Origin: Verrucomicrobiota bacterium
GTDB lineage: Bacteria > Verrucomicrobiota > Verrucomicrobiia > Chthoniobacterales > UBA10450
Length of the DNA: 55,134 bases
Reading direction: 5' to 3'
Assembly (NCBI GenBank): GCA_041167305.1
Contig: JBEEHI010000138.1
Span: 1 to 55,134, forward strand
Shown here: piece by piece, positions 1 to 55,134 of the stretch
Layout of the letters: the number at the start of each line of letters is the position of its first letter
How positions within the stretch are numbered: the stretch's first letter is position 1
Translations under genes and position numbers: made by a program
The notes under the pieces: model-generated
Databases searched by the model: none
Seen by the model: the letters and a program-made list of their open reading frames with translations, nothing else
What the model was told of the DNA's origin: nothing

Positions 1-970
1 CTGTTTGATTAGTTGCGTGAATGTCGGTCGTTTGTAATCGATAAGAGTCGAGTGTTCGTCGAAGCCCCTCTTTCCAACTGACTAACACGCGATAGCCAAG
101 CTCGCTTTCGATTGCGCTGATGTTGGCGCGGGAATCACGGATATCACCAACGCGGCTTGGTTCCAAGGATTGAGCCAACGGACTTCCGGTTAAATCAGCC
201 AGAGCGCCTGCCAGTTCGATCACCGAAACGGAAGTCCCGGTAGCGCAGTCAAAAGCGCAGCCGGCAATTTTTCCTTCGGGCGCTGCTGCCGCGAGAAGGT
301 TGGCCGATACCACGTTGTCAATGTAGGTAAAGTCACGTGCCTGATGGCCGTCGCCGTAAATAGTGATGGGGCGAGCGTTGAGGATGGCTTTGCAAAAACG
401 CGCGACGACGCCGGCGTAGGGCGAATCGTAATCCTGCCGTGGTCCGAAAACGTTGAAGCAGCGCAAAGTAACTACCGGCAACGCATACAAGCGGTGAAAC
501 AGCTTGGCATATTGCTCCGCCGCGTATTTCTGAACGGCGTAGGGCGAAAGCGGTTCCGGGCGTACCGCTTCCTCTCTTTCCTCTGCCTTTGCCTCGCCAT
601 AGACGGAGGATGAGGAAGCGAAAACGACGCGCCGCACCCCGGCATCGCGGGCGGCGACAAAGAGGTGCAAAGTTGTATTGAGATTCCTCCGGTTACTTTC
701 GAGAGGAGCGATAATCGACTGCTGCACGGATGGCATCGCAGCCAGGTGAAACACGCAGTCGCAGTCACTGATCAGTTTCTTGAGCAAAACGTCGTCACCG
801 GCGTCGCCCTGGACAAACTCCAGTTCGTGAGTTGGCGCGCGCCAGGCGAGATTGTCGAGCGTGCCGGAACTCAAGTCGTCCAGGATGACGACCTTGTCCC
901 CGCAGCGGCATAGCGCCTCGGCCAGATGCGATCCAATAAAGCCCGCCCCACCTGTAACGAGAGCTTTCAA
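1..970 (-). CDS. NAD-dependent epimerase/dehydratase (UDP-sugar 4-epimerase-like); 3' end runs off the window
   Basis: Absent from the ORF track because it has no stop inside the window. Reverse-complement reading from TTG at 970 gives LKALVTGGAGFIGSHLAEALCRCGDKVVILDDLSSGTLDNL...SSSSVYG...SPYAVQKY (Rossmann GxxGxxG, YxxxK) and stays open to nt 1. TTGA overlap with the stop of the upstream gene. Confidence 0.8.
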   Translation of the reverse strand, partial: MKALVTGGAGFIGSHLAEALCRCGDKVVILDDLSSGTLDNLAWRAPTHELEFVQGDAGDDVLLKKLISDCDCVFHLAAMPSVQQSIIAPLESNRRNLNTTLHLFVAARDAGVRRVVFASSSSVYGEAKAEEREEAVRPEPLSPYAVQKYAAEQYAKLFHRLYALPVVTLRCFNVFGPRQDYDSPYAGVVARFCKAILNARPITIYGDGHQARDFTYIDNVVSANLLAAAAPEGKIAGCAFDCATGTSVSVIELAGALADLTGSPLAQSLEPSRVGDIRDSRANISAIESELGYRVLVSWKEGLRRTLDSYRLQTTDIHATNQT

Positions 971-1596
971 AGGATCTCCGATTTCGCCTTTCGCGCCGGC
1001 CGAACGAGATTGCTGCCCGCCGCTGAGGCGCCAGGCCCCGCTTTGCAAATCAAGAGACTCCTGTAGTCCTCTTCTTCAACAAGACGTCCGGAGGAGAGAC
1101 AATCCTGAATGATTAAACGGGCCTTCGGGAAAGCGCTGGAATGACGGTAAAACAGAATGCGGCCTCCGGGCTTAAGTTTGGAAAGGAAGAGCTCGAGCAG
1201 GCTCTCATCATTATGGCGTGCGTAGGCGGATTTCGCCGAGTCGTAGAATTCGCAGAGATGGAAGAGCGTAACGAAATCGAAGTTAGGAAGCACCGCGGCG
1301 CTGAGCGTGTAAATATCCCCAAAAAGGACCTTGTAATATTTGGCGATCTCGGGATTGCGAATAATCAGTTCGACATAGGCAGCATGCTCGCTTTTCGAGG
1401 CGGTGATCGCCAGGATCTCGTTGCGCTTTGGCGCCACTACGTTGGCGCGCCCGAGAAGGTGATGTTCGCCGCTGCCAAAATGGAAAATGGACTTAGATGC
1501 CGCCCCGCTCTTGGTCAGGTACTCGATGAAGTGAATGTCACAGGGACACCGTTCCCGATCCAGCGGCCATGAATCCTGCCAGTAATTTAACTGCAT
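967..1596 (-). CDS. class I SAM-dependent methyltransferase-like protein
   Basis: Internal ATG (1596) of track ORF 967..1788. The region upstream of that ATG is Arg/Pro-rich junk. Motifs IFHFGSGEH (motif I-like) and LKPGGRILF (post-II-like). Confidence 0.55.
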   Translation of the reverse strand: MQLNYWQDSWPLDRERCPCDIHFIEYLTKSGAASKSIFHFGSGEHHLLGRANVVAPKRNEILAITASKSEHAAYVELIIRNPEIAKYYKVLFGDIYTLSAAVLPNFDFVTLFHLCEFYDSAKSAYARHNDESLLELFLSKLKPGGRILFYRHSSAFPKARLIIQDCLSSGRLVEEEDYRSLLICKAGPGASAAGSNLVRPARKAKSEIL

Positions 1597-1859
1597 GGGA
1601 AGCAGAAGAGAGGCGCGCGAAGTTCTCCTCGCACCGAGTCGTGCTGGATCGCGGGGCCAAGTTCGACGCGCGCCTGGGGAGCCATGCGGCCTTTCTACCG
1701 CGCGGCGCCTGGTTCCAGCAATAGCGAAATTGCGTGGCGCGCACCCGGTCGAAGCGATACCTCCGCTCGAATCGGTTCGTTTACCCATAAAAGTGGCGCG
1801 CTAATCTATTGACACACGCCATTCCTTCCTGCCATAACCCAGCTTGAATCTCCCCCCGT

Positions 1860-2444
1860 ATGCGAAAGCTGCTGATCAAGATTGTCGTCGGTTCGATCAG
1901 GCAGGGTCGAAAAAGTTTGGCGGTGGCGGAATATCTGCACGCCAGGGTCCAGGAGAAAACGGAGCTCGCGGCGCGGCTCCTCGATTTGGCCGATTATCCT
2001 TTACCGCCGCTGGAGGAACGGACCGAGGGCGAGAGCGCCTTGCCCACGGCGCGCAAGCTTTTCGAGCAGCTCGGCGAAGCGGATGGGCTGTTGATCGTGG
2101 CGCCTGAATACAAAGGAGGTGTGCCGGGCGCCTTGAAGAATGTGTTCGATTATTTTCCGCCCGGCCTGCTCCGCCACAAACCGGTGGGCATTTGCACGGT
2201 TTCCGCCGGCGGCTACGGGGGGATCAGTTGCCTCGCTCAACTGCGGCTGCTCACGCTTGCTGTGGGCGGCATTCCGATCCCTGAGTTCATCGCGGTTTCG
2301 AAAGTAAATGAAGTCGCCGGCGAGCGCACCGGTCTGGAGAGGGTCTTGGCCGGAAAGCTTGAGGCATTTTTTACAGAGTTGATTTGGCATTGCGAGGCGA
2401 TGGCGCTACAGCGAGAACGAGAGGAGGCGCGCCGGCCATCATGA
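1860..2444 (+). CDS. NAD(P)H-dependent FMN reductase (SsuE/flavodoxin-like fold family)
   Basis: 194 aa. KIVVGSIRQGRKS...LLIVAPEYKGGVPGALKNVFDY is typical of the NADPH-dependent FMN reductase family. Confidence 0.8.
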   Translation: MRKLLIKIVVGSIRQGRKSLAVAEYLHARVQEKTELAARLLDLADYPLPPLEERTEGESALPTARKLFEQLGEADGLLIVAPEYKGGVPGALKNVFDYFPPGLLRHKPVGICTVSAGGYGGISCLAQLRLLTLAVGGIPIPEFIAVSKVNEVAGERTGLERVLAGKLEAFFTELIWHCEAMALQREREEARRPS

Positions 2445-3973
2445 GCATCCCGGCGACCATCATCGCGACGATGCACGCGACGCCGGCCCGCCGCACCGGC
2501 GGTCTTGGAGATTCCAATTGGATCGAGTGGCGCGGCGATCTGTTGGGCGACGCCGCGCCGCTCGGACTCATGAAGCCCGGCCGGAAGACGCTTTATGCGC
2601 TGCGCAGCAGACTGGAAGGAGGAGAAGGTCCGATTGAGCGCGATGTGCGCCGCGCGCGATTGCTGGCGGCGGCAAAGCGTTTCGATTACATCGAGCTTGA
2701 GGGGAAGCGCGACCTCGATCACGCCATCCTTGCGGCGATTCCGCCACACCGGCGAGTCATCTCGTGGCACGGTAAGGCAACCGAGGCGGGGGCATTGCAT
2801 CAGTTGCTCGCCTCGTTTCGTCGCGCAGAAGCGCACTTGTACCGGTTCGTGACCAGGAGCGAGGAAGTCGCGGCGGCCCTCGCGCCGATCCAATTTCTGG
2901 CCGCCACGGCGCGTCGTGATGTCATCGCCTACGCCGAGAGTGCTAATGCAACCTGGACGCGGCCGCTCGCGGCCCGCTACGGCGCGCCGGTAGTTTTTGG
3001 AACTGTCGCGAACGGCCAGGGACCATCGCCGACGGACCTCTCAGCATTGGTGCGCGACTACGGTCTGCCGGATTTGCATCGGGTAACGGAACTGTGCGCG
3101 ATCGTGGGCAAACCGGTGAACGGTTCGCTCTCGCCCCAGCTGCACAACGCGGCTTACCGCGCGCAGGGCGCCTCACGGCTCTTCGTCCGATTTCCCGTGG
3201 AATCGTTCGGCGTCTTTTGGCACGGCGTGGTGAAAACGGGTCTCTTCGAGGCGATCGGCATTCGGGTGCGTGGGGTCACGGTGGCGTCGCCGCATAAAGA
3301 GTCGGCCCTTGCGGTCGCGGCGGAAATTTCGACGTTCAGCCGGACAACGGAATCGACCAACGTGATGTTCCGGCGCGGCAGTGCGTGGCACGCGGACACC
3401 ACGGACGCTGACGGCGTGTTGATGAACTTCGAGGCGGCGGGGATCGCTTGCGCAAAGCGACGGATCGCGGTCATCGGCTGCGGCGGCTCGGGCCGTCCGA
3501 TTGCCGCGGCGCTGCAGCGGGCAGGGGCGGACGTGACGCTGGTAAACCGGAGCGCCGCCCGTGGACTCTGGGCGTCAAAGCTTTTAGGACTTCCGTTCGT
3601 GCCGCTCGCGCAGTTCAATGCCGCGGAATACGACATGATCGTCAACGCCACGCCAGTGGGGAGAGAAGGAGAAGAGCTGCCCGTCGATGTTACTTCAATG
3701 CCGCGGAGGTCCGTTGTCGTAGACTTGGTTTTTGCCGCAGCCGCCACGCCGTTAAGCGCGGTGGCGCACCGCTGCGGCCACACAATCATTGACGGCCGCG
3801 ACATCCTGCTCGCCCAAGCCGCGCGCCAATACAAATTGATGACCGGCGAGGAGATGCCGCGGATCCCGGCGTGCGATCTTTTGGGCGCGAATGCAAGTCG
3901 CGTGCGGGCAGAATTTCGGGCTGGGAGAAAAACCGCGCCCGTGCCACCACTCAGCGAATCGTTCGCGCAATGA
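2441..3973 (+). CDS. AroD-like (type I dehydroquinase-like) / AroE-like (shikimate-quinate dehydrogenase family) fusion protein
   Basis: ATG 2441 overlaps the upstream stop (ATGA). N-terminal half has DYIELEG and VISWHGK (DHQase I-like). C-terminal half has GSLSPQLHNAAY, VTVASPHK, TTDADG, VIGCGGSGRPIAAAL and IVNATPVG (SDH family). Confidence 0.75.
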   Translation: MSIPATIIATMHATPARRTGGLGDSNWIEWRGDLLGDAAPLGLMKPGRKTLYALRSRLEGGEGPIERDVRRARLLAAAKRFDYIELEGKRDLDHAILAAIPPHRRVISWHGKATEAGALHQLLASFRRAEAHLYRFVTRSEEVAAALAPIQFLAATARRDVIAYAESANATWTRPLAARYGAPVVFGTVANGQGPSPTDLSALVRDYGLPDLHRVTELCAIVGKPVNGSLSPQLHNAAYRAQGASRLFVRFPVESFGVFWHGVVKTGLFEAIGIRVRGVTVASPHKESALAVAAEISTFSRTTESTNVMFRRGSAWHADTTDADGVLMNFEAAGIACAKRRIAVIGCGGSGRPIAAALQRAGADVTLVNRSAARGLWASKLLGLPFVPLAQFNAAEYDMIVNATPVGREGEELPVDVTSMPRRSVVVDLVFAAAATPLSAVAHRCGHTIIDGRDILLAQAARQYKLMTGEEMPRIPACDLLGANASRVRAEFRAGRKTAPVPPLSESFAQ

Positions 3974-4389
3974 GTACGACGAACGAGCCAATGTCTGTGA
4001 ACGGCGAAAGCCAGCCGCCATCGGGTGAGGACCTGGCGGCGAAACTTGATCTTTCCTCGCTCATCGGCCGGTGGAAGAACACCAACGGGGCGACGCGCGG
4101 CATTTCGGAAATCGTCATCAGCGAGGATGGCAAAAACCTGCGCGTGCAAACGTTTGGGGCGTGCGCCTCAGACCCGCGCGATTGGGGAGAGGAGCTCGCG
4201 ACAACCTACGCCTACAGTGTGGTCGGCGACGTCGTAGCGGGTTTCGAGCTGACCTATGATTTCGGAGCGCAGGAGACGCTGGTGACTGCCATTCACAATC
4301 GCGGCGTCCTGGTCATTCATGCGTATCACTGCTTCAAGGATGGCAGCGGCCGCTCCAACTTTATTTCCAAGGAATTTTTCCACCAATGA
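3970..4389 (+). CDS. hypothetical small protein, paralog 1 (GxWxNT beta-barrel-like motif)
   Basis: ATG 3970 overlaps the upstream stop (ATGA). 139 aa. Shares DL..L.G.W.NT...TR...GF...YDF...FKD.SGR...EFF with the next gene. Confidence 0.6.
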   Translation: MSTTNEPMSVNGESQPPSGEDLAAKLDLSSLIGRWKNTNGATRGISEIVISEDGKNLRVQTFGACASDPRDWGEELATTYAYSVVGDVVAGFELTYDFGAQETLVTAIHNRGVLVIHAYHCFKDGSGRSNFISKEFFHQ

Positions 4390-4832
4390 CTTCCTCTCCA
4401 TCGACGAACGCGATTTCCGGAATCAAACGCGACGATACGCCCTCGGGCGACGAGCCAGGCGAGACCGGCCAAGCGGGAGTCGACCTGACCCACCTCCTCG
4501 GGACGTGGGTCAATACCTACCGCGAAACGCGCAGCCTTTGCCGCTTCATCCTGGCTCCGAGCGTGTCCGGTTACTCGATTGAAACGGTGGCGGCGACGGA
4601 GAGCGGCGCTCAAACACTGGGCCAAACGGAGGTGCGTCCATTCGCGCCAAACGTAAATTCCTGGAAGGCCGACGGCTTCACCGCGAGATACGATTTTGAG
4701 TTTTTCGAAATGTCGCTTGCCGCTTATTGCGCGAAAGGTTTGATCGTCGTGTCGCAATACACGCGCTTTAAGGACTGCAGCGGGCGCCCCGATTATTTCA
4801 ATCGCGAGTTCTTTTTCAAAGAGGAGTCATGA
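4386..4832 (+). CDS. hypothetical small protein, paralog 2
   Basis: ATGA overlap at 4386. 148 aa. Colinear similarity to 3970..4389. Confidence 0.6.
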   Translation: MTSSPSTNAISGIKRDDTPSGDEPGETGQAGVDLTHLLGTWVNTYRETRSLCRFILAPSVSGYSIETVAATESGAQTLGQTEVRPFAPNVNSWKADGFTARYDFEFFEMSLAAYCAKGLIVVSQYTRFKDCSGRPDYFNREFFFKEES

Positions 4833-6118
4833 TTTCCGGCACGAGCACTGCCGCAGCCGGCCACGAGGAATTGATCGAGCGCGTAGCCGCCCTGGCGCGC
4901 GAGAAATTTGCCGGGCGCGCGGACCGCTACGACCGCGAGGCAATTTTCCCGGCGGACGATTTTGAGGATCTTTTCGCCGCCGGCCTGCATGCTCCCTGCG
5001 TGCCGGAAAGTTTCGGCGGCCAGGGACTCGGGCCAGGCCACGATGTTTACACTCTCTGGTTGATGACGAAAGAAATCGCCAAGGCGGACATGTCGATGGC
5101 GCGCTGCTGGGAGGGCCACGTGAATTCGCAGGTGCTGATCGACGCGTTTGGGATGGAGGAACAAAAGAAGCGTTGGTTTGAAGGCGTGGTGGATGGGCGG
5201 GAAATCTGGGTCGCGTGGAGCGGCGAACCGCAGTCGAGGATTCCCGGTCAAAAGGCGCGCTTCGGCACGAACGTCACGCGAGTCGAGGGCGGTTATGTGG
5301 TGGACGGGACGAAAGTGTTCGCAACCAGCGCGGGCCACGCGCGGAAGGCGATCTTGCTTGTCGACATCGCCGGGCCGGGCGGGGCGCGCCACGCGGCGGG
5401 CGCAAGCAGCGGCGTGCTGTTGCTGGTGTGCGACCTGGCGGAAAACGCAGTGACTTTCGACGATTCCTGGTGGGACCCGATCGGGATGCGCGCCACGGTG
5501 AGTTATCTCGCGCGATTCGATCGCTGTTTCATCCCCGATCGGGACGTTCTCGGTCAGCCCGGCCAATATCTGGCGGAAGGATGGCAGACCCGGTTTGCGC
5601 CGCATTATGGCGCGACTTTCCTCGGCGGCGCGGAAGCGGCGTTCGAATATGCCCACGCCTACGCCACGAAGGATGAGCGCGAGAGCGATCCGTTTGTCGA
5701 GCAGCGGCTCGGCCAAATGTCTTTGAACATCGAGTGCGCTCATCTTTATCTCGAACACGTCTCCCGGCTGTGGGACGCCGGACGCTGCCACGAGGCGATG
5801 CGCGCCGGCATCCGCGCCAGGTTCCTGGTGGAGAAGTGGGCGGCGGAAACGGTGGATTACGTAATCAAGGCGTGCGGCGCGCGCAGCCTCATCCGGCCCA
5901 GCCCGATCGAACGCATCTACCGCGACCTATCCATTTATGCGCGACATGATAACGCCGATCATCTGTTAGCAACGATCGGGCGCGAGGCGCTGGGAAAAAT
6001 CCACGACGTCTCCTTTTTTCATCTGGAAGAGCGGCCCGCTCCATCAGCATCCAGCAATGGCGAGGCGCGGGCGAGCCTGGGGGAGCCGCAACACGCCAGT
6101 GCCGATGTCGCAGGGTGA
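4829..6118 (+). CDS. acyl-CoA dehydrogenase-fold flavoprotein (possible two-component flavin monooxygenase or oxidase)
   Basis: ATGA overlap at 4829. 429 aa. ACAD-like N-, middle and C-domains (PESFGGQGLG, WVAWSGEPQ, IYRDLSIYARHD...IGREALG). Confidence 0.75.
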   Translation: MISGTSTAAAGHEELIERVAALAREKFAGRADRYDREAIFPADDFEDLFAAGLHAPCVPESFGGQGLGPGHDVYTLWLMTKEIAKADMSMARCWEGHVNSQVLIDAFGMEEQKKRWFEGVVDGREIWVAWSGEPQSRIPGQKARFGTNVTRVEGGYVVDGTKVFATSAGHARKAILLVDIAGPGGARHAAGASSGVLLLVCDLAENAVTFDDSWWDPIGMRATVSYLARFDRCFIPDRDVLGQPGQYLAEGWQTRFAPHYGATFLGGAEAAFEYAHAYATKDERESDPFVEQRLGQMSLNIECAHLYLEHVSRLWDAGRCHEAMRAGIRARFLVEKWAAETVDYVIKACGARSLIRPSPIERIYRDLSIYARHDNADHLLATIGREALGKIHDVSFFHLEERPAPSASSNGEARASLGEPQHASADVAG

Positions 6119-6139
6119 CCCGGAGAGCCGGCCGCACCC

Positions 6140-7246
6140 ATGGACCGAAGAAAGATTGCATACTGCGATTTCGGATTGAATGCCGCGATCAGCCGCAGCT
6201 TGCGACCGCGGCTCGACGCGGCGTTTCCCGAAAACCCGGTGGAAGTGATCGGCCTCGGCGAACTGGTGAGCCTCCGAAATTGGCGGAATATCGCGGACGT
6301 GCTGCTCCACTACGGCTGGGAGATATTGTCAGGGCGGAAACGGTTCAAAGATTGCCTGCTCCGCACCCGATACAGCTTCGAATCAATCCGCCGCGCCTTA
6401 CGCCGCCGCCTCACCGCCGACTCATATCGGTTCACTTTTCAGACCGGATCACGGGTCGACGGGAGCGTGCCCGGGATCCCGCACTTTGTTTACACCGACC
6501 ACACGCACCTGGCTAATCGACAGTACCCGGAACCTCCACCGGACTGGAAATTTTCGACGGAGTGGATCGAATTGGAACGCGAGATTTACCATCGTGCGAC
6601 ACGCGTCTTTACGTTCAGCTCGAATATTGGCAGATCGCTCATCGAAGATTACGGCGTGGAGCCCGCGAAAATCCGGTGCGCCTACGCCGGCGGCAATCTG
6701 CCCCGCAGGCCGGGTGCGCCCGTCAGAGTCCCCGGCGGAAAGACGATCCTGTTCGTGGGAATGGAATGGGAACGGAAAGGCGGCCCGCTCCTGGTCGCTG
6801 CGTTTCGGCGAGTGCTGCGGGAGCATCCGGACGCTAAGCTGCTCATCGTCGGATGCGCGCCCGCGGTTTCGGTGCCGAACTGTGAGATTCTTGGTTTGTT
6901 GCCGATCGAGGAAGTGGCAACTCATTTCCAACGGGCGAATGTTTTCTGCATGCCCACGCGGTGCGAACCTTTTGGGGTCGTCTTTGTAGAAGCGATGCTT
7001 GCCGGATTGCCAGTGGTCGCGACCAGACTGGGCGCCCTACCCGACATGGTGCATGACGGGGTAAACGGTTTTCTCATCGAAAGCGGCGACGAACGCGGCC
7101 TCGCTACGGCTCTAGGCACCCTGCTGGCAGATCCGAAAATGTGCGCCGCTCTTGGCGCGCGTGGAGCGGCGCTCGCCGAACAGCAATACACATGGGAAAA
7201 CAGTGTGGCGATCATGAGAGCCGAGATGGTCCGCGCGGGAGCATAG
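6140..7246 (+). CDS. glycosyltransferase family 4 (GT-B)
   Basis: 368 aa. EPFGVVFVEAMLAGLPVVATRLGALPDMVHDGVNGFLIE (E-x7-E region). Confidence 0.85.
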   Translation: MDRRKIAYCDFGLNAAISRSLRPRLDAAFPENPVEVIGLGELVSLRNWRNIADVLLHYGWEILSGRKRFKDCLLRTRYSFESIRRALRRRLTADSYRFTFQTGSRVDGSVPGIPHFVYTDHTHLANRQYPEPPPDWKFSTEWIELEREIYHRATRVFTFSSNIGRSLIEDYGVEPAKIRCAYAGGNLPRRPGAPVRVPGGKTILFVGMEWERKGGPLLVAAFRRVLREHPDAKLLIVGCAPAVSVPNCEILGLLPIEEVATHFQRANVFCMPTRCEPFGVVFVEAMLAGLPVVATRLGALPDMVHDGVNGFLIESGDERGLATALGTLLADPKMCAALGARGAALAEQQYTWENSVAIMRAEMVRAGA

Positions 7247-7494
7247 ATGCCCGTGCCGCCGATCCATAACCGGCGGTGCCGGTGAATCATGCCTAATTAT
7301 CGTTTTAGAGATCGCAAAGGGCGCTCGAACTATGTTACCAAGGAGCTCAGCGATGACCATGGCCGCCCCACCCCTGAACGAACGTTTTCCGGCGAAACGA
7401 GACCGCCAGCCCTCGGATAGTGCCGCCTGGACCAGGGTCGTGTCGACGGAGGAGGCGCGAGCTAGCTTAAGCAAACACCCACACCCCAGCACCC

Positions 7495-8637
7495 ATGTCG
7501 CAGGCTGAACGGAGTACGGGCGGCGGAGCCCCACCCCTGAGGCCGCTGCGGTTTCACTGGAGTATGTCCAGTGCCGGCAGCGAGTTGAAAGGGGCGAAAG
7601 CGCGCGCCGCGCAAAATGGGATTCCCGATCTCGCGGCGCACGTTGCATATTGCGAGGCGGCCGAGTGGTGCGGGATTGAATCGCTTTTGACGGCATTTGG
7701 TTTTCACCGGCCCGATCCAATTGCCCTGGCCGCCGCGCTGGGCGTGCTGACGTCGAAAGTAAAGTTCATGGTCGCCGTCCGCTCGGGAGTCATTTCGCCC
7801 ACGTCGTTCGTGCAGCAGGTCAACACCGTTTCCGCACTAACGCAGGGGCGAATTTGCCTGAATGTGGTCGGCGGCCACACGCCGAAAGAGCAACGCGCGT
7901 ATGGCGATTTCCTGAGCCACGACGAGCGCTATGCGCGCACAGACGAGTTCCTCTCCATTTGCCGCGCGCTTTGGGCCGAGGAAGAGCCGGTGAGCTTCAA
8001 GGGCGCCTATTATGAAATCGAAGACGCCGTGGTGAAGACGCCCTTTGTCTCGAACGAACGACGCGCGCCGGAAATTTTCCTTGGCGGCGCATCGGACGCA
8101 GCGCTGAATCTCGCGGTGCGGCACGCGGATTGTCTCTGGACGCTGCCGCGTTGTCCTGAAGAAATAGCGCCTCGATTGCAGCCTGTCCTCGAGAGCGGGA
8201 CTGAAGTCGGTCTGCTGCTTTCAATCATCGCACGACCGAGCCGCGAGGAAGCGGTCTCCGATGCCTACGCGCTCCTCGACCGCGTCGGCGGCAAGGCGCG
8301 ACAGGTGCACGAGGAATTTTCGACGCGCTCCGATTCGGTGGCCTTCACGGGAACGCTCGCGCTCGCGGAGAAGAATGGCGGCGACTGGCTGACGCCGTGG
8401 CTCTGGACCGGCGCGGTGCCGTATCTCGGTGCGCCCGCGATCGCGCTGGTCGGTTCGTACGACGAAGTGGCGGGAGCGATCCGTGCCTTCGAGGAAGTGG
8501 GCGTCAGCCAATTTCTATTTATGGGATGGCCGGACCTCGAGGAGATGAAGCGGTTCGCCGGCGAGGTGCGGCCGCGGCTCGAGTCCTCGGCGTCTCGACG
8601 CATTGCTGACAACTCGCGCGCACCCATTTTGAAATGA
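7495..8637 (+). CDS. LLM-class flavin-dependent monooxygenase (SsuD-like)
   Basis: 380 aa. KFMVAVRSGVISPTSFVQQVNTVSALTQGRICLNVVGGHTPKEQRAYGDFLSHDERYARTDEF aligns by eye with the SsuD core. Confidence 0.8.
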   Translation: MSQAERSTGGGAPPLRPLRFHWSMSSAGSELKGAKARAAQNGIPDLAAHVAYCEAAEWCGIESLLTAFGFHRPDPIALAAALGVLTSKVKFMVAVRSGVISPTSFVQQVNTVSALTQGRICLNVVGGHTPKEQRAYGDFLSHDERYARTDEFLSICRALWAEEEPVSFKGAYYEIEDAVVKTPFVSNERRAPEIFLGGASDAALNLAVRHADCLWTLPRCPEEIAPRLQPVLESGTEVGLLLSIIARPSREEAVSDAYALLDRVGGKARQVHEEFSTRSDSVAFTGTLALAEKNGGDWLTPWLWTGAVPYLGAPAIALVGSYDEVAGAIRAFEEVGVSQFLFMGWPDLEEMKRFAGEVRPRLESSASRRIADNSRAPILK

Positions 8638-9737
8638 AAATGAAATTCCATTGGCGACTCCTGCAAGGCGGGGAAACCGCGAACATGACGCGCGCAGCCG
8701 GCTGGAATCGGCGCGAGACCGGCATGCCGGATCTGGAGCGGCAGGTGGAATTTTGCCGGCGCGCCGAGGAATGCGGAATGACCGGGCTGCTCACCGATAT
8801 CGGCGCGGCGAAACCGGATCCGATCCTGCTCGCCGCTGCGCTTGGACTGGCCACGGAGAAGATCGAATTGATCGTCGCCTATCGTTCCGGGCTGATTCCG
8901 CCGACGACTTTTGTCCAGCAACTGAACACACTCTCCGCGCTCATCCAGGGCCGGTTCAGCTTGAATATCGTCGCCGGCCATTCGCCCCTCGAGCAACGCT
9001 ACTACGGCGATTTTCTTAGCCACGATGAACGTTATCCGCGGACGGAAGAGTTTCTCGCCATCTGCCACGCTTTTTGGCGCAACAACGACCCCGTCAATTT
9101 TCAGGGCAAGTATTATCAGATCGAGAACGGGCGGTTGAATACCGTGTTCGTTTCAAAATCGCGCACGAGTCCTGAGATTTTCATCGGGGGCGGTTCGGAG
9201 GCGGCACGCACCCTGGCGATTTCGCAAGGCTCGTGCTGGATGCGCCTCGCGGACACGCCGGCGAACCTGGAACCGGACGCGAAGACGGTGCTGGCGGCGG
9301 GCAAGGAAGTGGGCGTGCGCGTCTGCGTGATTTGTCGCCCCACGCGCGCGGCCGCGGTGCGAGCGGCTTACGAGCTGGTCGCCGGTCTTGATCCCGCCTT
9401 GCGCGACGCGGAGCACGAACGCGACTTCATGCGCAAGAGTGACTCAGTTTCAATCCGCCAAGTTTACGAGATGGCGGAAGGCGAATGGCCGGCTTCCTGG
9501 CTTTGGACGGGCGCGGTCCGGACCCACGGCGGCGCGGCGATCGCCGTGGTCGGCAACCCGGAGGAGGTCGCCTCGGCATTCATCGAATACAAGCGCGCAG
9601 GTGTTACGCAATTTATCCTCGCCGGTTGGCCGAAGCTCGATGAGATGATCATTTTCGGCCGCGACGTTCTGCCCTTGATCCGCCAAGAAGAGCGCGCCCT
9701 CGATGAAGTGCGCGGCGCCAGCAGCCACGATGACTAG
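8634..9737 (+). CDS. LLM-class flavin-dependent monooxygenase (SsuD-like), paralog
   Basis: ATGA overlap at 8634. 367 aa. Colinear with 7495..8637 (IVAYRSGLIPPTTFVQQLNTLSALIQGRFSLNIVAGHSPLEQRYYGDFLSHDERY). Confidence 0.8.
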   Translation: MKMKFHWRLLQGGETANMTRAAGWNRRETGMPDLERQVEFCRRAEECGMTGLLTDIGAAKPDPILLAAALGLATEKIELIVAYRSGLIPPTTFVQQLNTLSALIQGRFSLNIVAGHSPLEQRYYGDFLSHDERYPRTEEFLAICHAFWRNNDPVNFQGKYYQIENGRLNTVFVSKSRTSPEIFIGGGSEAARTLAISQGSCWMRLADTPANLEPDAKTVLAAGKEVGVRVCVICRPTRAAAVRAAYELVAGLDPALRDAEHERDFMRKSDSVSIRQVYEMAEGEWPASWLWTGAVRTHGGAAIAVVGNPEEVASAFIEYKRAGVTQFILAGWPKLDEMIIFGRDVLPLIRQEERALDEVRGASSHDD

Positions 9738-10500
9738 CGAAATCTCACGCGCGCGCTTTGAGCGGGACGGCATCGTTTTTCCAATCCCGGCTCTATCGCC
9801 GGAGAAGACCGCTGCTTACCGGACCTGCTTTGCAGAGCTCGAACAGAGTGCCGGCAGCCCGCTTTATCGGCTCCAAAATCCAACAGCACACTTCGCCTGG
9901 GCTTATCGCCTGGCGACGGAGCCGGCGGTGCTCGACGCCGTGGAGGAAGTGCTCGGACCAGACTTACTCATCGCGGGATCTCTCGTGCTCTGCAAATATC
10001 CCCGTGACCCGGCCTTCGTCGCCTGGCATCAAGACAACTATTATTCGAACCTGCATCTGACGCCCTCACTCTCGGCCTGGATCGCCTTGCTGGACAGCAC
10101 AACCGAGAACGGCTGTATGCGCGTGATTCCGGGCTCGCATCAAAACGGTGTTCTGCCGCACGACGAAATGGGGAATGCCGAAAATCTTCTCAATCAAGGA
10201 CAGGAGATTCGAGTGGAGGTGAATGAGGCCGACGCGTTGGAGGTGATCTTGCGCGCGGGCGAGATGTCGCTGCACCATACCGCCATCATTCACGGTTCGC
10301 GCCCGAATCGGTCGGACACGAAGCGGCTCGGATTTATCGTACGTTTCGTAACGAGTGCATACGATCTGGCGTCCCAGCAGACGCCATTTTTCCTCGCGCG
10401 AGGCAGTGCGGCCAACGGCAATCTCCACCTGGCGGCGGCGCCGCCTGAGCGTCCGCTGGCGGAAGCTTGGAACGAATTTGAGCAGCGGCAATCGAGCTAA
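9730..10500 (+). CDS. phytanoyl-CoA dioxygenase (PhyH) family Fe(II)/2-oxoglutarate oxygenase
   Basis: ATG 9730 overlaps the upstream gene by 8 nt. FERDGIVF, WHQDNYY (HxD) and a distal HHTAIIHGSRPN. Confidence 0.75.
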   Translation: MTSEISRARFERDGIVFPIPALSPEKTAAYRTCFAELEQSAGSPLYRLQNPTAHFAWAYRLATEPAVLDAVEEVLGPDLLIAGSLVLCKYPRDPAFVAWHQDNYYSNLHLTPSLSAWIALLDSTTENGCMRVIPGSHQNGVLPHDEMGNAENLLNQGQEIRVEVNEADALEVILRAGEMSLHHTAIIHGSRPNRSDTKRLGFIVRFVTSAYDLASQQTPFFLARGSAANGNLHLAAAPPERPLAEAWNEFEQRQSS

Positions 10501-10503
10501 GCC

Positions 10504-11544
10504 ATGAGAATTGCGCTCTGGTCGAACCAACCCTACGGCGCGTATTTCGCCAATGGCGTGGGGCGGGCGCCGCGGCAGGTGCCGTCCGGCTCCGGACATT
10601 ATCTGCACGACACCCTGGTAAAAGGCCTGGCAGAACTGGGGCATGAAGTTTTTTATCATTTGCCAGCGGGGGCCGTGACGGCGCTCCCACCAGGCGTCCG
10701 GATGATCGATAAGTTGCCGGCGGACGTGGACATCCTGCACAACTATTCGAGTTCCCGCAGCGACGCCGGGCTGATGGATCACGTGCGCGCACATGGAATT
10801 CCCTGGGTCACGACGTGCCATCTCGACATTAAGGCGCGGGGCCTGGAGCGAAACTACGCGGGATGGAATTGGATCTTTGTCTCGCAGACGTTGGCACGAC
10901 TCTATGGCCGCAGCCGATTTGTCCACAACGGGCTGGATCCGGCGGGCTATCGCTACTGCGAGCACAAAGGAGATTACTACGTCTTCATGGCGAGCATGGA
11001 CTGGGCGGTGGAAAAGGGGCTCGAGATTGCGTTGCGGCTTGCCCGGGAGATGGGATTTCGGTTGATCGTCGCGGGAACCAGTCGCGATTCTTCCGTCATT
11101 CGACAAATCGGTGTGCTGTGCCGTCGCGCCGGCGCCGAGTACGTAGGTGATGTGCGCGGCGAGGAAAAAGCCAATCTCCTGGCCAGCGCGCGCGCCTTGT
11201 TGCATCCGACGCAGCTCGAAGAGGCTTTCGGCCTCGCGATGGCGGAAGCGCTGATGAGCGGCACCCCGGTGATATGCAGCGATCGCGGCGCCTGTCCGGA
11301 GGTAATTTCGCCGGAGGTCGGCTTTGTTTGCCGTGACTTGGACGACTATCGGCCAGCAATTGAAAGAGCCGCCGAGATTCCGCCTGCAGCCTGCCGGGAA
11401 AAGGCGATGCGAGAGTACCACTATCATGTGATGGCGGCAGGGTTCGTGCGGGAATACGAGGCGGAGCTGGCCCATCCGAGTGAGGGAAACCTGGAGAGTG
11501 ATCTGGAGAGATTGTCCCTGCCGGCTGGCGCTCGCGGGTTGTAA
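10504..11544 (+). CDS. glycosyltransferase family 4
   Basis: 346 aa. EEAFGLAMAEALMSGTPVICSDRGACPEVISPEVGFVC. Paralog of 23009..24019. Confidence 0.85.
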   Translation: MRIALWSNQPYGAYFANGVGRAPRQVPSGSGHYLHDTLVKGLAELGHEVFYHLPAGAVTALPPGVRMIDKLPADVDILHNYSSSRSDAGLMDHVRAHGIPWVTTCHLDIKARGLERNYAGWNWIFVSQTLARLYGRSRFVHNGLDPAGYRYCEHKGDYYVFMASMDWAVEKGLEIALRLAREMGFRLIVAGTSRDSSVIRQIGVLCRRAGAEYVGDVRGEEKANLLASARALLHPTQLEEAFGLAMAEALMSGTPVICSDRGACPEVISPEVGFVCRDLDDYRPAIERAAEIPPAACREKAMREYHYHVMAAGFVREYEAELAHPSEGNLESDLERLSLPAGARGL

Positions 11545-11549
11545 AGATC

Positions 11550-12854
11550 ATGGCTCGAGGTGCGCACCGATTCCGTGAGATGTTTCAGCACCGTGTCTGT
11601 ATCAATCTCGATCGCAGGCCGGAGCGGTGGCAGCGCATGCAGGCGCGCTTCGCAAAAGTCGACTTGGGATCGGTGGAACGGTTCCCCGCCGTGGACGGAG
11701 CAAATTTAGAGGTGCCCGCCGAGTGGCCCGAATCGGCCGGGGCGTATGGATGTCTGCAAAGCCACCTAGCCGTGGTGCGCCAGGCACGAGCGCAAGGGCG
11801 CGAAAATGTTCTGATCGTCGAAGACGACGTGCTTTTCGCGGAAGGCTTTCATGAGGAATTCGAAAAGCGAGTGCGCGGGCTGCCGGCGGATTGGGACATG
11901 CTCTTCTTTGGTTGTCTGCATCACGATCCGCCTGCGCCGGTCGCCCCGGGGATCGGCCGGCTGCGCGCTTCGTTTTCCACTTTGATGTATGCGGTGCGAC
12001 GAACGGTTTACGACGCCTTCATCTGCCTGAACGAACGGGAAGAGTACGCCGTCGACCGAAGTAATTGGGAACTTCAGGAGCGGTTCAATTGTTACTGTTT
12101 CCTGCCGCACCTGGCCTGGGTGGATGACAGTTACTCCGACGCGCAAGGAGTGCTCTCCAACCATTGGTATATCCGCGACTCGATGGTGTTGCGCGGCGAG
12201 GAGATGAAATCGATGGAGAAGCGCACGGCAATAGTCATCCCCTACCGCGAGAACGGGAACCGCGAACGCGGTTTGAAAAACCTGCGTTTTTTGGTCCGGC
12301 ATTACGGCGCACTCTTTTCAGTGCTTATCGTGGAACAGAACGAGGAGCCTCGCTTGAACGCGAACGCGGCGCCGGTGGGGTGCGAATACATTCATCTGCC
12401 CGAGGCGCGGCAGGAGAACTATTATGCGGCAGGCTTGGAAAAATTCGGGCAAGCCAAAGACTTCATCATCATCAATGATGGAAACGTCGTGTGTTCGCGC
12501 ATGGAGATGCGGGCCAGCCTCTGCAAATGTGTCGAGCACGACGCGGTGGGATCGTTCGCCACTTTCATAGACCTGGACGACGCGGACAGCGATCGGTTGC
12601 TCAACGGCAGGGAGTATCACACGGAGCGCTATTCGGCCCGTGTGCGGCGGGGCCGGTTCCGCGAATATTTTACGGCCACGATGAAAGGACTGCGCGACCT
12701 CTGCTCCTCCGGCACACTCGCGGGCGGCGATGGGGATGCCGCGCCCAGCGCAGATTTGCGCATCTTCGATTCGCCGGGATCGGCGCTCTGCCTTTCTTCG
12801 GGCCAATCCGGGCACCAGAAATTTTGTCAAGAAAATAGTACGAATTGTGATTGA
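11550..12854 (+). CDS. two-domain glycosyltransferase (N-terminal GT25-like, C-terminal beta-1,4-galactosyltransferase/GT7-GT2-like)
   Basis: 434 aa. N-terminal INLDRRPERW...GAYGCLQSHLAVV...VLIVEDDVLF. C-terminal TAIVIPYRENGNRERGLKNLRFLVRHY...LIVEQNEE. Confidence 0.7.
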   Translation: MARGAHRFREMFQHRVCINLDRRPERWQRMQARFAKVDLGSVERFPAVDGANLEVPAEWPESAGAYGCLQSHLAVVRQARAQGRENVLIVEDDVLFAEGFHEEFEKRVRGLPADWDMLFFGCLHHDPPAPVAPGIGRLRASFSTLMYAVRRTVYDAFICLNEREEYAVDRSNWELQERFNCYCFLPHLAWVDDSYSDAQGVLSNHWYIRDSMVLRGEEMKSMEKRTAIVIPYRENGNRERGLKNLRFLVRHYGALFSVLIVEQNEEPRLNANAAPVGCEYIHLPEARQENYYAAGLEKFGQAKDFIIINDGNVVCSRMEMRASLCKCVEHDAVGSFATFIDLDDADSDRLLNGREYHTERYSARVRRGRFREYFTATMKGLRDLCSSGTLAGGDGDAAPSADLRIFDSPGSALCLSSGQSGHQKFCQENSTNCD

Positions 12855-12981
12855 CGCCCAAGGCGCGCTTCCGGCAAACTGTAGGCAATTGGCCCCTAAT
12901 TGACCCCCAGGAAGTGTTGGTGTCGCCCATTCTCGGGTGTCGGTTGGAGGTAAGAAAACCTCGATCACGAAAGGAACACCG

Positions 12982-13287
12982 ATGAGCAAGGCGAAATCAA
13001 AGTTGGGCGCAAAGGGTCCGAAAACCCCGGGACCCCTTGGGGGTGGCGGACCGAAAGGAACGAAGGGACCTGGAGGCAACAAGGGAGGCAAGGACGGCAA
13101 AGGAAAGGGCAAGGGAAAGAAGGGAGGAGGCCCGTGGTCCGGCGGCGGTCCGGTCGTAGTGGTGCTCGACGAGTACACTGCAAAGAACTTGTTCCTCGCG
13201 CTGGCACAAGCGTTGGGAGCGCCCATTAACAAGAAGAAGGGGAAGAAGGGCAAAAAAGGGAAGAAGGGCAAAAAAGGCGGGAAATAA
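12982..13287 (+). CDS. Lys/Gly-rich polycationic small protein with a short hydrophobic core
   Basis: ATG 12982 is preceded by AAAGGA. The longest ORF starts at GTG 12937. Sequence MSKAKSKLGAKGPKTPGPLGGGGPKGTKGPGGNKGGKDGKGKGKGKKGGGPWSGGGPVVVVLDEYTAKNLFLALAQALGAPINKKKGKKGKKGKKGKKGGK. Same strand as its neighbours. Confidence 0.55.
   Translation: MSKAKSKLGAKGPKTPGPLGGGGPKGTKGPGGNKGGKDGKGKGKGKKGGGPWSGGGPVVVVLDEYTAKNLFLALAQALGAPINKKKGKKGKKGKKGKKGGK
13240..13275 (+). repeat. perfect 18-nt tandem duplication (gggaagaagggcaaaaaa x2) encoding GKKGKK GKKGKK
   Basis: Read directly: 13240-13257 is identical to 13258-13275. In frame within the K/G-rich ORF. Confidence 0.95.
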
Positions 13288-13568
13288 GCCTTGAGGCGAG
13301 GTGACGTGTCAACGGCGCCGAACGTCCTGAGAGACCCGAGGACGCCCAAACCCTAAACATCAACCCATGATCAAGTAACCACTCTTGTGTGCGCGCCCTG
13401 GAAATCTTTTGGGTCCGACTGGTATTGCCGTCGGAATCAAGGGCGCGCCGCATCAGTGGGAGTCGGAATCCATCCGGCGTTCGAGCCTCCGGTGGACATA
13501 AGATGGTACCTGAAGAGGAATCACAAACTCGGCTGCGCGAGCAGCTGTTCGAACCAGAGGAAACTGCA

Positions 13569-16500
13569 ATGAGATACACCCACCTGTTCCGCCTTGGCAG
13601 CGCCGTAGCACTCCTGGCATTCGCCTTGGGCCCAGCAGCACCGGCAAAGGAAGCTCCCGTCGTGTGCAACCGCACCATCAAGGTGCAGATAGTCGCCTTC
13701 GATCAACCATGGATGTGGAATCGTCTCGGCGCAGCGCAGCCCGGCGGCATGATCTACGCGCTGGCCCGCGACGTTGTGAAGAACATGGATGGCTCGCCCT
13801 TGCCGGACGACTTGAAAGCTCTAAAGCCGGAGGATTCTAAATCGCTTTGCGGTGGCGTGCGCCTCCGCGATGGCAAACGCGCGCGTCCGCTCGTCCTGCG
13901 CGCGAACAAAGGGGATTGCCTCGAGATCACTTTCTTGAATCTGCTCCAACCGGATCCCGTGGCGGCGGACAACCGCCTGCCGGCTGCGGCTACTCGCTTT
14001 GCCGGGATCCATGCGGCGGGGATGGAGTTGGGAGACAAGTCGAGCGACTCGTCCTGGGTCGGCAACAATCCGAGCAGCCTCGCCGAAAACGGACAGACCA
14101 AGATCTATAAGTGGTACGCCGCAGAGGAAGGAACCTTCCTCATATATAGCGCCGCCGATATGGAAAGTGGTTATCAAGCCAAGGAAGGCTTGTTCGGCGC
14201 GATCCACGTCGAGCCCGAAGGGGCGGAATGGTATCGCAGCCAGATCACTCATGACGATCTGGAGCAGGCGACATTAACCGAGGCCGACTTGAAGGAGTAT
14301 TCCCAGAAATTGGTCGGAGCTTCCGTCGCAGCCGATCCACCGCCAAAGACGGCGGAAAAGATCGCGCCGGCGGCCGAGAAACCGCCGCCGGGAGCCGAAA
14401 ACTTTACCAAGAAAACGCTGGAAAGCTACGTCGCCGACAAGCGCTCCAGTGTCACCGTCTTCGTGGATGAAAAAGGCGCGGGCGGAAAACGTATCCATAC
14501 GGCCACCGGCCAGCCGCGGATCTATTATAACGCCCTGTATCCGGCGAAGGAGCAAAAGCGTGGCGTGCCTGTGCTGCAAATGCTGCAAGTAAATCCAGTT
14601 GGCGCGGCCCTGTACGACCAGCCTTTGCAGAAACAAAACCCAGCCGATTACATTGAGGAGGTGAGCGATTTGGACGCGGGCATCATTCCGGCCAAACTGC
14701 GGGCCCTCTTCAAAGATAAGAAACAGGAGCTCTCGCCCGGCGCGAAGGTGGTTGAGCAATACCGTTATAGCTGGCTGATCACCGACGAGGGCAAGGCCTT
14801 TTACGTGACGGCGAACCTTCCATCGACAGCGCAGGTAGCGCAGGCCCGTCAGCTCCAGATTTTCGCGGCCGAGCTGGAGCTGATTTATAGCGATCTCACC
14901 GCTGTGATTACCGGACCGAACGCCGGCAGGTTCTCGTACGCCAACACGAGCCCGACCTTTCGGGAGAACCCGGCTTCGCCCGATCGCCGCCAGCCGTACC
15001 GCGAGTACACGATAATTTATCATCAAGCCTTTTTCGCCACGCAAAGCTTTGCGTCTTTTGCGAACGCGAATCTGGTCAACGTCATTCAGCCTGGCGCCGA
15101 TAACTTCGCCATCAATTACGGTTCGGCCGCCATCGGCCCTGAGATAGTGGCGAATCGGCTGGGGGTGGGACCGATGGGAAATCGGGACGCGGTGGACTTA
15201 AAGTTTGAAGAATTCTTCCTCAGCGCCTGGGCGGTCGGAGATCCCGCCATGGTGGTGGATCATCCCGCGAATGCTTCCAACGCGATGGTCGGTTCTCCTT
15301 CTCTGGATGAGCACAGCGCGCTGCGGACCCAGGTTCCGCCAGGGTCCGTCGCCCAGCAACTCGCCGCCGCTCACGCGCCGCCGCTGCCGCGCCCGGCACA
15401 AGTGAGTCCGCCGGGAAGCGACGACTTCGCCCCGCTGCCGGCGCCGCCCGTCAAAGCGACGAAGGCGTTTTTTCCGGCTGATCCGTCGAACGTCTACCAC
15501 AGCTACATGAACGACCACGTGAAGTTCCGCATCCTCCATGCGGGACCCGGCCCGTCGCACGTCCATCATTTGCACGCGCACCAGTGGTTGCGCTCACCCG
15601 ATAGCGACGACGGCCATTATCTGGATAGCCAGCTCATCGTGCCGGGTTCGGCCTTCACTTTGGAGATCACCTACAACGGCAGTGGCAACCGCAATAAAAC
15701 GGTGGGGGATGCGATTTTCCACTGCCACTTTTATCCCCATTTTGCCCAGGGCATGTGGGCCATGTGGCGCGTTCACGACGTGTTCGAGGGAGGAACGCTG
15801 CTGGACAAAAACGGAGTACCGCTCAGTGGGGTCAACCGGGCGTTGCCGGATGGTGAGATCGAGCACGGCACCCCGATCCCGGCGATCGTGCCGCTGCCCA
15901 CTTTGGGCATGGCTCCGATGCCGGCGGAAGTGGAGCTCACGGACCTTTCGCCTTGGTCGCCGGGAGGGCAAGGCCGGCGAGTCCTCGTCCATAAGGAAAA
16001 GGACGGGACGTATCGGAGCCCGGGCTATCCCTTCTTCATCCCAGGAGTCGCCGGGCACCGCCCGCCGCACCCGCCGCTCGATTTTGCCTGGCTGGAGGAG
16101 CCTGATACCGGCAAGGCGATCCTGAGCCCGAGCCCATCGCCAGACCCAAGCCCTGGCAAGGATAGGAAGATTTATCTCGATGGCGGCCTGCCGCGCCACC
16201 TGGTCCTGGATGGTAAGGTGGTCAAGGAGTTCCATACGCGCTGGGACTTCAGCAAAGACACCGCGCTGCGCGATAAGGATGGAAATATTATTCCCGGCGG
16301 CGAGTTGTCGGCTTTCGAGCTCCCGGAGGAGGGCACGCCGGTAGAGCTTGCGGCCATGAAGGAACACGCCACGCGGACCCGGCCGACGACCCAGCCCAAT
16401 GGCGATCCCGGAAATTTCATCCTCAACGGTTTGCCTCCAACGCCGGGAGCGCCCTACGCCGATCCAGCGGTGACGGATGAAGGGAATGCCAACCCGCATC

Positions 16501-19500
16501 GCCGACGGTATCAAGCCGCCGTGTTTCAAATCGACACAGTTCTAAATAAGAAGGGCTGGCACTATCCCCAACAGCGAATGATTTCGCTCTGGCAGGATGT
16601 GAAACCGACGGTCGACACCACGCGCCCGCCGCAGCCCTTCTTCTTCCGCACCAATACTTCGGATAGCATCCAATACTGGCATACCAATCTGCTGCCGAGT
16701 TACTATGAGCTGGACGATTTCCAGGTCCGCACGCCAACGGACATCGTGGGGCAGCATATCCATCTGGTGAAGTTCGACGTGACTTCCTCCGACGGCGCGG
16801 AGAATGGGTTTAACTATGAGGACGGCACTTACGCGCCCGACGAGGTCCAGGAGCGGATCGCTTCCATCAATGCCAAGGGCGGTTTGTTTGCCTTCGACCC
16901 GGCGACGGGATTTGTGAATAAGGCGGCGCAACAAACACTTACCCCTAAGAAGGTCAAAGATTACTATCCGCCTCCCGACAGCAAATATGCCGGGCTGGAC
17001 GGCAATGGTGTTCCGACATGGACAAATCCGAATCCCAACGTGCTCTCCGTGTTCGGTCCGCCGACGGGCCGTTCCGATGCATGGGATGGCGCCCAGACGA
17101 CGATCCAACTCTGGGAGGTAGACGCACTCCTCAATAATGAAGGAGTCGACCGGACGCTGCGGACCGTCTTCACGCACGACCACTTCGGGCCGTCGACCCA
17201 CCAGCAGGCGGGTCTCTACGCGGGTATGATCGTCGAGCCGGAAAACTCGGAATGGTACCTGCCCGATGGTCTGCGGATGAACACGCGGCTCGATGGCGGT
17301 CCCACCAGTTGGCACGGATATATCGTGACCGACGATCCCAAAGATAGTTATCGCGAGTTTGTCCTCGAGTTCCAGGACATGCAGCTGGCCTACACCAAAG
17401 AGAGCCGGAAGAAGCCCTCGGCCAAAATGTTCGATCCCGATCTGGATCCCAAGGATTGCGGGGAGAACGGTAAGGAATGCTCCTCGCCGGCGTTCGACAT
17501 TGCGCAGGCCCATAGCATCGCCGGGATAAAGATCACCTACCTGCCCCTGTACGTCGCCGATCTGGACCAGGGCAAGCTTCCGGTGCCCCCACCGCAGGCA
17601 ATCGGCGCTGCGCCGTTCACCGAATTGTTCCCGCAGTTTGGAATTCCGCTTTCGAAAAATGCGACGGTGGCGGTCGTGACCAAAGGGGAGAAATGGACGA
17701 TCACGGAAGCGGCGAACGAAATCAACGGCAAGGCGAGCGACGGCAAGGCGACGAAATATATCGTGCGCGCCACGTTTGAAGCAAACCCCACGACGGGCGG
17801 CAAAACAATCAAGCAGCTATTGGTTTACACGCCGGATATTTCCCCGGGCTGGGCCGACGCGAAGTTTGCCCTCAATGCGCCGGGCGACAATGAAAACGCC
17901 GGGAATGGACCGCCGTTCGCGCAAATCGTGAGCCAGAACCAGAACGGCACCTATTCGCTGAATTATCGCAACGAACCGGTGCCATTCCGAGTCGCCTGCC
18001 CGCCGAATATGACCGAAAACGCCGACCTGGCGCTGGCCTTTAGCTCGATCAAGCGGAGCGATGCAGACCTAAACATCCAGCCCGACGGGAAGCCTGGCTT
18101 TCCCAAAACGCCGCTGGTGCCAAATGCAAAGGGGACGGATCCCTATACGCCACTGCTCGAAGCTTACGTGAACGATCGTGTGCAAATTCGCACGCTCGTA
18201 GGCGCGCACACGCAAGCGCACGCTTTCCAAATTCATGGAGTGAAATGGTTGTATGAGCCCGATAATCCCAACTCGGGTTGGCGCAACGCGCAACTCATGG
18301 GGCTCTCGGAACACTTCGAAATGATTTTCGACTTGCCCGGCACCACCTTCAAGCACGGGGGGCCAAACCCCGTTCCTGACCCGCAGATGCCGCCGTTCGC
18401 CGATTATTTTTATTCGCCCAGCTCCGACATCGTCGGATTGAACAATGGCCTTTGGGGAATCATGCGCTCTTATGGCGCCCCCGTTCCGGGTGTGCAGCCA
18501 TTGCCGAACAATCCGAAGCCCGCCTCCAATGTCGAAAACGACCTGTTCAAAGATGGATATGACAAGGCTCCGAAAGCCCTCCGACAGGACTTCAAAGTCA
18601 CGGCGGTGACGGCGGATGTGCTCCCGAATGGCAATCTGATTTACAACGGCCGCGATCCGGGCAGCCAGCTCTCCACCAATGAAGCGGTGCTCTTCGTTCG
18701 CACCGACGATCTGGACCCCACAACAAAGAAACTAAAATCTAGCGTGCCAGTCGAGCCTTTGATTCTTCGGGCCGCGGCGGGCCAATGGATCAAGGTGACT
18801 TTGCACAATGCGTTCGATGTGAAAAGCAAAGCGTTGACGGATATCGAGACGCTTCCTTATGGCACCCCCTTTACCGGTGGACCGGACGCTCCGGAACCCG
18901 GTCTGAAGACTTCCGCAAAGGTCGGCTTGCACCCGCAATTGGTCGGCTTCGATCCAATCAACGCAAACGGTGTCCTCGTCGGGTTCAATCCGAAAGACCG
19001 GCTGGTGGACCCAGGCCAGACGCGCGATTTCTATTGGTATGCCGGGGAGCTAAGGCGAGACGAAAACGGAAAGATTCAGGCGCAGCCGATCGAGTTTGGC
19101 GGCACGAACCTTACTTCGGCCGATCAACTGCTTCAGCCCCAGTTCGGCATGGTGGGCGCGCTGATCATTGAGCCGGAAGGCGCCACCTGGACCGAGGATG
19201 TCTCCAGCCGCGCCTCTGCCACCGTCAAGTTCCCGGGCGGCGCCGATTTCCGGGAATTCGTGGTGATCGATCAGAACATGGTGGCCAACTCGGCGGCGGA
19301 CAATAGTGTTCTGGCCAGTGTCGCGGGAAGCGCAATCGGGGCAATAAATTACCGCTCGGAGCCGTTTGGGATTCGCGGCGTGCCGAGTAACGCCCAAAAC
19401 TTTCCACAGCCTGCGCCGCAGGGGTACGCGCAAGCCTTCTCCAATAGCATGTTCAATCCGCCGGCCGATCCGCAAACCCCGGTGTTCGTGGCCGCAGCTG

Positions 19501-20105
19501 GAACGCCGACGCGTTTCCGAATGCTCGTTCCCAGCACGGCCACGAGTAATGCCATCAACGCGCCACCCGTCTTCATCGTTCACGGCCATAACTGGCTGGA
19601 AGAGCCCTACGTTTTCGATTCCTCGAAAATCGGCTCTAATCCGCTTTCCGAAACACAGGGCGCCGTGCAAGGCGGCGTAGGCCAGAAGTTCGATCTGGTC
19701 TTCCCCAGCGCCGGTGGTCGCAATAAAGTTGCGGGCGATTATCTTTACACCACGTACCAAACCGCCGGGCGGGCCGGCACCTGGGGCCTCTTCCGGGTAA
19801 CGCCGTACCAAGTGGCGATCGAGAAAGCGACTCTCGTGAAAGACACGGTCGAGGTGAGCGGAACAGTGCAGGCGGCGACGACGGTAGGCGGTGGCGTCAT
19901 GCCAAAGAATTTGCTGTTAACGATCGCCAGCGAGAAGAACGCCGGGGCCGAGGCGGGAACCCCCAGAACCATCAAGGTCAATGATGGAAAATGGTCGTAC
20001 AAGGGCACGACAAAGCTTCTCGCGCCCGCGCGCGTCCAAGTCACCGCGTTTGGAGACGACAATTTGGTTGCCGCCACCAGTTCAGCGATACTCACCGCCC
20101 GCTAG
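13569..20105 (+). CDS. giant secreted multicopper oxidase-like protein (2,178 aa; MnxG-like large MCO)
   Basis: ATG 13569 with GAGGAA 7 nt upstream. Signal peptide MRYTHLFRLGSAVALLAFALGPAAPA. Copper motifs HVHHLHAH (15558-15581), HCHFYPHFAQGM (15720-15755), HIH (16755-16763), THDHFGPSTHQQAGLYAGMIVEP (HDH at 17175-17183), HAFQIHG (18207-18236) and HGH (19581-19589). Confidence 0.85.
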   Translation: MRYTHLFRLGSAVALLAFALGPAAPAKEAPVVCNRTIKVQIVAFDQPWMWNRLGAAQPGGMIYALARDVVKNMDGSPLPDDLKALKPEDSKSLCGGVRLRDGKRARPLVLRANKGDCLEITFLNLLQPDPVAADNRLPAAATRFAGIHAAGMELGDKSSDSSWVGNNPSSLAENGQTKIYKWYAAEEGTFLIYSAADMESGYQAKEGLFGAIHVEPEGAEWYRSQITHDDLEQATLTEADLKEYSQKLVGASVAADPPPKTAEKIAPAAEKPPPGAENFTKKTLESYVADKRSSVTVFVDEKGAGGKRIHTATGQPRIYYNALYPAKEQKRGVPVLQMLQVNPVGAALYDQPLQKQNPADYIEEVSDLDAGIIPAKLRALFKDKKQELSPGAKVVEQYRYSWLITDEGKAFYVTANLPSTAQVAQARQLQIFAAELELIYSDLTAVITGPNAGRFSYANTSPTFRENPASPDRRQPYREYTIIYHQAFFATQSFASFANANLVNVIQPGADNFAINYGSAAIGPEIVANRLGVGPMGNRDAVDLKFEEFFLSAWAVGDPAMVVDHPANASNAMVGSPSLDEHSALRTQVPPGSVAQQLAAAHAPPLPRPAQVSPPGSDDFAPLPAPPVKATKAFFPADPSNVYHSYMNDHVKFRILHAGPGPSHVHHLHAHQWLRSPDSDDGHYLDSQLIVPGSAFTLEITYNGSGNRNKTVGDAIFHCHFYPHFAQGMWAMWRVHDVFEGGTLLDKNGVPLSGVNRALPDGEIEHGTPIPAIVPLPTLGMAPMPAEVELTDLSPWSPGGQGRRVLVHKEKDGTYRSPGYPFFIPGVAGHRPPHPPLDFAWLEEPDTGKAILSPSPSPDPSPGKDRKIYLDGGLPRHLVLDGKVVKEFHTRWDFSKDTALRDKDGNIIPGGELSAFELPEEGTPVELAAMKEHATRTRPTTQPNGDPGNFILNGLPPTPGAPYADPAVTDEGNANPHRRRYQAAVFQIDTVLNKKGWHYPQQRMISLWQDVKPTVDTTRPPQPFFFRTNTSDSIQYWHTNLLPSYYELDDFQVRTPTDIVGQHIHLVKFDVTSSDGAENGFNYEDGTYAPDEVQERIASINAKGGLFAFDPATGFVNKAAQQTLTPKKVKDYYPPPDSKYAGLDGNGVPTWTNPNPNVLSVFGPPTGRSDAWDGAQTTIQLWEVDALLNNEGVDRTLRTVFTHDHFGPSTHQQAGLYAGMIVEPENSEWYLPDGLRMNTRLDGGPTSWHGYIVTDDPKDSYREFVLEFQDMQLAYTKESRKKPSAKMFDPDLDPKDCGENGKECSSPAFDIAQAHSIAGIKITYLPLYVADLDQGKLPVPPPQAIGAAPFTELFPQFGIPLSKNATVAVVTKGEKWTITEAANEINGKASDGKATKYIVRATFEANPTTGGKTIKQLLVYTPDISPGWADAKFALNAPGDNENAGNGPPFAQIVSQNQNGTYSLNYRNEPVPFRVACPPNMTENADLALAFSSIKRSDADLNIQPDGKPGFPKTPLVPNAKGTDPYTPLLEAYVNDRVQIRTLVGAHTQAHAFQIHGVKWLYEPDNPNSGWRNAQLMGLSEHFEMIFDLPGTTFKHGGPNPVPDPQMPPFADYFYSPSSDIVGLNNGLWGIMRSYGAPVPGVQPLPNNPKPASNVENDLFKDGYDKAPKALRQDFKVTAVTADVLPNGNLIYNGRDPGSQLSTNEAVLFVRTDDLDPTTKKLKSSVPVEPLILRAAAGQWIKVTLHNAFDVKSKALTDIETLPYGTPFTGGPDAPEPGLKTSAKVGLHPQLVGFDPINANGVLVGFNPKDRLVDPGQTRDFYWYAGELRRDENGKIQAQPIEFGGTNLTSADQLLQPQFGMVGALIIEPEGATWTEDVSSRASATVKFPGGADFREFVVIDQNMVANSAADNSVLASVAGSAIGAINYRSEPFGIRGVPSNAQNFPQPAPQGYAQAFSNSMFNPPADPQTPVFVAAAGTPTRFRMLVPSTATSNAINAPPVFIVHGHNWLEEPYVFDSSKIGSNPLSETQGAVQGGVGQKFDLVFPSAGGRNKVAGDYLYTTYQTAGRAGTWGLFRVTPYQVAIEKATLVKDTVEVSGTVQAATTVGGGVMPKNLLLTIASEKNAGAEAGTPRTIKVNDGKWSYKGTTKLLAPARVQVTAFGDDNLVAATSSAILTAR

Positions 20106-20107
20106 CG

Positions 20108-20968
20108 ATGTGGGAAATTGGCATCCTGCGCGGCGCGTCGCCGCTGGAGTGGACGCCCGCCGCCGAGGGGAGGAACCCCATCCTCACCGCCAGCGACATC
20201 ACGGACGTGAAGGCGGAGTTCGTGGCGGACCCGTTTATGATTCGCGTGGGAGAGCTTTGGTATCTTTTTTTCGAGGTGCTGCCGGAGAAGAGTGATCGCG
20301 GTGAGATCGGGCTGGCCATCAGCCGCGACACCGCGAACTGGGAATATCAGCGGATCGTTCTGCGCGAGCCATTCCATCTCTCCTATCCGCACGTCTTTGC
20401 CTGGAACGGAGATTACTACATGATTCCCGAGACGCTCGACGCGCAGGAGGTGCGCCTTTATCGCAGCGGAAATTTTCCCTTCGATTGGGAATTCAAGCAT
20501 ACGCTCATTTCCGGTCAGTATGCCGACCCGACGATTTTCCGGCACGATGATCGCTGGTGGCTGTTCGCCTGCGACACACCGCACGCGCACCGGTCGCTGC
20601 GGCTGTTTAGTGCGCCGGACTTAACCGGGCCATGGGAAGAACATCCGTCCAGCCCCATCATCGCGGATAAACGTTCCCAGGCTCGGCCGGCCGGGCGCAT
20701 CCTGTCTCACGCGGGCCGAACGGTGCGCTTCGCCCAGGATTGCGAGGAGCAATATGGCAATCGCGTGTGGGCTTTCGAAATCACTCAACTCACCCCCGAC
20801 GCTTATCGCGAAATCCCGGCTTCGTCGCGGCCGGTGCTTGATGCGGGAAACCGGGGCGGATGGTGGACGCAGCGGATGCACCACATCGACGCTCACCATA
20901 CCGCCGGAGAAGGCTGGGTGGCATGCGTGGATGGGTGGGGTGGAAGGCCGAAGGAGAACGGCCAATGA
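20108..20968 (+). CDS. GH43-like five-bladed beta-propeller family protein (family seen in polysaccharide loci)
   Basis: ATG 20108 lies 2 nt after the MCO stop. 286 aa. FVADPFMIRVGELWYLFFEV, YPHVFAWNGDYYMIPE, ADPTIFRHDDRWWLF. Confidence 0.5.
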   Translation: MWEIGILRGASPLEWTPAAEGRNPILTASDITDVKAEFVADPFMIRVGELWYLFFEVLPEKSDRGEIGLAISRDTANWEYQRIVLREPFHLSYPHVFAWNGDYYMIPETLDAQEVRLYRSGNFPFDWEFKHTLISGQYADPTIFRHDDRWWLFACDTPHAHRSLRLFSAPDLTGPWEEHPSSPIIADKRSQARPAGRILSHAGRTVRFAQDCEEQYGNRVWAFEITQLTPDAYREIPASSRPVLDAGNRGGWWTQRMHHIDAHHTAGEGWVACVDGWGGRPKENGQ

Positions 20969-21726
20969 ACGAGCCTATTCAGAGCCTTTGGGTCGGAGGG
21001 GAGCTTTCGCCGATGGAACAGCTTTCGATCGCCTCTTTTCTCGCGCACGGGCACCAGTACCATCTTTACAGCTATGGCGAGGTCGGCAATGTTCCCGAAG
21101 GCGCGATCCTGAAAAGCGCAGAAGCGATTCTGCCGCGAGCCGCTGTCTTTCAATACAGGAAGCATCCGAGTTACGCCGCCTTCTCAAACTTTTTTCGCTA
21201 CAACCTTTTGTTGCAAAAAGGTGGATGGTGGTCCGACACCGACGTGGTTTGCCTGAAACCGTTCGCGTTCGACGAGCCCTACGTCTTCGCCTCGGAGCAA
21301 ATCCATGGCGGCGAGGTGGCCGCGAGCGCCGTTATCAAAGTACCCGCCGGGAGTGAGATTATGGCATTCAACTGGCATCTCTGCCTGGCCTCTCCCGATC
21401 CGGCCGCGGCGGCTTGGGGCCAGTTCGGCCCGAAATTGATGGCGCGCGCCATCAGCAAATTTGGTCTCAGCCCATTCCTGCTGCCCGCGAACGTCTTCTG
21501 CCCGTTCTCGTACGACGAATGGGAAACAGTGCTCGCCCCGCGCGAGATCACCTTCGGGGAAGCGACGCACGCGGTGCACTTGTGGAACGAAATGTGGCGC
21601 CGCAGCGGCCGCGACAAGCGAGCGGCGCACGACCCGGATTGCCTCTACGAACGCCTGAAACGCACCTACTTCATCGAACCTCAAATCGTCCCTAACATCC
21701 CATGCTATGAAAATACCTGCCCTTGA
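20965..21726 (+). CDS. glycosyltransferase family 32-like (DXD sugar-binding region)
   Basis: ATGA overlap at 20965. FSNFFRYNLLLQKGGWWSDTDVVCLKPF. Confidence 0.7.
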   Translation: MNEPIQSLWVGGELSPMEQLSIASFLAHGHQYHLYSYGEVGNVPEGAILKSAEAILPRAAVFQYRKHPSYAAFSNFFRYNLLLQKGGWWSDTDVVCLKPFAFDEPYVFASEQIHGGEVAASAVIKVPAGSEIMAFNWHLCLASPDPAAAAWGQFGPKLMARAISKFGLSPFLLPANVFCPFSYDEWETVLAPREITFGEATHAVHLWNEMWRRSGRDKRAAHDPDCLYERLKRTYFIEPQIVPNIPCYENTCP

Positions 21727-22201
21727 TTCGCTTCGTCTCCTTTGTCTCCTCGCCTTATTGGTTCCATTCACGGCCTGGTCGCAAGGCAGCCCGCCACCGG
21801 AAACCGATGCCTCGGCTACCGTGGAACTGCTCGCGACCGTTCCCGAAAAAGGGGCCGAGACGAAAGATCTCGGTGAAACTCTTAAGCTCAATGCTTCCGG
21901 CCCCACGTTCGTCTGGGCCAAGGTTACTTTGAACGGAGTGAAAAACGCCCAGGGACTCAGATTCTTCGTTGAATGGCAGATCAAGGATGGAAGCGACTGG
22001 CGGCCACTCCGTGCGGACCACCCGCGCAAACCGCTTGATATCAGTCTGTCATCTCCAAACTCTCCAGTTTTCCAAAAAACCAATTTGCAAAGGCTGGTTT
22101 CGCAAGAGCTGAAGCCCTCGGACAAAGGCACGCTTCGAGTACGAGTGCTATACGGGGACGACAAGGAACTGGCTCAGGACGAAGTAACGCTGGCAAAGTA
22201 A
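21707..22201 (+). CDS. secreted hypothetical protein
   Basis: 164 aa. Signal peptide MKIPALDSLRLLCLLALLVPFTAWSQG. No recognisable domain. Confidence 0.6.
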   Translation: MKIPALDSLRLLCLLALLVPFTAWSQGSPPPETDASATVELLATVPEKGAETKDLGETLKLNASGPTFVWAKVTLNGVKNAQGLRFFVEWQIKDGSDWRPLRADHPRKPLDISLSSPNSPVFQKTNLQRLVSQELKPSDKGTLRVRVLYGDDKELAQDEVTLAK

Positions 22202-22243
22202 ACGTTTGCGAGGGACCCAGGAAATCTCCCTGCCGCTCTCGGC

Positions 22244-23008
22244 GTGTCGAGAACGACCATGATCGTCCTACAATTCGACGCCGCTTATTACGAATGGGGA
22301 CTGCTTATGATCCGTTCTCTCGCCTTGCATGAGCCGCGCAAAAAGGTGCTCGCCGATACGGTGAACTTGAGCGGCGTCCAACGCGCCAGACTGAAGCAAG
22401 CGCATCCGCGCATTCTGGTCACCAGTGAAACATTGGCGAGCGAGGACTCGCTGCGCGAGGAGATGGCGCGCCGCAAGACGATGGTCTTGCAACGGGCGAT
22501 GGATACGTTCCCGGCTGAACCTTGGTTCGGGATGTTCGATGCGGACATGCTTGTGCGCCGGCCACTTCCCGACCTTTGGTCTTTGCTCGATAACCATCAG
22601 GCGGCTCTCTTCATGACCGATGGTGTTTGGCGGGGCCGTGTCTCCCCGGATGGGTTTACACCTTCCGGGATCGTGTTGGTGCGCCGCGATGGGCGGGAGC
22701 TGGTAGATAACTGGGTCAAATGGGACAGTTTTCCGAGCGAACTCTATTCGCATCAACCGGGGGATTGGTATTGGGATCAATGCACTCTGCTCCAGGCCCG
22801 GGACGAGTCGCAGGTCGATTGCGCCGTCATCCCCCTCCACCGCTTCTCTTGTAATCGTTGTTTGGGCGACGCGGCCATCTGGTCGGGCCATAGTGCAGGC
22901 AAGGAGCGCAATTACCGGTATTTTCTCATCGAGCACGAAGTGCAGCGGGTGTTCCGGTTCCATCCATCGCTCAAAGGCAGGTTTGCCTGCAATGGATCTC
23001 GAGCGTAA
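22244..23008 (+). CDS. hypothetical protein, possible nucleotide-diphospho-sugar transferase (DxD)
   Basis: GTG 22244 (alternative ATG 22259). FGMFDADMLVRRPLPDLW is DxD-like. Preferred over the antisense ORF 22268..22963. Confidence 0.45.
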   Translation: MSRTTMIVLQFDAAYYEWGLLMIRSLALHEPRKKVLADTVNLSGVQRARLKQAHPRILVTSETLASEDSLREEMARRKTMVLQRAMDTFPAEPWFGMFDADMLVRRPLPDLWSLLDNHQAALFMTDGVWRGRVSPDGFTPSGIVLVRRDGRELVDNWVKWDSFPSELYSHQPGDWYWDQCTLLQARDESQVDCAVIPLHRFSCNRCLGDAAIWSGHSAGKERNYRYFLIEHEVQRVFRFHPSLKGRFACNGSRA

Positions 23009-24019
23009 CTACGAAATGCCGACGGCAAACTGCGCTGGTCCAAGCTTCAACTTCACCCAGCGGCGGGCGTGCCGCTTTGGGACCGAAGACCAAAGCGCGA
23101 TTTCTTTCGTCAGCTCGGTCACATAATCGCGCGCCATTCTGAGGTAGTGATAATGTTCCAGGGCGAGGACGCGGCAAGCCAGCGGTGAGATGCGGCCGAT
23201 ATTTTCAACGGCACAAACGTAGTCACCGAAATTCGAACAGACAAAGCCCGCTTCAGGCGGCACGAGTTCCGGACACGCACCGCGATCGCTGCAAATGACC
23301 GGCGTCCCGGACATCAACGCTTCGGCGACCACAAGGCCAAAGGTCTCGTTGGCGAGAGTGGGAAAAAGTAAGGCGCGCGCGCCGGCAAATAGCTCCGCCT
23401 TTCTCTTGCCTGAAACGTGCCCGACATAAGTGATGCCTTCCTGCGCAAACATCTGCAAGATGGCTGGCGCCGGCGGTTGATCGGGGGAACCGCCGGCCAC
23501 CACGAGCTTGAGCCCGCAAGCACGTACCAGCGACCTCGCCACCTCGAAACCCTTAAGCTGCAAAGTAGCCATATTGGCCACGACAAAGAGAAAATAATCG
23601 CGCTTGGTTTCCGAATAAATTAGTTCGCTTGGGTCGATGCCATTGGTGACATAGCGGCGCCGATAGAACGATGACGCGTGCGCCTTGGAGACAAAAATCC
23701 AATTTCGCCGTATGTGCCGCCAGATTCGATCCCGAGGTTTACGTGGAGAATGGTAAGGACGCACCCAGGGAACGCCGCGCGTCTCCGGCGAAGTCCACGG
23801 ACTGTAGTCCTGGAGCACCATGGCATCGACGTTGTAGCGCCGCTTTCGGACGAGCTCGACACCCTCGGGCAGCCGGGTGGCGGCGCCGCCTTCGAGTTTA
23901 TAAATAACGGTGTGTCCCAGCTCGGCCAAGCCTTTCGCCAGGCAGTCTGCGATTCGGTCGGATGCCATGCCGCCGTCGCTTGCTGGATATCGGTGGCCCG
24001 AAGCGATGAGAATTTTCAT
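23009..24019 (-). CDS. glycosyltransferase family 4
   Basis: 336 aa. ETFGLVVAEALMSGTPVICSDRGACPELVPPEAGFVC. ATGA overlap with the upstream 719-aa gene. Confidence 0.85.
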   Translation of the reverse strand: MKILIASGHRYPASDGGMASDRIADCLAKGLAELGHTVIYKLEGGAATRLPEGVELVRKRRYNVDAMVLQDYSPWTSPETRGVPWVRPYHSPRKPRDRIWRHIRRNWIFVSKAHASSFYRRRYVTNGIDPSELIYSETKRDYFLFVVANMATLQLKGFEVARSLVRACGLKLVVAGGSPDQPPAPAILQMFAQEGITYVGHVSGKRKAELFAGARALLFPTLANETFGLVVAEALMSGTPVICSDRGACPELVPPEAGFVCSNFGDYVCAVENIGRISPLACRVLALEHYHYLRMARDYVTELTKEIALWSSVPKRHARRWVKLKLGPAQFAVGIS

Positions 24020-26175
24020 GCGGCCACTGCGCGCTCAGATGTGGGTGTCCCAGGCAAATACAGAAACGCGTAGCGCTTCACCACATCGCCATGTTTCTCC
24101 AGCGCGGTCAGATAATTCTCAATTACCTCCTCATCGTATTTCCGGCGCGAAAGATAGGTTTGCGTGCGCGCTTTCCATTCCGCCAGTTGAGCGCCGTCGT
24201 CGCAGGCGCCCAGATAGTCGGCCACGATCGCGTTCCAATCCCGTAGGTGGCGAAGATACGATTTCGAAAAAAGCCGCCGAACTTTCGGATCGCGCTCCAG
24301 CGCCTGGCGAGTGCGCCAGCAGGCGATCTTCATCGCTTCGTTCAGATAATCATAGCCGCGGGCGCGCTCCGCCTCCGTCACGTGATAAATCTGCGCGAGG
24401 AAAAACAGGTCGCTCCGGGCGATCTGTTTCGGGCGTCCCGGGTTGCCGCGGATGAAGCACTCGTCCAGCACCGCTGTTCTCAAGGCGCCCTGGGGCCAGA
24501 ACACCTCTTCGTCTTCCTCCGGAACAAACAGATTATCATGGTCCATGGAAAGGAGCCGCGAAGTCCATTCGCCTCGGACGAACGTGCTCTTGAGACCCAC
24601 ATTACGGCCTACGAATGATTCTCCGTAGGTAAAGCCCCCGAGGGCGAGAACCGTGCCCCAGAGCAGGCCAAGATCGGAGACCGCCCCCGCATGAAGAAGA
24701 TCCGCGCGCCGTCGGTTTTCCGGTACAGCGAAGGCCGCTGCGAGGTATTGAGCGTGATCTGCGTAGGCGACCGCGGGCGCTTGATAAATGCCCAGCACTT
24801 CATCGAGCAGCGCATCGGCGAAACGCCGCGCCTCGTCGCGGCTGTAACATTCCCGCTTCAGTCCGCGCTGAAAATAAATCTCTGCGCCTGCGTGGGAGAA
24901 ATATTTCGTGAGCGTATCGAGGCGGTAGGAAGTGGTTTGCGCGAGCAGGCCCTGGCACGGCAGAACATGGTAAAGGAAGCGGCCGGTGAGTCCCGCCTCA
25001 CCCGGCAGATGAGCGAAGTCGCGGCCGAACTGCTGGTCGAACGCGGAAATGCATTGCTTCATCTGCTGCCGCATCTCTGGATGGCCGGCGCCAAAAACTT
25101 CCGGGTCGGTAAAGTAGTCGAGCAGGTGAACGTCACGGCCCTGACACGGCACCGTTCTATAACTCGCCAGCGCGAGCAATTTGGAGATGGGGGCTTCACC
25201 GCCGTGCGCCGCGCGATAGACTTCCGAAAAGATTGCGGCGTGGTTCGATTCCCAGCGCAGGCCCGCGGTGGAAGCGCCGCCCTGTAAACGATGCGACGGC
25301 GGGACGGCTTCGCCTTTGTGGGCAAACGAAGCCGAGAGCGGGAAAGAACCGCGAAGACCCGTGCGCTTGATCTCGATTTCCAGCGAGCTGCCCGGTGGTT
25401 TCACCACGCAAACGACCGTGCCAATTGGATTCTCGAGCAGGCGATTGATCGCGGAGGAGGTCCGTTCGCAGGCCCAATAAACCCTCGCGCGCTGGCTCAG
25501 GCGCCGCACGATTTCCCGTTCATAGGCTGGCAGGTGCGACAGGTACCGCTCCGCTTCCGCCTCGCCGAGATCTTCCAGCGGGGAGGTGAGACCCGAGGAA
25601 ACTTGCAACTGCTTCCACACCCGCTCCACCACTTCCGCCGGCGTGAAAAGGTGGCGGGCGAGGGCGACTTTGCAGGGATCACGAGAGATGACGATGAAGT
25701 CGTCGAGCGCTTGGGTCGTCGTGTCAAAACCGCACAAACCGCGATGGGTTCGCTCAAGCCGGCGAAGATGGTGCCGAAATTGGACGCTGAAGGCGCGGAG
25801 TTCGGTGGAGGTGTAACCCTGCCGCAGCACGTCGGCCTGCACGCCGCGCGCGTCGGATTCCAACAATCCCAGGCTGGCGAAAAGCGAGGTGAATTCCTCA
25901 CTGGCATCGATCGGGAGCCGGAGGCATTGATTGGCCAGCATCAGGGCAGCAAACAAACGGAGGTTCCATGAAGCGCCGCCGCCGCCACGCCCGAGCCGCA
26001 CCAGCTCGAGGGCAAAACGCCGTTCGTAATGATTCAGCGCAAGGAATGCGCTGACCACATCCGCAGCGAGCGGTTCGCCGGGGAAGCGGGCGGCCACGAC
26101 CTGCGCCAAATTCGCGGGAAGCGGCGGGCCGGCCTCGCGGCGGCTGAAAATCTCGCCGGGGGGATGTGCGGGCAT
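24016..26175 (-). CDS. large hypothetical protein (719 aa), no family recognised
   Basis: Long ORF with ordinary, non-low-complexity composition, translationally coupled to the GT4. It contains only weak kinase-like strings (VVCVVKPPGSSLEIEIKRTG, SMDHDNLF). Confidence 0.6.
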   Translation of the reverse strand: MPAHPPGEIFSRREAGPPLPANLAQVVAARFPGEPLAADVVSAFLALNHYERRFALELVRLGRGGGGASWNLRLFAALMLANQCLRLPIDASEEFTSLFASLGLLESDARGVQADVLRQGYTSTELRAFSVQFRHHLRRLERTHRGLCGFDTTTQALDDFIVISRDPCKVALARHLFTPAEVVERVWKQLQVSSGLTSPLEDLGEAEAERYLSHLPAYEREIVRRLSQRARVYWACERTSSAINRLLENPIGTVVCVVKPPGSSLEIEIKRTGLRGSFPLSASFAHKGEAVPPSHRLQGGASTAGLRWESNHAAIFSEVYRAAHGGEAPISKLLALASYRTVPCQGRDVHLLDYFTDPEVFGAGHPEMRQQMKQCISAFDQQFGRDFAHLPGEAGLTGRFLYHVLPCQGLLAQTTSYRLDTLTKYFSHAGAEIYFQRGLKRECYSRDEARRFADALLDEVLGIYQAPAVAYADHAQYLAAAFAVPENRRRADLLHAGAVSDLGLLWGTVLALGGFTYGESFVGRNVGLKSTFVRGEWTSRLLSMDHDNLFVPEEDEEVFWPQGALRTAVLDECFIRGNPGRPKQIARSDLFFLAQIYHVTEAERARGYDYLNEAMKIACWRTRQALERDPKVRRLFSKSYLRHLRDWNAIVADYLGACDDGAQLAEWKARTQTYLSRRKYDEEVIENYLTALEKHGDVVKRYAFLYLPGTPTSERAVAA

Positions 26176-26272
26176 ATCCCTCTATTTCCAACAAAACGAG
26201 ATGCCGCGCCAAGCACAATTTCCGCCAGATTTAGATTGAAGCTGGAAGTGGAAACTCCCTACCCTTGCAGCC

Positions 26273-28237
26273 GTGGTTCGGAACACTCCCCAGCTCACCG
26301 GCATGATTTCGTCCTGGTCGCGCACGATGGTGATTCTCTTGGGCCTCGGGGCGCTGGCCGCCGCGGGGCCCGAACCAATCCGCGGGACATTGGAGGACAA
26401 AGGGATCCGGGTCGCGTTTGAAGTCGCGCGGGTGGCTGCGCCCGACGCGCGCGGCGAATCATTTCAGGAAGGCGACGCCGTGCGGTTTGGTTTCACCATC
26501 ACAGATTCCGCCGGAAAAGCTCCCATTCGGGGCGCGAACGCCCGCGCCTGGCTGAGCTTGCGCCGTGAGGGCGAAATCCCGGCGGCGAATGCGCCGAAAG
26601 TGAAAGCGTCGCGTTTTCTCACTGGCGGCATCTTCGGCCAGGCTGATCTCGATTTGAATTCGTTCTATGTCCTGGCTTTGAACGGTGACGCCAGCATCTC
26701 CGTGGTCGATCCGCTTTTCGGTTTTGGGAACACAAAGCTTCTCGCCCTTATTCCGCTCTCGGCAAATGGCTACGACTGGGCGCTGACGCAGGACCAGTCG
26801 AAGCTCTTCGTTTCGATTCCGGAAAAAGGGCAAATCGCAGTGATCGATACTTCCCGCTGGGAAGTGGCCAAGTACATCGAAGCGGGCCTGCGTCCCGCGC
26901 GGCTTGCACTCCAGCCCGATGAACAATATCTCTGGGCCGCCGGCAGCGAAGGCGACTCGAACACCAGCGCGGTCGCATTTCGCACCGATACTTTCGCGCC
27001 TGTGGCCCGGCTGCCCATTGGCCGCGGCAATCATGCCTTCGCGGTGACGCGCAACAGCACCTTCGTCTTCATCACCAATGGCGAAGATGATTCCATTTCA
27101 ATCATCGACACCCGGGCCCTGGCGAAAGTGAAGGAGATCAAAGTGGGCCGCGGGCCAGTGGCAGCCACCTATTCGGAGTTGGCCGATGCGCTTTATGTGT
27201 GCGTAGCCGACGCTGGTGAAATTGCGGTGGTCGATGCAAAAACCCTGACGCTGGCCAAGACCATTCGGGCGCAGACGGGCCTCGCCGACATTGCGACCGC
27301 GCCCGGCGGGCGTCATGTGCTCGCGGTGAATCGGAAAACGGACGTCGTCGAGGTGATCGATACATCGTCCAGTGAAATCATTCAGACCGGAACCGTAGGC
27401 AAGGCGCCGTTTCAAATTTCGTTTTCGCGCGACCTTGCCTACATCAACCATCTCGAAAGCACGGAAATTTTCATGCTCCCGCTCTCGCAGATCGGCCGGC
27501 GCGGCCAGCCGCTTTCGGTGGTCACCTTTCCCGCCAGTCAGCGTCCGCTCGGCGAAGCGTGGCGCGGCAGCCCCGCAGCCCGCATCGTGCCCGTGCCGGG
27601 AGAAGCCGCTGTCCTGGTGGCCGACACCCTAGATCGCGCGATCTATTTTTACAAAGAGGGAATGGCGGCACCGATGGGCACCTTCACCAATTACAAGCGG
27701 GAGCCGATGGCCGTGCAGGTGGTCGATCGCACCCTGCGCGAGCGGAGTACGCCCGGGGTTTACGATACCGTGGCCAAGCTGGGAAAGCCGGGCATTTATG
27801 ATGTCATTTTTTTTCTCGACTCGCCCAAAATCGTCGATGGCTTCGAATTAACCGTCGCGCCGAACCCCAAGCTCGAAGCCGAACGAAACGGGCCGAAAGT
27901 GGTGATCGCGCCGCTGGTTCCAACGATGCCCACGAAAGGCGGCACGACCGCGACATTTAAGTTTCGAGTAACGGACAAGCAAACCAATGAGCCGGTCACG
28001 GGTCTTCGCGATATGGTGATCGTGATCATGGCGCCGGGAAACTGGCATGAGCGCCAGGTGGCCAAAGAGGAGGGAGACGGCGTCTATGGTGTGACCGTGA
28101 CGCCGCCCGAGGCGGGAGTCTATTACGCGCACGCGCAATGCCCTTCACTTAATGTTCAATTCGGAAACCCGCATTATCCCGTCTTGCGGATTGCGCCGGC
28201 CAGCTCGGCCAGCGCCGCAGCGAAGAAGAGTGAGTAG
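26273..28237 (+). CDS. secreted YVTN-type beta-propeller repeat protein with C-terminal Ig/FixH-like domain
   Basis: GTG 26273 (alternative ATG 26303). Repeats such as KLFVSIPEKGQIAVIDTSRWEV and TFVFITNGEDDSISIIDTRALAKV. C-terminal GVYGVTVTPPEAGVYYAHAQ. Confidence 0.7.
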   Translation: MVRNTPQLTGMISSWSRTMVILLGLGALAAAGPEPIRGTLEDKGIRVAFEVARVAAPDARGESFQEGDAVRFGFTITDSAGKAPIRGANARAWLSLRREGEIPAANAPKVKASRFLTGGIFGQADLDLNSFYVLALNGDASISVVDPLFGFGNTKLLALIPLSANGYDWALTQDQSKLFVSIPEKGQIAVIDTSRWEVAKYIEAGLRPARLALQPDEQYLWAAGSEGDSNTSAVAFRTDTFAPVARLPIGRGNHAFAVTRNSTFVFITNGEDDSISIIDTRALAKVKEIKVGRGPVAATYSELADALYVCVADAGEIAVVDAKTLTLAKTIRAQTGLADIATAPGGRHVLAVNRKTDVVEVIDTSSSEIIQTGTVGKAPFQISFSRDLAYINHLESTEIFMLPLSQIGRRGQPLSVVTFPASQRPLGEAWRGSPAARIVPVPGEAAVLVADTLDRAIYFYKEGMAAPMGTFTNYKREPMAVQVVDRTLRERSTPGVYDTVAKLGKPGIYDVIFFLDSPKIVDGFELTVAPNPKLEAERNGPKVVIAPLVPTMPTKGGTTATFKFRVTDKQTNEPVTGLRDMVIVIMAPGNWHERQVAKEEGDGVYGVTVTPPEAGVYYAHAQCPSLNVQFGNPHYPVLRIAPASSASAAAKKSE

Positions 28238-28248
28238 GACCTGATGCT

Positions 28249-29319
28249 ATGTTGATAAGGCGTCTCGGAATTCTGCTAACATCGGTGCTTGTGTGGGGCC
28301 CGAGTTGGACCAACGCCGCCGCGCCGCCGCAGATCAAGGATGTCCCGGACACCATGCTGGTGGATCAGGAAGGCCGGGAGGTCCGGTTCAAAAGCGACGT
28401 GCTCGGGGAGAAGACCGTCGCCATCCAGTTCATCTTTACTACCTGCCGCGCCATCTGTCCCGTCATGGGCGCTGCTTTTGCCAAGCTGCAAGACCGGCTG
28501 GGCGATCGGCTCGACAAGGATATTTCGCTCGTCTCCATCAGCATCGATCCCGTCACCGACACGCCCGTACGGATGAAACAATGGGGCGAACAATTTGGCG
28601 CGCGCCCCGGCTGGCGTCTGCTCACCGGCGAGAAGGGGAAGATCGAAAATCTGCTCAAGGCGCTCGAAGCCACCAATCACAACGCGCCAGTGGTGCTGCT
28701 CGGAAACTTGCGCACGGGCGAATGGGTGCGCTCCTACGACGACATCACCGCGCCCGACAAACTCTACGCCCAGCTCATCGATTTGGCGGACAAGCCCTCC
28801 CAGGCGCAAGAATACTTTGCCAATACGGTTCTGACCGACCAGGACGGAAAAAAGTTACGGCTCTACGAAGATCTACTGAAGGGAAAGGTCGTAGTAGTGA
28901 ATGCTTTTTTCTCCACCTGCCGGAGCGTTTGCTTGGAGACCATGCCGACTGTGGCTGCACTTCAGGCCGTGGCAGGAGACCGCCTGGGCAAAGACGTGAA
29001 CCTTCTCTCGATCTCGGTCGATCCACTCAATGATACTCCGGCAAAACTCAAAACTTATGCGCGAGCGCTTGGGGCGAAACCGGGCTGGTATTTTCTCACG
29101 GGCGATCAGCAGGCCGTCAACGATGCGCTATACAAGTTTGGCCAGTACGTCGAAGTCAGGGAGACCCACTCGAACGTGTTCCTCATGGGAAATGACCGAA
29201 CCCGCTTGTGGAAAAAGGTGCTGGGAACTCCGCAGGTCCCAGATAAGGCGGCGAGCTTCGAAGCTATTGCGGCGATCTTCCGTTCGGTTCTGAATGATAA
29301 GGGTGAGGCTAAACCTTAG
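28249..29319 (+). CDS. tandem double SCO1/SenC-family (thioredoxin-fold copper chaperone) protein
   Basis: Signal peptide. Two copies of the SCO signature: FTTCRAICPVM...SISIDPVTDTP (CxxxC at 28444-28458) and FSTCRSVCLET...SISVDPLNDTP (CxxxC at 28918-28932). Confidence 0.8.
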   Translation: MLIRRLGILLTSVLVWGPSWTNAAAPPQIKDVPDTMLVDQEGREVRFKSDVLGEKTVAIQFIFTTCRAICPVMGAAFAKLQDRLGDRLDKDISLVSISIDPVTDTPVRMKQWGEQFGARPGWRLLTGEKGKIENLLKALEATNHNAPVVLLGNLRTGEWVRSYDDITAPDKLYAQLIDLADKPSQAQEYFANTVLTDQDGKKLRLYEDLLKGKVVVVNAFFSTCRSVCLETMPTVAALQAVAGDRLGKDVNLLSISVDPLNDTPAKLKTYARALGAKPGWYFLTGDQQAVNDALYKFGQYVEVRETHSNVFLMGNDRTRLWKKVLGTPQVPDKAASFEAIAAIFRSVLNDKGEAKP

Positions 29320-30892
29320 CCGCGTCCGGCTGGTCGTCGCGATCTTGCTCGGCGTGCTCGCACTCGCGATGGCCGGCGAGAAGACTGTCGAGCCAGAGAA
29401 GCAAGCGCCGGCCGCAGTGCGTGGACGGGAGATTTACCGGACTGGAATCCCGCTGGATGGTCCTCCCTTGACGGCGAGCGTGGGCAGTCCGGCGATGGAA
29501 GTGCCGGCCAGCATTCTAAAGTGTGTGAATTGCCACGGCCAGGATGGGCGTGGCCAGGTCGAGGGAGGCATTGCACCCGCCAATATTCGCTGGGAGGAGC
29601 TGACCAAGCCCTCCGGCAGCGGTGCGGCCGGACGCCGCCAGCGGACCGCCTATTCCAGTACGCTGCTCATTCGGGCGATCGCGTCGGGGCTGGATGCGAG
29701 CGGCAATCGACTCGATCCGGCGATGCCACGTTACCACCTCACACATGAGCAAGCGGCCGATCTGGTGGCTTACCTCGAGGTGCTCGGCCGGGAAGCAGAT
29801 CCTGGAGTGACGGAGACCAGCTTGAAGATTGGTGTTGTCCTGCCACCGGCGAGCGTCACTGGCTCCGCGCGGGCGATCCGCGAGGTCATCGCGGCCTTTG
29901 TCCTTCAAGTAAATGAGCAAGGTGGCTTTTATGGCCGGAAACTCAGGCTCTCCTTCGTCACTTCTCCGGACGATGTCGAAGCCCGCGCCGGCGCCATTCG
30001 CGACTTTGTCGAAACGGAACAGCCATTCGCCCTAATCTCCAGTTATGTGGTCGGCTGTGAAGAGGAGGTCGGCCGTTATCTTGAGGAGAACAGGATACCG
30101 CTCATCGGGCCGATCGCTCTTTACGCGAAAGACGAGCCTTCGCGGCACAGGCACGTGTTCCATTTAGTAGCGGGACTGGCGGGCCAGGGCGAAGCGCTCG
30201 GCCGCTTCGCAGCACAACTGCCCGAGTTGAGCCACTCCGCCGCCCTCATGGTGCGCCGGGAAGGCGATGACGAGATCCGCGCACTGTCGGTGACAATTGG
30301 CAAACGCCTCATGGATGGCGGATGGGTTGCAGCCCGCGACGTGGCCCTCACGGAGACTTCGACGCCAGACTGGGCCGCACTTCTACGGAGCGGGGATACT
30401 TGTTCGGTCTTTTGGTTCGCCCCGGCGAGCGGATTGGATGAGTTTTACCGCGCTGCCGTTAAGGCCGGCTCGTATCCATTTCTTTTTGCGCCGAGCGTCC
30501 TTGCCGGAAACGAACTCCTCTCAGCGCCGGCGGGCTTCGCCGGACGGATTTTTTCTTCGTTCCCGACCCTCCCCTCCGATCAGACATCCGCCGGCAGAAG
30601 CGAGCTCTTGAAGCTGGCGAGCGAAGGGCATGTTTTCGACGGCAGCTTTCCCCGGATGGCGCTCTCCTCAGCCAAACTTCTCGTGCATGGCCTGCGACAG
30701 ATGGGAAAGGAAGTCAGCCGCGAAAAACTCGTCGAAACCCTGGAGAATCTCTACGACTACAACACGGAGCAGACGCCCGCGGTTACGTTTACGCGCAATC
30801 GGCGAGTGGGCGCGGGTGGCGCACACGTGGTGGGCGTTGACGTGCAGCGAAAATCGCTTGTTCTACCCTCCACGTGGGTGCCGCTCAATTGA
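29294..30892 (+). CDS. cytochrome c domain fused to a type I periplasmic binding protein (Leu/Ile/Val-binding-like) domain
   Basis: 532 aa. Signal/anchor, then CVNCHG (29522-29536), then a PBP1-like body (KIGVVLPPASVTGSA...IPLIGP...). Confidence 0.65.
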   Translation: MIRVRLNLSRVRLVVAILLGVLALAMAGEKTVEPEKQAPAAVRGREIYRTGIPLDGPPLTASVGSPAMEVPASILKCVNCHGQDGRGQVEGGIAPANIRWEELTKPSGSGAAGRRQRTAYSSTLLIRAIASGLDASGNRLDPAMPRYHLTHEQAADLVAYLEVLGREADPGVTETSLKIGVVLPPASVTGSARAIREVIAAFVLQVNEQGGFYGRKLRLSFVTSPDDVEARAGAIRDFVETEQPFALISSYVVGCEEEVGRYLEENRIPLIGPIALYAKDEPSRHRHVFHLVAGLAGQGEALGRFAAQLPELSHSAALMVRREGDDEIRALSVTIGKRLMDGGWVAARDVALTETSTPDWAALLRSGDTCSVFWFAPASGLDEFYRAAVKAGSYPFLFAPSVLAGNELLSAPAGFAGRIFSSFPTLPSDQTSAGRSELLKLASEGHVFDGSFPRMALSSAKLLVHGLRQMGKEVSREKLVETLENLYDYNTEQTPAVTFTRNRRVGAGGAHVVGVDVQRKSLVLPSTWVPLN

Positions 30893-30898
30893 TAGGCC

Positions 30899-31852
30899 AT
30901 GCGTTTGATCGTCGCTGAGTTGGGAGCTTACTCGCATTTCGTCACGCGCGAGTTTTCCTATATTATCCGCGAGTTGATTGAGGCCTATGGATGGAGGCAT
31001 CTGGAGCCTTCTGCGTTGCGCGGGGGAGCAATGCGAGAGCGACTCGTCCGTCATTGCGGAGATTTCCCGGAGGTCATTCTCTTCTGGGGTGGCGAGGGCT
31101 TTCTGTGCGAACACGACCGTGAGGTTGAAAAGCTGCCCGCAGCCAAATGGTTCGTCGCGGATGACCTGCACCATCATGACTCAATGCCTTATCGGGAAAG
31201 AGCGTTCCTGCTGTGTGACACGGTTCTTGCGACTTATGCCTATCGATTTGCGGAGTATTTTCCAGACACGGCAAAGTCCAGGCGTTTGGTCTGGCTGCCC
31301 CACTCCGCCTCTCCTGATTTTGCGCTCCCGTTCAACTCCCGGGCACGGAACGAACTCCTTCTAAGCGGGGCGATGTGCAACGCTTATCCTTTAAGACAAA
31401 GGGTGAATGCTTTAAGGGAAAGCGGCTTCGAAGGGATCGTTCACCTGCCTCATCCCGGTTATCACTGTCAATACGAATACGAAGCCGACGTCCGGATAGG
31501 GCGCGCCTTTGCCAAGCGGATGTGGGAGCACCGAGCCGCATTTACCGATTGCACGGTTTTCCAATATGCCGTCGCCAAGCATTTTGAAATTCCCGCCACC
31601 GGCGCTCTTCTCGTCGCCGATGTTTCCATCGAGAAGCCTTTGGGCAAGCTGGGTTTTGTGCCCGGAGTTCATTACTTCCCGGTGAGCGGGGGAGATTTGG
31701 GAGACCGTGTACGATATCTTCTCTGCGAAGAGCATCATGCCGAGCTGGACCAAATCAGAAGGAATGGCCAGGCGCTGGTCTTGGAACGCCATCGAACGAG
31801 CCACCGCGCCAAGCTGATCAACGATCTCGCGCTCCAAACCGGCCGGTCGTGA
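30899..31852 (+). CDS. CgeB-like / GT-B glycosyltransferase-like protein
   Basis: 317 aa. The C-terminal FEIPATGALLVAD...HYFPV...LDQIRRNGQALVLERHRTSHRA resembles the CgeB-family C-terminal domain. Confidence 0.5.
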   Translation: MRLIVAELGAYSHFVTREFSYIIRELIEAYGWRHLEPSALRGGAMRERLVRHCGDFPEVILFWGGEGFLCEHDREVEKLPAAKWFVADDLHHHDSMPYRERAFLLCDTVLATYAYRFAEYFPDTAKSRRLVWLPHSASPDFALPFNSRARNELLLSGAMCNAYPLRQRVNALRESGFEGIVHLPHPGYHCQYEYEADVRIGRAFAKRMWEHRAAFTDCTVFQYAVAKHFEIPATGALLVADVSIEKPLGKLGFVPGVHYFPVSGGDLGDRVRYLLCEEHHAELDQIRRNGQALVLERHRTSHRAKLINDLALQTGRS

Positions 31853-31956
31853 GCATCTTTTGCATGGCAATCCAGACGGCAGCTCTCTACGATCCCTTCG
31901 CTCCCCGACCAAAGAAACAACTGCGTGCAACGCGATTGCCGCAACCTCTCCAGATC

Positions 31957-32784
31957 ATGAGAAAATTGCGCACCCTTGCCCTCGCCACCAGCCTCTTCGC
32001 GTCTGCACTATTTCCCAGCGGGTGTCGCCGGCCGCAGGCGGAGCAGGTCGTCGTCACAGGCGCTAGTACTGTTTATCCCATCGTGCAGATGGCGGCGGAG
32101 GAGTTGCGCCGTACGAAGGGGCTTAACGTGATGGCTCAAGGAGGCGGGAGCACACGGGGCTTCGAAGATTGCATCGCGGGGCGCAACAGTCTCGGAGCGA
32201 TGGCCCGCGAGCTGACCCCGGAGGAAAAGGCTCAGGTACTTGTGTTCCCGATCGCCTATGATGGGGTGGGCATCGTCGTGCACGCTTCGAATCAATTCGC
32301 CGGAGTGACAACCGAGCAGCTGCAGCAAATCTATCGCAAGCAAATCACCAATTGGTCCAGCTTCGGCGGGCAAAATGCCAGCATCGTGGTGGTCCACAAA
32401 GGCGAAGGACACGCGACTCGCGAAGTCTTCATGAAGTACACCGGGCTGACCCCGGATGAGATGACCCGCTACACAGACGTGGCCGCGGGCGACAACGCCC
32501 AGGTCATCCGCGTAATCGCCAATACCCCCAACGCCATCGGCTATGTCAGCCTGGGTGAAGTGATCAAGGCAGCCGAAGCCGGCCAGCCCGTTCGTCTGGT
32601 TAAATTCAACGGCATCGAGCCGGTGATGGAGAACGTTACGAACAAGACCTATCCCCTCTTCCACCCGCTCTCTCTAATCTCCAAAGGAGAGCCGAAAGGC
32701 GGCAGCCGCGTCCTGCTGGATTTTCTGCGTAGCCCAGAGGGAAAGGCGATCATTCGCCGGGGAAATTATGTTCCGCTGGAGTAA
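31957..32784 (+). CDS. pstS: phosphate ABC transporter substrate-binding lipoprotein
   Basis: ATG 31957. Lipobox LFPSGC. GASTVYPIVQMAAEEL...GGGSTRGF...GYVSLGEV. Confidence 0.8.
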   Translation: MRKLRTLALATSLFASALFPSGCRRPQAEQVVVTGASTVYPIVQMAAEELRRTKGLNVMAQGGGSTRGFEDCIAGRNSLGAMARELTPEEKAQVLVFPIAYDGVGIVVHASNQFAGVTTEQLQQIYRKQITNWSSFGGQNASIVVVHKGEGHATREVFMKYTGLTPDEMTRYTDVAAGDNAQVIRVIANTPNAIGYVSLGEVIKAAEAGQPVRLVKFNGIEPVMENVTNKTYPLFHPLSLISKGEPKGGSRVLLDFLRSPEGKAIIRRGNYVPLE

Positions 32785-33592
32785 GACGCGTTGGTGTTGG
32801 GCGGGCGCGATGGGACTCGGCCTCGTGCCGATCCTCGCCATTTTTGCCCTGGCCATCTTTCTTTTTTGGAATGCGGCCGGGGCGTCGGTCCAGATTGGAC
32901 TCCGGGAGTTGGCGGCCACGGAATGGTCGCCTCAACAGGGCCGGTATGGAGTGGCGCTGCTCCTTGGGGGCACTTTGGCCGTGACAGCATTCGCCTTGTG
33001 TCTGGCGGTGCCGGTCGCACTCTGCGCGGCCGGTTATCTGGCCCTGTCCGCCGGGGGAAAAGTGCGGGCGGCTGCGAACGCCGCCATCGGGCTCTTGGGC
33101 GGCATTCCTTCGGTCGTCATTGGGCTCTGGGCCATGACGTGGGTCGTGCCCGTCTTTGGCAATTCGTGGATCTCCGCCTCAGTGGTGCTCGCCTTGATGA
33201 TAGTGCCGACGATAACTCTCTTGTCCGGCGCTGCGCTTCGCCTCGTTCCGGCCGACTTGCTTGAAGCTAGCCGAGCCTTGGGCATGAGCGAAGGAATTGT
33301 CTCGCGCGTCGCATTTCATCATGCGCGGTGGGGCATTTTGGGCGCGATCGTTCTGGGAACGAGCCGCGCGCTAGGGGAGGCAGTGGCCGTGAGCATGGTA
33401 GCCGGAAACGTCGCCTCCTGGCCCTCCCTTACGCGGCCGATAGCCACTTTGACGACTACTTTGATCATCGAGCTCGATGGCGCTGCGGGCTTGCACCGCA
33501 ATGCGCTTTATCTCCTCGCTTGTATCGTGCTCCTTGCAATCAGCGCGCTCAGCATTTTCGGCCGGGCTGCGCAACGCAAAGCCGGGATATGA
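32768..33592 (+). CDS. pstC: phosphate ABC transporter permease
   Basis: 274 aa multi-TM protein. EASRALGMS EAA-loop region. Its position is between pstS and pstA. Confidence 0.75.
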   Translation: MFRWSKTRWCWAGAMGLGLVPILAIFALAIFLFWNAAGASVQIGLRELAATEWSPQQGRYGVALLLGGTLAVTAFALCLAVPVALCAAGYLALSAGGKVRAAANAAIGLLGGIPSVVIGLWAMTWVVPVFGNSWISASVVLALMIVPTITLLSGAALRLVPADLLEASRALGMSEGIVSRVAFHHARWGILGAIVLGTSRALGEAVAVSMVAGNVASWPSLTRPIATLTTTLIIELDGAAGLHRNALYLLACIVLLAISALSIFGRAAQRKAGI

Positions 33593-34395
33593 TCAAACTA
33601 CTTGGCATCATTGCGACCTTGTTCATAATGGCCTTGGTAGTCTGGATGGGTTGCGATCTCTTGTATCGTGGCGCTTCCGGTCTGCACGCGGGCTATTTGT
33701 TCGAAACTCCACGGGACCTGGGGCGCTCCGGAGGAATCGCACCAATGCTGGCCAGCACCGGCATCATTGTCGGCCTGGCGACCCTTCTCGCAGCACTGGT
33801 TAGCTTACCCTTGGCAGTTGCGTACACCGAATTGGTAGCGCCGACCGGTCTCCGCACGATTGTTCGCTCGGCCCTAGATATCGGTGTCGGCGTGCCTCGG
33901 ATCGTCTGGGGACTCTTTGGAGGCGCATTCTTCGGAGGGTACTGCGGTTTCGGGTTTTCGCTTCTCTCTGGTGTCCTGACCCTGGCGTGCCTGCTGGCGC
34001 CTATTATGACCACCGGCTTCATCACCGGGCTGGAGATGGTGGAGAACGAAATACGCGAGCAGTGCGCCGCGCTCGGTGTCGACCGCTGGCAGACGGCGTG
34101 GCGTCAGGTGGTGCCTGTGGCGCTTCCCGGTCTCACAGCTCCTCTGGCGCTGGCGGCCGGGCGCGGTTGCGGCGATGCAGCAGCGCTGCTCTTTACCGCC
34201 GGTGTGGCCATGCAAATGCCATACTCACTCTTCGATCCCGGCGCCACGCTCTCAGTCTTCGTCTTCCATCTCCTAGGCACAGTGCCCGGCGGTCAAAACG
34301 CCGCCTATTCAGCCGCCGCCGTTTTATTCATCATCACGCTCGTTATTCAATTAGCCATCACGACGCTCACGCGGGAGGAGCGCTACGCCCAGTGA
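33589..34395 (+). CDS. pstA: phosphate ABC transporter permease
   Basis: ATGA overlap at 33589. 268 aa multi-TM protein. REQCAALGVDRWQTAWRQVVP. Confidence 0.75.
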   Translation: MIKLLGIIATLFIMALVVWMGCDLLYRGASGLHAGYLFETPRDLGRSGGIAPMLASTGIIVGLATLLAALVSLPLAVAYTELVAPTGLRTIVRSALDIGVGVPRIVWGLFGGAFFGGYCGFGFSLLSGVLTLACLLAPIMTTGFITGLEMVENEIREQCAALGVDRWQTAWRQVVPVALPGLTAPLALAAGRGCGDAAALLFTAGVAMQMPYSLFDPGATLSVFVFHLLGTVPGGQNAAYSAAAVLFIITLVIQLAITTLTREERYAQ

Positions 34396-35723
34396 TTACC
34401 CTTAGCTATCAAAACTTCCGGCTGTCCGTCGGCAAGACCACGATCCTGGATGGCATCGACCTGGAGCTGCTAGGACCTGGGGTAGTCGCTCTGCTCGGTC
34501 CTTCGGGCGTCGGCAAAAGCTCGCTGCTCCGCGCCACCCAACGCTTGATCGAGCATGGCCGCGATGGGTGGAGCCGCTCTGGCGACGTCCTTTTCAACGG
34601 CCAAACCGTTTTCGGGTCCACCTTCTCGAAACAGCAGCTCGCTCGTCGCATCGGTTTCATTCATCAAAGGCCGCGCATGCTCGCGGGCTCGGTGCTGGCC
34701 AACGTGGAGTTTGCCCTCAAGCATGCCACTACGCTCAAACGTAGCGCAATTCGCCGGCTTGCCGAAGAAGCGCTCGAGCAGGTGGGGCTCACTTGGGAGC
34801 TGGCCAGCCTCGATCTTGCCGCGTGGAAACTTTCCGGCGGCCAGGCGCAACGCCTCGCGATCGCGCGCGCCATCGCATTGCAGCCGGACGTGCTTCTGAT
34901 GGATGAACCCACTTCGGCACTCGATCCGCTTAAAAGGCAGCAAGTGGAGGAGATCATTCGCGTGCAGGCGCGCGCCCGGCTGATTGTGATCGTGACGCAC
35001 GAAGTTCATCTCGCCGAACGTCTGGCCGATTTCGCCGCGTTCATGTTTCGCCAGCACGGCGGCGCCCGCATTTTTGAAGCAGGTGCCGCCGCAAAAGTGT
35101 TGCGCGATCCCGCCGAGATCGCGGTGCAAGAATTCGTGCGCACCGGACGTGCGGGACGTGAGCCGGCCCATGCCTCCGTCCCGGCCCGCCATGCCTCGGA
35201 CGACTTGGAGATGGCCGCACCTGCGACCCCCTTCGGCCTGCGCTTGCTGCAGCGCGTGTATCTCTTCGTCTGCGGCGAGAACACCAGCCGATCCCCCGTG
35301 GCCCAGGCGATCTGCAACAGCGAGGTCGCGCGCCTCTTGAAACTCCAGCCTGGCGAAGGAAAACCGAAGTTCGAGGCGCTAAGTGCCGGGCTTTCCGTTT
35401 CGGCGAGCCGTCCCATATCGGCCAAGGCCGTCAGTGCGTTGCGCGAACTCGGGTGCGAGCCTCGACCCCACGTTTCGCGCGAAGTCACTCAGGAACTTGT
35501 CGAGCGCGCCGACGCCATCTATTGCATGACTGATCAGCAATGCCGGGAACTCGCGCTCCGCTTTCCCGCCGCCACCTGGAAGCTCCAACGGCTCGATCCG
35601 GTCGGCAACGTCGAAGACTCCCGCGATTCGGAGCCCGCCGATTTTCTTCGGATCGCTACCCGCATTCGCGACCTTGTCCGCTGGCGCCTGGAAAGCCAGT
35701 TTCGTTTTCCGCTAGCGGAATAG
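34392..35723 (+). CDS. pstB: phosphate-type ABC ATPase fused to a C-terminal low-molecular-weight protein-tyrosine-phosphatase/ArsC-like domain
   Basis: GTGA overlap at 34392. Walker A GPSGVGKS, LSGGQAQRLAIARA, LLMDEPTSALD. A linker follows, then VYLFVCGENTSRSPVAQAI (CX5R(S) at 35271-35294) and LDPVGNVEDS. Confidence 0.75.
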   Translation: MITLSYQNFRLSVGKTTILDGIDLELLGPGVVALLGPSGVGKSSLLRATQRLIEHGRDGWSRSGDVLFNGQTVFGSTFSKQQLARRIGFIHQRPRMLAGSVLANVEFALKHATTLKRSAIRRLAEEALEQVGLTWELASLDLAAWKLSGGQAQRLAIARAIALQPDVLLMDEPTSALDPLKRQQVEEIIRVQARARLIVIVTHEVHLAERLADFAAFMFRQHGGARIFEAGAAAKVLRDPAEIAVQEFVRTGRAGREPAHASVPARHASDDLEMAAPATPFGLRLLQRVYLFVCGENTSRSPVAQAICNSEVARLLKLQPGEGKPKFEALSAGLSVSASRPISAKAVSALRELGCEPRPHVSREVTQELVERADAIYCMTDQQCRELALRFPAATWKLQRLDPVGNVEDSRDSEPADFLRIATRIRDLVRWRLESQFRFPLAE

Positions 35724-35782
35724 CGACGCGCTGCGGCCGTTGACCGTACCGACTGCATAACTCGCTCGGGCCGATCAGCAAC

Positions 35783-35812
35783 GATGCCGGCAGTTTTTTT
35801 CTGACTGGCATC
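35783..35812. terminator. imperfect hairpin with a T7 loop downstream of pstB (weak terminator candidate)
   Basis: gatgccggcag-ttttttt-ctgactggcatc gives about 11 bp with one bulge. There is no 3' U-tract. Confidence 0.25.
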
Positions 35813-35862
35813 GCCGCGCTCAGTATGAATTCACAAGCCTACTACCTGTTAGTCAGCATTGC

Positions 35863-35885
35863 TGTGCTAGAATTTGTGCTAGAAT
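35863..35885 (+). repeat. tandem direct repeat tgtgctagaat-t-tgtgctagaat, each copy resembling an extended -10 (TGnTAnAAT)
   Basis: Read directly at 35863-35873 and 35875-35885. No ORF lies downstream on the plus strand. Confidence 0.6.
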
Positions 35886-36007
35886 GACTGCGTTTCTGCT
35901 CACCGTTCGCGCCAGAAGCGCATTTCCCTAGGACTGGCATTTTCCCCCTCGTGAAGACGCTTAGTTTTGAAATGAAAAGCGACGCTTTGAAATCGATGAT
36001 TTCGCAA

Positions 36008-36046
36008 TCCTAAGTCTGGCGCGTCTGCCAATTTCGCCACCCTGGC
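36008..36046 (-). pseudogene. 5' fragment of tRNA-Leu (anticodon TAG): acceptor 5' arm, D-arm, 5' anticodon stem and loop only
   Basis: The reverse complement reads GCCAGGG-TG-GCG-AAATTGGCAGA-CGC-G-CCAGA-CTTAGGA, matching the bacterial tRNA-Leu 5' half. The expected TCTGG 3' stem, variable arm, T-arm and acceptor 3' strand are absent. Confidence 0.7.
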
Positions 36047-36123
36047 TTCGTCGCTTTACAGCTACAACGATTGTGAAGGAAAACTATGGAAGCAGCAAGC
36101 AGAGGACGCCGGGCGGACAGTGA

Positions 36124-37164
36124 TCAGCCCCGCGGGTGCGCGAAGATTGCAAACGTGGCCGTCGCGAAAATCGCGGGAAAGATCAGTCGGCAACAACGGT
36201 CAATTGTTTTCGCCAGGCGCGCGCGATGATTTGTCTCCAGAATTGTCGTCGTTATCACCTCGATGAGAGAAAAGAAGATGAGGACCGTCCCCATCAGAAT
36301 GAACCCATCCAGCCGCGTCATGTAAGGCAGACGAGGCAGTTGGTTGTCGGTGGCGAAACGATAGGCAATCAGGGTGAGCATTGAAGTGACCGCGATGTTA
36401 ATCTGCGCGCTGGAATGGATTGGATCCATCCAGAAGACCGCCCATGACATGATCACGATCAAAACAAGCGGAAACATTACTTTTAGAATGTAATGCGATA
36501 CATTGCGGGCTGCAGTGAATTCGAAGGCGTAACTGGAATACTGATGGCCCGGTGTCAGCGCATAGAGGAGCGGCTTGAGCTCCCATTTTTCTATGGTCCA
36601 ATCCGGCAGCGTAACTGTGGCGGCGATCCCGCCAGCCCCTTTAAATCCCTCCTGAATCCAAACCTGATCCGGGATGAATATTACTTCGTCGGACTGATAC
36701 CGAACCGCGACCAGCTGAACACGAAAAGTTTGCCGATCGAATGGGAACGATTGTAATCGCAAAGGCTGCGTGAAAGCCCCGACGTAACGTTGCCGATCAG
36801 TGACCGTGCCATCGGGATCGACTTCGACAGAGTCCGGCATTTTGCGGCTGACGGAATTTGTCTCATTCACAATCCCAACGCGCGGATGCCAAATCTGTTC
36901 GAGCGGGTAGCGCACAACTCCGTTGCCGGTGTGAACCAAACGAGGATCTTTCCAGCGCAACATGACAGCTATCTCCGCGGTGAACGTCTGTTGGGCGCTG
37001 TCGATACTACTGATATCGGCGACCCACATTCCGACCGAGATTTCGGTTGGGCCGGAGTCGGCGTTTGGCCGATCAATTAACGGAGGCGTTTCTGCACTGC
37101 TCGCCAGCTGGATCGACCTCACCAGAATGCTGACGACCAATGCCGAACAGAATCTCCTATTCAT
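36124..37164 (-). CDS. prokaryotic pentameric ligand-gated ion channel (Cys-loop receptor superfamily, GLIC/ELIC-like)
   Basis: 346 aa. Signal peptide. MLRWKDPRL, FPFDRQTFRVQL, M1-M2 YILKVMFPLVLIVIMSWAVFWMDP, and four TM segments. Confidence 0.85.
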   Translation of the reverse strand: MNRRFCSALVVSILVRSIQLASSAETPPLIDRPNADSGPTEISVGMWVADISSIDSAQQTFTAEIAVMLRWKDPRLVHTGNGVVRYPLEQIWHPRVGIVNETNSVSRKMPDSVEVDPDGTVTDRQRYVGAFTQPLRLQSFPFDRQTFRVQLVAVRYQSDEVIFIPDQVWIQEGFKGAGGIAATVTLPDWTIEKWELKPLLYALTPGHQYSSYAFEFTAARNVSHYILKVMFPLVLIVIMSWAVFWMDPIHSSAQINIAVTSMLTLIAYRFATDNQLPRLPYMTRLDGFILMGTVLIFFSLIEVITTTILETNHRARLAKTIDRCCRLIFPAIFATATFAIFAHPRG

Positions 37165-38788
37165 TGGAATGACCGAGATTCCTTTTCAAGATTCGCGCGA
37201 CTTCCCGAATGGCTTGCGGGTTGTACTGCGCTCCGTGATCTGAATTGACGATCAACTCCGAGCGCGCCCCCTCGAGGTGAGAGCTCCAGTATGGAACTAC
37301 ACCATCGGAACTGTTGGGTGTGTCGCCCCGGCCGCGGTCTCCCATGATCGAATGATAAGGAATAACCGGCGTAATCGGCACCTTGTTGACCGCTTGCACG
37401 AATCGATCGTTGGGTTCGAGCGTATCGACGCTATTCGGCATGCGATTAAGCCGCCGGGCCGCGGGATCGGTAATCAGAAGTGGCTTCGTCGAAGTGTAGA
37501 TTGATGTGAGGAACCGTGGAGTCCTGACGAAAGAGGCTCCGATGCGACCGATCCAACCCGAAGCGAGTTTGCTGCCGCGATGCGGCGTCGAGATGAAGAT
37601 TGCGCTCTCAACATCCGGGCGATGATTAAACACCAAAGTCTGTTCGAGAAGTTTGCGCGTGTCGCTCGCGAGTGGTGTTTTGGCTGGCGGCGTCGAAAAA
37701 TAATCCCGCCAGATTTTGTCGCCGGCGTCGGTGATCATTAACCGGCAGATCAGCCCGCCCATGCTGTGACCGATTAGGACGACTCGTTTGTGGTTGGGGA
37801 ACGCGCGCTTCACTCCGTCGAGCTCGCGCCGGAATAGCGCAGCCGAATAAGGGTAGGGATAACCGCTCGGATAGCTGAAAAACCAAAACTGATAATGTTC
37901 TCTTATCCAAGGATCATTGCGGAGCGTGTCGACCATTGGGGCCCAACTCGCGCCTGTTTCCTGCAAGCCGTGAACAAAAATCACCGGCGTCCGTGCGGGA
38001 TCGTACGGCTGCAGCTGATACAACCGTGCGGTGTCCGCGTACTTTTCCGGATTGAGCACGCGTGACAATCCGAGCCGCTCCGGCCGCTCACGCGCGATTA
38101 ACATTGCTGTCGGCGCGATAAGATCGCCAGCCAACGGAAAATTGCGTTTGCCTAGAGCAACTCGCTCCGACTTCATCGGATCGACAAAATCGAGTTCTGC
38201 GTTGGGGCCGGAGAATCGTATTGTTGCCGTGACCGGTGCGTAAACTCGCGGCAGCTTGTACTCTCGATGAAACCCCGGATTTTCTGAGCGAGCGACCGCA
38301 ACCAAAGGTGCGCCAAATCCGTTAATGGAAGAGCGCGTTTTGAAAAATTGCCCGCTGATCTTCAAACTGTCTGTCGGAAACAAATCGTGTCGACTCGGAT
38401 CGTGTTCCGGATCGAGAGGCTTGGGACTAGTGAGCAAGAAACTTCCTTGATTGAATGGGACATTGATCGCCTTGCGCCAGGGCTGCAGGTTCGCGCGCCC
38501 CACGTTTTCGACTGCGCGCGCAACAGAGAAGTTATAAATGCTTTGTGCCGACGAGTCGCTCGGCCGTCGTTCGAGCACGCTGAGCGATAACTTCGCGACC
38601 GAGAGATCGTTGCCCAGTGCGATCAACGGTTGTTCGCGTTCCGCGGCACTCAACTTTCGGGTTGCGACCGCAAGTTGTTCATCGCTCGCGGCAATCGTGG
38701 GAACGTGCGGCTCTGTCGTTTTCACCGTCGCGAGATGCGCACATCCGCAGAGAACCAATCCGCTGAACGCTAAGATCGACAGTTTCAT
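37157..38788 (-). CDS. alpha/beta-hydrolase lipoprotein (lipase/esterase-like)
   Basis: ATG 38788 (ATGA overlap with the FUSC stop). Lipobox LVLCGC. PVIFVHGLQETG and VVLIGHSMGGLI (GxSxG). Confidence 0.75.
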   Translation of the reverse strand: MKLSILAFSGLVLCGCAHLATVKTTEPHVPTIAASDEQLAVATRKLSAAEREQPLIALGNDLSVAKLSLSVLERRPSDSSAQSIYNFSVARAVENVGRANLQPWRKAINVPFNQGSFLLTSPKPLDPEHDPSRHDLFPTDSLKISGQFFKTRSSINGFGAPLVAVARSENPGFHREYKLPRVYAPVTATIRFSGPNAELDFVDPMKSERVALGKRNFPLAGDLIAPTAMLIARERPERLGLSRVLNPEKYADTARLYQLQPYDPARTPVIFVHGLQETGASWAPMVDTLRNDPWIREHYQFWFFSYPSGYPYPYSAALFRRELDGVKRAFPNHKRVVLIGHSMGGLICRLMITDAGDKIWRDYFSTPPAKTPLASDTRKLLEQTLVFNHRPDVESAIFISTPHRGSKLASGWIGRIGASFVRTPRFLTSIYTSTKPLLITDPAARRLNRMPNSVDTLEPNDRFVQAVNKVPITPVIPYHSIMGDRGRGDTPNSSDGVVPYWSSHLEGARSELIVNSDHGAQYNPQAIREVARILKRNLGHSNE

Positions 38789-39903
38789 TTTGCGTTTGCC
38801 GATTCGATTCGTTCGCGCTCGGGCCAAATGTATCGGAAGACGAATCCCGTGACGACGAGACCGAAGAGAATTCCAACGACACGATTGCGGACGTTATCGA
38901 GATCGGTATCGGGTGCGTAGCCTTGAAAGACGCTGTAAAAGAATGCGAACGCGATTTGGAAGCCGGCGTAGCTGGTCCGTTCGCTTCCGGTCGCAACCCA
39001 GCCCGCGATCGCAGTCGCACAAACAACAAGAACGACGAGCGACGCGATCGTCTCCATGTGCGGCGTGAGGAAAATGATGGAAGAAAGCGCGAGCGCTCCG
39101 CCGATCACGCACCCCACGATTCGCAGAGTGCCTTTGTAAAGCGTCGCCTTTGTGCTCTCCAGCGCGATGAATGTGCAGGTGATGAACGCCGTATGGATTC
39201 CCGTCCAATCGATCGACTCATAGACGATGTAGCAGAACATCGCGGCGAAAGTGACCTTAAGAGCGAAATGTAGGTGCGCCGGATTTGTGAATGCGTCCGG
39301 CACAAATAAACTATGCCCATCCGGTTCGGACTTTGGTTTGGGCAGTGCGGCGGTCTTCGGTGTGTCCGGCAAAAACAACAAGTTCAGCACGACGGTGACG
39401 GCGATGGCGTAGGCGATGGCTACCCAGAGCCATAGAAGGCCGCGAACCAATAGTTCGGGTGACCGAATCTCTTCGCCGACGGATTGGGAGATAGCCACAA
39501 CAAACCCGAGGAGGAATCCGAGTGGACCGATTACCAGGGCCCGCGACAACCACATTCCGAGAAACAGCGCGATTGCCATTCCGGGAATGCGCAATTCCGG
39601 ATGACCGTACGTGAACTTGTAAAGTAGAAGAGTGGCGCTAATGCCGACGGTCAGAACAATAATTCCACCGACCCCCGTAATTGTCGTGAGTAGCTTGCTC
39701 TCCTTCGAGATGAAGAAAACCATGTAGGCGCTTGTAGCCAGCTGCGGCACTTGGAGCGCCATCGAAATGATGACGCACAAAACCGCGCCGGCGACGATGA
39801 TGGCTGTTCGGATTTCGCGCGGGTGTGTCGGCGCCAGCTCGCTCTTTAACCAGCCGATCCAATTGGAATCAACCGCTTGGGGTTCTAGAAGTGTCGCGCT
39901 CAT
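38785..39903 (-). CDS. FUSC-family (AaeB-like) inner-membrane efflux protein
   Basis: ATG 39903, 4 nt after the HlyD stop. 372 aa multi-TM protein. ALKVTFAAMFCYIVYES...TLRIVGCVIGGALAL. Confidence 0.65.
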   Translation of the reverse strand: MSATLLEPQAVDSNWIGWLKSELAPTHPREIRTAIIVAGAVLCVIISMALQVPQLATSAYMVFFISKESKLLTTITGVGGIIVLTVGISATLLLYKFTYGHPELRIPGMAIALFLGMWLSRALVIGPLGFLLGFVVAISQSVGEEIRSPELLVRGLLWLWVAIAYAIAVTVVLNLLFLPDTPKTAALPKPKSEPDGHSLFVPDAFTNPAHLHFALKVTFAAMFCYIVYESIDWTGIHTAFITCTFIALESTKATLYKGTLRIVGCVIGGALALSSIIFLTPHMETIASLVVLVVCATAIAGWVATGSERTSYAGFQIAFAFFYSVFQGYAPDTDLDNVRNRVVGILFGLVVTGFVFRYIWPERERIESANAK

Positions 39904-39907
39904 GGAA

Positions 39908-40843
39908 TTATTTCCGAGGACCTTGGATGATCGCGACCGCGGACGCGCCCATGCGGAAGAGATCGACATCGGGATTTTGGACTTCGATGCGCACGGGGAA
40001 TCTTTGCGCTACGCGAACCCAGTTTAGTTCGCGCTTAACGTAAGGCACACCACCGGGTAGCAAGTCGATCTCGCCTTCGGGCTTCACGGCCCATCCGATT
40101 CCCTGCACTTTTCCATGAAAGCGTTGGTTAGGCACGGATGAGAGGTAGACAATCGCCTCGCTGCCCGGAGCCATATGTCGAACTTCCGCTTCGCGAAAAT
40201 TTGCGACCACGTACCATTTGCTCGTATCCAGCAACGAGAAGATGGGGACTCCGGCGGTAACATGAGCGCCGGCCGAAATGTTGAGATTGATGACACGTCC
40301 GGAAAAAGGCGCGATGACCTTGCAGTAGGAGAGATGGAGTTCCTCGAGGTTGATGGCCGCCACCGCGCCTTGCCGCTGAGCTTGTAGCGTTGTCTCTGCT
40401 GTTCGGGCTTTATCGACGATGTCGGCGGTAGTAAAGCCGTGGGGCAGGAGTGGCTCCAAGCGCTGCAGCGTGTCATGCGCTTGTGCAATCTGTTGATCCA
40501 GAGCGGCCAACTCAGCTTTAGCCTTTTCCAGGATGAGCCTGTAATCTTCCGGGTCGATTTCGAAAAGCACGTCGCCTTCTTTGACCGCCTGGTTATCCAG
40601 CGCATTCAGCTTGAGGATTTGCCCGCTCACACGCGGCGCAATTCCCACTACATTGGCGCGCGCAGTCGCATCATCCGTGCGCGGATTCCGTTCGATGATT
40701 CCCCACACGTAGAGAGTGATCAGCACCGCGCTGGCCACGATGATCAGACTGACGATCTTGCGAGCGAACTTGTGGTGCTCAATGCCGATTTTCGCTGAGG
40801 TCGAGACGCTCTCTTCGTTTGAAGGTGTGGCGGGTTGATGCAT
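39908..40843 (-). CDS. HlyD-family membrane fusion protein (AaeA-like)
   Basis: ATG 40843. One TM segment, then ARANVVGIAPRVSGQILKLNALDNQAVKEGDVLFEIDPEDY, a coiled coil and a beta-barrel. Confidence 0.8.
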   Translation of the reverse strand: MHQPATPSNEESVSTSAKIGIEHHKFARKIVSLIIVASAVLITLYVWGIIERNPRTDDATARANVVGIAPRVSGQILKLNALDNQAVKEGDVLFEIDPEDYRLILEKAKAELAALDQQIAQAHDTLQRLEPLLPHGFTTADIVDKARTAETTLQAQRQGAVAAINLEELHLSYCKVIAPFSGRVINLNISAGAHVTAGVPIFSLLDTSKWYVVANFREAEVRHMAPGSEAIVYLSSVPNQRFHGKVQGIGWAVKPEGEIDLLPGGVPYVKRELNWVRVAQRFPVRIEVQNPDVDLFRMGASAVAIIQGPRK

Positions 40844-40844
40844 G

Positions 40845-41138
40845 TCAGTTCTGGTAAAACAAAATCCAGCTCGCGAAGGTGAAGATGATCGCCAGAGACG
40901 AATAGATGAGCGGCGCCGGGCCAAGGTACGGTTTTAGGTTGCCCACCTGGACAATCCAACGGGCGATGAGCGTTAGCGTCAGTCCGCTGACGATGCAGAC
41001 CATCCAGGCCGGAAAATAAGAGCCGAGAACATCGACAGTCGGCGAGCGGAAACTCACCAAGCGCGACGCGCCGAAAAGGAGGACGAGCAGCACGAACCCA
41101 CCGGCGACAAATTTCGGAAATGTTCGATGCGTTTTCAT
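40845..41138 (-). CDS. DUF1656/AaeX-like small membrane protein
   Basis: 97 aa with 2-3 TM segments, located between the TolC-like and HlyD genes as in aaeXAB-type operons. Confidence 0.55.
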   Translation of the reverse strand: MKTHRTFPKFVAGGFVLLVLLFGASRLVSFRSPTVDVLGSYFPAWMVCIVSGLTLTLIARWIVQVGNLKPYLGPAPLIYSSLAIIFTFASWILFYQN

Positions 41139-42655
41139 CGTTCCAATGGTCTGACGGCCCCAGGTCGCAGCGGTCGGGAGGATGGCCGCGCCAGGTCGCC
41201 GGTGCTCAAGGCGAGCGCAGCTGCGCTGGTAAAAATTGTGGACTGGGTGTCGTGGCTCACACTTCGCGCGGCCGCCAGGTTTCGCTGCGCACTAACGATC
41301 TCGGGATAGGTGCCGAGCCCGTTCTTGTAGGATTCCAAGACCGCGTCGAAGGCATTTTGCGATGCCGTGACCAGCTTGGCGGCGGAATCCTGTTTGCGGA
41401 GCGCGGTCTTGAAATCCGTGTAGGCCTTCCAAACTTCGCGCACGGCGGAGTCGCGCGCGCCGGCGAGCTCGTTCTGGGCGCCGCGAAATTCGGCCTCGGC
41501 CATTTCCATTTTGTGACGGCGACCGAAACCGTCGAAGATCGGCACGTTGACAGTCAGAAAGGCGCCGAACGTTGGCTTGCGGTCCCCGAAATATTTGGAC
41601 CCGGCGATGCTAACATCGAGCTCGGTCTCGCTCACGTGCGCGTCGATGGCGACTTTCGGATAATACTCCGCGCGCACTCGTCGAATTTCGTTCTGCTTCG
41701 CGTGCACGTTTGCGAGCTTTGCCACCAGGTCGGGCCGCTGCGACAGTGCTCGGCCGATTAGTTCATCGACCGAACCGTTTGTTTGCTCCGAGGTCGATCG
41801 TTGTCCGAGGTCGACCACGTTCAGCGGCACAGTTGGCAACGCTCCGATGCTCTCCACTAACGCCACCCGTGCGTCGCTCTCCAAGCCGGTCGCTGCTTCA
41901 ACGTCGAATGCGGATTGCGCGCTTTGCTGTTGCGCCTGGAGCAGCTCGGGCTTGGTCGCGAGCCCATTGTCAACGCGCGCCTGCACCGCTTGCTCGACTG
42001 TTTGCGCGGCTTCCAGCGCGCTCCGCGCCACGAGGACTTTTTGGCGAGCGGTCCCGAGTTGATAAAAACGCTCCGTTACCTGGAAAACGATTTTCTGATG
42101 AGTGGCGTTGAAGCCCACATTCGCCATCATCAATTGTTCTCTGGCCGACGCGACCACCGCGCTTCGTTCGCCGAAATCGAGCAACAACCATTTCGCGCTC
42201 AACTCTCCGCGGTAAACCTGAGACTCGGTGACAAGCGAGCTACCACCGGTAACCGATACCGCGCCGAGACTCGGGAGTTTCTTTTGATCCACCGCCAAGG
42301 TGGGGAACGGAATGAAAGCGCGGTCGTAACCTGCGGCAGCAGACGCGACGATGAATGGATAGTAGGCGCTTTCACTCAACCCGACCGCCGCTGCCGCGTG
42401 TCGCGCGCGTTCCCAGGCCACGCGGGTTTCTGGGTTGTTGCGCTCGGCGACGTCGATCAACTCGGCGAGGTTGTAGACTTTTCGCGGATTGATCGTCAGC
42501 CGCGAGGACCCAGCCTCACTTCCGCGGAGTTCGCGTTCGTAATTCGGAAGATTCGGTGGTGCCCAAGCTCTCTCAGAGCTTGGCGGGGGATCATTCCGCG
42601 CAGTCGCGACTGCGAATGCCAGAAACAATTGCAGGAGTGAGACGCGCGCAACCAT
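41135..42655 (-). CDS. TolC-family outer-membrane efflux protein
   Basis: 506 aa. Signal peptide. Two repeated alpha/beta halves (LAELIDVAERNNPETRVAWE...; LDELIGRALSQRPDLVAK...). Confidence 0.8.
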   Translation of the reverse strand: MVARVSLLQLFLAFAVATARNDPPPSSERAWAPPNLPNYERELRGSEAGSSRLTINPRKVYNLAELIDVAERNNPETRVAWERARHAAAAVGLSESAYYPFIVASAAAGYDRAFIPFPTLAVDQKKLPSLGAVSVTGGSSLVTESQVYRGELSAKWLLLDFGERSAVVASAREQLMMANVGFNATHQKIVFQVTERFYQLGTARQKVLVARSALEAAQTVEQAVQARVDNGLATKPELLQAQQQSAQSAFDVEAATGLESDARVALVESIGALPTVPLNVVDLGQRSTSEQTNGSVDELIGRALSQRPDLVAKLANVHAKQNEIRRVRAEYYPKVAIDAHVSETELDVSIAGSKYFGDRKPTFGAFLTVNVPIFDGFGRRHKMEMAEAEFRGAQNELAGARDSAVREVWKAYTDFKTALRKQDSAAKLVTASQNAFDAVLESYKNGLGTYPEIVSAQRNLAAARSVSHDTQSTIFTSAAALALSTGDLARPSSRPLRPGAVRPLER

Positions 42656-42667
42656 CGTTGATTTCTC

Positions 42668-43747
42668 CTACGCTGCTTGTGGAATGAGGACGGTGGTCGA
42701 AAGCTGTCGTGGCGCCGATCTCCAGCGGCTCTGCGCTTCTCCGGCCTGAAGTTTCTCCGTTATCGCCGCAACGTGCGCCTTGATGATTCGATCGCACGCG
42801 GTCAACTCCCGCTTACGAGCCTGAACACCCTGCCGAGCCACTGCCTCCAGATCATCTATATTAAATAGAGAAACGTGATCGAGTCCGGTCACATCCGGAT
42901 CGATGTTACGCGGCACGGACAGATCGATGAGCAGCAGCGGGCGATTCCGCCGTGCCTTCATTAGATTCTCGATATCGTCGCAACTCAACAAGGTCTTAGC
43001 GCTGCTCGTCGCAGCGACGACAACGTCGACCTTGCGCATTTCAAAAAGGCAATAACCGAAACAGACCGCGTTTCCGCCGCATCGGTTAGCCAGATCGATT
43101 GCGCGATCGAAGGAGCGACTCGAAACGAAGATCGAGCGGACACCTTTGCGGACCAGCGATTGGACGCAGCGTTCAGCCATATCGCCGGCGCCGATTACCA
43201 TTACTGATTTGTCGGCGAGCTCGTCGCTGAAAGCTTTCTCGATCAACTCAATCGCGGTGCTCTTAATTGAAACTGTGCCGCGACCGATTGCTGTGCGCGT
43301 GCGAATCTCCTTGGCCGCCTGAAAAGCTCTTTGGAACAAACGGTTCAATACTGGCCCGGTCAGTCTGGCTTCACGCGCAGTCTCATAAGCATTCTTGATC
43401 TGGCCGGTGATTTCGGTTTCGCCGAGCGTCATCGAATCCAATCCGGCCGTGACTTTAAATAAGTGACGCGCGGCCTCGGCGTCCCTGTGAACATAGATAT
43501 ATGGATCTAAATCGATCGGCTCGGAGGACAGGAGTTTCAGAGCCGACTTAATGCGATCGATCGACTGTTGCGTCGTTCCGTAAATTTCGACGCGATTGCA
43601 GGTTGAAAGCAGGACCACTTCATCTAAATGGCGAAACCACTTCAGATAGTGCGCAACATCGACCAGTTCGTTGCGTTGCACCGCCAGTTGCTCGCGAACT
43701 TCCACCGGCGCGGTTTTGTGACTGATTCCCGCGACGAAGAATTTCAT
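42668..43747 (-). CDS. hemA: glutamyl-tRNA reductase
   Basis: MKFFVAGISHKTAPVEVREQL...LSTCNRVEIY...VIGAGDMAE. At 359 aa it has a short C-terminus. Confidence 0.85.
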   Translation of the reverse strand: MKFFVAGISHKTAPVEVREQLAVQRNELVDVAHYLKWFRHLDEVVLLSTCNRVEIYGTTQQSIDRIKSALKLLSSEPIDLDPYIYVHRDAEAARHLFKVTAGLDSMTLGETEITGQIKNAYETAREARLTGPVLNRLFQRAFQAAKEIRTRTAIGRGTVSIKSTAIELIEKAFSDELADKSVMVIGAGDMAERCVQSLVRKGVRSIFVSSRSFDRAIDLANRCGGNAVCFGYCLFEMRKVDVVVAATSSAKTLLSCDDIENLMKARRNRPLLLIDLSVPRNIDPDVTGLDHVSLFNIDDLEAVARQGVQARKRELTACDRIIKAHVAAITEKLQAGEAQSRWRSAPRQLSTTVLIPQAA

Positions 43748-43748
43748 A

Positions 43749-45143
43749 TCAATTCCTCAAAATAGATGCAGAGGTGAGAGGTTGCGGCGCTCGGTCATTC
43801 GCGACCACTATTGGTGGCGCTGCCGGATTAGCTTCGGATTCGTGATAATTCACGATCAACCGCGAACCGCGGTGTCCGGTCAGGAACAACCAGCCCCATT
43901 GTAAGAAGACGCTGACCTTCAAACTAAGCTGAGCGAGAAAAGTGATGTGAATGAAAGCCCAGCCGAGCCACACGATGAGACCGTGCAGCCGAAGTTTACC
44001 GCTCTGAAGAACTCCGTAACCCTTGCCCACGACAGCCATGGTGCCTTTGTCGAAATAGCGAAACGGTTTTGGCGCCTTCTTGCCGGCAAGTTGGCGGCAA
44101 ATCAGTTTGCCAGCGTAGCGTCCTTGTTGCATTGCAACCTGAGCGACTCCCGCCAGCGGTTTCCCGTCCTGGTCGAGCGAGGCCGTATCGCCGATCACGA
44201 AAATTTCCGGATACTTTGGAACTCGAAGATCGGGTTGAATGCGAACGCGACCAGCGCGATCGGTCTCCACCCCTAACCATTTTCCGGCAGGGGAAGGCGT
44301 GACACCGGCGGTCCAGATCACTGTCTTGCTCGCAATTCGCTCGCCTGCGACAATGACTCCTTCGCTGTCGATCTTCTCAACGGCGTGGCCCAGGTGGACT
44401 TCAACTCCCAGCTTTTGCAGATGGGACTCCACTGCCTCAGACAGACTCGGGGCAAAAGTGCCAAGGACGTTTCGAGCCGCATCGATCAAAACAATTCGTG
44501 CTGAACTCGGATCGATCCGGCGGAATTCGGAACGTAATGACGTTCGAACGAAAATAGCGAGCGCCGCCGCCATCTCGACGCCGGTTGGTCCGGCCCCGAC
44601 CAAAACGAAGGTCAACAAATCGCGGTGAAGATCGACATTTTCTTCGGCCTCGGCCTGTTCAAACGCGCTGAGGATTTTGTTCCGGATACCGACGGCATCG
44701 GCCACGCTTTTCAAGCCCGGAGCAAACTTTTCAAATTCGTTGTGTCCGAAATAACTGTGACGCGCCCCGGTGGCGAGAATGAGGTAGTCGTAAGGCACCG
44801 GCACCTGCTCGCGATCCGCATTGTTTACAAAAACGCAGCGTTGCGCTTTATCCACCCCCGTGACCTCGCCCATGATCACCGTTGTGTTTTTATGTCTTCG
44901 CAATACTTCACGAATTGGCGAACTCATCTGCGACGGCGCGAGGACTGAGGTAGCTACCTGGTAAAGAAGCGGCTGAAAAACATGATGGTTCGTCCGGTCA
45001 ATGAGAATGACTTCGACCGGCGTTTTCCCAAGGGCTTTGGCCGCAGCCAGACCACCAAAACCGCCGCCGACGATCACCACCCGCGGCGTCTTCGACGTCT
45101 GCGCATCCGCGCCATTGATAGAATTGAGATTCGAATCGTTCAT
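43749..45143 (-). CDS. ndh: type II NADH dehydrogenase (NDH-2)
   Basis: PRVVIVGGGFGGLAAAKAL, LVGAGPTGVEMA, and a C-terminal membrane-anchoring helix. Confidence 0.85.
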   Translation of the reverse strand: MNDSNLNSINGADAQTSKTPRVVIVGGGFGGLAAAKALGKTPVEVILIDRTNHHVFQPLLYQVATSVLAPSQMSSPIREVLRRHKNTTVIMGEVTGVDKAQRCVFVNNADREQVPVPYDYLILATGARHSYFGHNEFEKFAPGLKSVADAVGIRNKILSAFEQAEAEENVDLHRDLLTFVLVGAGPTGVEMAAALAIFVRTSLRSEFRRIDPSSARIVLIDAARNVLGTFAPSLSEAVESHLQKLGVEVHLGHAVEKIDSEGVIVAGERIASKTVIWTAGVTPSPAGKWLGVETDRAGRVRIQPDLRVPKYPEIFVIGDTASLDQDGKPLAGVAQVAMQQGRYAGKLICRQLAGKKAPKPFRYFDKGTMAVVGKGYGVLQSGKLRLHGLIVWLGWAFIHITFLAQLSLKVSVFLQWGWLFLTGHRGSRLIVNYHESEANPAAPPIVVANDRAPQPLTSASILRN

Positions 45144-45149
45144 TCACTC

Positions 45150-45181
45150 CTTTCTCAAGCTTTCGAGCCCCGAAATTTCAG
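45150..45181 (-). promoter_or_regulatory. conserved 32-nt leader motif, copy A (CTGAAATTTCGGGGCTCGAAAGCTTGAGAAAG), 6 nt upstream of the ndh ATG
   Basis: Read directly. 28/32 identical to copy C and 27/32 to copy B. Confidence 0.7.
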
Positions 45182-45257
45182 AGAATCTTGTTTTTCTCGC
45201 AGACCGTGATGGTCAGTTCAGCGGTACGTGTTTAGCTGCGAACAGACGGCCGCCTTA

Positions 45258-45503
45258 TCAGGCGAGCCAGAAACTGATAAGAAGAATCAGGATAAGTGTG
45301 GTTATCCCTAACCACGGGATGAGAAACAGCTCGACTCTGACATGGCGCGCGGCCGGAAAATCGTTGTCGACGTTCGCGTCGCGGTCAAAGAATCGGTGAC
45401 GATTGCGAAAGACGTATACGCCTCCCGCCAGGTAGATGAGAAAGAAGAAGGTCGCCGCGATTCGCAGAGCAGGAAGAGCTGCCGGATTAATCAGTGCGAT
45501 CAT
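45258..45503 (-). CDS. small two-TM membrane protein
   Basis: ATG 45503 forms an ATGA overlap with the CoA-transferase stop. 81 aa with two hydrophobic helices. Confidence 0.5.
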   Translation of the reverse strand: MIALINPAALPALRIAATFFFLIYLAGGVYVFRNRHRFFDRDANVDNDFPAARHVRVELFLIPWLGITTLILILLISFWLA

Positions 45504-47044
45504 TTTCCGTTCGGAAGCCACTCGGGTTTGCTAGACCCACGCGGAACCAGGACCGTGCGGTAGGCTCCCGGTGTGCGAGACATAACGATTTGGTCCATCA
45601 TTCCCTGATAAGTTCCAAGCGGCGTTTCCGCGGTGAAAAGATCTGGATCGATCAACATGTGTTCATCGCTCGAGCCAGCGGTCGCCTTTGCATACTCCTT
45701 GTTGAAGATGCCTAACGAGAGCATCCAAAGCACTGTCCTCGTCAGCGAAACTACGACGCGATAGCTACCGCCTTCGATCGCGCGCCGGCGCAAGGCAGCG
45801 AGGATTCCGGTTGTGCCTAACCAACCGACCACATTATCGCAGATGGGTACAATTGGCGGCTGCTTCGGCTGAGTTGGAGAACCTTCGATGGCAAAGAGAC
45901 CGGAAACTGCGGAGCCAATCTCATCGAAACCGGGTCGGTTCGACCACGGTCCTTTCTCACCGTGGAGAACAACGGTCGCGTGAATCAACCCGGGCTTGCG
46001 CTGGCAAAGCGCATCGGCATCCAGGTCGTGCTTCTTCAAGAATCCCGGACGCTTGTTGGCAAAAAATACATCGGCATCTTGAAGCAGCTGGTTAAACCGT
46101 GCCCGATCTTCCTTCGAATCATCGAGTATCGTTGAGCGCATGCCCACTTGGACATCCCAAGCGAAGGCTTCGATCTCCGAATCGCGCGGTCTCCAGATGT
46201 TGAGCACATCCGCGCCGTATAGAGCCAGATCTCGACCTATGGCAGCTCCGGCGATCACGTGACCCATTCCCAATGCGCGGACACCAGCAAGCGGAAGATT
46301 ATCGATCGGCTTGAGCGGAACAGGATCGCTCTCGCCAATCTTTTCCACTGTGATCAGCGGCATTTTTGAGAGAACGCCGGTGTATTGGGGTTCCCGACGA
46401 AATTCCTCATTCGTCCGCACCATTGCCAGAACCAGCCCCTCTGCCGCAGCAGCCTGTTCCAGTTCCAGAGCGTTCCATTTGAGTATGGCGGCGTTAATTG
46501 ATTCCTGGCTCGGGCTGCAGCCGAGAAAATTGAGGGTGTCTACGAGGAGTTTAGGATAGATGTCCAGAGCCAGGACGTGTCGCCCATCTCGTGTTTCGCG
46601 AAAGAACGGGCCCGTCAGGAAAGGACTAACGGCATAGCCACCTGGGGAAGGCGGCCGTCCATTGATAGTTTCCCATTTGCCGTCAAAGAATCCGTAGAAA
46701 CGTCGCAGCGCTTTGCGCACGTCGACCGAGATATCCTGTCCTTCGCCGGTGGTCTGTCTCCAAAGTGCGGCTAGAGCAACGCTTCGTGCGGCGAGACCCA
46801 CAGCGGCCATCGTCCCGAACCGCACTGGGCTTGGAAGAATCGGATCTTGCCCGTAAAAGCTAAGCCTTCCGCCGGAATCATCGGTTGTCATGCCGATATC
46901 TGTGAGGACGCCATTCACACATTCGTGCAGGTCGATATCCGGCGACGTTGCCGGATGACCTAGCTTCAGTTCCAGCGCGTCAGTCAATCGATCGGTTGCT
47001 GCGCTCGTCTCACTCGATGGTGTAGTTATCGTCGCGGTGCTCAT
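45500..47044 (-). CDS. family III CoA-transferase (CaiB/BaiF family)
   Basis: ATG 47044 is preferred over GTG 47083, which would translate the conserved leader motif. LSFYGQDPILPSP...VFFANKRPGFLKKHDLDADAL. Confidence 0.75.
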   Translation of the reverse strand: MSTATITTPSSETSAATDRLTDALELKLGHPATSPDIDLHECVNGVLTDIGMTTDDSGGRLSFYGQDPILPSPVRFGTMAAVGLAARSVALAALWRQTTGEGQDISVDVRKALRRFYGFFDGKWETINGRPPSPGGYAVSPFLTGPFFRETRDGRHVLALDIYPKLLVDTLNFLGCSPSQESINAAILKWNALELEQAAAAEGLVLAMVRTNEEFRREPQYTGVLSKMPLITVEKIGESDPVPLKPIDNLPLAGVRALGMGHVIAGAAIGRDLALYGADVLNIWRPRDSEIEAFAWDVQVGMRSTILDDSKEDRARFNQLLQDADVFFANKRPGFLKKHDLDADALCQRKPGLIHATVVLHGEKGPWSNRPGFDEIGSAVSGLFAIEGSPTQPKQPPIVPICDNVVGWLGTTGILAALRRRAIEGGSYRVVVSLTRTVLWMLSLGIFNKEYAKATAGSSDEHMLIDPDLFTAETPLGTYQGMMDQIVMSRTPGAYRTVLVPRGSSKPEWLPNGK

Positions 47045-47058
47045 TGGTTGTTCCAATT

Positions 47059-47090
47059 CTTTCTCAAGCTTCCAAGCCCGCACATTTCAG
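47059..47090 (-). promoter_or_regulatory. conserved 32-nt leader motif, copy B (CTGAAATGTGCGGGCTTGGAAGCTTGAGAAAG), 14 nt upstream of ATG 47044
   Basis: Read directly. Confidence 0.7.
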
Positions 47091-47184
47091 AAAAGCGTGA
47101 GATTTTTTTGGCGAGCCTTATGCAAAACACCGGAAAACCAGACTTCGTCGGCTAATCGCCTGGAGTGCTCAGCGATATAAGGCG

Positions 47185-48675
47185 TCAGGCGACGGCCCGT
47201 TCCTGGCGCGCCCAGGCGGCCTCACGCAAAACGCGTTTTAGAATTTTGCCGGAGCCGCTCTTCGGCAGCTCGGTCCCCGAGAACTCGATGCTCCGCGGGA
47301 CCTTGAAAGTGGCGAGCGATCGCCGGCAATAGGCGATCAACTCTTCCGCAGTTAGGGTTTCTCCCGGCTTGAGAACAACGAAAGCCTTCACCATTTCCCC
47401 CCACCTTGGATCCGGTATTCCGAAGACCGCCACTTCGCGCACCGCTGGATGCGTGTAAATCACAGCCTCGACTTCACCGGAATAAACGTTCTCCCCGCCG
47501 GTGACGATCATGTCTTTCAACCGATCGAGAATGTAGAAGTAGCCCTTTGCATCCTGATAGCCGACATCGCCGGTGCGAAAGAAGCCGTTCCGGAATGCGC
47601 CGTCTGTCTCGCCCGGGTTGTTCCAATAACCGCGCATGATATTCGCACCGCGAGCGACCAACTCGCCAGTTTTCCCAATTTCGACTTCGTTTCCTGTTGG
47701 ATCGACAACGCGCACGTCGATTCCCGTACATGGACGCCCGCAGGACGTGAGTTTGTCCTCGGTGTGCTCACCGTCTTTCAAGCCGGTGAGGAACCCGGCT
47801 TCACTCAGTCCGTAGACCTGAACAAGTTTAACCTTCGGCAAAACCTGCCTGGTGTGGTGCACGAGTTCCGGCGCCATTGGAGATCCGCCGTATCCGAAAT
47901 GCCGAAGAGTCGATAGGTCATACTTCTGCAGCTCCGGAGACTGCGTCAGCATATTGATCATGGTTGGGACCAGGACAGTGTGCGTGACCTGTTCGCGTTG
48001 GACTGTCTCGCAGAAAGTTTCAGGGCTGAACTTTGGGATCGTGACCTGACAGGTGCCGAAAGCCGCGGCGGCGAACATGAAAGGAAAATCCGCGATGTGA
48101 AAAATCGGCGCGGCATGTAAATGGACCGCGCCTTCTTTAAGCGGGAACCAGAAGTGGGTGTGATAGACGTTCTCCAGAACATTTGCGTGCCTGATCTCGA
48201 CGCCTTTCGGCCGGCCCGTTGTCCCACTGGTATAGATAAGAGCCAGGATGGCGTGTGGATCGTAAATTGGATCCGAAATGGAGTCGCTTTGAATGTCCAG
48301 CGGGTCTTGATCGAGTACCGCCTGCCATGAAACTTGCACAGTCGGGACCGGCAGCGACGAATGGCGAATCAATCCGCCCGGCTTGGCATCGTCGAGGATG
48401 CCGTCAATTTCTTTGACTGAGAGCCGCGTGTTTAATGGTAGCGCTGTGACGCCGAGCCAGGCGCACGCATAGACGAACTCGATGTAATCGGGCTCATTGG
48501 GAAGAAGAATGGCCAACCGGTCTCCCGCTTTGAAGCCATGTTTCGTCAATGCGGCAGCAATGCGCCCGACGCGATCGTGTAGCTCGCGGAAAGTTAACCG
48601 TGTTCCGTTTGCGGCAAGCGCGGCGCGTTCCGGAAAATATTGGGCAGCCCGTCCTAAAGAGTGGACGTAAATCAT
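47185..48675 (-). CDS. AMP-dependent acyl-CoA synthetase/ligase
   Basis: 496 aa. LIYTSGTTGRPKGV, GYGGSP, TGDVGYQD, SGKILKR. Confidence 0.85.
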   Translation of the reverse strand: MIYVHSLGRAAQYFPERAALAANGTRLTFRELHDRVGRIAAALTKHGFKAGDRLAILLPNEPDYIEFVYACAWLGVTALPLNTRLSVKEIDGILDDAKPGGLIRHSSLPVPTVQVSWQAVLDQDPLDIQSDSISDPIYDPHAILALIYTSGTTGRPKGVEIRHANVLENVYHTHFWFPLKEGAVHLHAAPIFHIADFPFMFAAAAFGTCQVTIPKFSPETFCETVQREQVTHTVLVPTMINMLTQSPELQKYDLSTLRHFGYGGSPMAPELVHHTRQVLPKVKLVQVYGLSEAGFLTGLKDGEHTEDKLTSCGRPCTGIDVRVVDPTGNEVEIGKTGELVARGANIMRGYWNNPGETDGAFRNGFFRTGDVGYQDAKGYFYILDRLKDMIVTGGENVYSGEVEAVIYTHPAVREVAVFGIPDPRWGEMVKAFVVLKPGETLTAEELIAYCRRSLATFKVPRSIEFSGTELPKSGSGKILKRVLREAAWARQERAVA

Positions 48676-48685
48676 GGCAGCGTCC

Positions 48686-49735
48686 CTAGTAGAAGCCTTG
48701 TATGTCGCGCCGGACGCTTACCTTTCCGGCGTAGCGTCGCGAGATGAAGACGAAATAGAATACGGCCAGCGCGAAAGCGATCGGCCACCAAAAGCCCGCG
48801 CGAAGCAAAGTGGTCGGACTGGATGCCAAGGCATAAGCGCTTAACGAATTCTCGGGCGCGAGTGTCGAATGAAGCATCACGGGAAAAATCGCGGCCGCTG
48901 CAGTAGCTAACAGACCGACAATGAGAAAGTTTGATCCCACGAAAGCTCGCAGTTCGCGACCGCTCTTCAGGGCGGTGAGCAGCGTGAACCCTGAGGCAGC
49001 AATCACGATCAATCCGAGCCACCAAAATGGATTGGACCAGGCGCGTCCTGGCAGATCGGGACGCACGATTCTCGATTCAATCAGGACTCCGGCGAGCAAT
49101 GGGAGAACCGCGATCCAAAGATATTTCGCCCATTTTTCCGAACGATCGTGCACCGGGCCTTCAGTTTTAAGCGTTAGATAGGTGGCGCCATGCGCCGCTA
49201 GCATGACAACGGCGAGAATTGCAATCGAAACGGTGTACCAGTCGAGCAGACCGACATGGCCGCGGACATTGAAGTCGGTGAAAAACGCCATCGAGAAATT
49301 CCCTTGCGCGTCCACCGGAACGCCGCGCGCGACGTTGCCCGCAGCTGCACCGAAAAGAATCGCGAGAAGAAAATTGGAAAAAACGAAATTGAAGTCCCAA
49401 TATCCCTGCCAAAGGCGATCATTGATGTGCCCGCCGACTTCGATCGAAACTCCGCGCAGAATCAAGCACCACAAAATCAGAAAGAGGGCGAGATAATAAC
49501 CGGCAAAAGCCGAAGCCATCAGGCGCGGGAAGATCGCGATCAATGTTCCGCCGAAACCGAGGAGCCATACCTCATGCCACGTCCATAACGGCCCGATCGC
49601 AGCGATGACTTGTCGGCGTTCGTCCGGAGTCTTGGCGACAAACCGCTGTAGCATCCCGGCGCCGAAGTTACGTCCGTCCAGAACGACGTAGATGATCAGC
49701 ATGAGACTAACTGCGGCGTACCATGCGGCGATCAT
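48686..49735 (-). CDS. cydB: cytochrome bd ubiquinol oxidase subunit II
   Basis: 349 aa multi-TM protein. VLDGRNFGAGML. ATGA-type overlap with cydA. Confidence 0.85.
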   Translation of the reverse strand: MIAAWYAAVSLMLIIYVVLDGRNFGAGMLQRFVAKTPDERRQVIAAIGPLWTWHEVWLLGFGGTLIAIFPRLMASAFAGYYLALFLILWCLILRGVSIEVGGHINDRLWQGYWDFNFVFSNFLLAILFGAAAGNVARGVPVDAQGNFSMAFFTDFNVRGHVGLLDWYTVSIAILAVVMLAAHGATYLTLKTEGPVHDRSEKWAKYLWIAVLPLLAGVLIESRIVRPDLPGRAWSNPFWWLGLIVIAASGFTLLTALKSGRELRAFVGSNFLIVGLLATAAAAIFPVMLHSTLAPENSLSAYALASSPTTLLRAGFWWPIAFALAVFYFVFISRRYAGKVSVRRDIQGFY

Positions 49736-51105
49736 ACGAGCACCGCCTCTCTTTGGTCGACAACTAGGGTCGCTTCTTCTTCAGGCCCCTCTGCGATCTC
49801 GCGGCCGGTTAGGCCGAGAAAAAGCAGACCGATTACAAAATATAACCCGGTGAACCCAATCAGGGTGAAGATCGCGTCCCCGTTGCTGACGACTTTGCTG
49901 TAACCATCACGCGTGTGAAACAGGCCGTAGATCAACCACGGCTGCCGTCCCAGCTCCGCGGTCATCCAACCAAGGGTGTTGGCGATGTAAGGATACGGAA
50001 ACGCCAACATCAAAATCCAAAGCAATAAGCGGCTTGATTCGAGTTTCCCACGCCAGTTCAGCAACGTGGCAAAGCCCATCAGCGCGATGAACAGCGTTCC
50101 GAGGGTGATCATGATGTGAAACGAGTAGTAGAGAAGCTCAAGATTGTCCGGCCATTGATCTTTCGGGAAATCGTTCAAACCGTGGACAAAACTTCCGAAG
50201 TGGCCGTAGGCGAGAAAACTCAGTGCGCCCGGAACTTCGATCGGATTATCGAGCCGCTGCGCGGCAACATTCGGTTGACCAATGAGCGTGACACCCGCCA
50301 TTGGTCCGCCTTCGAACTTTCCCTCCATCGCCGCAAGCGTGATCGGTTGATGATTGCCCACCATCTTGGCTTGCTGGTCACCCGTCGGAAAGGCAACGAG
50401 CAGCGATGCGATCAAACCAACGAAAGTTCCCGCGCCTAAATAAAGTTTGGCTTGGACTGGATGAAGACCGCGTAATGAGTAGAACGCTCCAATCGCAGCA
50501 ACGACAAACGAGCCGGTCACGACCGCGGCCAATTGATTATGCGCGAATTGCACAAACGCCCACGGATTTAAAAGATAGGCGCTCATGCTGGCGATGCCTA
50601 ACGAACCGTTCGCTTCGATCTGATAACCAACCGGATGCTGCATGAACGAATTCGTGACCAGAATGAAATAACCCGAGAGCCAACTCCCGAGCGCAACCGC
50701 TAACGCCGCGGCAAAATGGCCGCGCGGTCCTAATCGTTTTTCGCCCCAGATCAGGGCGCCGACGAACGCGCTCTCCATGAAGAACGCGAACATCCCTTCC
50801 ATGGCCAGCGTTTGGCCAACCGCGCCGCCGGCATACTTCGAAAAATCCGCCCAGTTCGTTCCGAACTGAAATTCCATCGGAATGCCCGTCACGACACCGA
50901 CGGCAAAATTAAGTCCGAATATCTTGGCCCAAAACCGGACGGCCTGATTGTATTTCTCGTCCCCAGTTCTGATCGCACGCCATTTCCAGTAAACGATGAA
51001 CAACGCCAGTCCCATGGTGAGCTGCGGAAAGAGGTAGTGATAGACGATCGTGAACCCGAACTGTAGCCGGTGCCAAAAGCCCGGATCGTTAAAGATCGAG
51101 TTCAC
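49732..51105 (-). CDS. cydA: cytochrome bd ubiquinol oxidase subunit I
   Basis: 457 aa. RLQFGFTIVYHYLFPQLTMGLA, GIPMEFQFGTNW, GWMTAELGRQPW. Confidence 0.9.
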   Translation of the reverse strand: MNSIFNDPGFWHRLQFGFTIVYHYLFPQLTMGLALFIVYWKWRAIRTGDEKYNQAVRFWAKIFGLNFAVGVVTGIPMEFQFGTNWADFSKYAGGAVGQTLAMEGMFAFFMESAFVGALIWGEKRLGPRGHFAAALAVALGSWLSGYFILVTNSFMQHPVGYQIEANGSLGIASMSAYLLNPWAFVQFAHNQLAAVVTGSFVVAAIGAFYSLRGLHPVQAKLYLGAGTFVGLIASLLVAFPTGDQQAKMVGNHQPITLAAMEGKFEGGPMAGVTLIGQPNVAAQRLDNPIEVPGALSFLAYGHFGSFVHGLNDFPKDQWPDNLELLYYSFHIMITLGTLFIALMGFATLLNWRGKLESSRLLLWILMLAFPYPYIANTLGWMTAELGRQPWLIYGLFHTRDGYSKVVSNGDAIFTLIGFTGLYFVIGLLFLGLTGREIAEGPEEEATLVVDQREAVLV

Positions 51106-51114
51106 GGTCGATCC

Positions 51115-52086
51115 TTACGCAGCTGCTTGTTTCGTCTTTGTCGCGCGGTTGTTGGTCTGCGCGCGCAACTGAAGAAGTCCGATGATCACCTCGTTCTCGT
51201 CCTGTGCGAGTTCGTCCACGGAACGATTGCCAGCTTCGCGCAAGACTCCGTCGACGATCGTTTGTTTGAGCTCCGGCGTAACATCTGGAGTGCCGAGAGT
51301 TTTGATCATTCCCACCAGGGGATCCATCAGATGATCCATGAAGTGTTTAATGCCGCCGGCGCCACCGCCGAGATGCCATTGTAAACTCGGCCCCATTACT
51401 CCCCAACGAGGTCCCGGGCCGTAGCTCACCGCAACGTCCGCGTCCTCGACGCTCAGCACGTCGTGCTGAATCAGATACATGATCTCCTTGTAGAGTGCCG
51501 CCTGGAGCCGGTTACCAACATGACCGGGAAGCTCCTTTTTCAATTCGATCGGTTTCTTCCCGATCGACGCGTAAAACGCGAGCGCCTGTTGAATCGCCTC
51601 CGGCGACGTCTTCGTTCCTCCGACAACTTCGACTAACGGAATGATATGCGGTGGGTTAAACGGATGTCCGACGAGAATCCGCTCCGGGTGCTTGCATTTT
51701 GATTGCATTACGCTCGGCGTAATTCCCGACGAGCTCGACGCGATGATTGAATCGACGGGAGCGGCATCGTCCATGTCCGCGAACAGCTTCATCTTGAAAT
51801 CCGGACGCTCCGGTCCGTTTTCCTGAACGAAGTCCGCTTTCGACAAGGCTTCCTTCATATCCGTCGTGAACGTGAGACGATCGCGGGATGCGCCTTTGGA
51901 AAGGCCGACGTTCGTCAGATCCTTCCACGCTTCATCAACGTATTTGCGCAAATTGGCTTCGGCGTTCGGTCCGGGATCGGTCACGATGACATCAAATCCA
52001 CGCGCCAGGTATTCGGCGGCCCAACTGGCGCCGATGACTCCAGCGCCTACAATGGCGATTCTTTTAATAGGTTTGTTGTATGACAT
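51115..52086 (-). CDS. 3-hydroxyacyl-CoA dehydrogenase family protein (L-carnitine dehydrogenase-like)
   Basis: IAIVGAGVIGASWAAEYLARGFDVIV, VQENGPERPDFK, VGHPFNPPHIIPLVEVV. Confidence 0.75.
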   Translation of the reverse strand: MSYNKPIKRIAIVGAGVIGASWAAEYLARGFDVIVTDPGPNAEANLRKYVDEAWKDLTNVGLSKGASRDRLTFTTDMKEALSKADFVQENGPERPDFKMKLFADMDDAAPVDSIIASSSSGITPSVMQSKCKHPERILVGHPFNPPHIIPLVEVVGGTKTSPEAIQQALAFYASIGKKPIELKKELPGHVGNRLQAALYKEIMYLIQHDVLSVEDADVAVSYGPGPRWGVMGPSLQWHLGGGAGGIKHFMDHLMDPLVGMIKTLGTPDVTPELKQTIVDGVLREAGNRSVDELAQDENEVIIGLLQLRAQTNNRATKTKQAAA

Positions 52087-52186
52087 GGTGAATTTTCCTT
52101 TTTTTGTATTTGGTTAGTCGCTTGAACGATGGATTTAAATTTTGTCGGATAGGGACGTTTTCTGCGTTGGTGTCATCGCGTCCATT

Positions 52187-52786
52187 TTAGGTGTGCAACC
52201 GGTTGGCAATAGTCGCGACATGTTTGCCTTGAAACCGCGCCATCGCGAGCTCGATGGCCGATGGTTTTCGCGAGCCGTCGGGCCCGGCGACGGTTGCCGC
52301 GCCGTAAGGCGAACCACCTCTGAATTCCGAGATATTGGTTAGTTCAGGACACGAATAAGGTAACCCGACGTAAATCATGCCGAGATGCAGCAGGGTCGGA
52401 ATAAAAGTGAGAATGGTGGATTCATTCCCGCCTCCGGTGCCAGTGCTGGCAAACACGCTAGCGACCTTGCCGATGAGCGAACCCTGGACCCAAAGTCCGC
52501 CCGTCTGATCAAGGAAATTGCGCATCTGCGCCGCCATGTTGCCGAACCGCGTCGGCGTACCGAAAATAATGGCGTCGTAATTCGCCAGTTCCGCCGGCGT
52601 GGCGACTGGCGCCGCCTGATCCAATTTCGCTCCCGCCTTGCGCGCGATTTCTTCAGGCATCAATTCCGTGACGCGCTTTACTGTGACCTGAACGCCTTCG
52701 ACGGACTTCGCTCCTTCAGCGATCGCGCCTGCCATCGCTTCGATATGACCATACATGGAATAGTAGAGAACTAATAGTTGGGTCAT
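52187..52786 (-). CDS. wrbA: NAD(P)H:quinone oxidoreductase, flavodoxin-like
   Basis: [22 protein letters not shown]...[27 protein letters not shown]. Confidence 0.85.
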
Positions 52787-52830
52787 GACTCGAAGTTGGT
52801 GGTTGGTTGTGAATTGTTAATGGCGTTGTG

Positions 52831-53766
52831 CTAGGACATTTCCGCGTAAGCAATTCCGGTGAGATTTCCCTGCGCGACCAGGAGCGGTTTCTTTTCCGTG
52901 CCGTCAAGCTTGGCGGAGAAAATGTTGCCGGCTAAATCGGTGATGAACATCCGGTTCCCTTTGAAATCGAGAGCGATCCCGATTCCTTCCATTAGATGCG
53001 TGAGCAAAATATCCGGTGTCGGATGTTTGGTGAAATCGGCATCCAGCGACGCGCGGCTTACCGTGTTTCCGCGCGGAGGATCTCCGCGGTCGGTCCAATA
53101 CAGGAACCGATTCTTCAGATCGAGCTCGAGATCGATCGGCTCCGGCAAACCATCGAACAACAGTTCGATATCGGTGCGGGCGGCCGCGGTCTCGCCTTTC
53201 GGGATTTCGATATTCGCCCGAAAGATGCGGCCCTTGCCCGCGTCGTCAGGACCTTTTTGCGTCCAGTAAATTTGTCCACGATCCGGATCGACCGTGATCC
53301 CGACGCACCATTTCGTCGCGTCGGTGCCTGGACGCGCGGCGCCCTTGCTGGAGTCGACCAGAGTTTCGATGTTCGAACCATCCAGGTTCGCGCGCATCAC
53401 GCGCATGCCTTCGCGATCGCACCAGTAAAGTTTGCCGCTCTTCTTCTCGAGATGAAGTTGCTTTGGCGTGAATGTCTTGCCTTCGCCGACGATGGTTGCG
53501 CGATTCTGGCCGTCTAGGTCGGCGCGCTCGATCGAACCGTCGTTTTGGCTCGGCACACCCATGTTGGTCCAGTAAATGTGTCCGGCTTCAAGATCGACGA
53601 CGACGCCATCCGGAATTCGAGCTCCGCTGAGAATGACTTTCCGGTCCGATCCATCGGCATTAGCCGAATGAATCCCGCCGCCGCTCGCTTCGAGAAAAAA
53701 TAGTCGGCCAGTCGCTGTTTTGCTGCTGGTTGGACGCTTTGCTTTTAAAGTTTCAGTTGCACTCAT
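52831..53766 (-). CDS. six-bladed YWTD (LDL-receptor class B-like) beta-propeller protein
   Basis: 311 aa. Repeated IYWTNMG, LYWCDREG, IYWTQKG, LYWTDRGD and MFITDLAG. No obvious signal peptide. Confidence 0.65.
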   Translation of the reverse strand: MSATETLKAKRPTSSKTATGRLFFLEASGGGIHSANADGSDRKVILSGARIPDGVVVDLEAGHIYWTNMGVPSQNDGSIERADLDGQNRATIVGEGKTFTPKQLHLEKKSGKLYWCDREGMRVMRANLDGSNIETLVDSSKGAARPGTDATKWCVGITVDPDRGQIYWTQKGPDDAGKGRIFRANIEIPKGETAAARTDIELLFDGLPEPIDLELDLKNRFLYWTDRGDPPRGNTVSRASLDADFTKHPTPDILLTHLMEGIGIALDFKGNRMFITDLAGNIFSAKLDGTEKKPLLVAQGNLTGIAYAEMS

Positions 53767-53772
53767 ATTTTC

Positions 53773-55125
53773 TTACCTCTTTCTCAAGTTTTCGAAGCCC
53801 GACATTTCAGAGTTTGTTAAGGCTGGGCTCGGAATTAAATCGCCCAGCTCAAATCGCCGCGCTCCTTGTGCGGAAAATTTTGGCAACACCGGCATGAATC
53901 CTTCGAGCACTTCAAGCATCGCTCCGTCATCAAAATCCATTCGGTAACGCGCCAGTTCTGAAACCGTGATCATCACCAGCTTGTGCTTCTTGCAGAAGCG
54001 GATGAGATCCGGCACGCGGGCCATCGTGCCGTCATCATTGACGATCTCGCAGATCACGCCGGCGGGAGAGAGTCCCGCAAGGCTGGCGAGATCAACTGCG
54101 GCTTCCGTTTGGCCGCGGCGCTCCAGGACGCCGCCGTCCCGGGCGCGAAGCGGGAAAACATGTCCCGGTCGCGCGAAGTCGTCCGAACAAGTGCTTGCGT
54201 CAGTGACGGCCAGAATGGTTTGCGCCCGATCGCGGGCCGAAATCCCCGTAGTCACGTCAGCTCCTTTCACGTCAATCGAAACCGTGAACGCGGTCCCGCC
54301 CAACGCGGTGTTGTCTGGCGACATCGGGGCGAGGTCCAACTCATCTAGCCTCTCGCCAGTCATGGCCAGGCAGATCAGTCCCCGTCCGTGCATGGCCATG
54401 AAGTTGACGGCCTCCGGTGTGATCATTTCCGCCGCCATCGTTAGGTCGCCTTCATTCTCACGGTCTTCATCGTCCACCACGACGATCATGCGTCCGGCCT
54501 GAAGCTCGCCAATCGCCTCCTCAATGCTTGCGAACTCGAAGTCCTCGTCATGCTCCGTGTTTTCTTGAGGACCGAGCCTTAGCGCGTGCCCCATCTTTTC
54601 CTTTTTGGTCCGCAGGTAAGCAAGGGAGTGCAGTGTTGGCGTGGCTTCGCAAGGAACTTGGGCGACGACCTCGATGCCGGAATCAACCAACGCGCGGGTT
54701 TTGCTGGGGTTATTCGAGAGAAGCCGGATTCGACTGAGGCCCAGGTCATGCAAGATCGCGGCCGGCAGACTGAAATCGCGGCAATCAGCCGCGAACCCCA
54801 GGGCACGATTTGCTTCAACCGTATCCAGACCACCGTCCTGCAGCGCGTAGGCCTGCAACTTCGCCGACAGGCCAATGCCACGGCCCTCCTGATATTCGTA
54901 GATCAGCAACCCGCGGCCCTCCTCAGCGATGGCTTGCATGGCCATCTCCAACTGGTCCCCACAGTCACACCGCATTGACCCGAGCATCTCGCCCGTAACG
55001 CATTGCGAATGGATGCGCACCAACGGAACGCCCGTGGTCACATCGCCCAGAACAAGCGCCAGCGCGGTGTCAATCTGGTGGACGCCGTTGACTATGTCGC
55101 GCTCGAACCCCAATGCTCGAAACAT
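53773..55125 (-). CDS. ribAB: bifunctional GTP cyclohydrolase II / 3,4-dihydroxy-2-butanone-4-phosphate synthase with reversed (RibA-then-RibB) domain order
   Basis: N-terminal VRIHSQCVTGEMLGSMRCDCGDQL...EYQEGRGIGL (GCH II). C-terminal GRMIVVVDDEDRENEGDLTMAAE...HGRGLICLAM (DHBPS). The start at 55125 is 9 nt from the window edge, so the N-terminus is uncertain. Confidence 0.8.
   Translation of the reverse strand: MFRALGFERDIVNGVHQIDTALALVLGDVTTGVPLVRIHSQCVTGEMLGSMRCDCGDQLEMAMQAIAEEGRGLLIYEYQEGRGIGLSAKLQAYALQDGGLDTVEANRALGFAADCRDFSLPAAILHDLGLSRIRLLSNNPSKTRALVDSGIEVVAQVPCEATPTLHSLAYLRTKKEKMGHALRLGPQENTEHDEDFEFASIEEAIGELQAGRMIVVVDDEDRENEGDLTMAAEMITPEAVNFMAMHGRGLICLAMTGERLDELDLAPMSPDNTALGGTAFTVSIDVKGADVTTGISARDRAQTILAVTDASTCSDDFARPGHVFPLRARDGGVLERRGQTEAAVDLASLAGLSPAGVICEIVNDDGTMARVPDLIRFCKKHKLVMITVSELARYRMDFDDGAMLEVLEGFMPVLPKFSAQGARRFELGDLIPSPALTNSEMSGFENLRKR
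53779..53810 (-). promoter_or_regulatory. conserved 32-nt leader motif, copy C (CTGAAATGTCGGGCTTCGAAAACTTGAGAAAG), 12 nt upstream of ATG 53766 and inside the 3' end of the ribAB ORF
   Basis: Read directly. Confidence 0.7.
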
Positions 55126-55134
55126 CCCCCATCT

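Follow-up and report, generated by a model that had tools for sequence, protein, structure and literature searches.

Several described systems resemble parts of the locus reported here. In SsuE/SsuD and MsuE/MsuD, SsuD-like TIM-barrel monooxygenases are paired with an FMN reductase of the flavodoxin-like type, and MsuEDC and Dsz contain a reductase, a group D and a group C enzyme (PMC8234197). The Arg in the sulfonate-binding loop RGGA is essential, and an R296A variant is inactive (PMC8234197). DszC, SfnB and MsuC have a three-domain ACAD fold with Asp at the YEGT position, and a His-Asp pair, and their operons include a gene for an FMN reductase. In DszC, His391 aids O2 protonation, leading to C4a-hydroperoxide formation (PMC11134501). 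The bifunctional DHQ dehydratase-SDH of plants and chlamydiae (such as 2gpt from Arabidopsis) functions in aromatic amino-acid biosynthesis. Calycins (avidins, lipocalins and FABPs) are 8-stranded antiparallel up-and-down barrels of ~110–120 residues. Among MnxG-type multicopper oxidases, that of P. putida GB-1 is encoded in a six-gene operon with a beta-propeller, SCO1/SenC and a binding-protein-cytochrome c protein (PMC11409713, Table 4), and Bacillus MnxG depends on two accessory proteins of ~12 kDa, whose basic unit is E1F1 and for which no homologs are known (PMC5622069).

Here we analysed a 55,134-nucleotide stretch of Verrucomicrobiota DNA (hereafter the window), in which all genes discussed lie on the + strand. 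Five open reading frames, g1 (1860–2444), g2 (2441–3973), g3 (3970–4389), g4 (4386–4832) and g5 (4829–6118), form a chain with ATGA start/stop overlaps at all four junctions; reading of the frames and junctions confirmed the overlaps that a preliminary description had placed at 2441, 3970, 4386 and 4829. Its domain calls for the five genes were likewise upheld, by Pfam for g1, g2 and g5, with weak domain scores for g2, and by the 31% identity of the paralogs g3 and g4. As 4-nt overlaps occur at 8 of the 34 same-strand junctions in the window, one such junction is ordinary, and four consecutive ones are unusual (~0.24^4 if independent). All four are retained in related loci L004, L006 (where one reads GTGA) and L007, three in L005 and two in L001, and a more distant clade, with the order FMN_red-AroDE-ACAD-g3-g4, has lost them. 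Kept in some loci and lost in that clade, the overlaps are genuine but a feature of lineage rather than a fixed property of the system. Of the tight coupling and fixed stoichiometry suggested before, the coupling proved lineage-specific, and fixed stoichiometry is supported for g3:g4 only, because many relatives encode g3 and g4 as one fused protein.

The chain runs past position 6118. In loci without a GT4 insertion after g5, the ACAD and luciferase-like monooxygenase (LLM) genes overlap by 14 nt, the LLM-LLM junction reads ATGA and the LLM and PhyH genes overlap by 35 nt; in the window, the g7/g8 junction at 8634 is ATGA too. The five genes are thus not the functional unit: 1860–6118 is the 5′ half of an operon that goes on into two LLM monooxygenases, PhyH and glycosyltransferases (GTs) and is linked to an mnxG-type operon, which the preliminary description had not noted. 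The GT4 gene following g5 (6140–7246; Pfam Glyco_trans_1_4 and Glycos_transf_1) lies between ACAD and LLM in the window and L005 only; it is absent there in L004, L006 and L007, a GT4 gene lies upstream of g1 in L001, and the gene is a lineage-specific insertion. Next come a type A luciferase-like (group C) flavin monooxygenase, g7 (7495–8637; Pfam Bac_luciferase, 156.7 bits), and a type B one, g8 (8634–9737; Pfam and NCBIfam), 45% identical to g7; both types are present in most related loci. The PhyH-family Fe(II)/2-oxoglutarate dioxygenase g9 (9703–10500; Pfam PhyH, 93.2 bits) is kept in related loci, and its H-x-D motif, reading WHQD, indicates a hydroxylase type, not a halogenase. Domain matches identified a further GT4 gene (10504–11544) and a GT25-domain gene (11550–12854), and GT4 and GT25 genes lie between PhyH and a giant oxidase gene in most loci.

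The first gene of the chain, g1, encodes an NAD(P)H-dependent FMN reductase of the SsuE/MsuE class (Pfam FMN_red, 110.9 bits; cut-off 24). Orthologs occur in Verrucomicrobiota loci, and L022 has a nitroreductase-family gene in its place. Like SsuE/SsuD and MsuE/MsuD, the cluster thus joins a flavodoxin-like reductase to SsuD-like monooxygenases (g7 and g8, 27–28% identical to E. coli SsuD), and its reductase, group D and group C layout is that of MsuEDC and Dsz. The top NCBIfam names also come from sulfur acquisition: MsuE/SsuE for g1, SfnB/DszC for g5 and SsuD/SfnG for g7 and g8. These features would suit organosulfur scavenging, that is, Ssu/Msu/Sfn/Dsz-like oxidation of sulfides, sulfinates or sulfonates with sulfite release under sulfate limitation. 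However, the scores fall far below the curated cut-offs (49 vs 212 bits for g1 against MsuE, 83.5 vs 431 for g5 against SfnB and 175 vs 518 for g7 against SsuD). The essential sulfonate-loop Arg is replaced by Leu in g7 and by His in g8, and, unlike in the sulfonate systems, two distinct LLM paralogs are coupled. No SsuABC/TauABC-type transporter, TauD or desulfinase gene is found in the cluster; the nearby ABC systems resemble PstS/PstB in the window and WtpA in L003. Moreover, the constant partners are GTs, methyltransferases and the MnxG operon, which argues for biosynthesis rather than scavenging. A role in sulfonate scavenging is therefore disfavoured, and we regard it as improbable.

The last gene of the chain, g5, encodes an ACAD-fold flavoprotein (Pfam Acyl-CoA_dh_N, _M and _2/_1) that active-site alignment places with the DszC/SfnB-like oxygenases of group D. 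In an HMMER alignment with genuine ACADs, the YEGT Glu lies opposite Asp374 of R-H-D-N, so that the canonical catalytic base is absent from g5. His97, Tyr370 and Arg372-His373-Asp374-Asn375 are invariant across phyla. His373-Asp374 aligns with His391-Asp392 of DszC, the position of DszC His388 is Tyr, and an N-domain His aligns with DszC 'gyHltn'. The preliminary description had read ARHDNA at the YEGT position by eye and proposed a non-dehydrogenase ACAD-fold enzyme working with an FMN reductase; the reading was correct, and the proposal agrees with the Asp for Glu and the His aligned to DszC His391. The g5 protein shares the fold, Asp, His-Asp pair and operonic reductase of DszC, SfnB and MsuC. 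It differs from them in scoring ~80–86 bits, far under equivalog cut-offs, in lacking a sulfur-pathway context and in its coupling to two barrel proteins. To our knowledge, the Dsz, Sfn and Msu systems include no barrel proteins of this kind. NCBIfam dehydrogenase and monooxygenase models scored similarly (AcrC 90.8, SfnB 83.5 and DszC 79.7 bits), and the two profile-closest solved relatives, 5z8t/5gj7 and 2dvl, the latter deposited simply as 'acyl-CoA dehydrogenase', outrank DszC. The clade comprises at least 1,743 clusters at 90% identity.

The second gene, g2, fuses a DHquinase_I-like domain (~residues 1–200; 37.9 bits) to an SDH-family domain (~215–475; Shikimate_dh_N, 37.4 bits). Among solved relatives, Arabidopsis DHQ-SDH (2gpt) is closest, aligning over the full length with E 6e-28, and g2 shares with it the domain order, the catalytic SDH Lys/Asp pair and the NADP motif. 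Unlike in the plant and chlamydial enzymes, however, Arg135 lies opposite the AroD Schiff-base Lys170, the His is not conserved across the family, and the gene is located in a flavoenzyme/GT operon. Arg occupies the Lys170 position in 11 of 13 family members (Val in L017; Lys in L018 only). The dehydroquinase half retains AroD Arg48, Arg82, Glu86 and Arg213; with the Schiff-base Lys lost and the carboxylate-binding Arg residues kept, this degenerate half more probably serves for binding or as a scaffold than as a dehydratase. The SDH half retains AroE Ser14, Ser16, Lys65, Asn86, Thr101, Asp102 and Gln244 together with GCGGSG and NRS motifs and is apparently active and of the NADP type. The Schiff-base replacement, with equivalog scores far under cut-off (aroE 143.9 vs 200.2; PRK09310 75 vs 598), shows that the fusion is not a housekeeping AroD, in line with the earlier interpretation.

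The same data bear on two further explanations. If the genes belonged to ordinary metabolism, g2 would be a housekeeping AroD/AroE, g5 a fatty-acyl-CoA dehydrogenase and their neighbourhood coincidental, as the Pfam domain names alone would allow. We consider this highly improbable: the AroD Schiff-base Lys and the ACAD catalytic Glu are absent, the equivalog scores fail, no ETF gene occurs among the 39 scanned ORFs (all gene calls made in the window), and tight synteny is conserved across phyla. The housekeeping and dehydrogenase assignments were rejected as contradicted by the active-site tests on g2 and g5. Alternatively, much as the preliminary description had suggested, g2 and g5 might make or modify a shikimate- or quinate-derived cyclitol unit for attachment by the downstream transferases; this would be a self-contained pathway with no functional tie to the oxidase. 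The SDH half does retain all shikimate/quinate-binding and catalytic residues, the dehydroquinase half its carboxylate-binding Arg residues; GTs and methyltransferases are conserved cluster partners, and the Thermoanaerobaculia version contains a DegT-family aminotransferase and RidA. Yet the cluster holds no shikimate-pathway feeder gene, g2 lacks the dehydratase Lys, and SDH-family enzymes accept keto-sugars as well, as in the 5-ketofructose reductase 7cok, which is among the solved-structure matches of g2. Moreover, all 17 homologous loci with sufficient flank have a MnxG homolog next to the cluster, in different phyla and with rearranged genes, a pattern that would be difficult to account for if the two were functionally unrelated. 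This pathway thus seems doubtful to us.

Between g2 and g5 lie two small paralogs, g3 (139 aa) and g4 (148 aa; 31% identity, E 3e-19), which match no Pfam or NCBIfam model. G-x-W-x-N-T and F-x-D-G-S-G-R...E-F-F are common to g3 and the g4 family. An AF2 model of g4 (pLDDT 81.7) has eight strands in an up-and-down barrel and a disordered N-terminal tail bearing I-K-R-D-D; its weak Foldseek matches are lipocalins, avidins and FABPs. A g4-family profile search found 1,079 representatives, many of them ~285-aa tandem fusions, and AF2 models one fusion, P0292, as a rigid two-barrel unit (pTM 0.87). The best structural matches of the barrel models are avidins (TM 0.58–0.65, target-normalised) and lipocalin-type PGD synthase; no sequence or Foldseek match to structures was significant (Foldseek E≥4e-3), and the two-barrel arrangement was found in none of the solved structures matched by Foldseek with the P0292 model. 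The models thus predict avidin/lipocalin-like 8-stranded barrels of a new family with ~1,000 representatives, often two-barrel fusions. They resemble calycins in topology and size and differ in their own motif, F-x-D-G-S-G-R..Y-F-x-R-E-F-F, and in a predicted heterodimeric or tandem organisation. The first strand of g3/g4 carries a G-x-W motif, which is also a feature of lipocalin SCR1. One barrel subfamily adjoins a radical SAM gene in an unrelated setting.

Downstream of the GTs lies a gene of 2,238 codons (13389–20105) for a giant MnxG-type multicopper oxidase homolog, which matches MnxG (PDB 9bxa) with E 4e-70 over five stretches and displays an HCHx3Hx4M motif. A signal peptide is probable after an internal Met, and the protein appears to be Sec-exported. 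A beta-propeller protein with YtkA, a double SCO1/SenC protein and a periplasmic-binding-protein-cytochrome c fusion follow (26273–30892; Pfam), a set of genes also found in the mnxG operon of P. putida GB-1. That operon, as listed in PMC11409713, contains no flavoenzyme, barrel or GT genes, whereas in the window these precede and interrupt the oxidase genes. Further on (33987–35723; Pfam), a PstB-like ABC ATPase is encoded that carries an LMWPc (Wzb/ArsC-like) domain at its C terminus. LMWPc domains (37–48% identity) are fused to a membrane domain and placed after the ACAD gene in L017, L018 and L022, and the domain is a recurring cluster member.

The barrels co-occur, as two paralogs or as a fusion, with MnxG homologs, and may be likened to Bacillus MnxE/MnxF; g3/g4 would then be their analogue in oxidase maturation, with the flavoenzymes, PhyH and GTs hydroxylating or glycosylating the giant oxidase itself. 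Minimal loci (L026, L059 and L021), in which a two-barrel gene and LLM genes are accompanied by just the propeller and the giant oxidase, are compatible with such a role. We nevertheless find it unlikely. By sequence reading, g3/g4 and the flavoenzymes have no signal peptides, whereas the oxidase is predicted to be secreted, and operon coupling links the barrel genes to those of cytoplasmic flavoenzymes and not to that of the oxidase. At E≤10, the g4-family profile had no hit among PDB chains, the PDB copy used including entry 9bxa (MnxG), and 9bxa is absent among the 50 listed Foldseek matches of each barrel model.

Verrucomicrobiota loci share FMN_red, AroDE, barrels, ACAD, two LLMs, PhyH, GTs and the giant MnxG homolog, and the set recurs in shuffled order in other Chthoniobacterales, Blastocatellia and one further 4.4-Mb contig. 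In a metagenome sample, 64 of 80 two-barrel loci had at least one cluster partner. Flank of 1 kb or more was available for 63 loci, and in 37 of these an ACAD or LLM of the cluster type lay within 2.5 kb. Barrels are not always beside ACAD: they adjoin LLM genes in L016 and L021, the latter with no ACAD or AroDE within 10 kb. Conserved linkage across phyla is established. The tie between cluster and mnxG is positional only, and the lack of signal peptides in the flavoenzymes and barrels, beside a secreted oxidase, is a further point against a joint function.

Collectively, we give about even credence to a model in which the longer operon encodes a cytoplasmic, multi-component oxygenase/dehydrogenase module, dependent on FMNH2 and tied to the MnxG-type oxidase, for tailoring a polyol-acid or sugar-like unit before its glycosylation. 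In this model, g1 would reduce FMN with NAD(P)H and supply FMNH2 to three oxygenases, DszC-like g5 and luciferase-like g7/g8, which would form peroxyflavin and oxygenate a small substrate. With NADP(H), g2 could oxidise or reduce a polyol-acid, cyclitol or sugar-like compound at a secondary alcohol or ketone, and a 1:1 g3/g4 barrel pair may bind or hand over the substrate or serve as oxygenase accessory subunits. PhyH would hydroxylate the product and the adjacent transferases glycosylate it. The data establish gene structure, domain identities, active-site states and the new barrel family, besides the linkage; we infer how flavin flows, what the barrels do, the class of substrate and any role in manganese oxidation. 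The window holds no substrate-defining enzyme, such as an NDP-sugar or DAHP/DHQ synthase gene.

The preliminary description had not recognised the cluster as a described one, and our literature search likewise found no published name or description; database names for the g5 clade and cluster proteins are only 'hypothetical' or 'AidB-like ACAD'. The cluster belongs to uncultured soil bacteria and is found, with its genes in differing order, in metagenome-assembled genomes of Verrucomicrobiota and Acidobacteriota. It is an undescribed combination of flavin-dependent oxygenases, a new barrel pair, sugar transferases and a giant MnxG-type copper enzyme, and the function of its product would be connected with the neighbouring secreted oxidase.

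The genes at the start of the chain lie on the forward strand and encode an FMN reductase, g1 (1860-2444; Pfam FMN_red, 110.9 bits), an AroD/AroE-like fusion, g2 (2441-3973; weak Pfam matches to DHquinase_I, 37.9 bits, and Shikimate_dh_N, 37.4 bits), two small proteins with no Pfam match, g3 (3970-4389) and g4 (4386-4832), and an acyl-CoA dehydrogenase (ACAD)-fold flavoprotein, g5 (4829-6118). Reading of the open reading frames confirmed the ATGA overlap that the preliminary description had placed at all four junctions. Because 4-nt overlaps are frequent in the window (8 of 34 same-strand junctions), a lone one is unremarkable; four in succession are unusual. Among homologous loci from other genomes and metagenomes, all four are retained in L004, L006 and L007, three in L005 and two in L001, whereas the four overlaps are missing from a more distant clade, in which the genes run FMN_red-AroDE-ACAD-g3-g4. 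The tight coupling first read from the junctions thus holds for the closest relatives but not for the distant clade, which makes it a lineage trait. A search of the whole window gave no Rfam match at or above the gathering score, so no riboswitch or other RNA control was found. Promoter and terminator scans of the window returned site numbers no higher than those of shuffled sequence and did not define the operon limits.

The functional unit exceeds these five genes. Downstream of g5, the same strand carries a GT4 glycosyltransferase gene (6140-7246), two luciferase-like monooxygenase (LLM) genes joined by ATGA, g7 (7495-8637) and g8 (8634-9737), a PhyH dioxygenase gene (9703-10500) overlapping its predecessor by 35 nt, and a GT4 and a GT25 gene extending to 12854. 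In relatives that lack the first GT4 gene, there is a 14-nt overlap between the ACAD gene and the first LLM gene, indicating that the chain runs on unbroken.

To g5, Pfam assigned acyl-CoA dehydrogenase N (64.6 bits) and C (Acyl-CoA_dh_2, 47.9 bits) domains and a middle domain under its cut-off (25.4 bits). The protein aligned over its full length with ACAD and DszC structures and has the three-domain ACAD fold. In the alignment to genuine ACADs, the glutamate of their YEGT motif (the MCAD-376 position) faces Asp374 of g5, within R372-H373-D374-N375, which is invariant in the g5 family; the absence of the catalytic glutamate, initially judged by eye, was therefore borne out. Our manual reading of the 2dvl alignment, which is less certain, showed no Glu at the IVD-254 position. 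On the active-site residues, we rejected a bona fide acyl-CoA dehydrogenase with a role in beta-oxidation. The H373-D374 pair aligns with H391-D392 of DszC and does not vary among 15 sequences drawn from several phyla, and H97 pairs with the DszC N-domain histidine. In DszC, His391 reportedly helps protonate O2 en route to the C4a-hydroperoxide (PMC11134501). The flavin reductase g1 shares the operon with g5. On these residues, g5 is predicted to work like a group D flavin oxygenase.

Scores against named families were low and mixed (AcrC 90.8, SfnB 83.5 and DszC 79.7 bits; cut-offs 430-850). By the curated cut-offs for SfnB (TIGR04022, 83.5 versus 430.9) and DszC (NF043015, 79.7 versus 850), g5 falls outside both families. 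The closest solved chains in profile comparison were 5z8t/5gj7 (118 bits), followed by 2dvl, DszC (86) and MCAD (82); our literature search found nothing on the function of 5z8t/5gj7. A nitrososynthase-type amino-sugar N-oxygenase was also rejected: the nitrososynthase 3mxl scored just 45 bits, below DszC and the ACADs, and the window has no NDP-sugar genes.

The NCBIfam names pointed to sulfur scavenging, and the LLM pair bears on this alternative. g7 and g8 share 45% identity, and each is 27-28% identical to E. coli SsuD. SsuD and MsuD bind sulfonate through an RGGA loop whose Arg is essential according to the R296A variant (PMC8234197). At this position g7 has L-G-A-P and g8 has H-G-G-A, and the Arg is also missing in related loci. 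All sulfur-family scores of the cluster proteins were below threshold, and no sulfonate transporter was found. Together, these sequence features make an Ssu/Msu/Dsz-type role unlikely, and we rejected it as a lead.

The best solved relative of g2 is Arabidopsis DHQ-SDH. Its residues were compared in an alignment of 13 members of the family and the E. coli proteins AroD, AroE and YdiB. The Schiff-base lysine of AroD, K170, is replaced by R135 in g2, and the 13 members have Arg (11), Val (1) or Lys (1) at this position; the Arabidopsis alignment likewise lacks the lysine in g2. The AroD H143 site is variable: S-W-H-G in the window can be fitted to S-N-H-D by a one-residue shift, and the residue in other lineages is R, S, Y or C. 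The dehydroquinase half retains the counterparts of AroD R48, R82, E86 and R213. Given the prevailing Arg at K170, this half is unlikely to dehydrate its substrate through a Schiff base. The shikimate dehydrogenase (SDH) half retains the counterparts of AroE S14, S16, K65, N86, T101, D102 and Q244, and K286, D322, S229, S231, N307 and Q459 of g2 are conserved in the family, with D322 replaced by Glu in two members. The NADP-binding GxGGxG motif is present as GCGGSG. The SDH half thus looks active as judged by its residues. g2 stayed under the equivalog cut-offs (aroE, 143.9 versus 200.2; PRK09310, 75.3 versus 598), and we rejected a housekeeping AroDE on its active-site residues. The SDH family also contains 5-ketofructose reductase, so g2 may act on a substrate other than shikimate.

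The two small proteins, g3 and g4, are paralogous to each other (31% identity, E 3e-19). AF2 models g4 (pLDDT 81.7) as an eight-stranded up-and-down barrel with a disordered tail, and P0292, a fused two-barrel homolog, as a rigid two-barrel unit (pLDDT 89.8, pTM 0.87). Each domain in both models has the eight antiparallel strands of a calycin barrel. Foldseek returned single-barrel matches only, namely avidins, lipocalins and fatty-acid-binding proteins (probability 0.99-1.0, weak E>=4e-3, TM 0.4-0.65); the two-barrel arrangement was absent from the solved structures found, and the barrel sequences had no Pfam, NCBIfam or PDB sequence match. The natural two-barrel fusion supports a 1:1 complex of g3 and g4. 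Barrel fusions seen comprised tandem barrels, secreted multi-repeat proteins and one dockerin fusion; none joined a barrel to an enzyme. In g4 orthologs, the N-terminus (window 4386-4470) has a nearly invariant I-K-R-D-D, in a tail that AF2 models as disordered (alignments A1, A2 and A4), and fused two-barrel proteins have R-x-x-D before the first barrel and a conserved linker Asp before the second. This conserved pattern may be a short docking motif. The family is not exclusive to this cluster: one two-barrel subfamily lies beside a radical SAM gene (L085, ~6926-10779; L092, ~1169-5312; also L084, L086, L101 and L103), at loci without any flavoenzyme partner.

Beyond the glycosyltransferase genes lies a giant gene of 2,238 codons (13389-20105, forward strand). 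It has no Pfam match, but matches the MnxG structure 9bxa (E 4e-70) and contains the HCHx3Hx4M copper motif. Further downstream are genes for a beta-propeller+YtkA protein, a double SCO1/SenC protein and a periplasmic-binding-protein-cytochrome c fusion. The gene content of these neighbours is the same as that listed for the Pseudomonas putida GB-1 mnxG operon (PMC11409713, Table 4). The region 13389-30892 is a Pseudomonas-type mnxG operon with interspersed glycosyltransferase genes, of the GINT1_N (19991-20968), GT32 (20860-21726) and GT4 (23009-24019, reverse strand) kinds, and a gene encoding 719 aa (24016-26175, reverse strand) that recurs at other loci.

The array is conserved in tblastn searches as FMN_red, AroDE-like, barrels and ACAD in varying order, LLM, LLM, PhyH, GT4/GT25 and the giant MnxG homolog. 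A giant-gene homolog was present in all 17 homologous loci having enough flank. Orthologs of g4 are few (138 matches) and none carries a name; the species genomes among them are Verrucomicrobiota/Chthoniobacterales assemblies, one labelled Chloroflexia and, distantly, one Thermoanaerobaculia. A profile search with the barrel family recovered 1,079 representatives (~1,000 at 50% identity), many being tandem two-barrel fusions of ~285 aa. Fused two-barrel genes occur in like clusters in L016 (Chthoniobacterales), L017 (a 4.4-Mb contig) and L018 (Blastocatellia), together with methyltransferases, other glycosyltransferases, SCO1, a cytochrome c fusion and a membrane protein with an LMWPc domain. 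L022 has a nitroreductase-family gene in place of FMN_red, and in L021 the module is limited to a two-barrel gene with two LLM genes, next to glycosyltransferases and a giant gene of 1,936 aa. Of 80 metagenome loci identified by the two-barrel profile, 64 had one or more cluster partners. Flank of 1 kb or more was available for 63 loci, and 37 of these had a matching ACAD or LLM gene within 2.5 kb. At 90% identity, the g5 clade comprises at least 1,743 clusters, which come exclusively from metagenomes or Verrucomicrobiota/Acidobacteriota assemblies and have only generic names; no cultured representative of the gene cluster was among the matches listed. The most distant version, L013 (Thermoanaerobaculia, DATELQ010000104.1), has three LLM and two PhyH genes, along with a methyltransferase, a GT32, a RidA-domain protein and a DegT/DnrJ/EryC1 aminotransferase; AroDE-like and FMN_red genes were not found in the 15 kb of it covered.

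At 31849-35723, the window encodes a PstS/PstB-like ABC system whose ATPase ends in an LMWPc (Wzb/ArsC-like) domain. In genomes of other phyla, the same domain is fused to a ~340-aa polytopic membrane domain directly after the ACAD gene (L017, 12140-13633; L018, 12202-13845; L022, 8344-9846). A transporter-LMWPc fusion thus recurs as a member of the cluster. On the reverse strand, the window also encodes a prokaryotic homolog of pentameric ligand-gated ion channels (36124-37164; Neur_chan_LBD plus transmembrane region), a protein built of LDL-receptor class B (YWTD) repeats (52831-53766) and a riboflavin-pathway fusion (53773-55125, the ORF starting near the window end) in which GTP cyclohydrolase II precedes DHBP synthase. 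This order is the reverse of the usual RibBA.

The component enzymes belong to known classes, and we class the whole as a multi-component flavin-dependent oxygenase system. The analysis shows the domain identities, the active-site states and the linkage; beyond these, we infer a flavin flow in which g1 would supply FMNH2 to g5 and to g7/g8. g2 would use NADP(H) to oxidise or reduce a polyol-acid, cyclitol or sugar-like compound, and g3/g4 would bind substrate or act as accessory subunits. PhyH would then hydroxylate the product, to be decorated by the glycosyltransferases and, in other lineages, methyltransferases. As read from sequence, none of these proteins has a signal peptide, and either the product or the barrel pair would need a way to reach the secreted oxidase; the recurring transporter-LMWPc fusion may be relevant here. 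In agreement with the initial impression that this is no described cluster, our searches of the literature and databases found no description of the two-barrel family, of a disabled dehydroquinase domain kept alongside an SDH domain that looks active, of barrels combined with group C and group D oxygenases, or of cross-phylum linkage of such a module to an mnxG operon.

A tentative reading, which we consider rather improbable, is that the giant MnxG-type oxidases of uncultured soil Verrucomicrobiota and Acidobacteriota have an obligatory, hitherto unrecognised partner system in the two-barrel/LLM/ACAD/SDH-like module. If so, the product of the module might be a glycosylated, oxygenated polyol-acid serving to chelate Mn(III) or to template the oxide. 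A second possibility under the same partner-system reading is that the two barrels might correspond to the orphan accessory proteins MnxE/MnxF; the barrels had no PDB sequence match at E<=10, and 9bxa was not among the Foldseek matches listed, the presence of MnxE/F chains in that library being unconfirmed.

The cluster is abundant in soil metagenomes yet nameless, and its hallmark barrel domain has no family model. It joins flavin oxygenases of three classes, and a shikimate-pathway fusion that has been repurposed, with an MnxG-type oxidase operon. Even without a manganese link, its calycin-like two-barrel domain family is new, and it provides a natural case of a disabled dehydroquinase domain retained next to an apparently active SDH-type domain. 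If the link is functional, it would pinpoint soil Verrucomicrobiota and Acidobacteriota that may oxidise manganese, and would point to an organic molecule or accessory proteins as partners of the poorly understood giant oxidases.

Follow-up and report, generated by a model that had tools for sequence, protein, structure and literature searches.

The window analysed here, 55,134 nucleotides of DNA from a Verrucomicrobiota bacterium, carries beside the gene of a giant MnxG-like multicopper oxidase (MCO) a small gene whose Lys/Gly-rich product, the mini-protein, belongs to a previously undescribed family that is unannotated in Pfam, NCBIfam and the PDB. Comparison of sequences and gene neighbourhoods indicates that the mini-protein is probably a substrate or scaffold of the neighbouring oxidase or modifying enzymes in soil Verrucomicrobiota and Acidobacteriota. 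In its more specific form, in which the mini-protein is a cytoplasmic self-associating polycation whose Lys-Gly repeats would be modified by co-conserved enzymes, the proposal is tentative, and we hold it with rather less than even confidence. The features on which the analysis is based are listed in Table 1.

Table 1. Position of the mini-gene, its parts and the neighbouring features in the window.
Feature	Position	Strand	Description or basis
PhyH-family Fe(II)/2-oxoglutarate dioxygenase	9703..10500	+	PF05721, E = 3.5e-26; co-varies with the mini-gene
Two-domain glycosyltransferase, N-terminal GT25	11550..12854	+	PF01755, E = 3e-8; immediately upstream of the mini-gene; co-varies
Conserved 5' leader of the mini-gene	12920..12981	+	Near-identical in loci L007, L010, L011 and L021
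Lys/Gly mini-protein CDS	12982..13287	+	101 aa, 9.8 kDa, pI 10.66, net charge +24
N-terminal region, residues 1-56	12982..13149	+	Conserved MSKAKSK start, then K/G/P-rich spacer, predicted disordered
Conserved core, residues 57-81	13150..13224	+	Reads PVVVVLDEYTAKNLFLALAQALGAP; columns invariant or near-invariant in alignments A1 and A3
C-terminal polycationic tail, INKKK(GKK)4GGK	13225..13284	+	ORF translation
Perfect 18-nt tandem duplication	13240..13275	+	Two copies of GGGAAGAAGGGCAAAAAA; encodes GKKGKK twice
Mini-gene/oxidase spacer	13288..13568	+	Only partly conserved in L007
MnxG-like giant multicopper oxidase, 2178 aa, Sec-type signal peptide	13569..20105	+	PDB 9bxa_A match, NF041487, signal-like N-terminus
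GT32-like glycosyltransferase (Gly_transf_sug / Gb3_synth)	20860..21726	+	Kept in most mini/MnxG loci, divergent ones included
Conserved 719-aa cytoplasmic protein, apparently of kinase-like (SelO/YdiU-like) fold	24016..26175	-	No Pfam domain; AF2 pLDDT 91

Start and coding character of the mini-gene

An earlier sequence-only reading of this DNA had given the ORF in two versions and both were found, one of 101 aa from an ATG (12982..13287) and one of 116 aa from an alternative GTG (12937..13287); the other features that it described were likewise recovered at the positions it gave. All homologues start M-S-K-[TA]-K or M-G-x-x-K at the position of ATG 12982, and a Shine-Dalgarno-like AAAGGA (12970-12975), kept in both clades, is located 6 nt 5' of this codon; because the homologue starts align there and the AAAGGA lies in a clade-conserved leader, ATG 12982 is likely the start, and GTG 12937, inside that leader, is not favoured. 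The product contains 27 K, 30 G, 8 P and 3 acidic residues; its only Met is the initiator and it has zero His and zero Cys, a composition that argues against copper binding. Hydropathy showed no hydrophobic N-terminal segment, in agreement with the claim that the mini-protein has no signal peptide. Searches of Pfam, NCBIfam and PDB sequences with the mini-protein gave zero matches, while the Rfam and promoter/terminator scans around the mini-gene returned no Rfam family, no terminator-like site on the + strand and nothing meaningful.

With its low-complexity sequence and an open antisense frame, the gene might easily have been dismissed. The antisense frame (12318..13349, 343 aa, P/F-rich) is indeed open in the window and shares its wobble position with the + frame, and because third-position bias alone cannot separate two such frames, it was replaced by a stop-codon test. 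The + frame was the only frame open in 18 of 18 homologues, while the antisense ORF was interrupted by stops in most of them, including one stop in L007, the closest relative of that test. Moreover, the indels relative to L007 (12 and 6 nt, in the N-terminal region) are in frame, as multiples of 3; synonymous differences exceed amino-acid differences in the core codons in four of the five homologues compared against the window (18 vs 10 for the window against L004); and the start, the stop, the Shine-Dalgarno site and the amphipathic-helix pattern are kept across phyla. This pattern of conservation indicates that the mini-ORF is a real protein-coding gene, which is more than a chance frame because it is conserved as a protein family across phyla with kept synteny. 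The refuting outcomes that had been named beforehand did not occur, as relatives keep this frame and do not keep the antisense ORF. That the mini-ORF is no gene, being a by-product of purine-rich GC-skewed DNA or the reverse of a real antisense product, has a next to negligible probability and is effectively refuted, the stop-codon test being decisive.

The mini-protein family

We found 28 close homologues, 94 clusters at 50% identity (a count that takes in a few low-complexity false positives) and at least 265 proteins in all; some profile matches, P0080 and P0084 among them, were discarded as low-complexity GDKGDK false positives. The family was defined by an M-[SGA]-x-x-K start, a variable K/G spacer, a core V-x-V-x-L-x(4)-A-x-x-L-[FL]-x-[AL]-L-x-x-A-L-G-x-P and a poly-K/G tail. 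The window ORF fits this definition, with HMM E-values of 1e-23 for the A1 profile, which includes the window sequence, and 2.7e-13 for the A3 profile, built without it. Common to the family is a single conserved unit of beta-strand and helix, with Lys/Gly repeats on both sides that vary greatly in length and whose number changes quickly. Literature searches on MnxG in Verrucomicrobia, on lysine-rich MnxG partners and on P. putida mnxG (PputGB1_2447) returned no description of the mini-protein.

The three-part layout proposed in the sequence-only reading stood, with its K/G/P-rich half, hydrophobic core and (GKK)n tail, except for the size of the core, which is 25 aa and not about 30. The N-terminal spacer differs in length among homologues (alignment A1), and AlphaFold2 pLDDT is below 50 over residues 7-43. 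Within the core, a short beta-strand-like V-x-V-x-L is followed by an amphipathic Ala/Leu helix (A67, L70, F71, L74, A77, L78) and then by G-x-P; the only segment that AlphaFold2 predicts with confidence is one helix at residues 64-77 (pLDDT ~90), the rest having low confidence. The model shows a largely disordered mini-protein with a single helix. The core is probably a docking or self-association element, and tandem pairs of cores occur in at least six independent variants (P0034, P0036, P0050, P0082, P0086 and P0099). The alternating residues of the strand are neither basic nor polar in A1 and A3, unlike those of ribbon-helix-helix DNA readers.

The (GKK)n tail spans residues 82-101. Tandem Repeats Finder recovered the perfect 18-nt duplication already noted in the sequence-only reading (period 18, 2.1 copies, 100% match, 13240-13277). 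The repeat units of L007 have diverged and include one additional GKK unit compared with the window; the comparison indicates that the duplication is recent and lineage-specific. The suspected variability in tail length was also borne out, with 5 GKK units in L030 vs 4 in the window and tails of 23-88 aa across the family. These are built of G-X-K triplets with Lys preceding Gly, and Gly occurs mostly every 3 residues; some homologues have collagen-like tails, such as (GPK)10 in L019 and (GTK)13(GPK)11 in L037.

One member, P0012, carries PF01391 according to precomputed annotation. The window protein gave no PF01391 match at E <= 1 and its longest regular run is (GKK)4-5, so it does not qualify as a collagen-like protein with a long unbroken Gly-X-Y repeat, as P0012, L019 and L037 do; the family profile matched in the PDB only collagen-like peptides at non-significant E-values (0.05-0.5), (PKG)10 among them. 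Five variants have a peptidoglycan-binding domain, and P0030 has a Sec signal peptide, nearly all other members having none. The core and Lys module is also fused to TIR_2 and transthyretin-like domains, and in P0110 it is located on an uncharacterised 703-aa protein.

The MnxG-like oxidase and conserved synteny

The neighbouring "giant MCO" was identified as an MnxG homologue by its match to PDB 9bxa_A (MnxG; E = 3e-70, with the HxHxH and HCHxxxHxxxGM copper motifs aligned) and to NCBIfam NF041487, where it scored 1032 bits against an equivalog cut-off of 3100 bits; Pfam barely detected it (Cu-oxidase_2, E = 0.29). On these matches it is a clear MnxG homologue below equivalog level, and its Mn(II) oxidation is putative. 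The distance from the mini-gene to the oxidase ATG at 13569, first put at about 280 nt, was measured as 281 nt, and the spacer holds a GC-rich stem-loop at ~13391-13452 with an RNA fold z-score of -2.4.

Looking for similar K/G-rich ORFs beside large MCO genes in related genomes, as had been advised, gave a strongly positive result: an MnxG-like gene lies within ~6 kb of the mini-gene in 32 of the 33 loci with enough flank, in four gene orders. It is directly downstream in 24 Verrucomicrobia-type loci, directly upstream in the Acidobacteria-type loci and ~5 kb away on the other strand in L046; L003 keeps the mini-gene and has no oxidase gene within 10 kb. With both HMMs, the mini-protein was not found within the flanks of the MnxG-like genes of Sphingomonadales, Thermoanaerobaculia, Myxococcaceae and Sulfopaludibacter. 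The shared neighbourhood supports a functional tie between the mini-protein and the large multicopper oxidase.

A generic function might also be considered, in which the mini-protein binds cytoplasmic polyanions (nucleic acid, polyphosphate or the anionic inner leaflet) and acts as a regulator, chaperone or membrane recruiter in the expression or export of the 2200-aa oxidase precursor or of the enzyme module described below, the core and Lys tail forming an oligomerising unit driven by charge. Its extreme positive charge, predicted disorder and missing signal peptide are compatible with such a role, as are the fusions and P0110, which mark it as a portable module; strict synteny with one cluster across phyla is nevertheless unexpected for a generic nucleic-acid binder, the strand is not basic or polar as in ribbon-helix-helix proteins, and no DNA- or RNA-binding family was matched, including models for histone-like or nucleoid Lys-rich proteins of the Hc1, HU-tail or AlgP type (Pfam, NCBIfam). 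We consider this function unlikely.

A co-varying enzyme module

PhyH and GT25 are present in every profiled mini-containing locus with enough flank; L048 and L049 have neither within their short available flank. The MnxG-like loci of Sphingomonadales and Thermoanaerobaculia, which have no mini-protein, are also devoid of PhyH, GT25 and the kinase-like protein and retain SCO1, a beta-propeller protein and a cytochrome c-binding protein. Across loci the presence of the mini-protein goes with that of the PhyH/GT25/kinase-like module and not with MnxG in itself. In loci outside Verrucomicrobiota the mini-gene is immediately followed by the kinase-like gene, the two adjoining in L024-L029 and L046-L049, and related loci additionally encode methyltransferases.

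The best PDB matches of the window GT25 were mimivirus R655 and procollagen galactosyltransferase 1 (COLGALT1), a likeness to collagen enzymes that is no closer than family level (E = 8e-4 to 0.05). Most GT25 enzymes of bacteria are LPS galactosyltransferases, and the likeness may simply reflect which GT25 structures are solved. GT25 is the family of the collagen hydroxylysine galactosyltransferases (PMC3244457), and R655 is itself a putative enzyme of this kind (PMC9546862). For the PhyH protein the closest solved structure was PDB 6zyk (E = 1e-40), whose function is unstated; literature searches on 6ZYK/6ZYL found no function of that PhyH structure. PhyH-family enzymes usually have small molecules as substrates, and the collagen lysyl hydroxylases form a separate 2-oxoglutarate oxygenase family. 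For the 719-aa protein Foldseek ranked YdiU first (probability 0.99, E = 0.015) and numerous protein kinases after it, with TM-scores of 0.24-0.35; the protein appears kinase-like on these matches, the E-values of which are weak.

Hydropathy divided the cluster products into two groups: signal or transmembrane segments are missing from the kinase-like protein, PhyH, the glycosyltransferases and the mini-protein, and signal-like N-termini mark the oxidase, SCO1, the cytochrome c protein and the beta-propeller protein. Among the cluster genes scanned for hydrophobic segments, none encodes a membrane protein resembling a flippase or polymerase. These predictions show a compartment split, with the mini-protein grouped with cytoplasmic enzymes and the oxidase and its copper-handling partners exported.

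The split bears on a different role, a more specific form of the idea in the sequence-only reading, in which the mini-protein would serve the MnxG-type oxidase without being modified, as an accessory subunit in the manner of MnxE/MnxF or as a polycationic scaffold, the helix binding the oxidase and the Lys/Gly arms binding or nucleating the negatively charged Mn oxide that it produces, or an anionic glycan matrix. Polycations are known binders of Mn oxides and polyanions, as expected from general chemistry, and nearly every locus has the mini-gene directly beside the MnxG-like gene, with two different gene orders. The variants with peptidoglycan-binding domains and P0030 with its Sec signal peptide also favour this role, for which MnxE/MnxF of the Bacillus Mnx complex provide a precedent, Mn-oxide nanoparticles being formed on the complex (PMC5622069). 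Nevertheless, the MnxG-like genes of Sphingomonadales and Thermoanaerobaculia manage without a mini-protein, no oxidase insertion or acidic patch was found to track its presence, L003 has a mini-gene without a nearby oxidase gene, and the mini-protein co-varies with cytoplasmic enzymes. Furthermore, almost no family members have a signal peptide, a polycation of +24 is a poor export substrate under the positive-inside rule, and the oxidase signal is of Sec and not Tat type, so that the mini-protein could not leave the cell as part of a folded complex with it. An accessory subunit of this kind seems to us rather improbable, without being far-fetched.

A RiPP-like precursor also comes to mind, since the ORF is short, has a conserved recognition-like element between variable flanks and lies beside tailoring-type enzymes, namely dioxygenases and glycosyltransferases (and methyltransferases in related loci). 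The core would then be a leader-like recognition sequence, and the Lys/Gly arms, once tailored, would be set free and secreted as a cationic peptide. Such a precursor is highly unlikely here: the conserved element is central and not N-terminal, repeat-made products of 60-150 aa are atypical, and the window cluster and related loci yielded neither a leader peptidase nor a peptidase-ABC exporter nor an RRE/PqqD-type protein.

Proposed role of the mini-protein

In the modified-polycation model that we put forward, the mini-protein would be a dedicated cytoplasmic part of a module attached to MnxG-type oxidase clusters in Verrucomicrobiota and Acidobacteriota. Its conserved core would dock or self-associate, giving a multivalent mini-protein, and its flanks would offer many equivalent Lys-Gly sites as acceptors for the co-conserved cytoplasmic enzymes. 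The PhyH-type 2-oxoglutarate dioxygenase would hydroxylate its lysines, GT25 and the other glycosyltransferases would attach O-linked sugars much as is done on collagen hydroxylysine, and phosphorylation or nucleotidylation would fall to the apparently kinase-like protein of ~700 aa; once modified, the polycation would work together with the oxidase system that is exported, possibly at the envelope.

That these enzymes have the mini-protein as their substrate we infer solely from gene neighbourhood, and the chemistry of any modification and the link to oxidase function are likewise inferred. Hints at the chemistry come from the membership of GT25 in the family of the collagen enzymes, from the G-X-K triplets of the tails and from the collagen-like peptides that are the only near-matches of the family profile in the PDB. 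Self-association of the core is suggested by the tandem two-core variants, which we count in its favour. The module enzymes could instead act on the oxidase precursor or on a small molecule. The model leaves without account the adjacency of the oxidase, the five peptidoglycan-binding variants and the signal-peptide variant, which point outside the cytoplasm; given that such variants exist, a mineral or matrix role following modification and export is possible. The matrix or scaffold component imagined in the sequence-only reading is upheld in its tie to the oxidase and fits better as a modified substrate or scaffold, while an extracellular silaffin-like template is weakened by the absent signal peptide, the charge of +24, the grouping with the cytoplasmic enzymes by hydropathy and the tracking of the PhyH/GT25/kinase-like module.

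MnxG-type oxidases are leading candidates for bacterial Mn(II) oxidation, and their required partners are poorly understood. The present analysis defines a conserved unannotated partner module in abundant uncultured soil phyla, consisting of the mini-protein, the apparently kinase-like protein, PhyH, GT25 and GT32. Should the mini-protein prove to be a scaffold with modified lysines, bacteria would provide a case of lysine chemistry like that of collagen or silaffins, the mini-protein would be a candidate organic template for Mn-oxide formation, and the module would be a concrete gene set for co-expression in reconstituting oxidases. Even with a simpler role, it is a clean case of a real small gene missed by annotation libraries.

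Comparison with known systems

The Mnx system of Bacillus sp. PL-12 is the nearest in terms of the oxidase: MnxE and MnxF are likewise small, unlike characterised proteins, and are found with MnxG in the active Mnx complex, although they are folded copper-binding subunits of ~12 kDa (PMC5622069) and not a Lys/Gly polycation. No similarity to them was detected in the PDB search, in a library where the presence of MnxE/F is uncertain. The oxidase here also differs in being of the ~2000-aa MnxG type with a signal peptide, and the mini-protein differs in co-varying with cytoplasmic modifying enzymes.

The collagen lysine-modification system (lysyl hydroxylase plus GLT25D1/COLGALT1; in mimivirus L230, R655 and R699 with the collagen-like proteins of the virus) similarly combines a Gly-X-Lys repeat protein, a 2-oxoglutarate dioxygenase and a GT25; the (GPK)10 and (GTK)13(GPK)11 tails and the R655 and COLGALT1 matches add to the likeness. 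In contrast, no more than ~5 triplets follow one another in the window protein, which gave no Pfam collagen match, the dioxygenase is PhyH-type and not PLOD-type, and the system here is bacterial and cytoplasmic, with hydroxylysine being hypothetical. Some family tails are literally (GPK)n, as in the peptide (PKG)10 (PDB 2klw), a likeness that is compositional, the profile E-values given above not being significant. (PKG)10 is a designed synthetic peptide, and its triple helix requires an anionic partner chain.

In silaffins, the peptides on which diatoms form biosilica, the lysines reportedly undergo hydroxylation, methylation and phosphorylation, and the peptide acts as a template for the deposited mineral (Kroger et al. 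1999, 2002). These proteins are, like the mini-protein, Lys-rich disordered polycations, and the cluster here places dioxygenases and an apparent kinase-like protein (together with methyltransferases in related loci) beside a putative mineral-forming oxidase. Silaffins differ in being eukaryotic secretory proteins with signal peptides and no homology to the family, and both the modifications and Mn oxidation are putative in our case.

A bolder idea is one that we regard as a long shot: a genetically encoded lysine-modification system of collagen or silaffin logic in soil Verrucomicrobiota and Acidobacteriota, where a variable-repeat Lys-Gly polycation would oligomerise through the minimal strand-helix unit, in some lineages as a cationic collagen-like triple helix. 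Its lysines would be hydroxylated, glycosylated, and phosphorylated or nucleotidylated by PhyH, by GT25 and other glycosyltransferases, and by a new SelO-like kinase-fold enzyme, respectively, and the modified polycation would template, anchor or, as a cross-linked organic matrix, take up what the MnxG-type giant oxidase produces. If true, this would be a bacterial counterpart of the eukaryotic biomineralisation matrix proteins.

The mini-gene and its product

The Lys/Gly-rich mini-gene upstream of the oxidase (MnxG-like, 2178 aa) is seen in the sequence as it had been described, in a longer form starting at a GTG and a shorter one starting at an ATG. Since the N-termini of the family align at the ATG, the shorter form is the likely product; its sequence is MSKAKSKLGAKGPKTPGPLGGGGPKGTKGPGGNKGGKDGKGKGKGKKGGGPWSGGGPVVVVLDEYTAKNLFLALAQALGAPINKKKGKKGKKGKKGKKGGK, comprising 27 Lys, 30 Gly and 3 acidic residues, with a mass of 9.8 kDa, a pI of 10.66 and a net charge of +24. 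No hydrophobic segment was found at its N-terminus by hydropathy, in agreement with the claimed absence of a signal peptide. Tandem Repeats Finder returned the proposed 18-nt duplication as a perfect repeat of 2.1 copies, and the gap to the oxidase, put at about 280 nt by the sequence-only reading, measures 281 nt.

Features of the window discussed in the text
Feature	Positions	Strand	Details
Conserved block upstream of glycosyltransferases	1860-9737	+	syntenic in L001, L002, L003, L032, L044
Paralogous small proteins	4006-4389; 4479-4832	+	about 125-140 aa; no Pfam match
Leader of mini-gene	12920-12981	+	GCCCATCTCGGGTGTCGGGTTAGAGGTAAAAATCTCGACCACGAAAGGAACACC
Mini-gene ORF, long form	from 12937	+	GTG start; 116 aa
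Mini-gene ORF, short form	12982-13287	+	ATG start; stop 13285-13287; 101 aa
18-nt repeat	13240-13277		
Stem-loop in spacer	13391-13452		GCGCGCCCU...AGGGCGCGC
Oxidase	13569-20105	+	
Tandem double SCO1/SenC protein	28249-29319	+	unusual fusion; adjoins next feature
Cytochrome c-periplasmic binding protein fusion	29294-30892		
ABC ATPase fused to phosphotyrosine phosphatase domain	33987-35723	+	unusual fusion; low-molecular-weight phosphatase
Pentameric ligand-gated ion-channel homologue (prokaryotic)	36124-37164	-	Neur_chan_LBD, Neur_chan_memb; unrelated to mini-gene

Twenty-eight proteins shared the architecture of the mini-protein in a first homology search; the family profile matched 94 clusters among 1.84 billion representatives, a few of them low-complexity false positives, and a profile made from distant members matched at least 265 proteins. 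All the profile-matched proteins carry the annotation 'hypothetical', without any Pfam domain. Codons of the core (residues 57-81) showed more synonymous than amino-acid differences in 4 of 5 comparisons with the window, for instance 18 against 10 with the related locus L004. Because the plus frame and the P/F-rich antisense ORF (12318..13349) have their wobble position in common, this bias alone cannot pick the strand, thus stop codons were counted in all frames of 18 homologous genes. The plus frame was the only one open in all 18; the antisense frame that runs through the window carries stops in most of the homologues, among them L007 (oxidase 87% identical), the nearest relative in this test. 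Compared with L007, the coding region has indels of 12, 6 and 6 nt, none of which shifts the frame. The stop-codon count bears on both doubts raised by the sequence-only reading, an unconserved frame and an antisense product. We conclude that the ORF is a gene; that it is not one, or that the antisense ORF is the real product, is refuted by this pattern and has next to no probability left.

A Shine-Dalgarno-like AAAGGA lies 6 nt 5' of the ATG, and the acidobacterial clade carries GAAGGAGGA as its counterpart in the same position. The leader, near-identical within the MSKTKS clade, suggests a promoter of its own or a translational control element for the mini-gene. A TAAAAT-like element is present in it ~30 nt before the ATG.

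Family architecture and variation of the tail

In A1 and A3, the alignments of the family, the N-terminus is short (MSKTKSKSG or MGxxK) and is followed by a K/G(/P/T) spacer of highly variable length, often ending in GGY. The core that comes next is conserved and reads V-x-V-x-L-x(4)-A-x-x-L-[FL]-x-[AL]-L-x-x-A-L-G-x-P; after it come a Lys run and a tail rich in K and G, 23 to 88 aa long, in which a Gly at every third residue is the commonest spacing. AlphaFold2, run with the family alignment, predicts one confident helix (residues 64-77, pLDDT ~90), the low confidence of the rest being consistent with disorder. The conserved helix positions 67, 70, 71, 74, 77 and 78 form one Ala/Leu face and hydrophobic residues alternate in the preceding strand, a signature of a packing interface and not of a membrane span. 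Two cores in tandem occur in at least six independent variants (P0034, P0036, P0050, P0082, P0086 and P0099), hence we read the core unit as pairing with itself.

Some tails are collagen-like, with (GPK)10 in L019 and (GTK)13(GPK)11 in L037; family member P0012 has a precomputed collagen-repeat match, and the only near-matches of the family profile in the PDB are collagen-like peptides, e.g. (PKG)10, at non-significant E-values. Locus L030, in which the genes around the mini-gene share 86-95% identity with those of the window, has 5 GKK units versus 4 in the window, with extra GK units upstream of the core, and the tail of L007 has one extra unit. Repeat number thus differs among close relatives, as foreseen for a length-variable tail, and the 18-nt duplication is best seen as recent, lineage-specific slippage in such a tract. 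At L008 (5343-5903) the mini-gene is frameshifted within its GTK repeat tail, probably through an error in long-read assembly; its MAG bears the label Chloroflexia and the locus is near-identical to L019, from a Chthoniobacterales MAG, which suggests mis-binning.

Synteny with an MnxG-like oxidase

The window comes from a soil verrucomicrobium. Look-ups from close homologues placed the mini-gene directly upstream of a ~2200-aa gene in L001, L002, L004, L005 and L006. An oxidase-seeded genome scan yielded 17 loci, some of them in Chthoniobacterales MAGs; in Verrucomicrobiota-type loci (oxidases sharing 59% identity or more with the one in the window) the mini-gene lies just upstream of the oxidase in 8 of 8, with HMM E-values of 1e-18 to 1e-30. 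No mini-gene was found in the 6-kb flanks of MnxG-like genes of Sphingomonadales (~40% identical) or Thermoanaerobaculia (47% identical), nor in the shorter sequence present at truncated Myxococcaceae and Sulfopaludibacter loci. Sixteen further loci came from a mini-seeded metagenome scan, an MnxG-like gene starting downstream in all 11 that reach far enough and GT25 lying upstream in all 15 with enough upstream sequence.

Distant family members probably come from Acidobacteriota (P0199 and P0217 are from Pyrinomonadaceae); there the mini-gene is directly downstream of a ~1900-aa MnxG-like gene (51% identity to the window oxidase over the best-aligned 929-aa segment), and the next gene is always one of ~690 aa, homologous (about 40% identical) to the ~700-aa protein of the window (24016-26175, minus strand). 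At L046 these two genes are paired, with the oxidase gene ~5 kb off on the other strand. Overall, an MnxG-like gene lies within ~6 kb in 32 of 33 adequately flanked loci, in four gene orders, bearing out the suspected co-occurrence of K/G-rich ORFs with large multicopper oxidases in relatives. The exception, L003 (10001-20393), retains the mini-gene together with PhyH, GT25, SCO1 and the propeller and cytochrome c-binding proteins; only short ORFs, and no MnxG-like gene, were found within 10 kb downstream, which could reflect loss of the gene or a long-read assembly full of frameshifts.

The oxidase is barely detected in Pfam (Cu-oxidase_2 at E = 0.29 only). It aligns to PDB 9bxa_A at E = 3e-70 in many segments, copper motifs included, and scores 1032 bits, below the equivalog cut-off of 3100 bits, with NCBIfam NF041487 ('manganese-oxidizing multicopper oxidase MnxG'); judged by its sequence it is unambiguously an MnxG homologue. 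The spacer before it (fold z-score -2.4 as a whole) holds a GC-rich stem-loop, partially conserved in L007, which could determine how strongly the mini-gene is expressed relative to the oxidase gene.

Such tight adjacency favours the mini-protein being an unmodified accessory subunit of the oxidase, for which MnxE/MnxF are a precedent (PMC5622069), or its polycationic mineral or matrix scaffold, as the sequence-only reading had it; the peptidoglycan-binding domain of five variants and the signal peptide of one variant point the same way. However, an export signal is absent in almost all members, the charge is +24, the oxidase signal is of Sec type, the mini-protein is missing from some MnxG lineages and its presence correlates with no feature of the oxidase; we keep this explanation, the matrix idea included, as a rather unlikely one. 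A cytoplasmic polyanion- or membrane-binding regulator or chaperone would agree with the portability of the module, which also occurs in fusions with TIR_2 and transthyretin-like domains, but not with the strict synteny of the mini-gene, and seems improbable.

Co-varying enzymes and a possible role

All window cluster genes were profiled by tblastn against all loci. An exported set (MnxG-like oxidase, SCO1/SenC copper chaperones, beta-propeller protein and cytochrome c-periplasmic binding protein fusion) occurs also in loci without the mini-gene. A cytoplasmic set comes and goes as a block: the mini-protein, a PhyH-family Fe(II)/2-oxoglutarate dioxygenase, the GT25 glycosyltransferase, the ~700-aa protein and usually GT32 and other glycosyltransferases, with TauD, GT2 and methyltransferases added in acidobacterial loci. 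Hydropathy supports this split, signal-like N-termini being confined to the oxidase, SCO1, propeller, cytochrome c fusion and one small unknown protein, and absent from the glycosyltransferases, PhyH, the ~700-aa protein and the mini-protein. A polysaccharide locus is expected to encode a flippase- or polymerase-like membrane protein; none was found among the cluster genes scanned.

Sequence searches with the ~700-aa protein gave at least 161 homologues and no match in Pfam, NCBIfam or the PDB; outside Verrucomicrobiota its gene comes directly after the mini-gene. Its AF2 model (30 homologues, pLDDT 91) gave YdiU/SelO as top structural match (probability 0.99, E = 0.015), then dozens of protein kinases; as TM-scores were 0.24-0.35, we assign a protein-kinase-like (SelO/YdiU-like) fold with modest confidence. 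Invariant residues of the family include K270, D545, H546 and D547, with K259 nearly invariant, and these proteins are an undescribed enzyme family in their own right. The best solved relatives of the window GT25, at family level only, are mimivirus R655, a putative collagen hydroxylysine galactosyltransferase, and human procollagen galactosyltransferase 1 (GLT25D1), a collagen hydroxylysine galactosyltransferase (PMC9546862, PMC3244457).

With several cytoplasmic protein- or sugar-modifying enzymes beside one non-enzymatic protein, the simplest reading is that the mini-protein, rich in repeats and with one conserved element, is their substrate or scaffold, which we propose tentatively; from gene neighbourhood we infer both the enzyme-substrate link and the chemistry. 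The core would dock or oligomerise the mini-protein, and its many equivalent Lys-Gly sites would be modified, perhaps by hydroxylation and then O-glycosylation in the manner of collagen; more marks, silaffin-style, might come from the kinase-like enzyme and from the methyltransferases that some loci encode. A RiPP-like precursor is very improbable, as no peptidase, exporter or recognition protein turned up in the window cluster or the related loci.

Other features of the cluster

The block upstream of the glycosyltransferases encodes an FMN reductase, two luciferase-like monooxygenases, an acyl-CoA-dehydrogenase-like protein and a fusion of dehydroquinase with shikimate dehydrogenase. Its gene content resembles that of a small-molecule pathway, which may lead from quinate/shikimate to an oxidised aromatic and could furnish a substrate of the oxidase. 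The paralogous small proteins are conserved in verrucomicrobial clusters and have 30-35% identical homologues in acidobacterial ones (L025, 15617-16036, and L027). In L001 (2876-5527) two genes are inserted mid-cluster, one for an AAA ATPase with a weak TIR/SEFIR resemblance (Pfam matches below curated cut-offs) and one that may contain TPRs; they are absent from the window and L002, the cluster being otherwise syntenic. Family members P0035 and P0048 are fused to TIR_2 domains.

Relation to known systems

No description of the mini-protein family was found in the libraries or literature searched, and no similarity of the mini-protein to any solved structure. The window protein fails the collagen-repeat test, and its locus is without everything that a RiPP locus needs. 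It resembles the small accessory proteins beside mnxG in function, and Lys-rich modified scaffolds (collagen, silaffins) in design. We place it as an accessory protein of the MnxG oxidase system belonging to a new family, with a minority chance of its being categorically new, namely a bacterial lysine-modified matrix protein for biomineralisation.

Follow-up and report, generated by a model that had tools for sequence, protein, structure and literature searches.

The window, by which we mean the whole stretch of 55,134 nucleotides analysed here, carries a very large gene for a multicopper oxidase (MCO), a set of accessory genes downstream of it and several further genes that recur beside its relatives. 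The oxidase gene and the features recognised within it, with residue numbers referring to the oxidase, are as follows:

13569-20105, forward strand: gene for an MnxG-type six-domain multicopper oxidase, 2,178 aa plus stop (ORF translation, NF041487 match, collinearity with 9bxa_A, more than 1,700 homologues)
13569-13649, forward strand: putative Sec-type signal peptide, residues 1-27, cleavage at about APA/KE, read from the sequence
13671-14246, forward strand: domain 1, odd-type cupredoxin-like, copper histidines lost, residues 35-226 (aligns with Bacillus MnxG 52-157; hhalign D1~D5 99.3%, D1~D3 92.7%)
14658-14954, forward strand: inserted module I1, a repeat of I3, residues 364-462 (hhalign I1~I3 94%, E 1.4e-7)
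14979-15803, forward strand: domain 2, even-type, where the sole complete type 1 (T1) site and one half of the trinuclear ligands reside, residues 471-745 (aligns with MnxG 254-376; hhalign D2~D6 96.9%)
15558-15581, forward strand: L3 motif H664-V-H-H667-L-H669-A-H671 (HxxHxH; T1 His and two trinuclear His), invariant in the family and aligning with HVFHYHVH of Bacillus MnxG
15720-15755, forward strand: L4 motif H718-C719-H720-x3-H724-x4-M729 (T1 Cys, His and Met and two trinuclear His), invariant in the family alignment
16494-17438, forward strand: domain 3, odd-type, carrying L1 and L2, residues 976-1290 (aligns with MnxG 427-651; hhalign D3~D5 96.5%)
16755-16763, forward strand: L1 pair H1063-I-H1065 (GQHIH from 1061; family alignment, HIH of MnxG aligns)
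17175-17183, forward strand: L2 pair H1203-D-H1205 (family alignment, HDH of MnxG aligns)
17550-17915, forward strand: inserted module I3, small alpha/beta, repeated from I1, residues 1328-1449 (hhalign)
17934-18488, forward strand: domain 4, even-type, vestigial site H1547, H1551, H1556 and H1582 with no Cys, residues 1456-1640 (aligns with MnxG 691-759; hhalign D4~D6 99.3%)
18531-19823, forward strand: domains 5 and 6, vestigial HGH at 2005, residues 1655-2085 (align with MnxG 874-1203; hhalign)
19824-20102, forward strand: C-terminal extension, residues 2086-2178, past the end of the Bacillus MnxG alignment and with no Pfam match

Translation of 13569-20105 on the forward strand ran without interruption for 2,178 aa to a stop codon, as an earlier note on this DNA had claimed in describing a single giant ORF. 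The maximal ORF begins upstream at GTG 13389, and the database twin of the oxidase has 2,200 aa with its start called at ATG 13503. A start at ATG 13569 is favoured, since the homologue P0002 (87% identical) begins with MRYRNILR..., the equivalent of this codon, and since GAGGAA precedes it. The resulting N-terminus, MRYTHLFRLGSAVALLAFALGPAAPA followed by KE, resembles a signal peptide when read from the sequence. A hydrophobic N-terminal stretch was likewise present in 86 of the 94 homologues checked; a Tat (twin-arginine) motif was found in none of these 94 N-termini and is also absent from the signal peptide of the oxidase. These features are consistent with the Sec-type export put forward in the note, and export by Sec rather than Tat suggests that copper loading probably takes place in the periplasm.

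The only strong family match was obtained with the NCBIfam model NF041487 (copper_ox_MnxG, Pseudomonas-type; E=0, 1,032 bits over 8 stretches), at a score one third of, and hence below, its equivalog cut-off of 3,100 bits. Since five other clade members scored similarly (905-1,097 bits), the clade as a whole is a sister group, not orthologues, of the genetically tested Pseudomonas MnxG. In addition, phmmer aligned the oxidase with Bacillus MnxG (9bxa_A) at an E-value of 3e-70, with domains 1-6 in order. Pfam did not recognise the oxidase at gathering score: its single match, Cu-oxidase_2, reached 11.3 bits where the cut-off is 20.4 (E 0.29). Weak matches to Cu-oxidase_2 and to a small laccase fall in residues 639-737, and the Pfam domain scores stay below threshold, which we attribute to the family being too divergent for the Cu-oxidase models. 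The domain count that had been sought from a Cu-oxidase HMM scan thus did not come from Pfam, but six domains emerged from the MnxG alignment and from hhalign. Internal hhalign comparisons linked the odd domains (D1~D3~D5, 93-99%) and the even domains (D2~D4~D6, 62-99%), and the oxidase would accordingly be built of three pairs of one odd and one even cupredoxin domain. A database search returned more than 1,700 homologues, the close relatives having 2,150-2,330 aa, and relatives with the same motif order occur in at least 464 species genomes. Three listed relatives are labelled 'manganese oxidase', namely the 87% homologue at NCBI and two more distant ones at JGI.

Each ligand motif (HxH, HxH, HxxHxH and HCHxxxHxxxxM) occurs once in the oxidase, giving one Cys, ten His and an axial Met. 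L3 reads HVHHLHAH at residue 664, L4 reads HCHFYPHFAQGM at residue 718, and HTQAHAFQIHG at 1547 and HGH at 2005 lie further downstream. All 12 ligand residues and the four motifs were unvarying in the family alignments, one of them comprising 18 sequences. Of 77 long ORFs taken from related loci, 71-72 showed the same motif order, and the spacing from L3 to L4 was 54 residues wherever both motifs were found in these ORFs. Moreover, the 9bxa residue that aligns with H724 is number 340, the one mutated in the 9BXA entry 'Mnx H340A'. Judged from these alignments, the ligand-motif pattern lies far beyond chance. The reading of the earlier note was upheld in this respect: every motif residue stands where it had been placed, the one complete T1/trinuclear set is invariant in the family, the partial sites downstream correspond to vestigial sites in domain 4 (1547) and at HGH 2005, and the degenerate cupredoxin segment near the N-terminus (residues 104-222) is the histidine-less domain 1, aligning with domain 1 of Bacillus MnxG.

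A T1 site would be retained only in domain 2 (H664, C719, H724 and M729), and the eight trinuclear histidines would be H667, H669, H718 and H720 of domain 2 together with H1063, H1065, H1203 and H1205 of domain 3. Because the trinuclear ligands are split over these two domains, the O2-reducing cluster is predicted to lie at the domain 2/3 interface. This placement agrees with bacterial six-domain MCOs, where domain 2 harbours the T1 copper and the trinuclear cluster is positioned between domains 2 and 3 (PMC3600357). Electrons would pass from the substrate to the T1 copper and over the Cys-His bridge to the trinuclear cluster, where O2 would be reduced to water. An AlphaFold (AF2) model of residues 440-1639 was poor (pLDDT 53.5), and I3 was among its two best-predicted parts (pLDDT 68-92 by blocks of 10 residues). 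Foldseek searches with this poor model matched only MCO cupredoxin domains, ceruloplasmin among them, over no more than about 110-125 aligned columns, and the best structural match was 9BXA.

Downstream of the oxidase gene, at a distance of 6 kb and beyond a block of glycosyltransferase genes, lies an accessory set (26273-30892) with counterparts in the mnxG operon of Pseudomonas putida:

26273-28237, forward strand: YVTN beta-propeller plus YtkA-like protein; corresponds to operon gene 2 (Pfam, NCBIfam; 58 of the 80 related loci have it)
28249-29319, forward strand: copper chaperone of tandem SCO1/SenC type, with CxxxC at residues 66 and 224; corresponds to operon genes 3 and 4 (54 of the 80 loci have it)
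29294-30892, forward strand: fusion of a cytochrome c, with CVNCH at residue 77, and a periplasmic binding protein; corresponds to operon gene 5 (44 of the 80 loci have it)

The accessory genes thus accompany the oxidase in 44-58 of the 80 loci, across many phyla. The P. putida operon comprises six genes, among them the propeller, two SCO1/SenC genes (fused here) and the gene for a substrate-binding protein (SBP)-cytochrome c (PMC11409713, Table 4), and P. putida GB-1 needs two MCO genes, mnxG being one of them, to oxidise Mn (cited in PMC11409713). By analogy with this strain, copper would be loaded by the co-encoded tandem SCO1/SenC protein, assisted further by the propeller and the cytochrome c-SBP protein.

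P. putida GB-1 MnxG itself (PputGB1_2447, 1,944 aa), compared here via the NF041487 model, is likewise a giant six-domain MCO, whose T1 site is assigned to domain 2 and whose trinuclear cluster lies between domains 2 and 3 (PMC3600357). However, the oxidase described here is about 230 aa longer, its accessory genes are not immediately downstream, no SurA-like counterpart of the sixth operon gene was seen, and the host belongs to a Verrucomicrobiota lineage instead of Pseudomonas. MnxG of Bacillus sp. PL-12 (Mnx complex, PDB 9BXA, 1,227-residue chain), whose identity to the P. putida protein is given as 25% (PMC-cited work), aligns collinearly throughout the six domains and has the four motifs in the same order. 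The approximately 950 additional residues of the oxidase would represent insertions between and within domains, including the repeated module of about 100 residues, and the C-terminal extension. In contrast to the putative Sec signal peptide found here, Bacillus MnxG is a spore-surface protein, and the MnxE/MnxF small subunits of its complex had no family match among the neighbouring ORFs scanned. Ceruloplasmin, hephaestin and algal Fox1 share the six-cupredoxin plan of three two-domain units, and the trinuclear site of Fox1 also falls between domains 2 and 3 (PMC3600357); no eukaryotic six-domain MCO gave a significant sequence match to the oxidase. Two- and three-domain MCOs (SLAC small laccase, CotA, CueO, MofA, MoxA and McoA) employ the same HxH/HxH/HxxHxH/HCHxxxHxxxxM ligand chemistry but differ in domain number and motif order.

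In about one third of the loci the oxidase gene is accompanied by a second group of genes, which are missing from the six-gene P. putida operon list:

9703-10500, forward strand: PhyH-type Fe(II)/2-oxoglutarate dioxygenase (in 28 of 80 loci)
11550-12854, forward strand: GT25-family glycosyltransferase (in 22 of 80 loci)
12982-13287, forward strand: small Lys/Gly-rich protein (KG) of 101 aa; its hydrophobic core is conserved, and it is a candidate partner
24016-26175, reverse strand: uncharacterised 719-aa protein (U719), a recurrent neighbour; SelO/YdiU and protein kinases are its best fold matches, though weak ones

The KG protein looks non-secretory, has long Lys/Gly/Pro-rich tails that are partly collagen-like (G-P-K), and had no match in the PDB, which includes the Mnx complex 9BXA.

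The motif order, which is unlike that of three-domain MCOs, a length 1.8 times that of Bacillus MnxG and the failure of Pfam to recognise the oxidase might be taken to indicate a new architectural class with rearranged motifs and a size above any described MnxG-type enzyme, as the earlier note had proposed. We regard this as very improbable. It is contradicted by the collinear Bacillus MnxG, in which L3/L4 also precede L1/L2, an order that is the published hallmark of bacterial six-domain MCOs, by the motif order in the related ORFs, and by a list of homologues with the same site placement that range from 1,217 to 2,681 aa and include P. putida GB-1 MnxG (PMC3600357), so that 2,178 aa falls inside the known range; hundreds of relatives, moreover, are of near-identical length. 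The note correctly assigned the protein to the MnxG class, yet the novelty that it had made dependent beforehand on known MnxG relatives of the same order and similar length does not hold, as such relatives were found. Its description as poorly described is still fair, given the absence of Pfam recognition and that literature searches aimed at other points yielded no report of biochemistry on a long-form enzyme or of Mn oxidation tests on any clade member. The oxidase is an ordinary representative of the MnxG type, a known family for which size, motif order and helper genes have already been described. The loss of copper sites in four of the six domains, together with the large insertions and the C-terminal extension, could also point to a surface protein with a structural or adhesive role that is catalytically dead and has merely kept its cupredoxin folds, but with a complete T1 and trinuclear ligand set invariant across phyla and dedicated copper chaperones co-encoded, this seems hardly credible.

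The choice of substrate is more open to argument, since the substrate range of an MCO cannot be read from its sequence. The same fold and copper chemistry might act on Fe(II), Cu(I), phenolic or humic polymers, or a protein, for instance by cross-linking or maturing a hydroxylated and glycosylated Lys/Gly/Pro-rich protein. This would accord with clade scores of only about 1,000 bits where the equivalog cut-off is 3,100, with the small repetitive protein, hydroxylases and glycosyltransferases, and nothing Mn-specific, beside the gene in about one third of the loci, and with the absence of an Mn-specific regulator MnxS/MnxR among the window ORFs scanned. We nevertheless consider a substrate other than Mn(II) somewhat unlikely, as the functional data available on this family, from biochemistry on Bacillus MnxG and genetics in P. 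putida, all concern Mn oxidation, the accessory set matches that of P. putida mnxG, and no positive evidence favours any alternative. Homology and database naming point instead to Mn(II) oxidation (EC 1.16.3.3). Taken together, the protein is probably a Sec-exported MnxG-type multicopper oxidase of six cupredoxin domains with Mn(II) as its likeliest substrate, which would be converted to Mn(III/IV) oxide outside the cytoplasm.

The module formed by KG, U719, PhyH and GT25 is undescribed and more unusual than the oxidase itself. A speculative and, in our estimation, unlikely extension is that the MnxG-type oxidase of Verrucomicrobiota, Acidobacteriota and some Gammaproteobacteria belongs to a larger undescribed system made up of KG, the SelO/YdiU- or kinase-like protein of about 700 aa, PhyH/TauD dioxygenases, and GT25 and other glycosyltransferases. 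For a modified polycationic protein of this kind, silaffins and the glycosylation of collagen hydroxylysine (Hyl) offer loose analogies only. The enzymes of such a system may hydroxylate and glycosylate the polycationic protein, and the modified product might provide the negatively charged Mn oxide with a scaffold or anchor, or be the real partner or substrate of the oxidase.

The protein encoded by 13569-20105 (+), called the oxidase here, is very probably a MnxG-type six-domain multicopper oxidase, an assignment of family and architecture that we hold with high confidence. Translation gave a single uninterrupted ORF of 2,178 codons plus stop, confirming the giant ORF described in the earlier note, and the copper motifs listed there were all present at exactly the residues named: HVHHLHAH at 664, HCHFYPHFAQGM at 718, HIH at 1063 and HDH at 1203, with the further motifs HTQAHAFQIHG at 1547 and HGH at 2005. 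One complete ligand set is present in the oxidase, and this set is invariant. The NCBIfam profile NF041487 ("manganese-oxidizing multicopper oxidase MnxG", 1,894 positions) matched the protein in eight stretches (E=0, 1,032 bits), a score that does not reach its equivalog cut-off of 3,100 bits, and the sole real match in the PDB was 9bxa_A, the MnxG of Bacillus sp. PL-12 (E 3e-70). The Pfam scan that had been proposed for counting the domains returned only Cu-oxidase_2 below threshold for the whole protein (11.3 bits, E 0.29); the domain plan was instead taken from the collinearity with 9BXA and from internal profile comparisons by hhalign. The alignment of the oxidase with 9bxa_A is collinear over the following segments.

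Collinear segments of the oxidase and Bacillus MnxG (9bxa_A), in residues
Domain 1: oxidase 104-222, MnxG 52-157
HxxHxH and HCH...M: oxidase 638-761, MnxG 254-376
HIH: oxidase 957-1087, MnxG 427-553
HDH: oxidase 1195-1286, MnxG 567-651
Domain 4: oxidase 1523-1591, MnxG 691-759
Domains 5 and 6: oxidase 1722-2077, MnxG 874-1203

Within this alignment H724 of the oxidase falls on 9bxa residue 340, which is Ala in that entry (entitled "Mnx H340A complex"), a placement consistent with H724 being the second histidine of the type-1 (T1) copper site. H340 of MnxG is presumably a T1 ligand, in line with its motif position and with the EPR literature on Mnx. When an alignment of 18 family sequences was split into regions and these were compared profile to profile by hhalign, the odd-numbered domains resembled one another (D1 and D5 99.3%, D3 and D5 96.5%, D1 and D3 92.7%), as did the even-numbered ones (D4 and D6 99.3%, D2 and D6 96.9%, D2 and D4 62%); this odd/even kinship, as read from the profiles, is the three-times-two-domain plan of six-domain multicopper oxidases. 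In domain 1 every ligand histidine has been lost, and in domains 4 and 6 the positions of L3 (HxxHxH) and L4 (HCHxxxHxxxxM) survive only as vestiges; an equal-length segment alignment pairs H1551 with H664 and H1556 with H669 and puts Glu where the T1 Cys would be. The roughly 950 residues by which the oxidase exceeds Bacillus MnxG are not additional cupredoxin domains; they consist of inserts between and within domains and of a C-terminal extension of 93 residues. Two of these inserts, residues 364-462 before domain 2 and 1328-1449 before domain 4, are homologous to each other (hhalign 94%, E 1.4e-7) and form a repeated module of about 100 residues that received no family assignment, whereas Bacillus MnxG has short linkers without it.

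Repeated module of the oxidase (D-L-D-x-G-x-[IL]-P ... W-x-IT ... [FY]-x-V-x-A)
14658-14954 (+), copy before domain 2
17550-17915 (+), copy before domain 4

An AF2 model of residues 440-1639, built from an alignment of 34 rows, was too poor for copper geometry (mean pLDDT 53.5, pTM 0.56), the second copy of the repeated module being among its best-predicted parts. A Foldseek search with this model (pLDDT 53.5) nevertheless placed 9bxa_A first (E 8e-6), and the other matches, all to cupredoxin domains of multicopper oxidases, were single-domain and covered only about 110-125 aligned columns each. These matches, as far as the model can be trusted, agree with the MnxG-type assignment.

The earlier note was thus right in assigning the protein to the MnxG class of multicopper oxidases, but the traits that it called unusual are known traits of this class. 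It had regarded the order of the copper motifs as exceptional, yet the order L3, L4, L1, L2 (the last two being HxH pairs) is constant among related loci and known for MnxG proteins, Vasin et al. (PMC3600357) placing the T1 copper of bacterial six-domain multicopper oxidases in domain 2 and the trinuclear cluster between domains 2 and 3. Each motif was found in 71 or 72 of the 77 long ORFs of 80 fetched oxidase-related loci, always in this order and with a spacing from L3 to L4 of exactly 54 residues; measured from the earliest start available to each, these ORFs span 1,512-2,454 aa (median 1,910), and a few of them are not oxidases. Nor does the size exceed that of the known class, since the homologues listed by Vasin et al. 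(PMC3600357) span 1,217-2,681 aa, among them PputGB1_2447 of P. putida GB-1 (1,944 aa) and proteins of Planctomyces maris (2,047 aa), Methylobacterium populi (2,493 aa) and Roseovarius (2,681 aa). The closest of more than 1,700 homologues found by database search measure 2,150-2,330 aa, and one with 87% identity is titled "MAG: manganese oxidase [Verrucomicrobiota bacterium]".

Relatives were found in at least 464 genomes in a scan of species representatives, with hosts including Verrucomicrobiota, Acidobacteriota, Bacteroidota, Gammaproteobacteria, Planctomycetota and Ca. Kuenenia, and an exhaustive HMMER search with residues 630-1290 recovered 595 cluster representatives with E<=1e-30, corresponding to roughly 600 clusters at 50% identity. 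Five other members of this long-form clade (two gammaproteobacterial proteins and one each from Bacteroidota, Acidobacteriota and Kuenenia) scored 905-1,097 bits against NF041487, which places the clade beside the Pseudomonas equivalog set, as its sister group, and not within it. This broad clade is well represented in Verrucomicrobiota, Acidobacteriota and Bacteroidota; a survey from 2022 assigned 98% of Mn-oxidase homologues to three phyla other than these. The cultured acidobacterium Sulfidibacter corallicola, whose genome is complete (loci L011 and L016), carries at least three MnxG-like genes. Two of them are divergently adjacent (L011, 1197-7277 (-) and 7899-13871 (+)), one of which lacks the HDH motif (L2) under the strict pattern used. 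This organism could serve as an experimental host for the clade.

Regarding the 5' end of the gene, the maximal ORF opens at GTG 13389, and a 2,200-aa database protein identical to the oxidase (P0001) was called from ATG 13503, so that 22 acidic residues (MVPEEESQTRLREQLFEPEETA, 13503-13568) precede the signal peptide. A homologue with 87% identity (P0002) begins MRYRNILR..., equivalent to ATG 13569, and GAGGAA lies just 5' of this codon; on these grounds ATG 13569, the start chosen in the earlier note, is the better one, which suggests that the start of P0001 is a gene-calling artefact. The N-terminus reads like a signal peptide, in which a basic n-region is followed by a hydrophobic core and the segment ends in APA|KE; a comparable hydrophobic stretch was present in 86 of the 94 homologues checked, and a twin-arginine motif in none of the 94. 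Cys33 (13665-13667), in the motif C-N-R-T-I-K just before domain 1, is kept in most closer homologues, its distance from the signal peptide varies, and (KVSPAP)n repeats are inserted between the two in some of them. A lipoprotein anchored through this conserved Cys (CNRT) was rejected, because the residue sits past the predicted cleavage site and no lipobox is present. Sigma-54 promoter matches, sought in view of the MnxR control known from Pseudomonas, numbered 29 where 24 were expected, none within the gap upstream of the oxidase, and a sigma-70 promoter scan gave no match. At the 3' end, the longest ORF of a GINT1_N-like gene (19991-20968 (+)) overlaps the oxidase by 115 nt. Its homologue at L001 begins 18 nt past the oxidase stop, so that the true start is likely to lie immediately past 20105. 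The oxidase stop codon is not followed by a terminator-like fold (z -0.31), which suggests that the two genes are co-transcribed.

Comparison by blastp of the ORFs of the window with those of the 80 loci revealed three accessory genes, 6 kb downstream of the oxidase, that recur with its relatives and whose products all have hydrophobic N-termini.

Accessory genes in the window and their recurrence
26273-28237, YVTN beta-propeller with YtkA-like end (TIGR02276 above cut-off), 58 of 80 loci
28249-29319, tandem SCO1/SenC protein with two CxxxC motifs, 54 of 80 loci
29294-30892, cytochrome c (CVNCH) fused to a periplasmic binding protein, 44 of 80 loci

The mnxG operon of P. putida GB-1 comprises mnxG, a YVTN propeller, two SCO1/SenC genes, a substrate-binding protein (SBP) with a cytochrome c domain and SurA (PMC11409713, Table 4), and the propeller, SCO1/SenC and SBP-cytochrome c genes of the window match this content. 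Many loci show exactly the arrangement oxidase-propeller-SCO-cytochrome c; glycosyltransferase genes separate the oxidase from the accessory genes in the window and at the loci most closely related to it (L001-L005). The retention of propeller, SCO1 and cytochrome c-SBP across phyla defines a testable core system. As a working mechanism we propose that the apo-protein would be exported via Sec and loaded with copper in the periplasm by the SCO1/SenC tandem, and that electrons would enter at the T1 copper of domain 2 and pass to a trinuclear cluster between domains 2 and 3, where O2 would be reduced. The substrate would be Mn(II), and this is the weakest link of the scheme. The oxidase is homologous to and collinear with a biochemically established Mn oxidase, that of Bacillus, and it shares accessory genes with a genetically established one, that of P. 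putida; on this comparative evidence we put the chance that it oxidises Mn(II) slightly above even.

Moreover, the oxidase lies inside a larger gene block (4829-12854, 19991-24019 and 30899-31852) that holds an acyl-CoA-dehydrogenase-like (ACAD-like) gene, two luciferase-like monooxygenases, a PhyH dioxygenase and seven glycosyltransferase-type genes (three GT4/GT1-type, GT25, GINT1_N/GH43-like, GT32-like and Glyco_trans_1_2). Several members of this block accompany MnxG-like genes of other phyla as well: a PhyH gene was present in 28 of the 80 loci, GT25 in 22 and the ACAD-like gene in 18. PhyH and GT25, together with two uncharacterised genes, form a second set of neighbours that recurs beside the oxidase in Verrucomicrobiota, in Acidobacteriota and in some Gammaproteobacteria. 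A homologue of prokaryotic pentameric ligand-gated ion channels (36124-37164 (-), Neur_chan_LBD and Neur_chan_memb) also lies in the window and is unrelated to the oxidase; tRNA and Rfam scans of the window gave no match.

Uncharacterised genes of the second neighbour set
12982-13287 (+), KG protein, 101 aa, directly upstream of the oxidase
24016-26175 (-), U719, 719 aa

The KG protein is extremely rich in Lys and Gly, its G-X-K triplets (GPKGTKGPGGNKGGKDGKGKGKGKKGG ... KKKGKKGKKGKKGKKGGK) surrounding the conserved core VVVVLDEYTAKNLFLALAQALGAPI; a signal peptide is absent, and Pfam, NCBIfam and PDB gave no match. Its relatives share the core V-x-V-[IV]-L-x3-[TC]A-x2-L[FY]-x-AL-x2-ALG, between tails rich in Lys/Gly or Lys/Pro, which in some members resemble collagen (GPKGPKGPKG); in approximately 23 of the 80 loci, in three phyla, a protein of this type is encoded no more than about 700 bp from the oxidase. 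The idea that the KG protein is an analogue of MnxE/F was rejected, as it has no sequence similarity to any PDB chain. MnxG-like genes have U719 nearby in 25 of the 80 loci and in all three of the independently sampled loci described below. It looks cytoplasmic and has no sequence match in Pfam, NCBIfam or PDB, and none of its 161 homologues carries a functional annotation or a Pfam domain. The family has the conserved motifs VVKPPGSxLEFEIKRxGxRG, GESFVGRNVGLKS and FMDHDNL, and the AF2 model of U719 is confident (pLDDT 92.7); its best fold matches, all weak, are the SelO/YdiU AMPylating pseudokinase (E 0.015-0.08, probability 0.92-0.99) and then protein kinases. For 24 U719 homologues the length of the longest contig coincides with that of an oxidase homologue, which suggests that the two share a contig. 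In an independent sample consisting of the loci of three distant U719 homologues (L081, L082 and L084), all three had a small core-plus-tails protein directly upstream of U719 and a nearby gene for 1,935-2,277 aa without Pfam match. PhyH, TauD, 2OG-FeII_Oxy, GT25, HPAT-like, GT47, GT29 and VHL-like genes also occurred among these loci.

In contrast to the window, the P. putida mnxG operon lacks KG, U719, PhyH and GT25 genes, and a literature search on the combination of mnxG with a glycosyltransferase/hydroxylase module found no description of it. An attractive reading of the gene content is that the module may yield a hydroxylated, glycosylated polycationic scaffold or partner. As an enzyme the oxidase itself adds little, being another MAG-encoded putative MnxG-type manganese oxidase of a family already auto-annotated in metagenomes, and is of modest value; the accompanying gene module is the part that deserves a closer look. 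A functional link of this module to the oxidase, if there is one, would be relevant to the templating or anchoring of Mn oxides by bacteria.

Follow-up and report, generated by a model that had tools for sequence, protein, structure and literature searches.

The mnxG operon of Pseudomonas putida GB-1 comprises mnxG, a YVTN propeller gene, two SCO1/SenC genes, a gene for a cytochrome c fused to a substrate-binding protein and a gene for a SurA-domain protein (PMC11409713 Table 4; PMC8218464 Fig. 2c). Downstream of P. putida mcoA lies an SCO gene, its only accessory partner, and no cytochrome is encoded in that operon (PMC11409713). MofC-like proteins, which combine a cytochrome c with a periplasmic binding domain, occur together with SCO genes beside multicopper oxidases (MCOs) of the MofA/OmpB type (PMC5566968). 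Two such clusters resemble in part the locus described here. In the accounts of Leptothrix discophora mofABC given through PMC5566968 and PMC8218464 (Brouwers 2000), a cytochrome c plus binding-domain protein likewise lies beside a large secreted MCO, sometimes with an SCO-type chaperone gene, but the mof clusters differ in having an FKBP-type PPIase (MofB), and those accounts do not report a propeller. The ompB cluster of Geobacter sulfurreducens similarly joins an outer-surface MCO (GSU1394) to a MofC-like protein (GSU1397) and an SCO1/SenC protein (GSU1398), although it has a single SCO and no reported propeller, and the process in which OmpB has been implicated is the reduction of Fe(III) oxides rather than the oxidation of Mn (PMC5566968). 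We found no experiment on the accessory genes in the literature searched, where PputGB1_2448-2452 are not mentioned.

Results

The first-pass annotation of the window (the whole stretch of DNA that was analysed, 55,134 nt) had described three consecutive plus-strand genes with export signals, and the open reading frames were found as described: gene A (26273..28237), gene B (28249..29319) and gene C (29294..30892). They are tightly packed, with a gap of 11 nt between A and B and an overlap of 26 nt between B and C, and on direct reading the N-terminus of each product is basic and then hydrophobic, as in an export signal. Relatives were compared in 81 loci chosen solely by homology to gene C, 48 of them with full 10-kb flanks.

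Translation of gene A probably starts at the ATG at position 26303. Its product is an exported protein whose beta-rich N-terminal region precedes a propeller of the YVTN type (nt 26774-27472, residues about 168-400) and, further on, an Ig domain resembling YtkA (nt 27914-28123, residues 548-617). Pfam matched Cytochrom_D1 (33.4 bits; gathering cut-off 25.5) and the YNCE propeller (32 bits; cut-off 27.1), NCBIfam matched the YVTN repeat (68 bits), and the nearest PDB sequence was the YVTN S-layer propeller 1l0q (E 7.5e-25). The tail had been read as FixH/Ig-like; its Ig-like character stood, as a YtkA-like match (30.5 bits; cut-off 25.9), but FixH found no match in gene A in the Pfam scan. Weak matches to Filamin and Invasin Ig-like domains were also seen. 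Homologues adjoin the MCO in 66 of the 81 loci, and an alignment of 64 sequences showed invariant or near-invariant D127-L-N129, D146-P147, D168-W169, Q214, D216, W221, H254, N269, D363, Y460 and E462-G-M464. Pseudomonas propeller ORFs (L048, L053, L079, L080) matched gene A with 294-340 bits, and that of P. japonica (L053) has the same Pfam profile, weak YtkA tail included. Gene A is the counterpart of the 'YVTN beta-propeller' gene in the P. putida GB-1 mnxG operon.

Gene B encodes an exported protein with two complete SCO1/SenC domains, as had been claimed. PF02630 matched with 132.6 bits over two stretches, above its gathering cut-off, and PDB sequence matches were to B. subtilis Sco and B. 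japonicum ScoI. The N-type domain (nt 28324-28743) carries CRAIC (residues 66-70, nt 28444-28458) with the distal H144, and the C-type domain (nt 28804-29316) carries CRSVC (residues 224-228, nt 28918-28932) with H307; the signature motifs are DPVTDTP and DPLNDTP. Among 147 domains from related loci, CxxxC was retained in 73-74 of the 74 N-type domains and 72-73 of the 73 C-type domains, and the distal His in 69 of 74 and 73 of 73 respectively, and DPxxDTP was retained in both types too. The order N-type then C-type is constant whether the two are fused, as in 12 of the 81 loci, or encoded by separate genes, as in most relatives. Gene B is a fusion of two neighbouring ancient SCO paralogues, and the suggestion that a tandem SCO architecture is uncommon is misleading, since within this family it is standard. 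The protein shares the thioredoxin-like fold, Cys-x3-Cys with distal His and DPxxDTP with the canonical Sco/SenC proteins that help to assemble cytochrome oxidases (B. subtilis Sco, 1xzo/1on4; B. japonicum ScoI, 4wbj, with TlpA), but it has two domains per chain, no oxidase subunit genes nearby and a client that is apparently an MCO rather than a CuA/cbb3 oxidase.

Gene C encodes an exported MofC-like protein. Its class I cytochrome c domain (PF00034, nt 29411-29788; 33.9 bits, cut-off 21.3) contains CVNCH as its predicted heme site (residues 77-81, nt 29522-29536) and a candidate axial ligand, Met144 (nt 29723), and is followed in the same chain by a periplasmic binding fold of type I (nt 29822-30889) matched by Peripla_BP_6 (PF13458, residues 177-504; 66 bits, cut-off 31.7). 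The AlphaFold model (pLDDT 85.8) had LivJ/LivK-type proteins as its best Foldseek matches (E 1e-15 to 1e-13, TM on target about 0.7). C77, C80, H81, M144 and P145 were invariant among 55 sequences. The domain assignment made earlier for this protein was therefore borne out, whereas its description as an uncommon architecture was not: the fusion defines the MofC-like family, nearly all of 122 gene C homologues have both domains, and GTDB species genomes contained at least 228 relatives, with both domains in nearly all protein matches listed. Pseudomonas proteins of this kind are 34-37% identical to gene C over about 490 residues. We would place gene C in the MofC family because it shares the architecture that PMC5566968 gives for MofC-like proteins. 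Neither the window nor the gene tables and tblastn maps for relatives showed a Liv-type permease close to gene C.

The gene 3' of C (30899..31852, plus strand) is Glyco_trans_1_2-like by Pfam, starts 7 nt after the gene C stop, overlaps the next gene by 4 nt and is kept at this position in Verrucomicrobial relatives (tblastn: L001, L005-L007, L010, L088). A pst-like ABC transporter then follows at about 31849-35723 in the same orientation as A, B and C. As cytochrome oxidase assembly is the best-known setting of SCO proteins, these genes might have nothing to do with the MCO and instead form a copper-assembly set for a cytochrome oxidase, or supply a binding protein to this transporter. That is very improbable. 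A scan of 46 large ORFs across the 55-kb window revealed no heme-copper oxidase gene, and the only oxidase in this check was a copper-free cytochrome bd (48686-51105), which argues against a cytochrome oxidase assembly operon. The transporter has its own PstS-like binding protein beside pst-type permeases and is conserved only in Verrucomicrobial relatives, and the MCO linkage described below is conserved across phyla; these synteny data largely refute an unrelated gene set.

The giant cuproenzyme reported nearby was recognised as an MnxG-type MCO, encoded by an ORF of 2238 aa (13389..20105, plus strand). Translation probably begins with the ATG at 13569, and the Sec-type signal that comes next lacks a twin arginine; copper would thus be inserted after export. 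Copper motifs were read as HxxHxH (residues 724-731, nt 15558-15581) and HCHxxxHxxxxM (residues 778-789, nt 15720-15755). Pfam gave no match for this protein at E<=0.01, and NCBIfam NF041487 (MnxG) matched with 1032 bits over eight stretches, below its equivalog cut-off of 3100. Identity to P. japonica MnxG, which itself scored 3929.6 bits, above the NCBIfam cut-off, was 39% and 31% over 935 and 765 aligned columns. Among 1748 homologues, one that is 87% identical is named 'manganese oxidase' by NCBI, by annotation only. We regard the window protein as a distant MnxG-type oxidase, the presumed client of A, B and C; so far below the equivalog cut-off its substrate is uncertain, and Mn(II) is a candidate.

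The MCO lies upstream of gene A on the same strand, but about 6.2 kb including two minus-strand genes separate the two, so they do not share one transcript; the proximity first noted is a conserved linkage and not adjacency. The interval contains, by Pfam, a GINT1_N/GH43-like gene (19991-20968, plus), a DXD sugar transferase gene (20860-21726, plus), two genes without assigned function (21707-22201 and 22244-23008, plus) and a GT1 gene (23009-24019, minus). The same set lies between MCO and module in L002/L003, and parts of it occur in L085, L086, L088 and L010, so it is conserved with the cluster in Verrucomicrobial relatives. Divergent from gene A across a 97-nt spacer is a conserved 719-aa protein (24016..26175, minus strand) with no Pfam, NCBIfam or PDB sequence match; its 161 homologues had no Pfam domain either. 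It has no signal peptide or membrane segment and is therefore probably cytoplasmic, and its AlphaFold model (pLDDT 92) has a weak fold likeness to YdiU/SelO and protein kinases. Homologues were present in 19 of the 81 loci, typically just 3' of the MCO in Pyrinomonadaceae-type clusters, and in Verrucomicrobiota and Acidobacteriota the protein is found together with the MCO cluster.

These surroundings raise the possibility that MCO and module belong functionally to a larger island for glycoconjugates or secondary metabolites and that the oxidase acts on an organic or cell-surface compound produced by the island enzymes, with A, B and C still maturing the MCO. The island encodes glycosyltransferases, luciferase-like monooxygenases, a PhyH dioxygenase, an acyl-CoA dehydrogenase and a dehydroquinase/shikimate-dehydrogenase-like enzyme. 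The same genes surround MCO and module in L085 and L086 and, reordered, in L088, at only 40-60% identity, and the GINT1_N, DXD-transferase and Glyco_trans_1_2 genes lie directly 3' of the module in L088 and L010. However, the island genes are missing from proteobacterial and most acidobacterial clusters, which consist of MCO, A, SCO and C alone, so that the association may be lineage-specific synteny, and no chemistry ties the island enzymes to an MCO substrate. We consider a role in such an island improbable.

A giant MnxG-like MCO lay within 10 kb of gene C in 40 of the 48 full-flank loci, and it was usually the immediate neighbour. These loci had been selected by gene C homology alone. Co-occurrence is far above chance, in line with the first-pass annotation, and the link of A, B and C to the MCO is strongly supported. 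The propeller was present in 43 of the 48 and at least one SCO in 46, the SCO being the most widespread MCO partner, ahead of the cytochrome. Two close relatives that seemingly had no MCO both carry one about 9.5 kb upstream, within the same contig. Five of the 48 have gene C, with or without an SCO, but neither MCO nor propeller nearby, so C can work in other contexts. The loci come from Verrucomicrobiota, Acidobacteriota, Beta-, Gamma- and Deltaproteobacteria and Entotheonella, and the usual order is MCO, propeller, SCO, SCO, cytochrome c::binding protein. A spaced layout like that of the window is also found in L002/L003, whereas the MCO is directly adjacent in most other loci; in L004/L037 the module lies between two MnxG-like paralogues. 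L087, likely from a planctomycete as PSCyt/PSD-domain genes adjoin, has an MCO, a propeller, an SCO protein and a stand-alone cytochrome c, the binding-protein domain being lost; its 330-aa SCO protein aligns with 324 residues of gene B and so is probably double too.

The P. putida GB-1 operon shares with the window the same four accessory types, in the constant order propeller, N-type SCO, C-type SCO and gene C type, and linkage to a giant MnxG-type MCO. P. japonica, which has the mnxG-operon layout, aligns with A, B and C of the window (E<=1e-81 for C), and its order of MnxG, propeller, SCO, SCO, cytochrome c/binding protein and SurA-PPIase, the last with SurA_N and Rotamase domains, matches PMC11409713 Table 4 and PMC8218464 Fig. 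2c. The window differs from GB-1 in its Verrucomicrobiota-like host, in the fusion of the two SCOs, in the position of the module about 6.2 kb 3' of the MCO behind glycosyltransferase and opposite-strand genes, and in an MCO that has only 31-39% identity with Pseudomonas MnxG and does not reach the NCBIfam equivalog cut-off. It also differs in lacking a SurA/PPIase gene: none was found among the scanned window ORFs, and the gene after C is instead Glyco_trans_1_2-like. The SurA/PPIase gene is outside the cross-phylum core.

Discussion

The four genes after mnxG in P. putida GB-1 have their Verrucomicrobial counterparts in A, B and C. We think it probable, though well short of certain, that they are a conserved accessory block of MnxG/MofA-type giant MCO clusters that matures the MCO; their most likely function would be periplasmic copper loading with redox support. 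Domain make-up, conserved metal-ligand residues and cross-phylum linkage to the MCO were observed directly, and we infer every biochemical step of the mechanism. The MCO would be exported unfolded via Sec and, once in the periplasm, would have to acquire at least four copper ions. The two halves of gene B are each predicted to bind copper through Cys-x3-Cys and His and would hand it to the MCO, the two paralogue domains perhaps splitting the work, for example with one donating Cu(I) and the other handling thiol-disulfides or Cu(II). The His/Met heme of gene C may give or take an electron so that copper or the Sco cysteines are in the right redox state, its binding-protein domain may be a docking or ligand-sensing clamp rather than a transport receptor, and the propeller-Ig protein may be a scaffold or chaperone for the very large client. 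Maturation is supported by the near-invariance of the copper ligands in both SCO types, and a non-transport role of the binding domain by the lack of an accompanying Liv-type permease. Counting against the mechanism, the potential of a His/Met c-type heme is usually too high for disulfide reduction. A parallel exists in the CutF/CutG-dependent maturation of the small MCO CutO in Rhodobacter capsulatus, which needs an operon-encoded periplasmic factor with an essential CxxxC, CutF; but CutF is small and belongs to another protein family, and the housekeeping SenC is dispensable for CutO (PMC8456105); Sco-to-MCO copper transfer is thus not an established route.

Another explanation is that the module is a redox partner in turnover, the MofC-like cytochrome and perhaps the Sco domains exchanging electrons with the MCO. 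The electrons of Mn(II) or another substrate could pass to the respiratory chain, or outward as proposed for Geobacter OmpB. MofC was first proposed as an electron carrier in Mn oxidation (PMC5566968), and the invariant heme site and candidate Met ligand of gene C, together with the L087 locus that keeps the cytochrome but loses the binding-protein domain, would fit this model. P. putida Mn oxidation requires cytochrome c maturation genes, according to de Vrind 1998 and Caspi 1998 as relayed in PMC13631088 and PMC11409713. However, the ccm mutants lose all Mn oxidation even though the McoA operon has no cytochrome, so the effect cannot rest on a MofC-like protein alone. MCOs send substrate electrons straight to O2 and need no external carrier, as established enzymology has it; the most widespread partner is SCO and not the cytochrome, P. 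putida mcoA having an SCO only (PMC11409713); and retention of the Cys-x3-Cys and His triad in both SCO types points to copper handling. We therefore regard a role in turnover as possible but rather unlikely.

Perhaps, and here we are more doubtful still, the heme protein, twin Sco and propeller form a dedicated reductive metallation line in which the heme reduces Cu(II) to Cu(I) for Sco. The operon cytochrome would then be one reason why P. putida cytochrome c maturation mutants lose Mn oxidation, and the probably cytoplasmic, possibly kinase-like protein (24016-26175) would be an extra control step, so far undescribed, in Verrucomicrobiota and Acidobacteriota.

Published tables and figures of mnxG operons already include the gene set (PMC11409713; PMC8218464), and MofC-like proteins are described in PMC5566968. 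The present analysis does not add a new type of system; it defines a core gene set, sharpens the hypothesis into one that can be tested, and extends the system to soil Verrucomicrobiota, in a glycosyltransferase-rich island beside a possibly kinase-like protein. Giant MnxG/MofA-type oxidases have so far been hard to study. The propeller, the two SCOs and the cytochrome c::binding protein are a core kept with these oxidases in at least four phyla, which makes them the natural place to look for the missing factors of maturation or redox support.

Results

The first-pass annotation had described three consecutive plus-strand ORFs with export signals, encoding in turn a YVTN propeller with an Ig-like tail, a protein with two SCO domains, each with CxxxC and DP..DTP, and a CVNCH cytochrome c joined to a type I binding fold, and this description was borne out, with the coordinates matching exactly. 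Gene A (26273-28237) is separated from gene B (28249-29319) by 11 nt, B overlaps gene C (29294-30892) by 26 nt, and 6 nt lie between the C stop and the next start codon. On direct reading the N-termini of all three look like signal peptides. A promoter and terminator scan of 19800-36500 returned counts equal to those in shuffled sequence and was uninformative on operon structure.

The presumed client of these proteins, a 2238 aa plus-strand ORF (13389-20105), is by its sequence a distant MnxG-type multicopper oxidase (MCO), as it scored 1032 bits against the NCBIfam MnxG model, well below the equivalog cut-off of 3100 bits, and contains the motifs HxxHxH and HCHxxxHxxxxM that are also found in Pseudomonas MnxG. 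Mn is a candidate substrate for it. A Pfam search gave no match at E ≤ 0.01. Few homologues of this oxidase have precomputed Cu-oxidase Pfam matches, and screens by Pfam alone would overlook the clade. Between the MCO and A lie approximately 6.2 kb, occupied by glycosyltransferase-type genes, two genes of unknown function and, on the minus strand, a GT1 gene and the 719-aa unknown considered below.

Gene A encodes 654 amino acids, with Pfam matches above threshold to Cytochrom_D1 (33.4 bits) and YNCE (32 bits), an NCBIfam YVTN repeat match and a C-terminal YtkA-like Ig domain (30.5 bits). The nearest solved sequence is the YVTN S-layer propeller 1l0q (E 7.5e-25, PDB sequence search). Polar residues invariant in a 64-sequence alignment (D127, N129, D146, D168, Q214, D216, H254, N269, D363, E462 and M464) could mark a candidate binding site. 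Where 58/64 homologues have a Cys (motif hCF), the window protein has Gly at residue 523 (about nt 27839-27841), and a second Cys near residue 108, found in most homologues, is also missing; as both are absent, a likely family disulfide seems to have been lost in the window lineage.

The 356 aa product of B has two SCO1/SenC stretches (Pfam, 132.6 bits), with CRAIC and CRSVC motifs and one DPxxDTP and one His in each half, and aligns to the Bacillus subtilis Sco and Bradyrhizobium japonicum ScoI structures in a PDB sequence search. SCO proteins in other loci match either its N half (N-type) or its C half (C-type). The N-type match comes first and the C-type next in almost every locus, whether split or fused, and from this constancy of order the two halves of B are judged to be ancient paralogues and not a recent duplication. 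Fusion occurs in 12/81 loci, comprising every Verrucomicrobial locus and several from Acidobacteriota; in two distant loci (L087 and L088) a lone SCO gene aligns across 324-340 residues of B and is probably fused too. The CxxxC motif is retained in 73-74 of 74 N-type and 72-73 of 73 C-type domains, the His in 69/74 and 73/73 respectively, and DPxxDTP in both types, a pattern of conservation that fits copper binding by both halves.

Gene C encodes 532 amino acids with Pfam Cytochrom_C (CVNCH) and Peripla_BP_6 domains. Across 55 sequences, with identity down to 30%, C77, C80, H81 and M144-P145 are invariant, which indicates a predicted His/Met heme. The AlphaFold model (pLDDT 85.8) resembles LivJ/LivK-type binding proteins, and Foldseek returned generic members of that type at about 15% identity, with no hint of a ligand. 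No Liv-type permease lies near C; a role for the binding-protein domain as a transport receptor was therefore rejected, and a transport function for C is unlikely. Nearly all of the 122 homologues of C in the protein collection are two-domain proteins, and the SCO-SCO and cytochrome c-binding protein (MofC-like) architectures, which the first-pass annotation had called uncommon, are in fact the norm of the family. In L087, whose host is a likely planctomycete judging from PSCyt/PSD genes nearby, the MCO, propeller and SCO genes are followed by a 250-aa cytochrome c (18700-19452) that stands without a binding-protein domain; of the two MofC-like domains, the heme domain therefore seems the harder to dispense with.

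A scan with an alignment of C, using one genome per GTDB species, recovered no fewer than 228 relatives. From these, the 80 best loci were taken with 10-kb flanks, and the window proteins were mapped onto them by tblastn and ORF-level blastp; 48 non-duplicate loci had at least 9 kb on each side of C. Within 10 kb of C, a giant MnxG-like MCO was present in 40 of these 48 full-flank loci, a homologue of A in 43, at least one SCO in 46 and two SCO domains in 41. A gene with one to two copies per genome would be expected in a given 20-kb neighbourhood in ~1% of cases, so the linkage is far above chance. The first-pass annotation had named co-occurrence with the MCO gene no greater than expected in relatives as a refuting outcome, and its interpretation thus passed that check. 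The commonest order was MCO, A, SCO, SCO, C, with genes overlapping or nearly abutting, and a Pyrinomonadaceae-type order was A, SCO, C, SCO, MCO, 719-aa protein. In the reverse search many MCO homologues had a C homologue on the same contig; the two distant MCOs of L087 and L088 were followed directly by propeller, SCO and cytochrome genes, and in L088 a complete MofC-like gene lay behind the MCO, propeller and SCO. Three close relatives (L001, L005 and L006) had no MCO inside the 10-kb flank. In both L006 and L086, another relative about as far removed from the window, the contig does carry the MCO, about 9.5 kb upstream and just outside the 10-kb flank, with a block of methyltransferase, PhyH, luciferase-like and glycosyltransferase genes inserted between it and the module. 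In some Acidobacteriota (L004/L037, L039 and L057) MnxG-like paralogues flank the module on both sides, and a single module may therefore serve two oxidases.

Five full-flank loci (L019, L022, L036, L043 and L051) had C, with or without SCO, and neither MCO nor propeller; they were the only ones with full 10-kb flanks on both sides among the minority of MofC-like loci in which both of those genes were missing from the available flank. Of this minority, L019 had a single SCO, L022, L029 and L051 had a fused double SCO, and L036, L043 and L073 had C alone. The scanned neighbours in L022 and L051 included no obvious cuproenzyme as another client. A double AhpC/thioredoxin protein is encoded about 5 kb upstream in L022.

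The MCO and module sit within a larger conserved island (window 1860-12854 and 19991-24019; also L085, L086 and L088) that encodes an FMN reductase, a dehydroquinase/shikimate-dehydrogenase-like fusion, an acyl-CoA dehydrogenase, two luciferase-like monooxygenases, a PhyH dioxygenase and several glycosyltransferases, including a GINT1_N/GH43-like protein. L088 keeps the same set around its cluster in another order at only 40-60% identity, which hints at a linked biosynthetic function. The 719-aa minus-strand protein (24016-26175) belongs to a family of 161 members in Verrucomicrobiota, Acidobacteriota and Planctomycetota and lies beside MnxG-like MCO clusters in 19/81 loci. It had no signal peptide, membrane segment, Pfam or NCBIfam match, and its PDB sequence matches were at chance level only. 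Its high-confidence AlphaFold model (pLDDT 92, pTM 0.91) gave weak top fold matches to YdiU/SelO (E 0.012, TM 0.24/0.33) and then to protein kinases, and from the model the protein is possibly kinase-like. Residues without variation in the family include E266, E268, K270, N525 and D545-H546-D547. After C and a glycosyltransferase-like gene, a plus-strand pst-like ABC transporter (31849-35723; PstS-like protein and two permeases) has overlapping stops and starts, its ATPase being fused to an LMWPc low-molecular-weight phosphatase/arsenate-reductase-type domain (residues 426-562 of a 578-aa ORF); this arrangement downstream of the module is kept in L001, L005-L007 and L010. Directly downstream of the island, on the minus strand, is a homologue of prokaryotic pentameric ligand-gated ion channels (36124-37164; Neur_chan_LBD and Neur_chan_memb).

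Discussion

The gene set is already in the literature, known in kind though functionally uncharacterized. The same operon has been drawn for Pseudomonas putida GB-1 and strain OF001 (Fig. 2c, PMC8218464), and clusters of the MofA/OmpB type of MCO, including Geobacter GSU1394-1398, often hold an SCO gene (PMC5566968). Our literature search on PputGB1_2448-2452 found no accessory-gene study, and for mnxG with YVTN or SCO1 a single descriptive paper. In Pseudomonas japonica (L053) the MCO clears the MnxG equivalog threshold, at 3929.6 bits, and behind it come homologues of A, N-type SCO, C-type SCO and C in that order, with a SurA_N and Rotamase protein last. On sequence grounds it is highly probable that the window module is an orthologous, Verrucomicrobiota-type member of this published mnxG-operon gene set; its nearest relatives carry the labels Verrucomicrobiota or Chthoniobacterales. 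It differs from the Pseudomonas operon in that its SCOs are fused, its layout is spaced and partly divergent, it has no PPIase gene and its MCO is much more divergent.

We propose, with somewhat better than even confidence, that the module is a periplasmic maturation unit for the oxidase, which is the best-supported reading. The oxidase would fold and acquire its copper after export, because the signal is Sec-type; the SCO domains would handle copper for it in the periplasm, the heme could control whether the copper or the Sco thiols are oxidized or reduced, and the propeller-Ig protein could hold this very large client. Copper handling is favoured because every Mn-oxidase-type MCO cluster has an SCO partner, that of P. 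putida mcoA included (PMC11409713). It is favoured also because the copper ligands are kept in both SCO types. Against a maturation role, a His/Met heme is a weak reductant of disulfides, and the few C-bearing loci that lack an oxidase count in the same direction. SenC is, moreover, dispensable for the small MCO CutO in Rhodobacter capsulatus (PMC8456105). In the chief competing reading, the cytochrome would act in oxidase catalysis rather than in maturation: cytochrome c maturation genes have long been known to be needed for Mn oxidation in P. putida (as cited in PMC13631088 and PMC11409713), but a catalytic role agrees badly with MCO enzymology, and McoA is without a cytochrome partner. Assignment of the three genes to a cytochrome oxidase assembly operon, the alternative raised in the first-pass annotation, was rejected since the scan of window ORFs turned up no heme-copper oxidase gene, so that the interpretation held up on this point too.

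What is new here is a four-domain core defined across phyla, evidence from gene order for SCO paralogues that appear ancient and are fused in several lineages, and a Verrucomicrobial setting that comprises an island rich in glycosyltransferases and the conserved 719-aa protein, which may be kinase-like. Genes A, B and C are good targets for the old question of what else Mn-oxidizing MCOs need.
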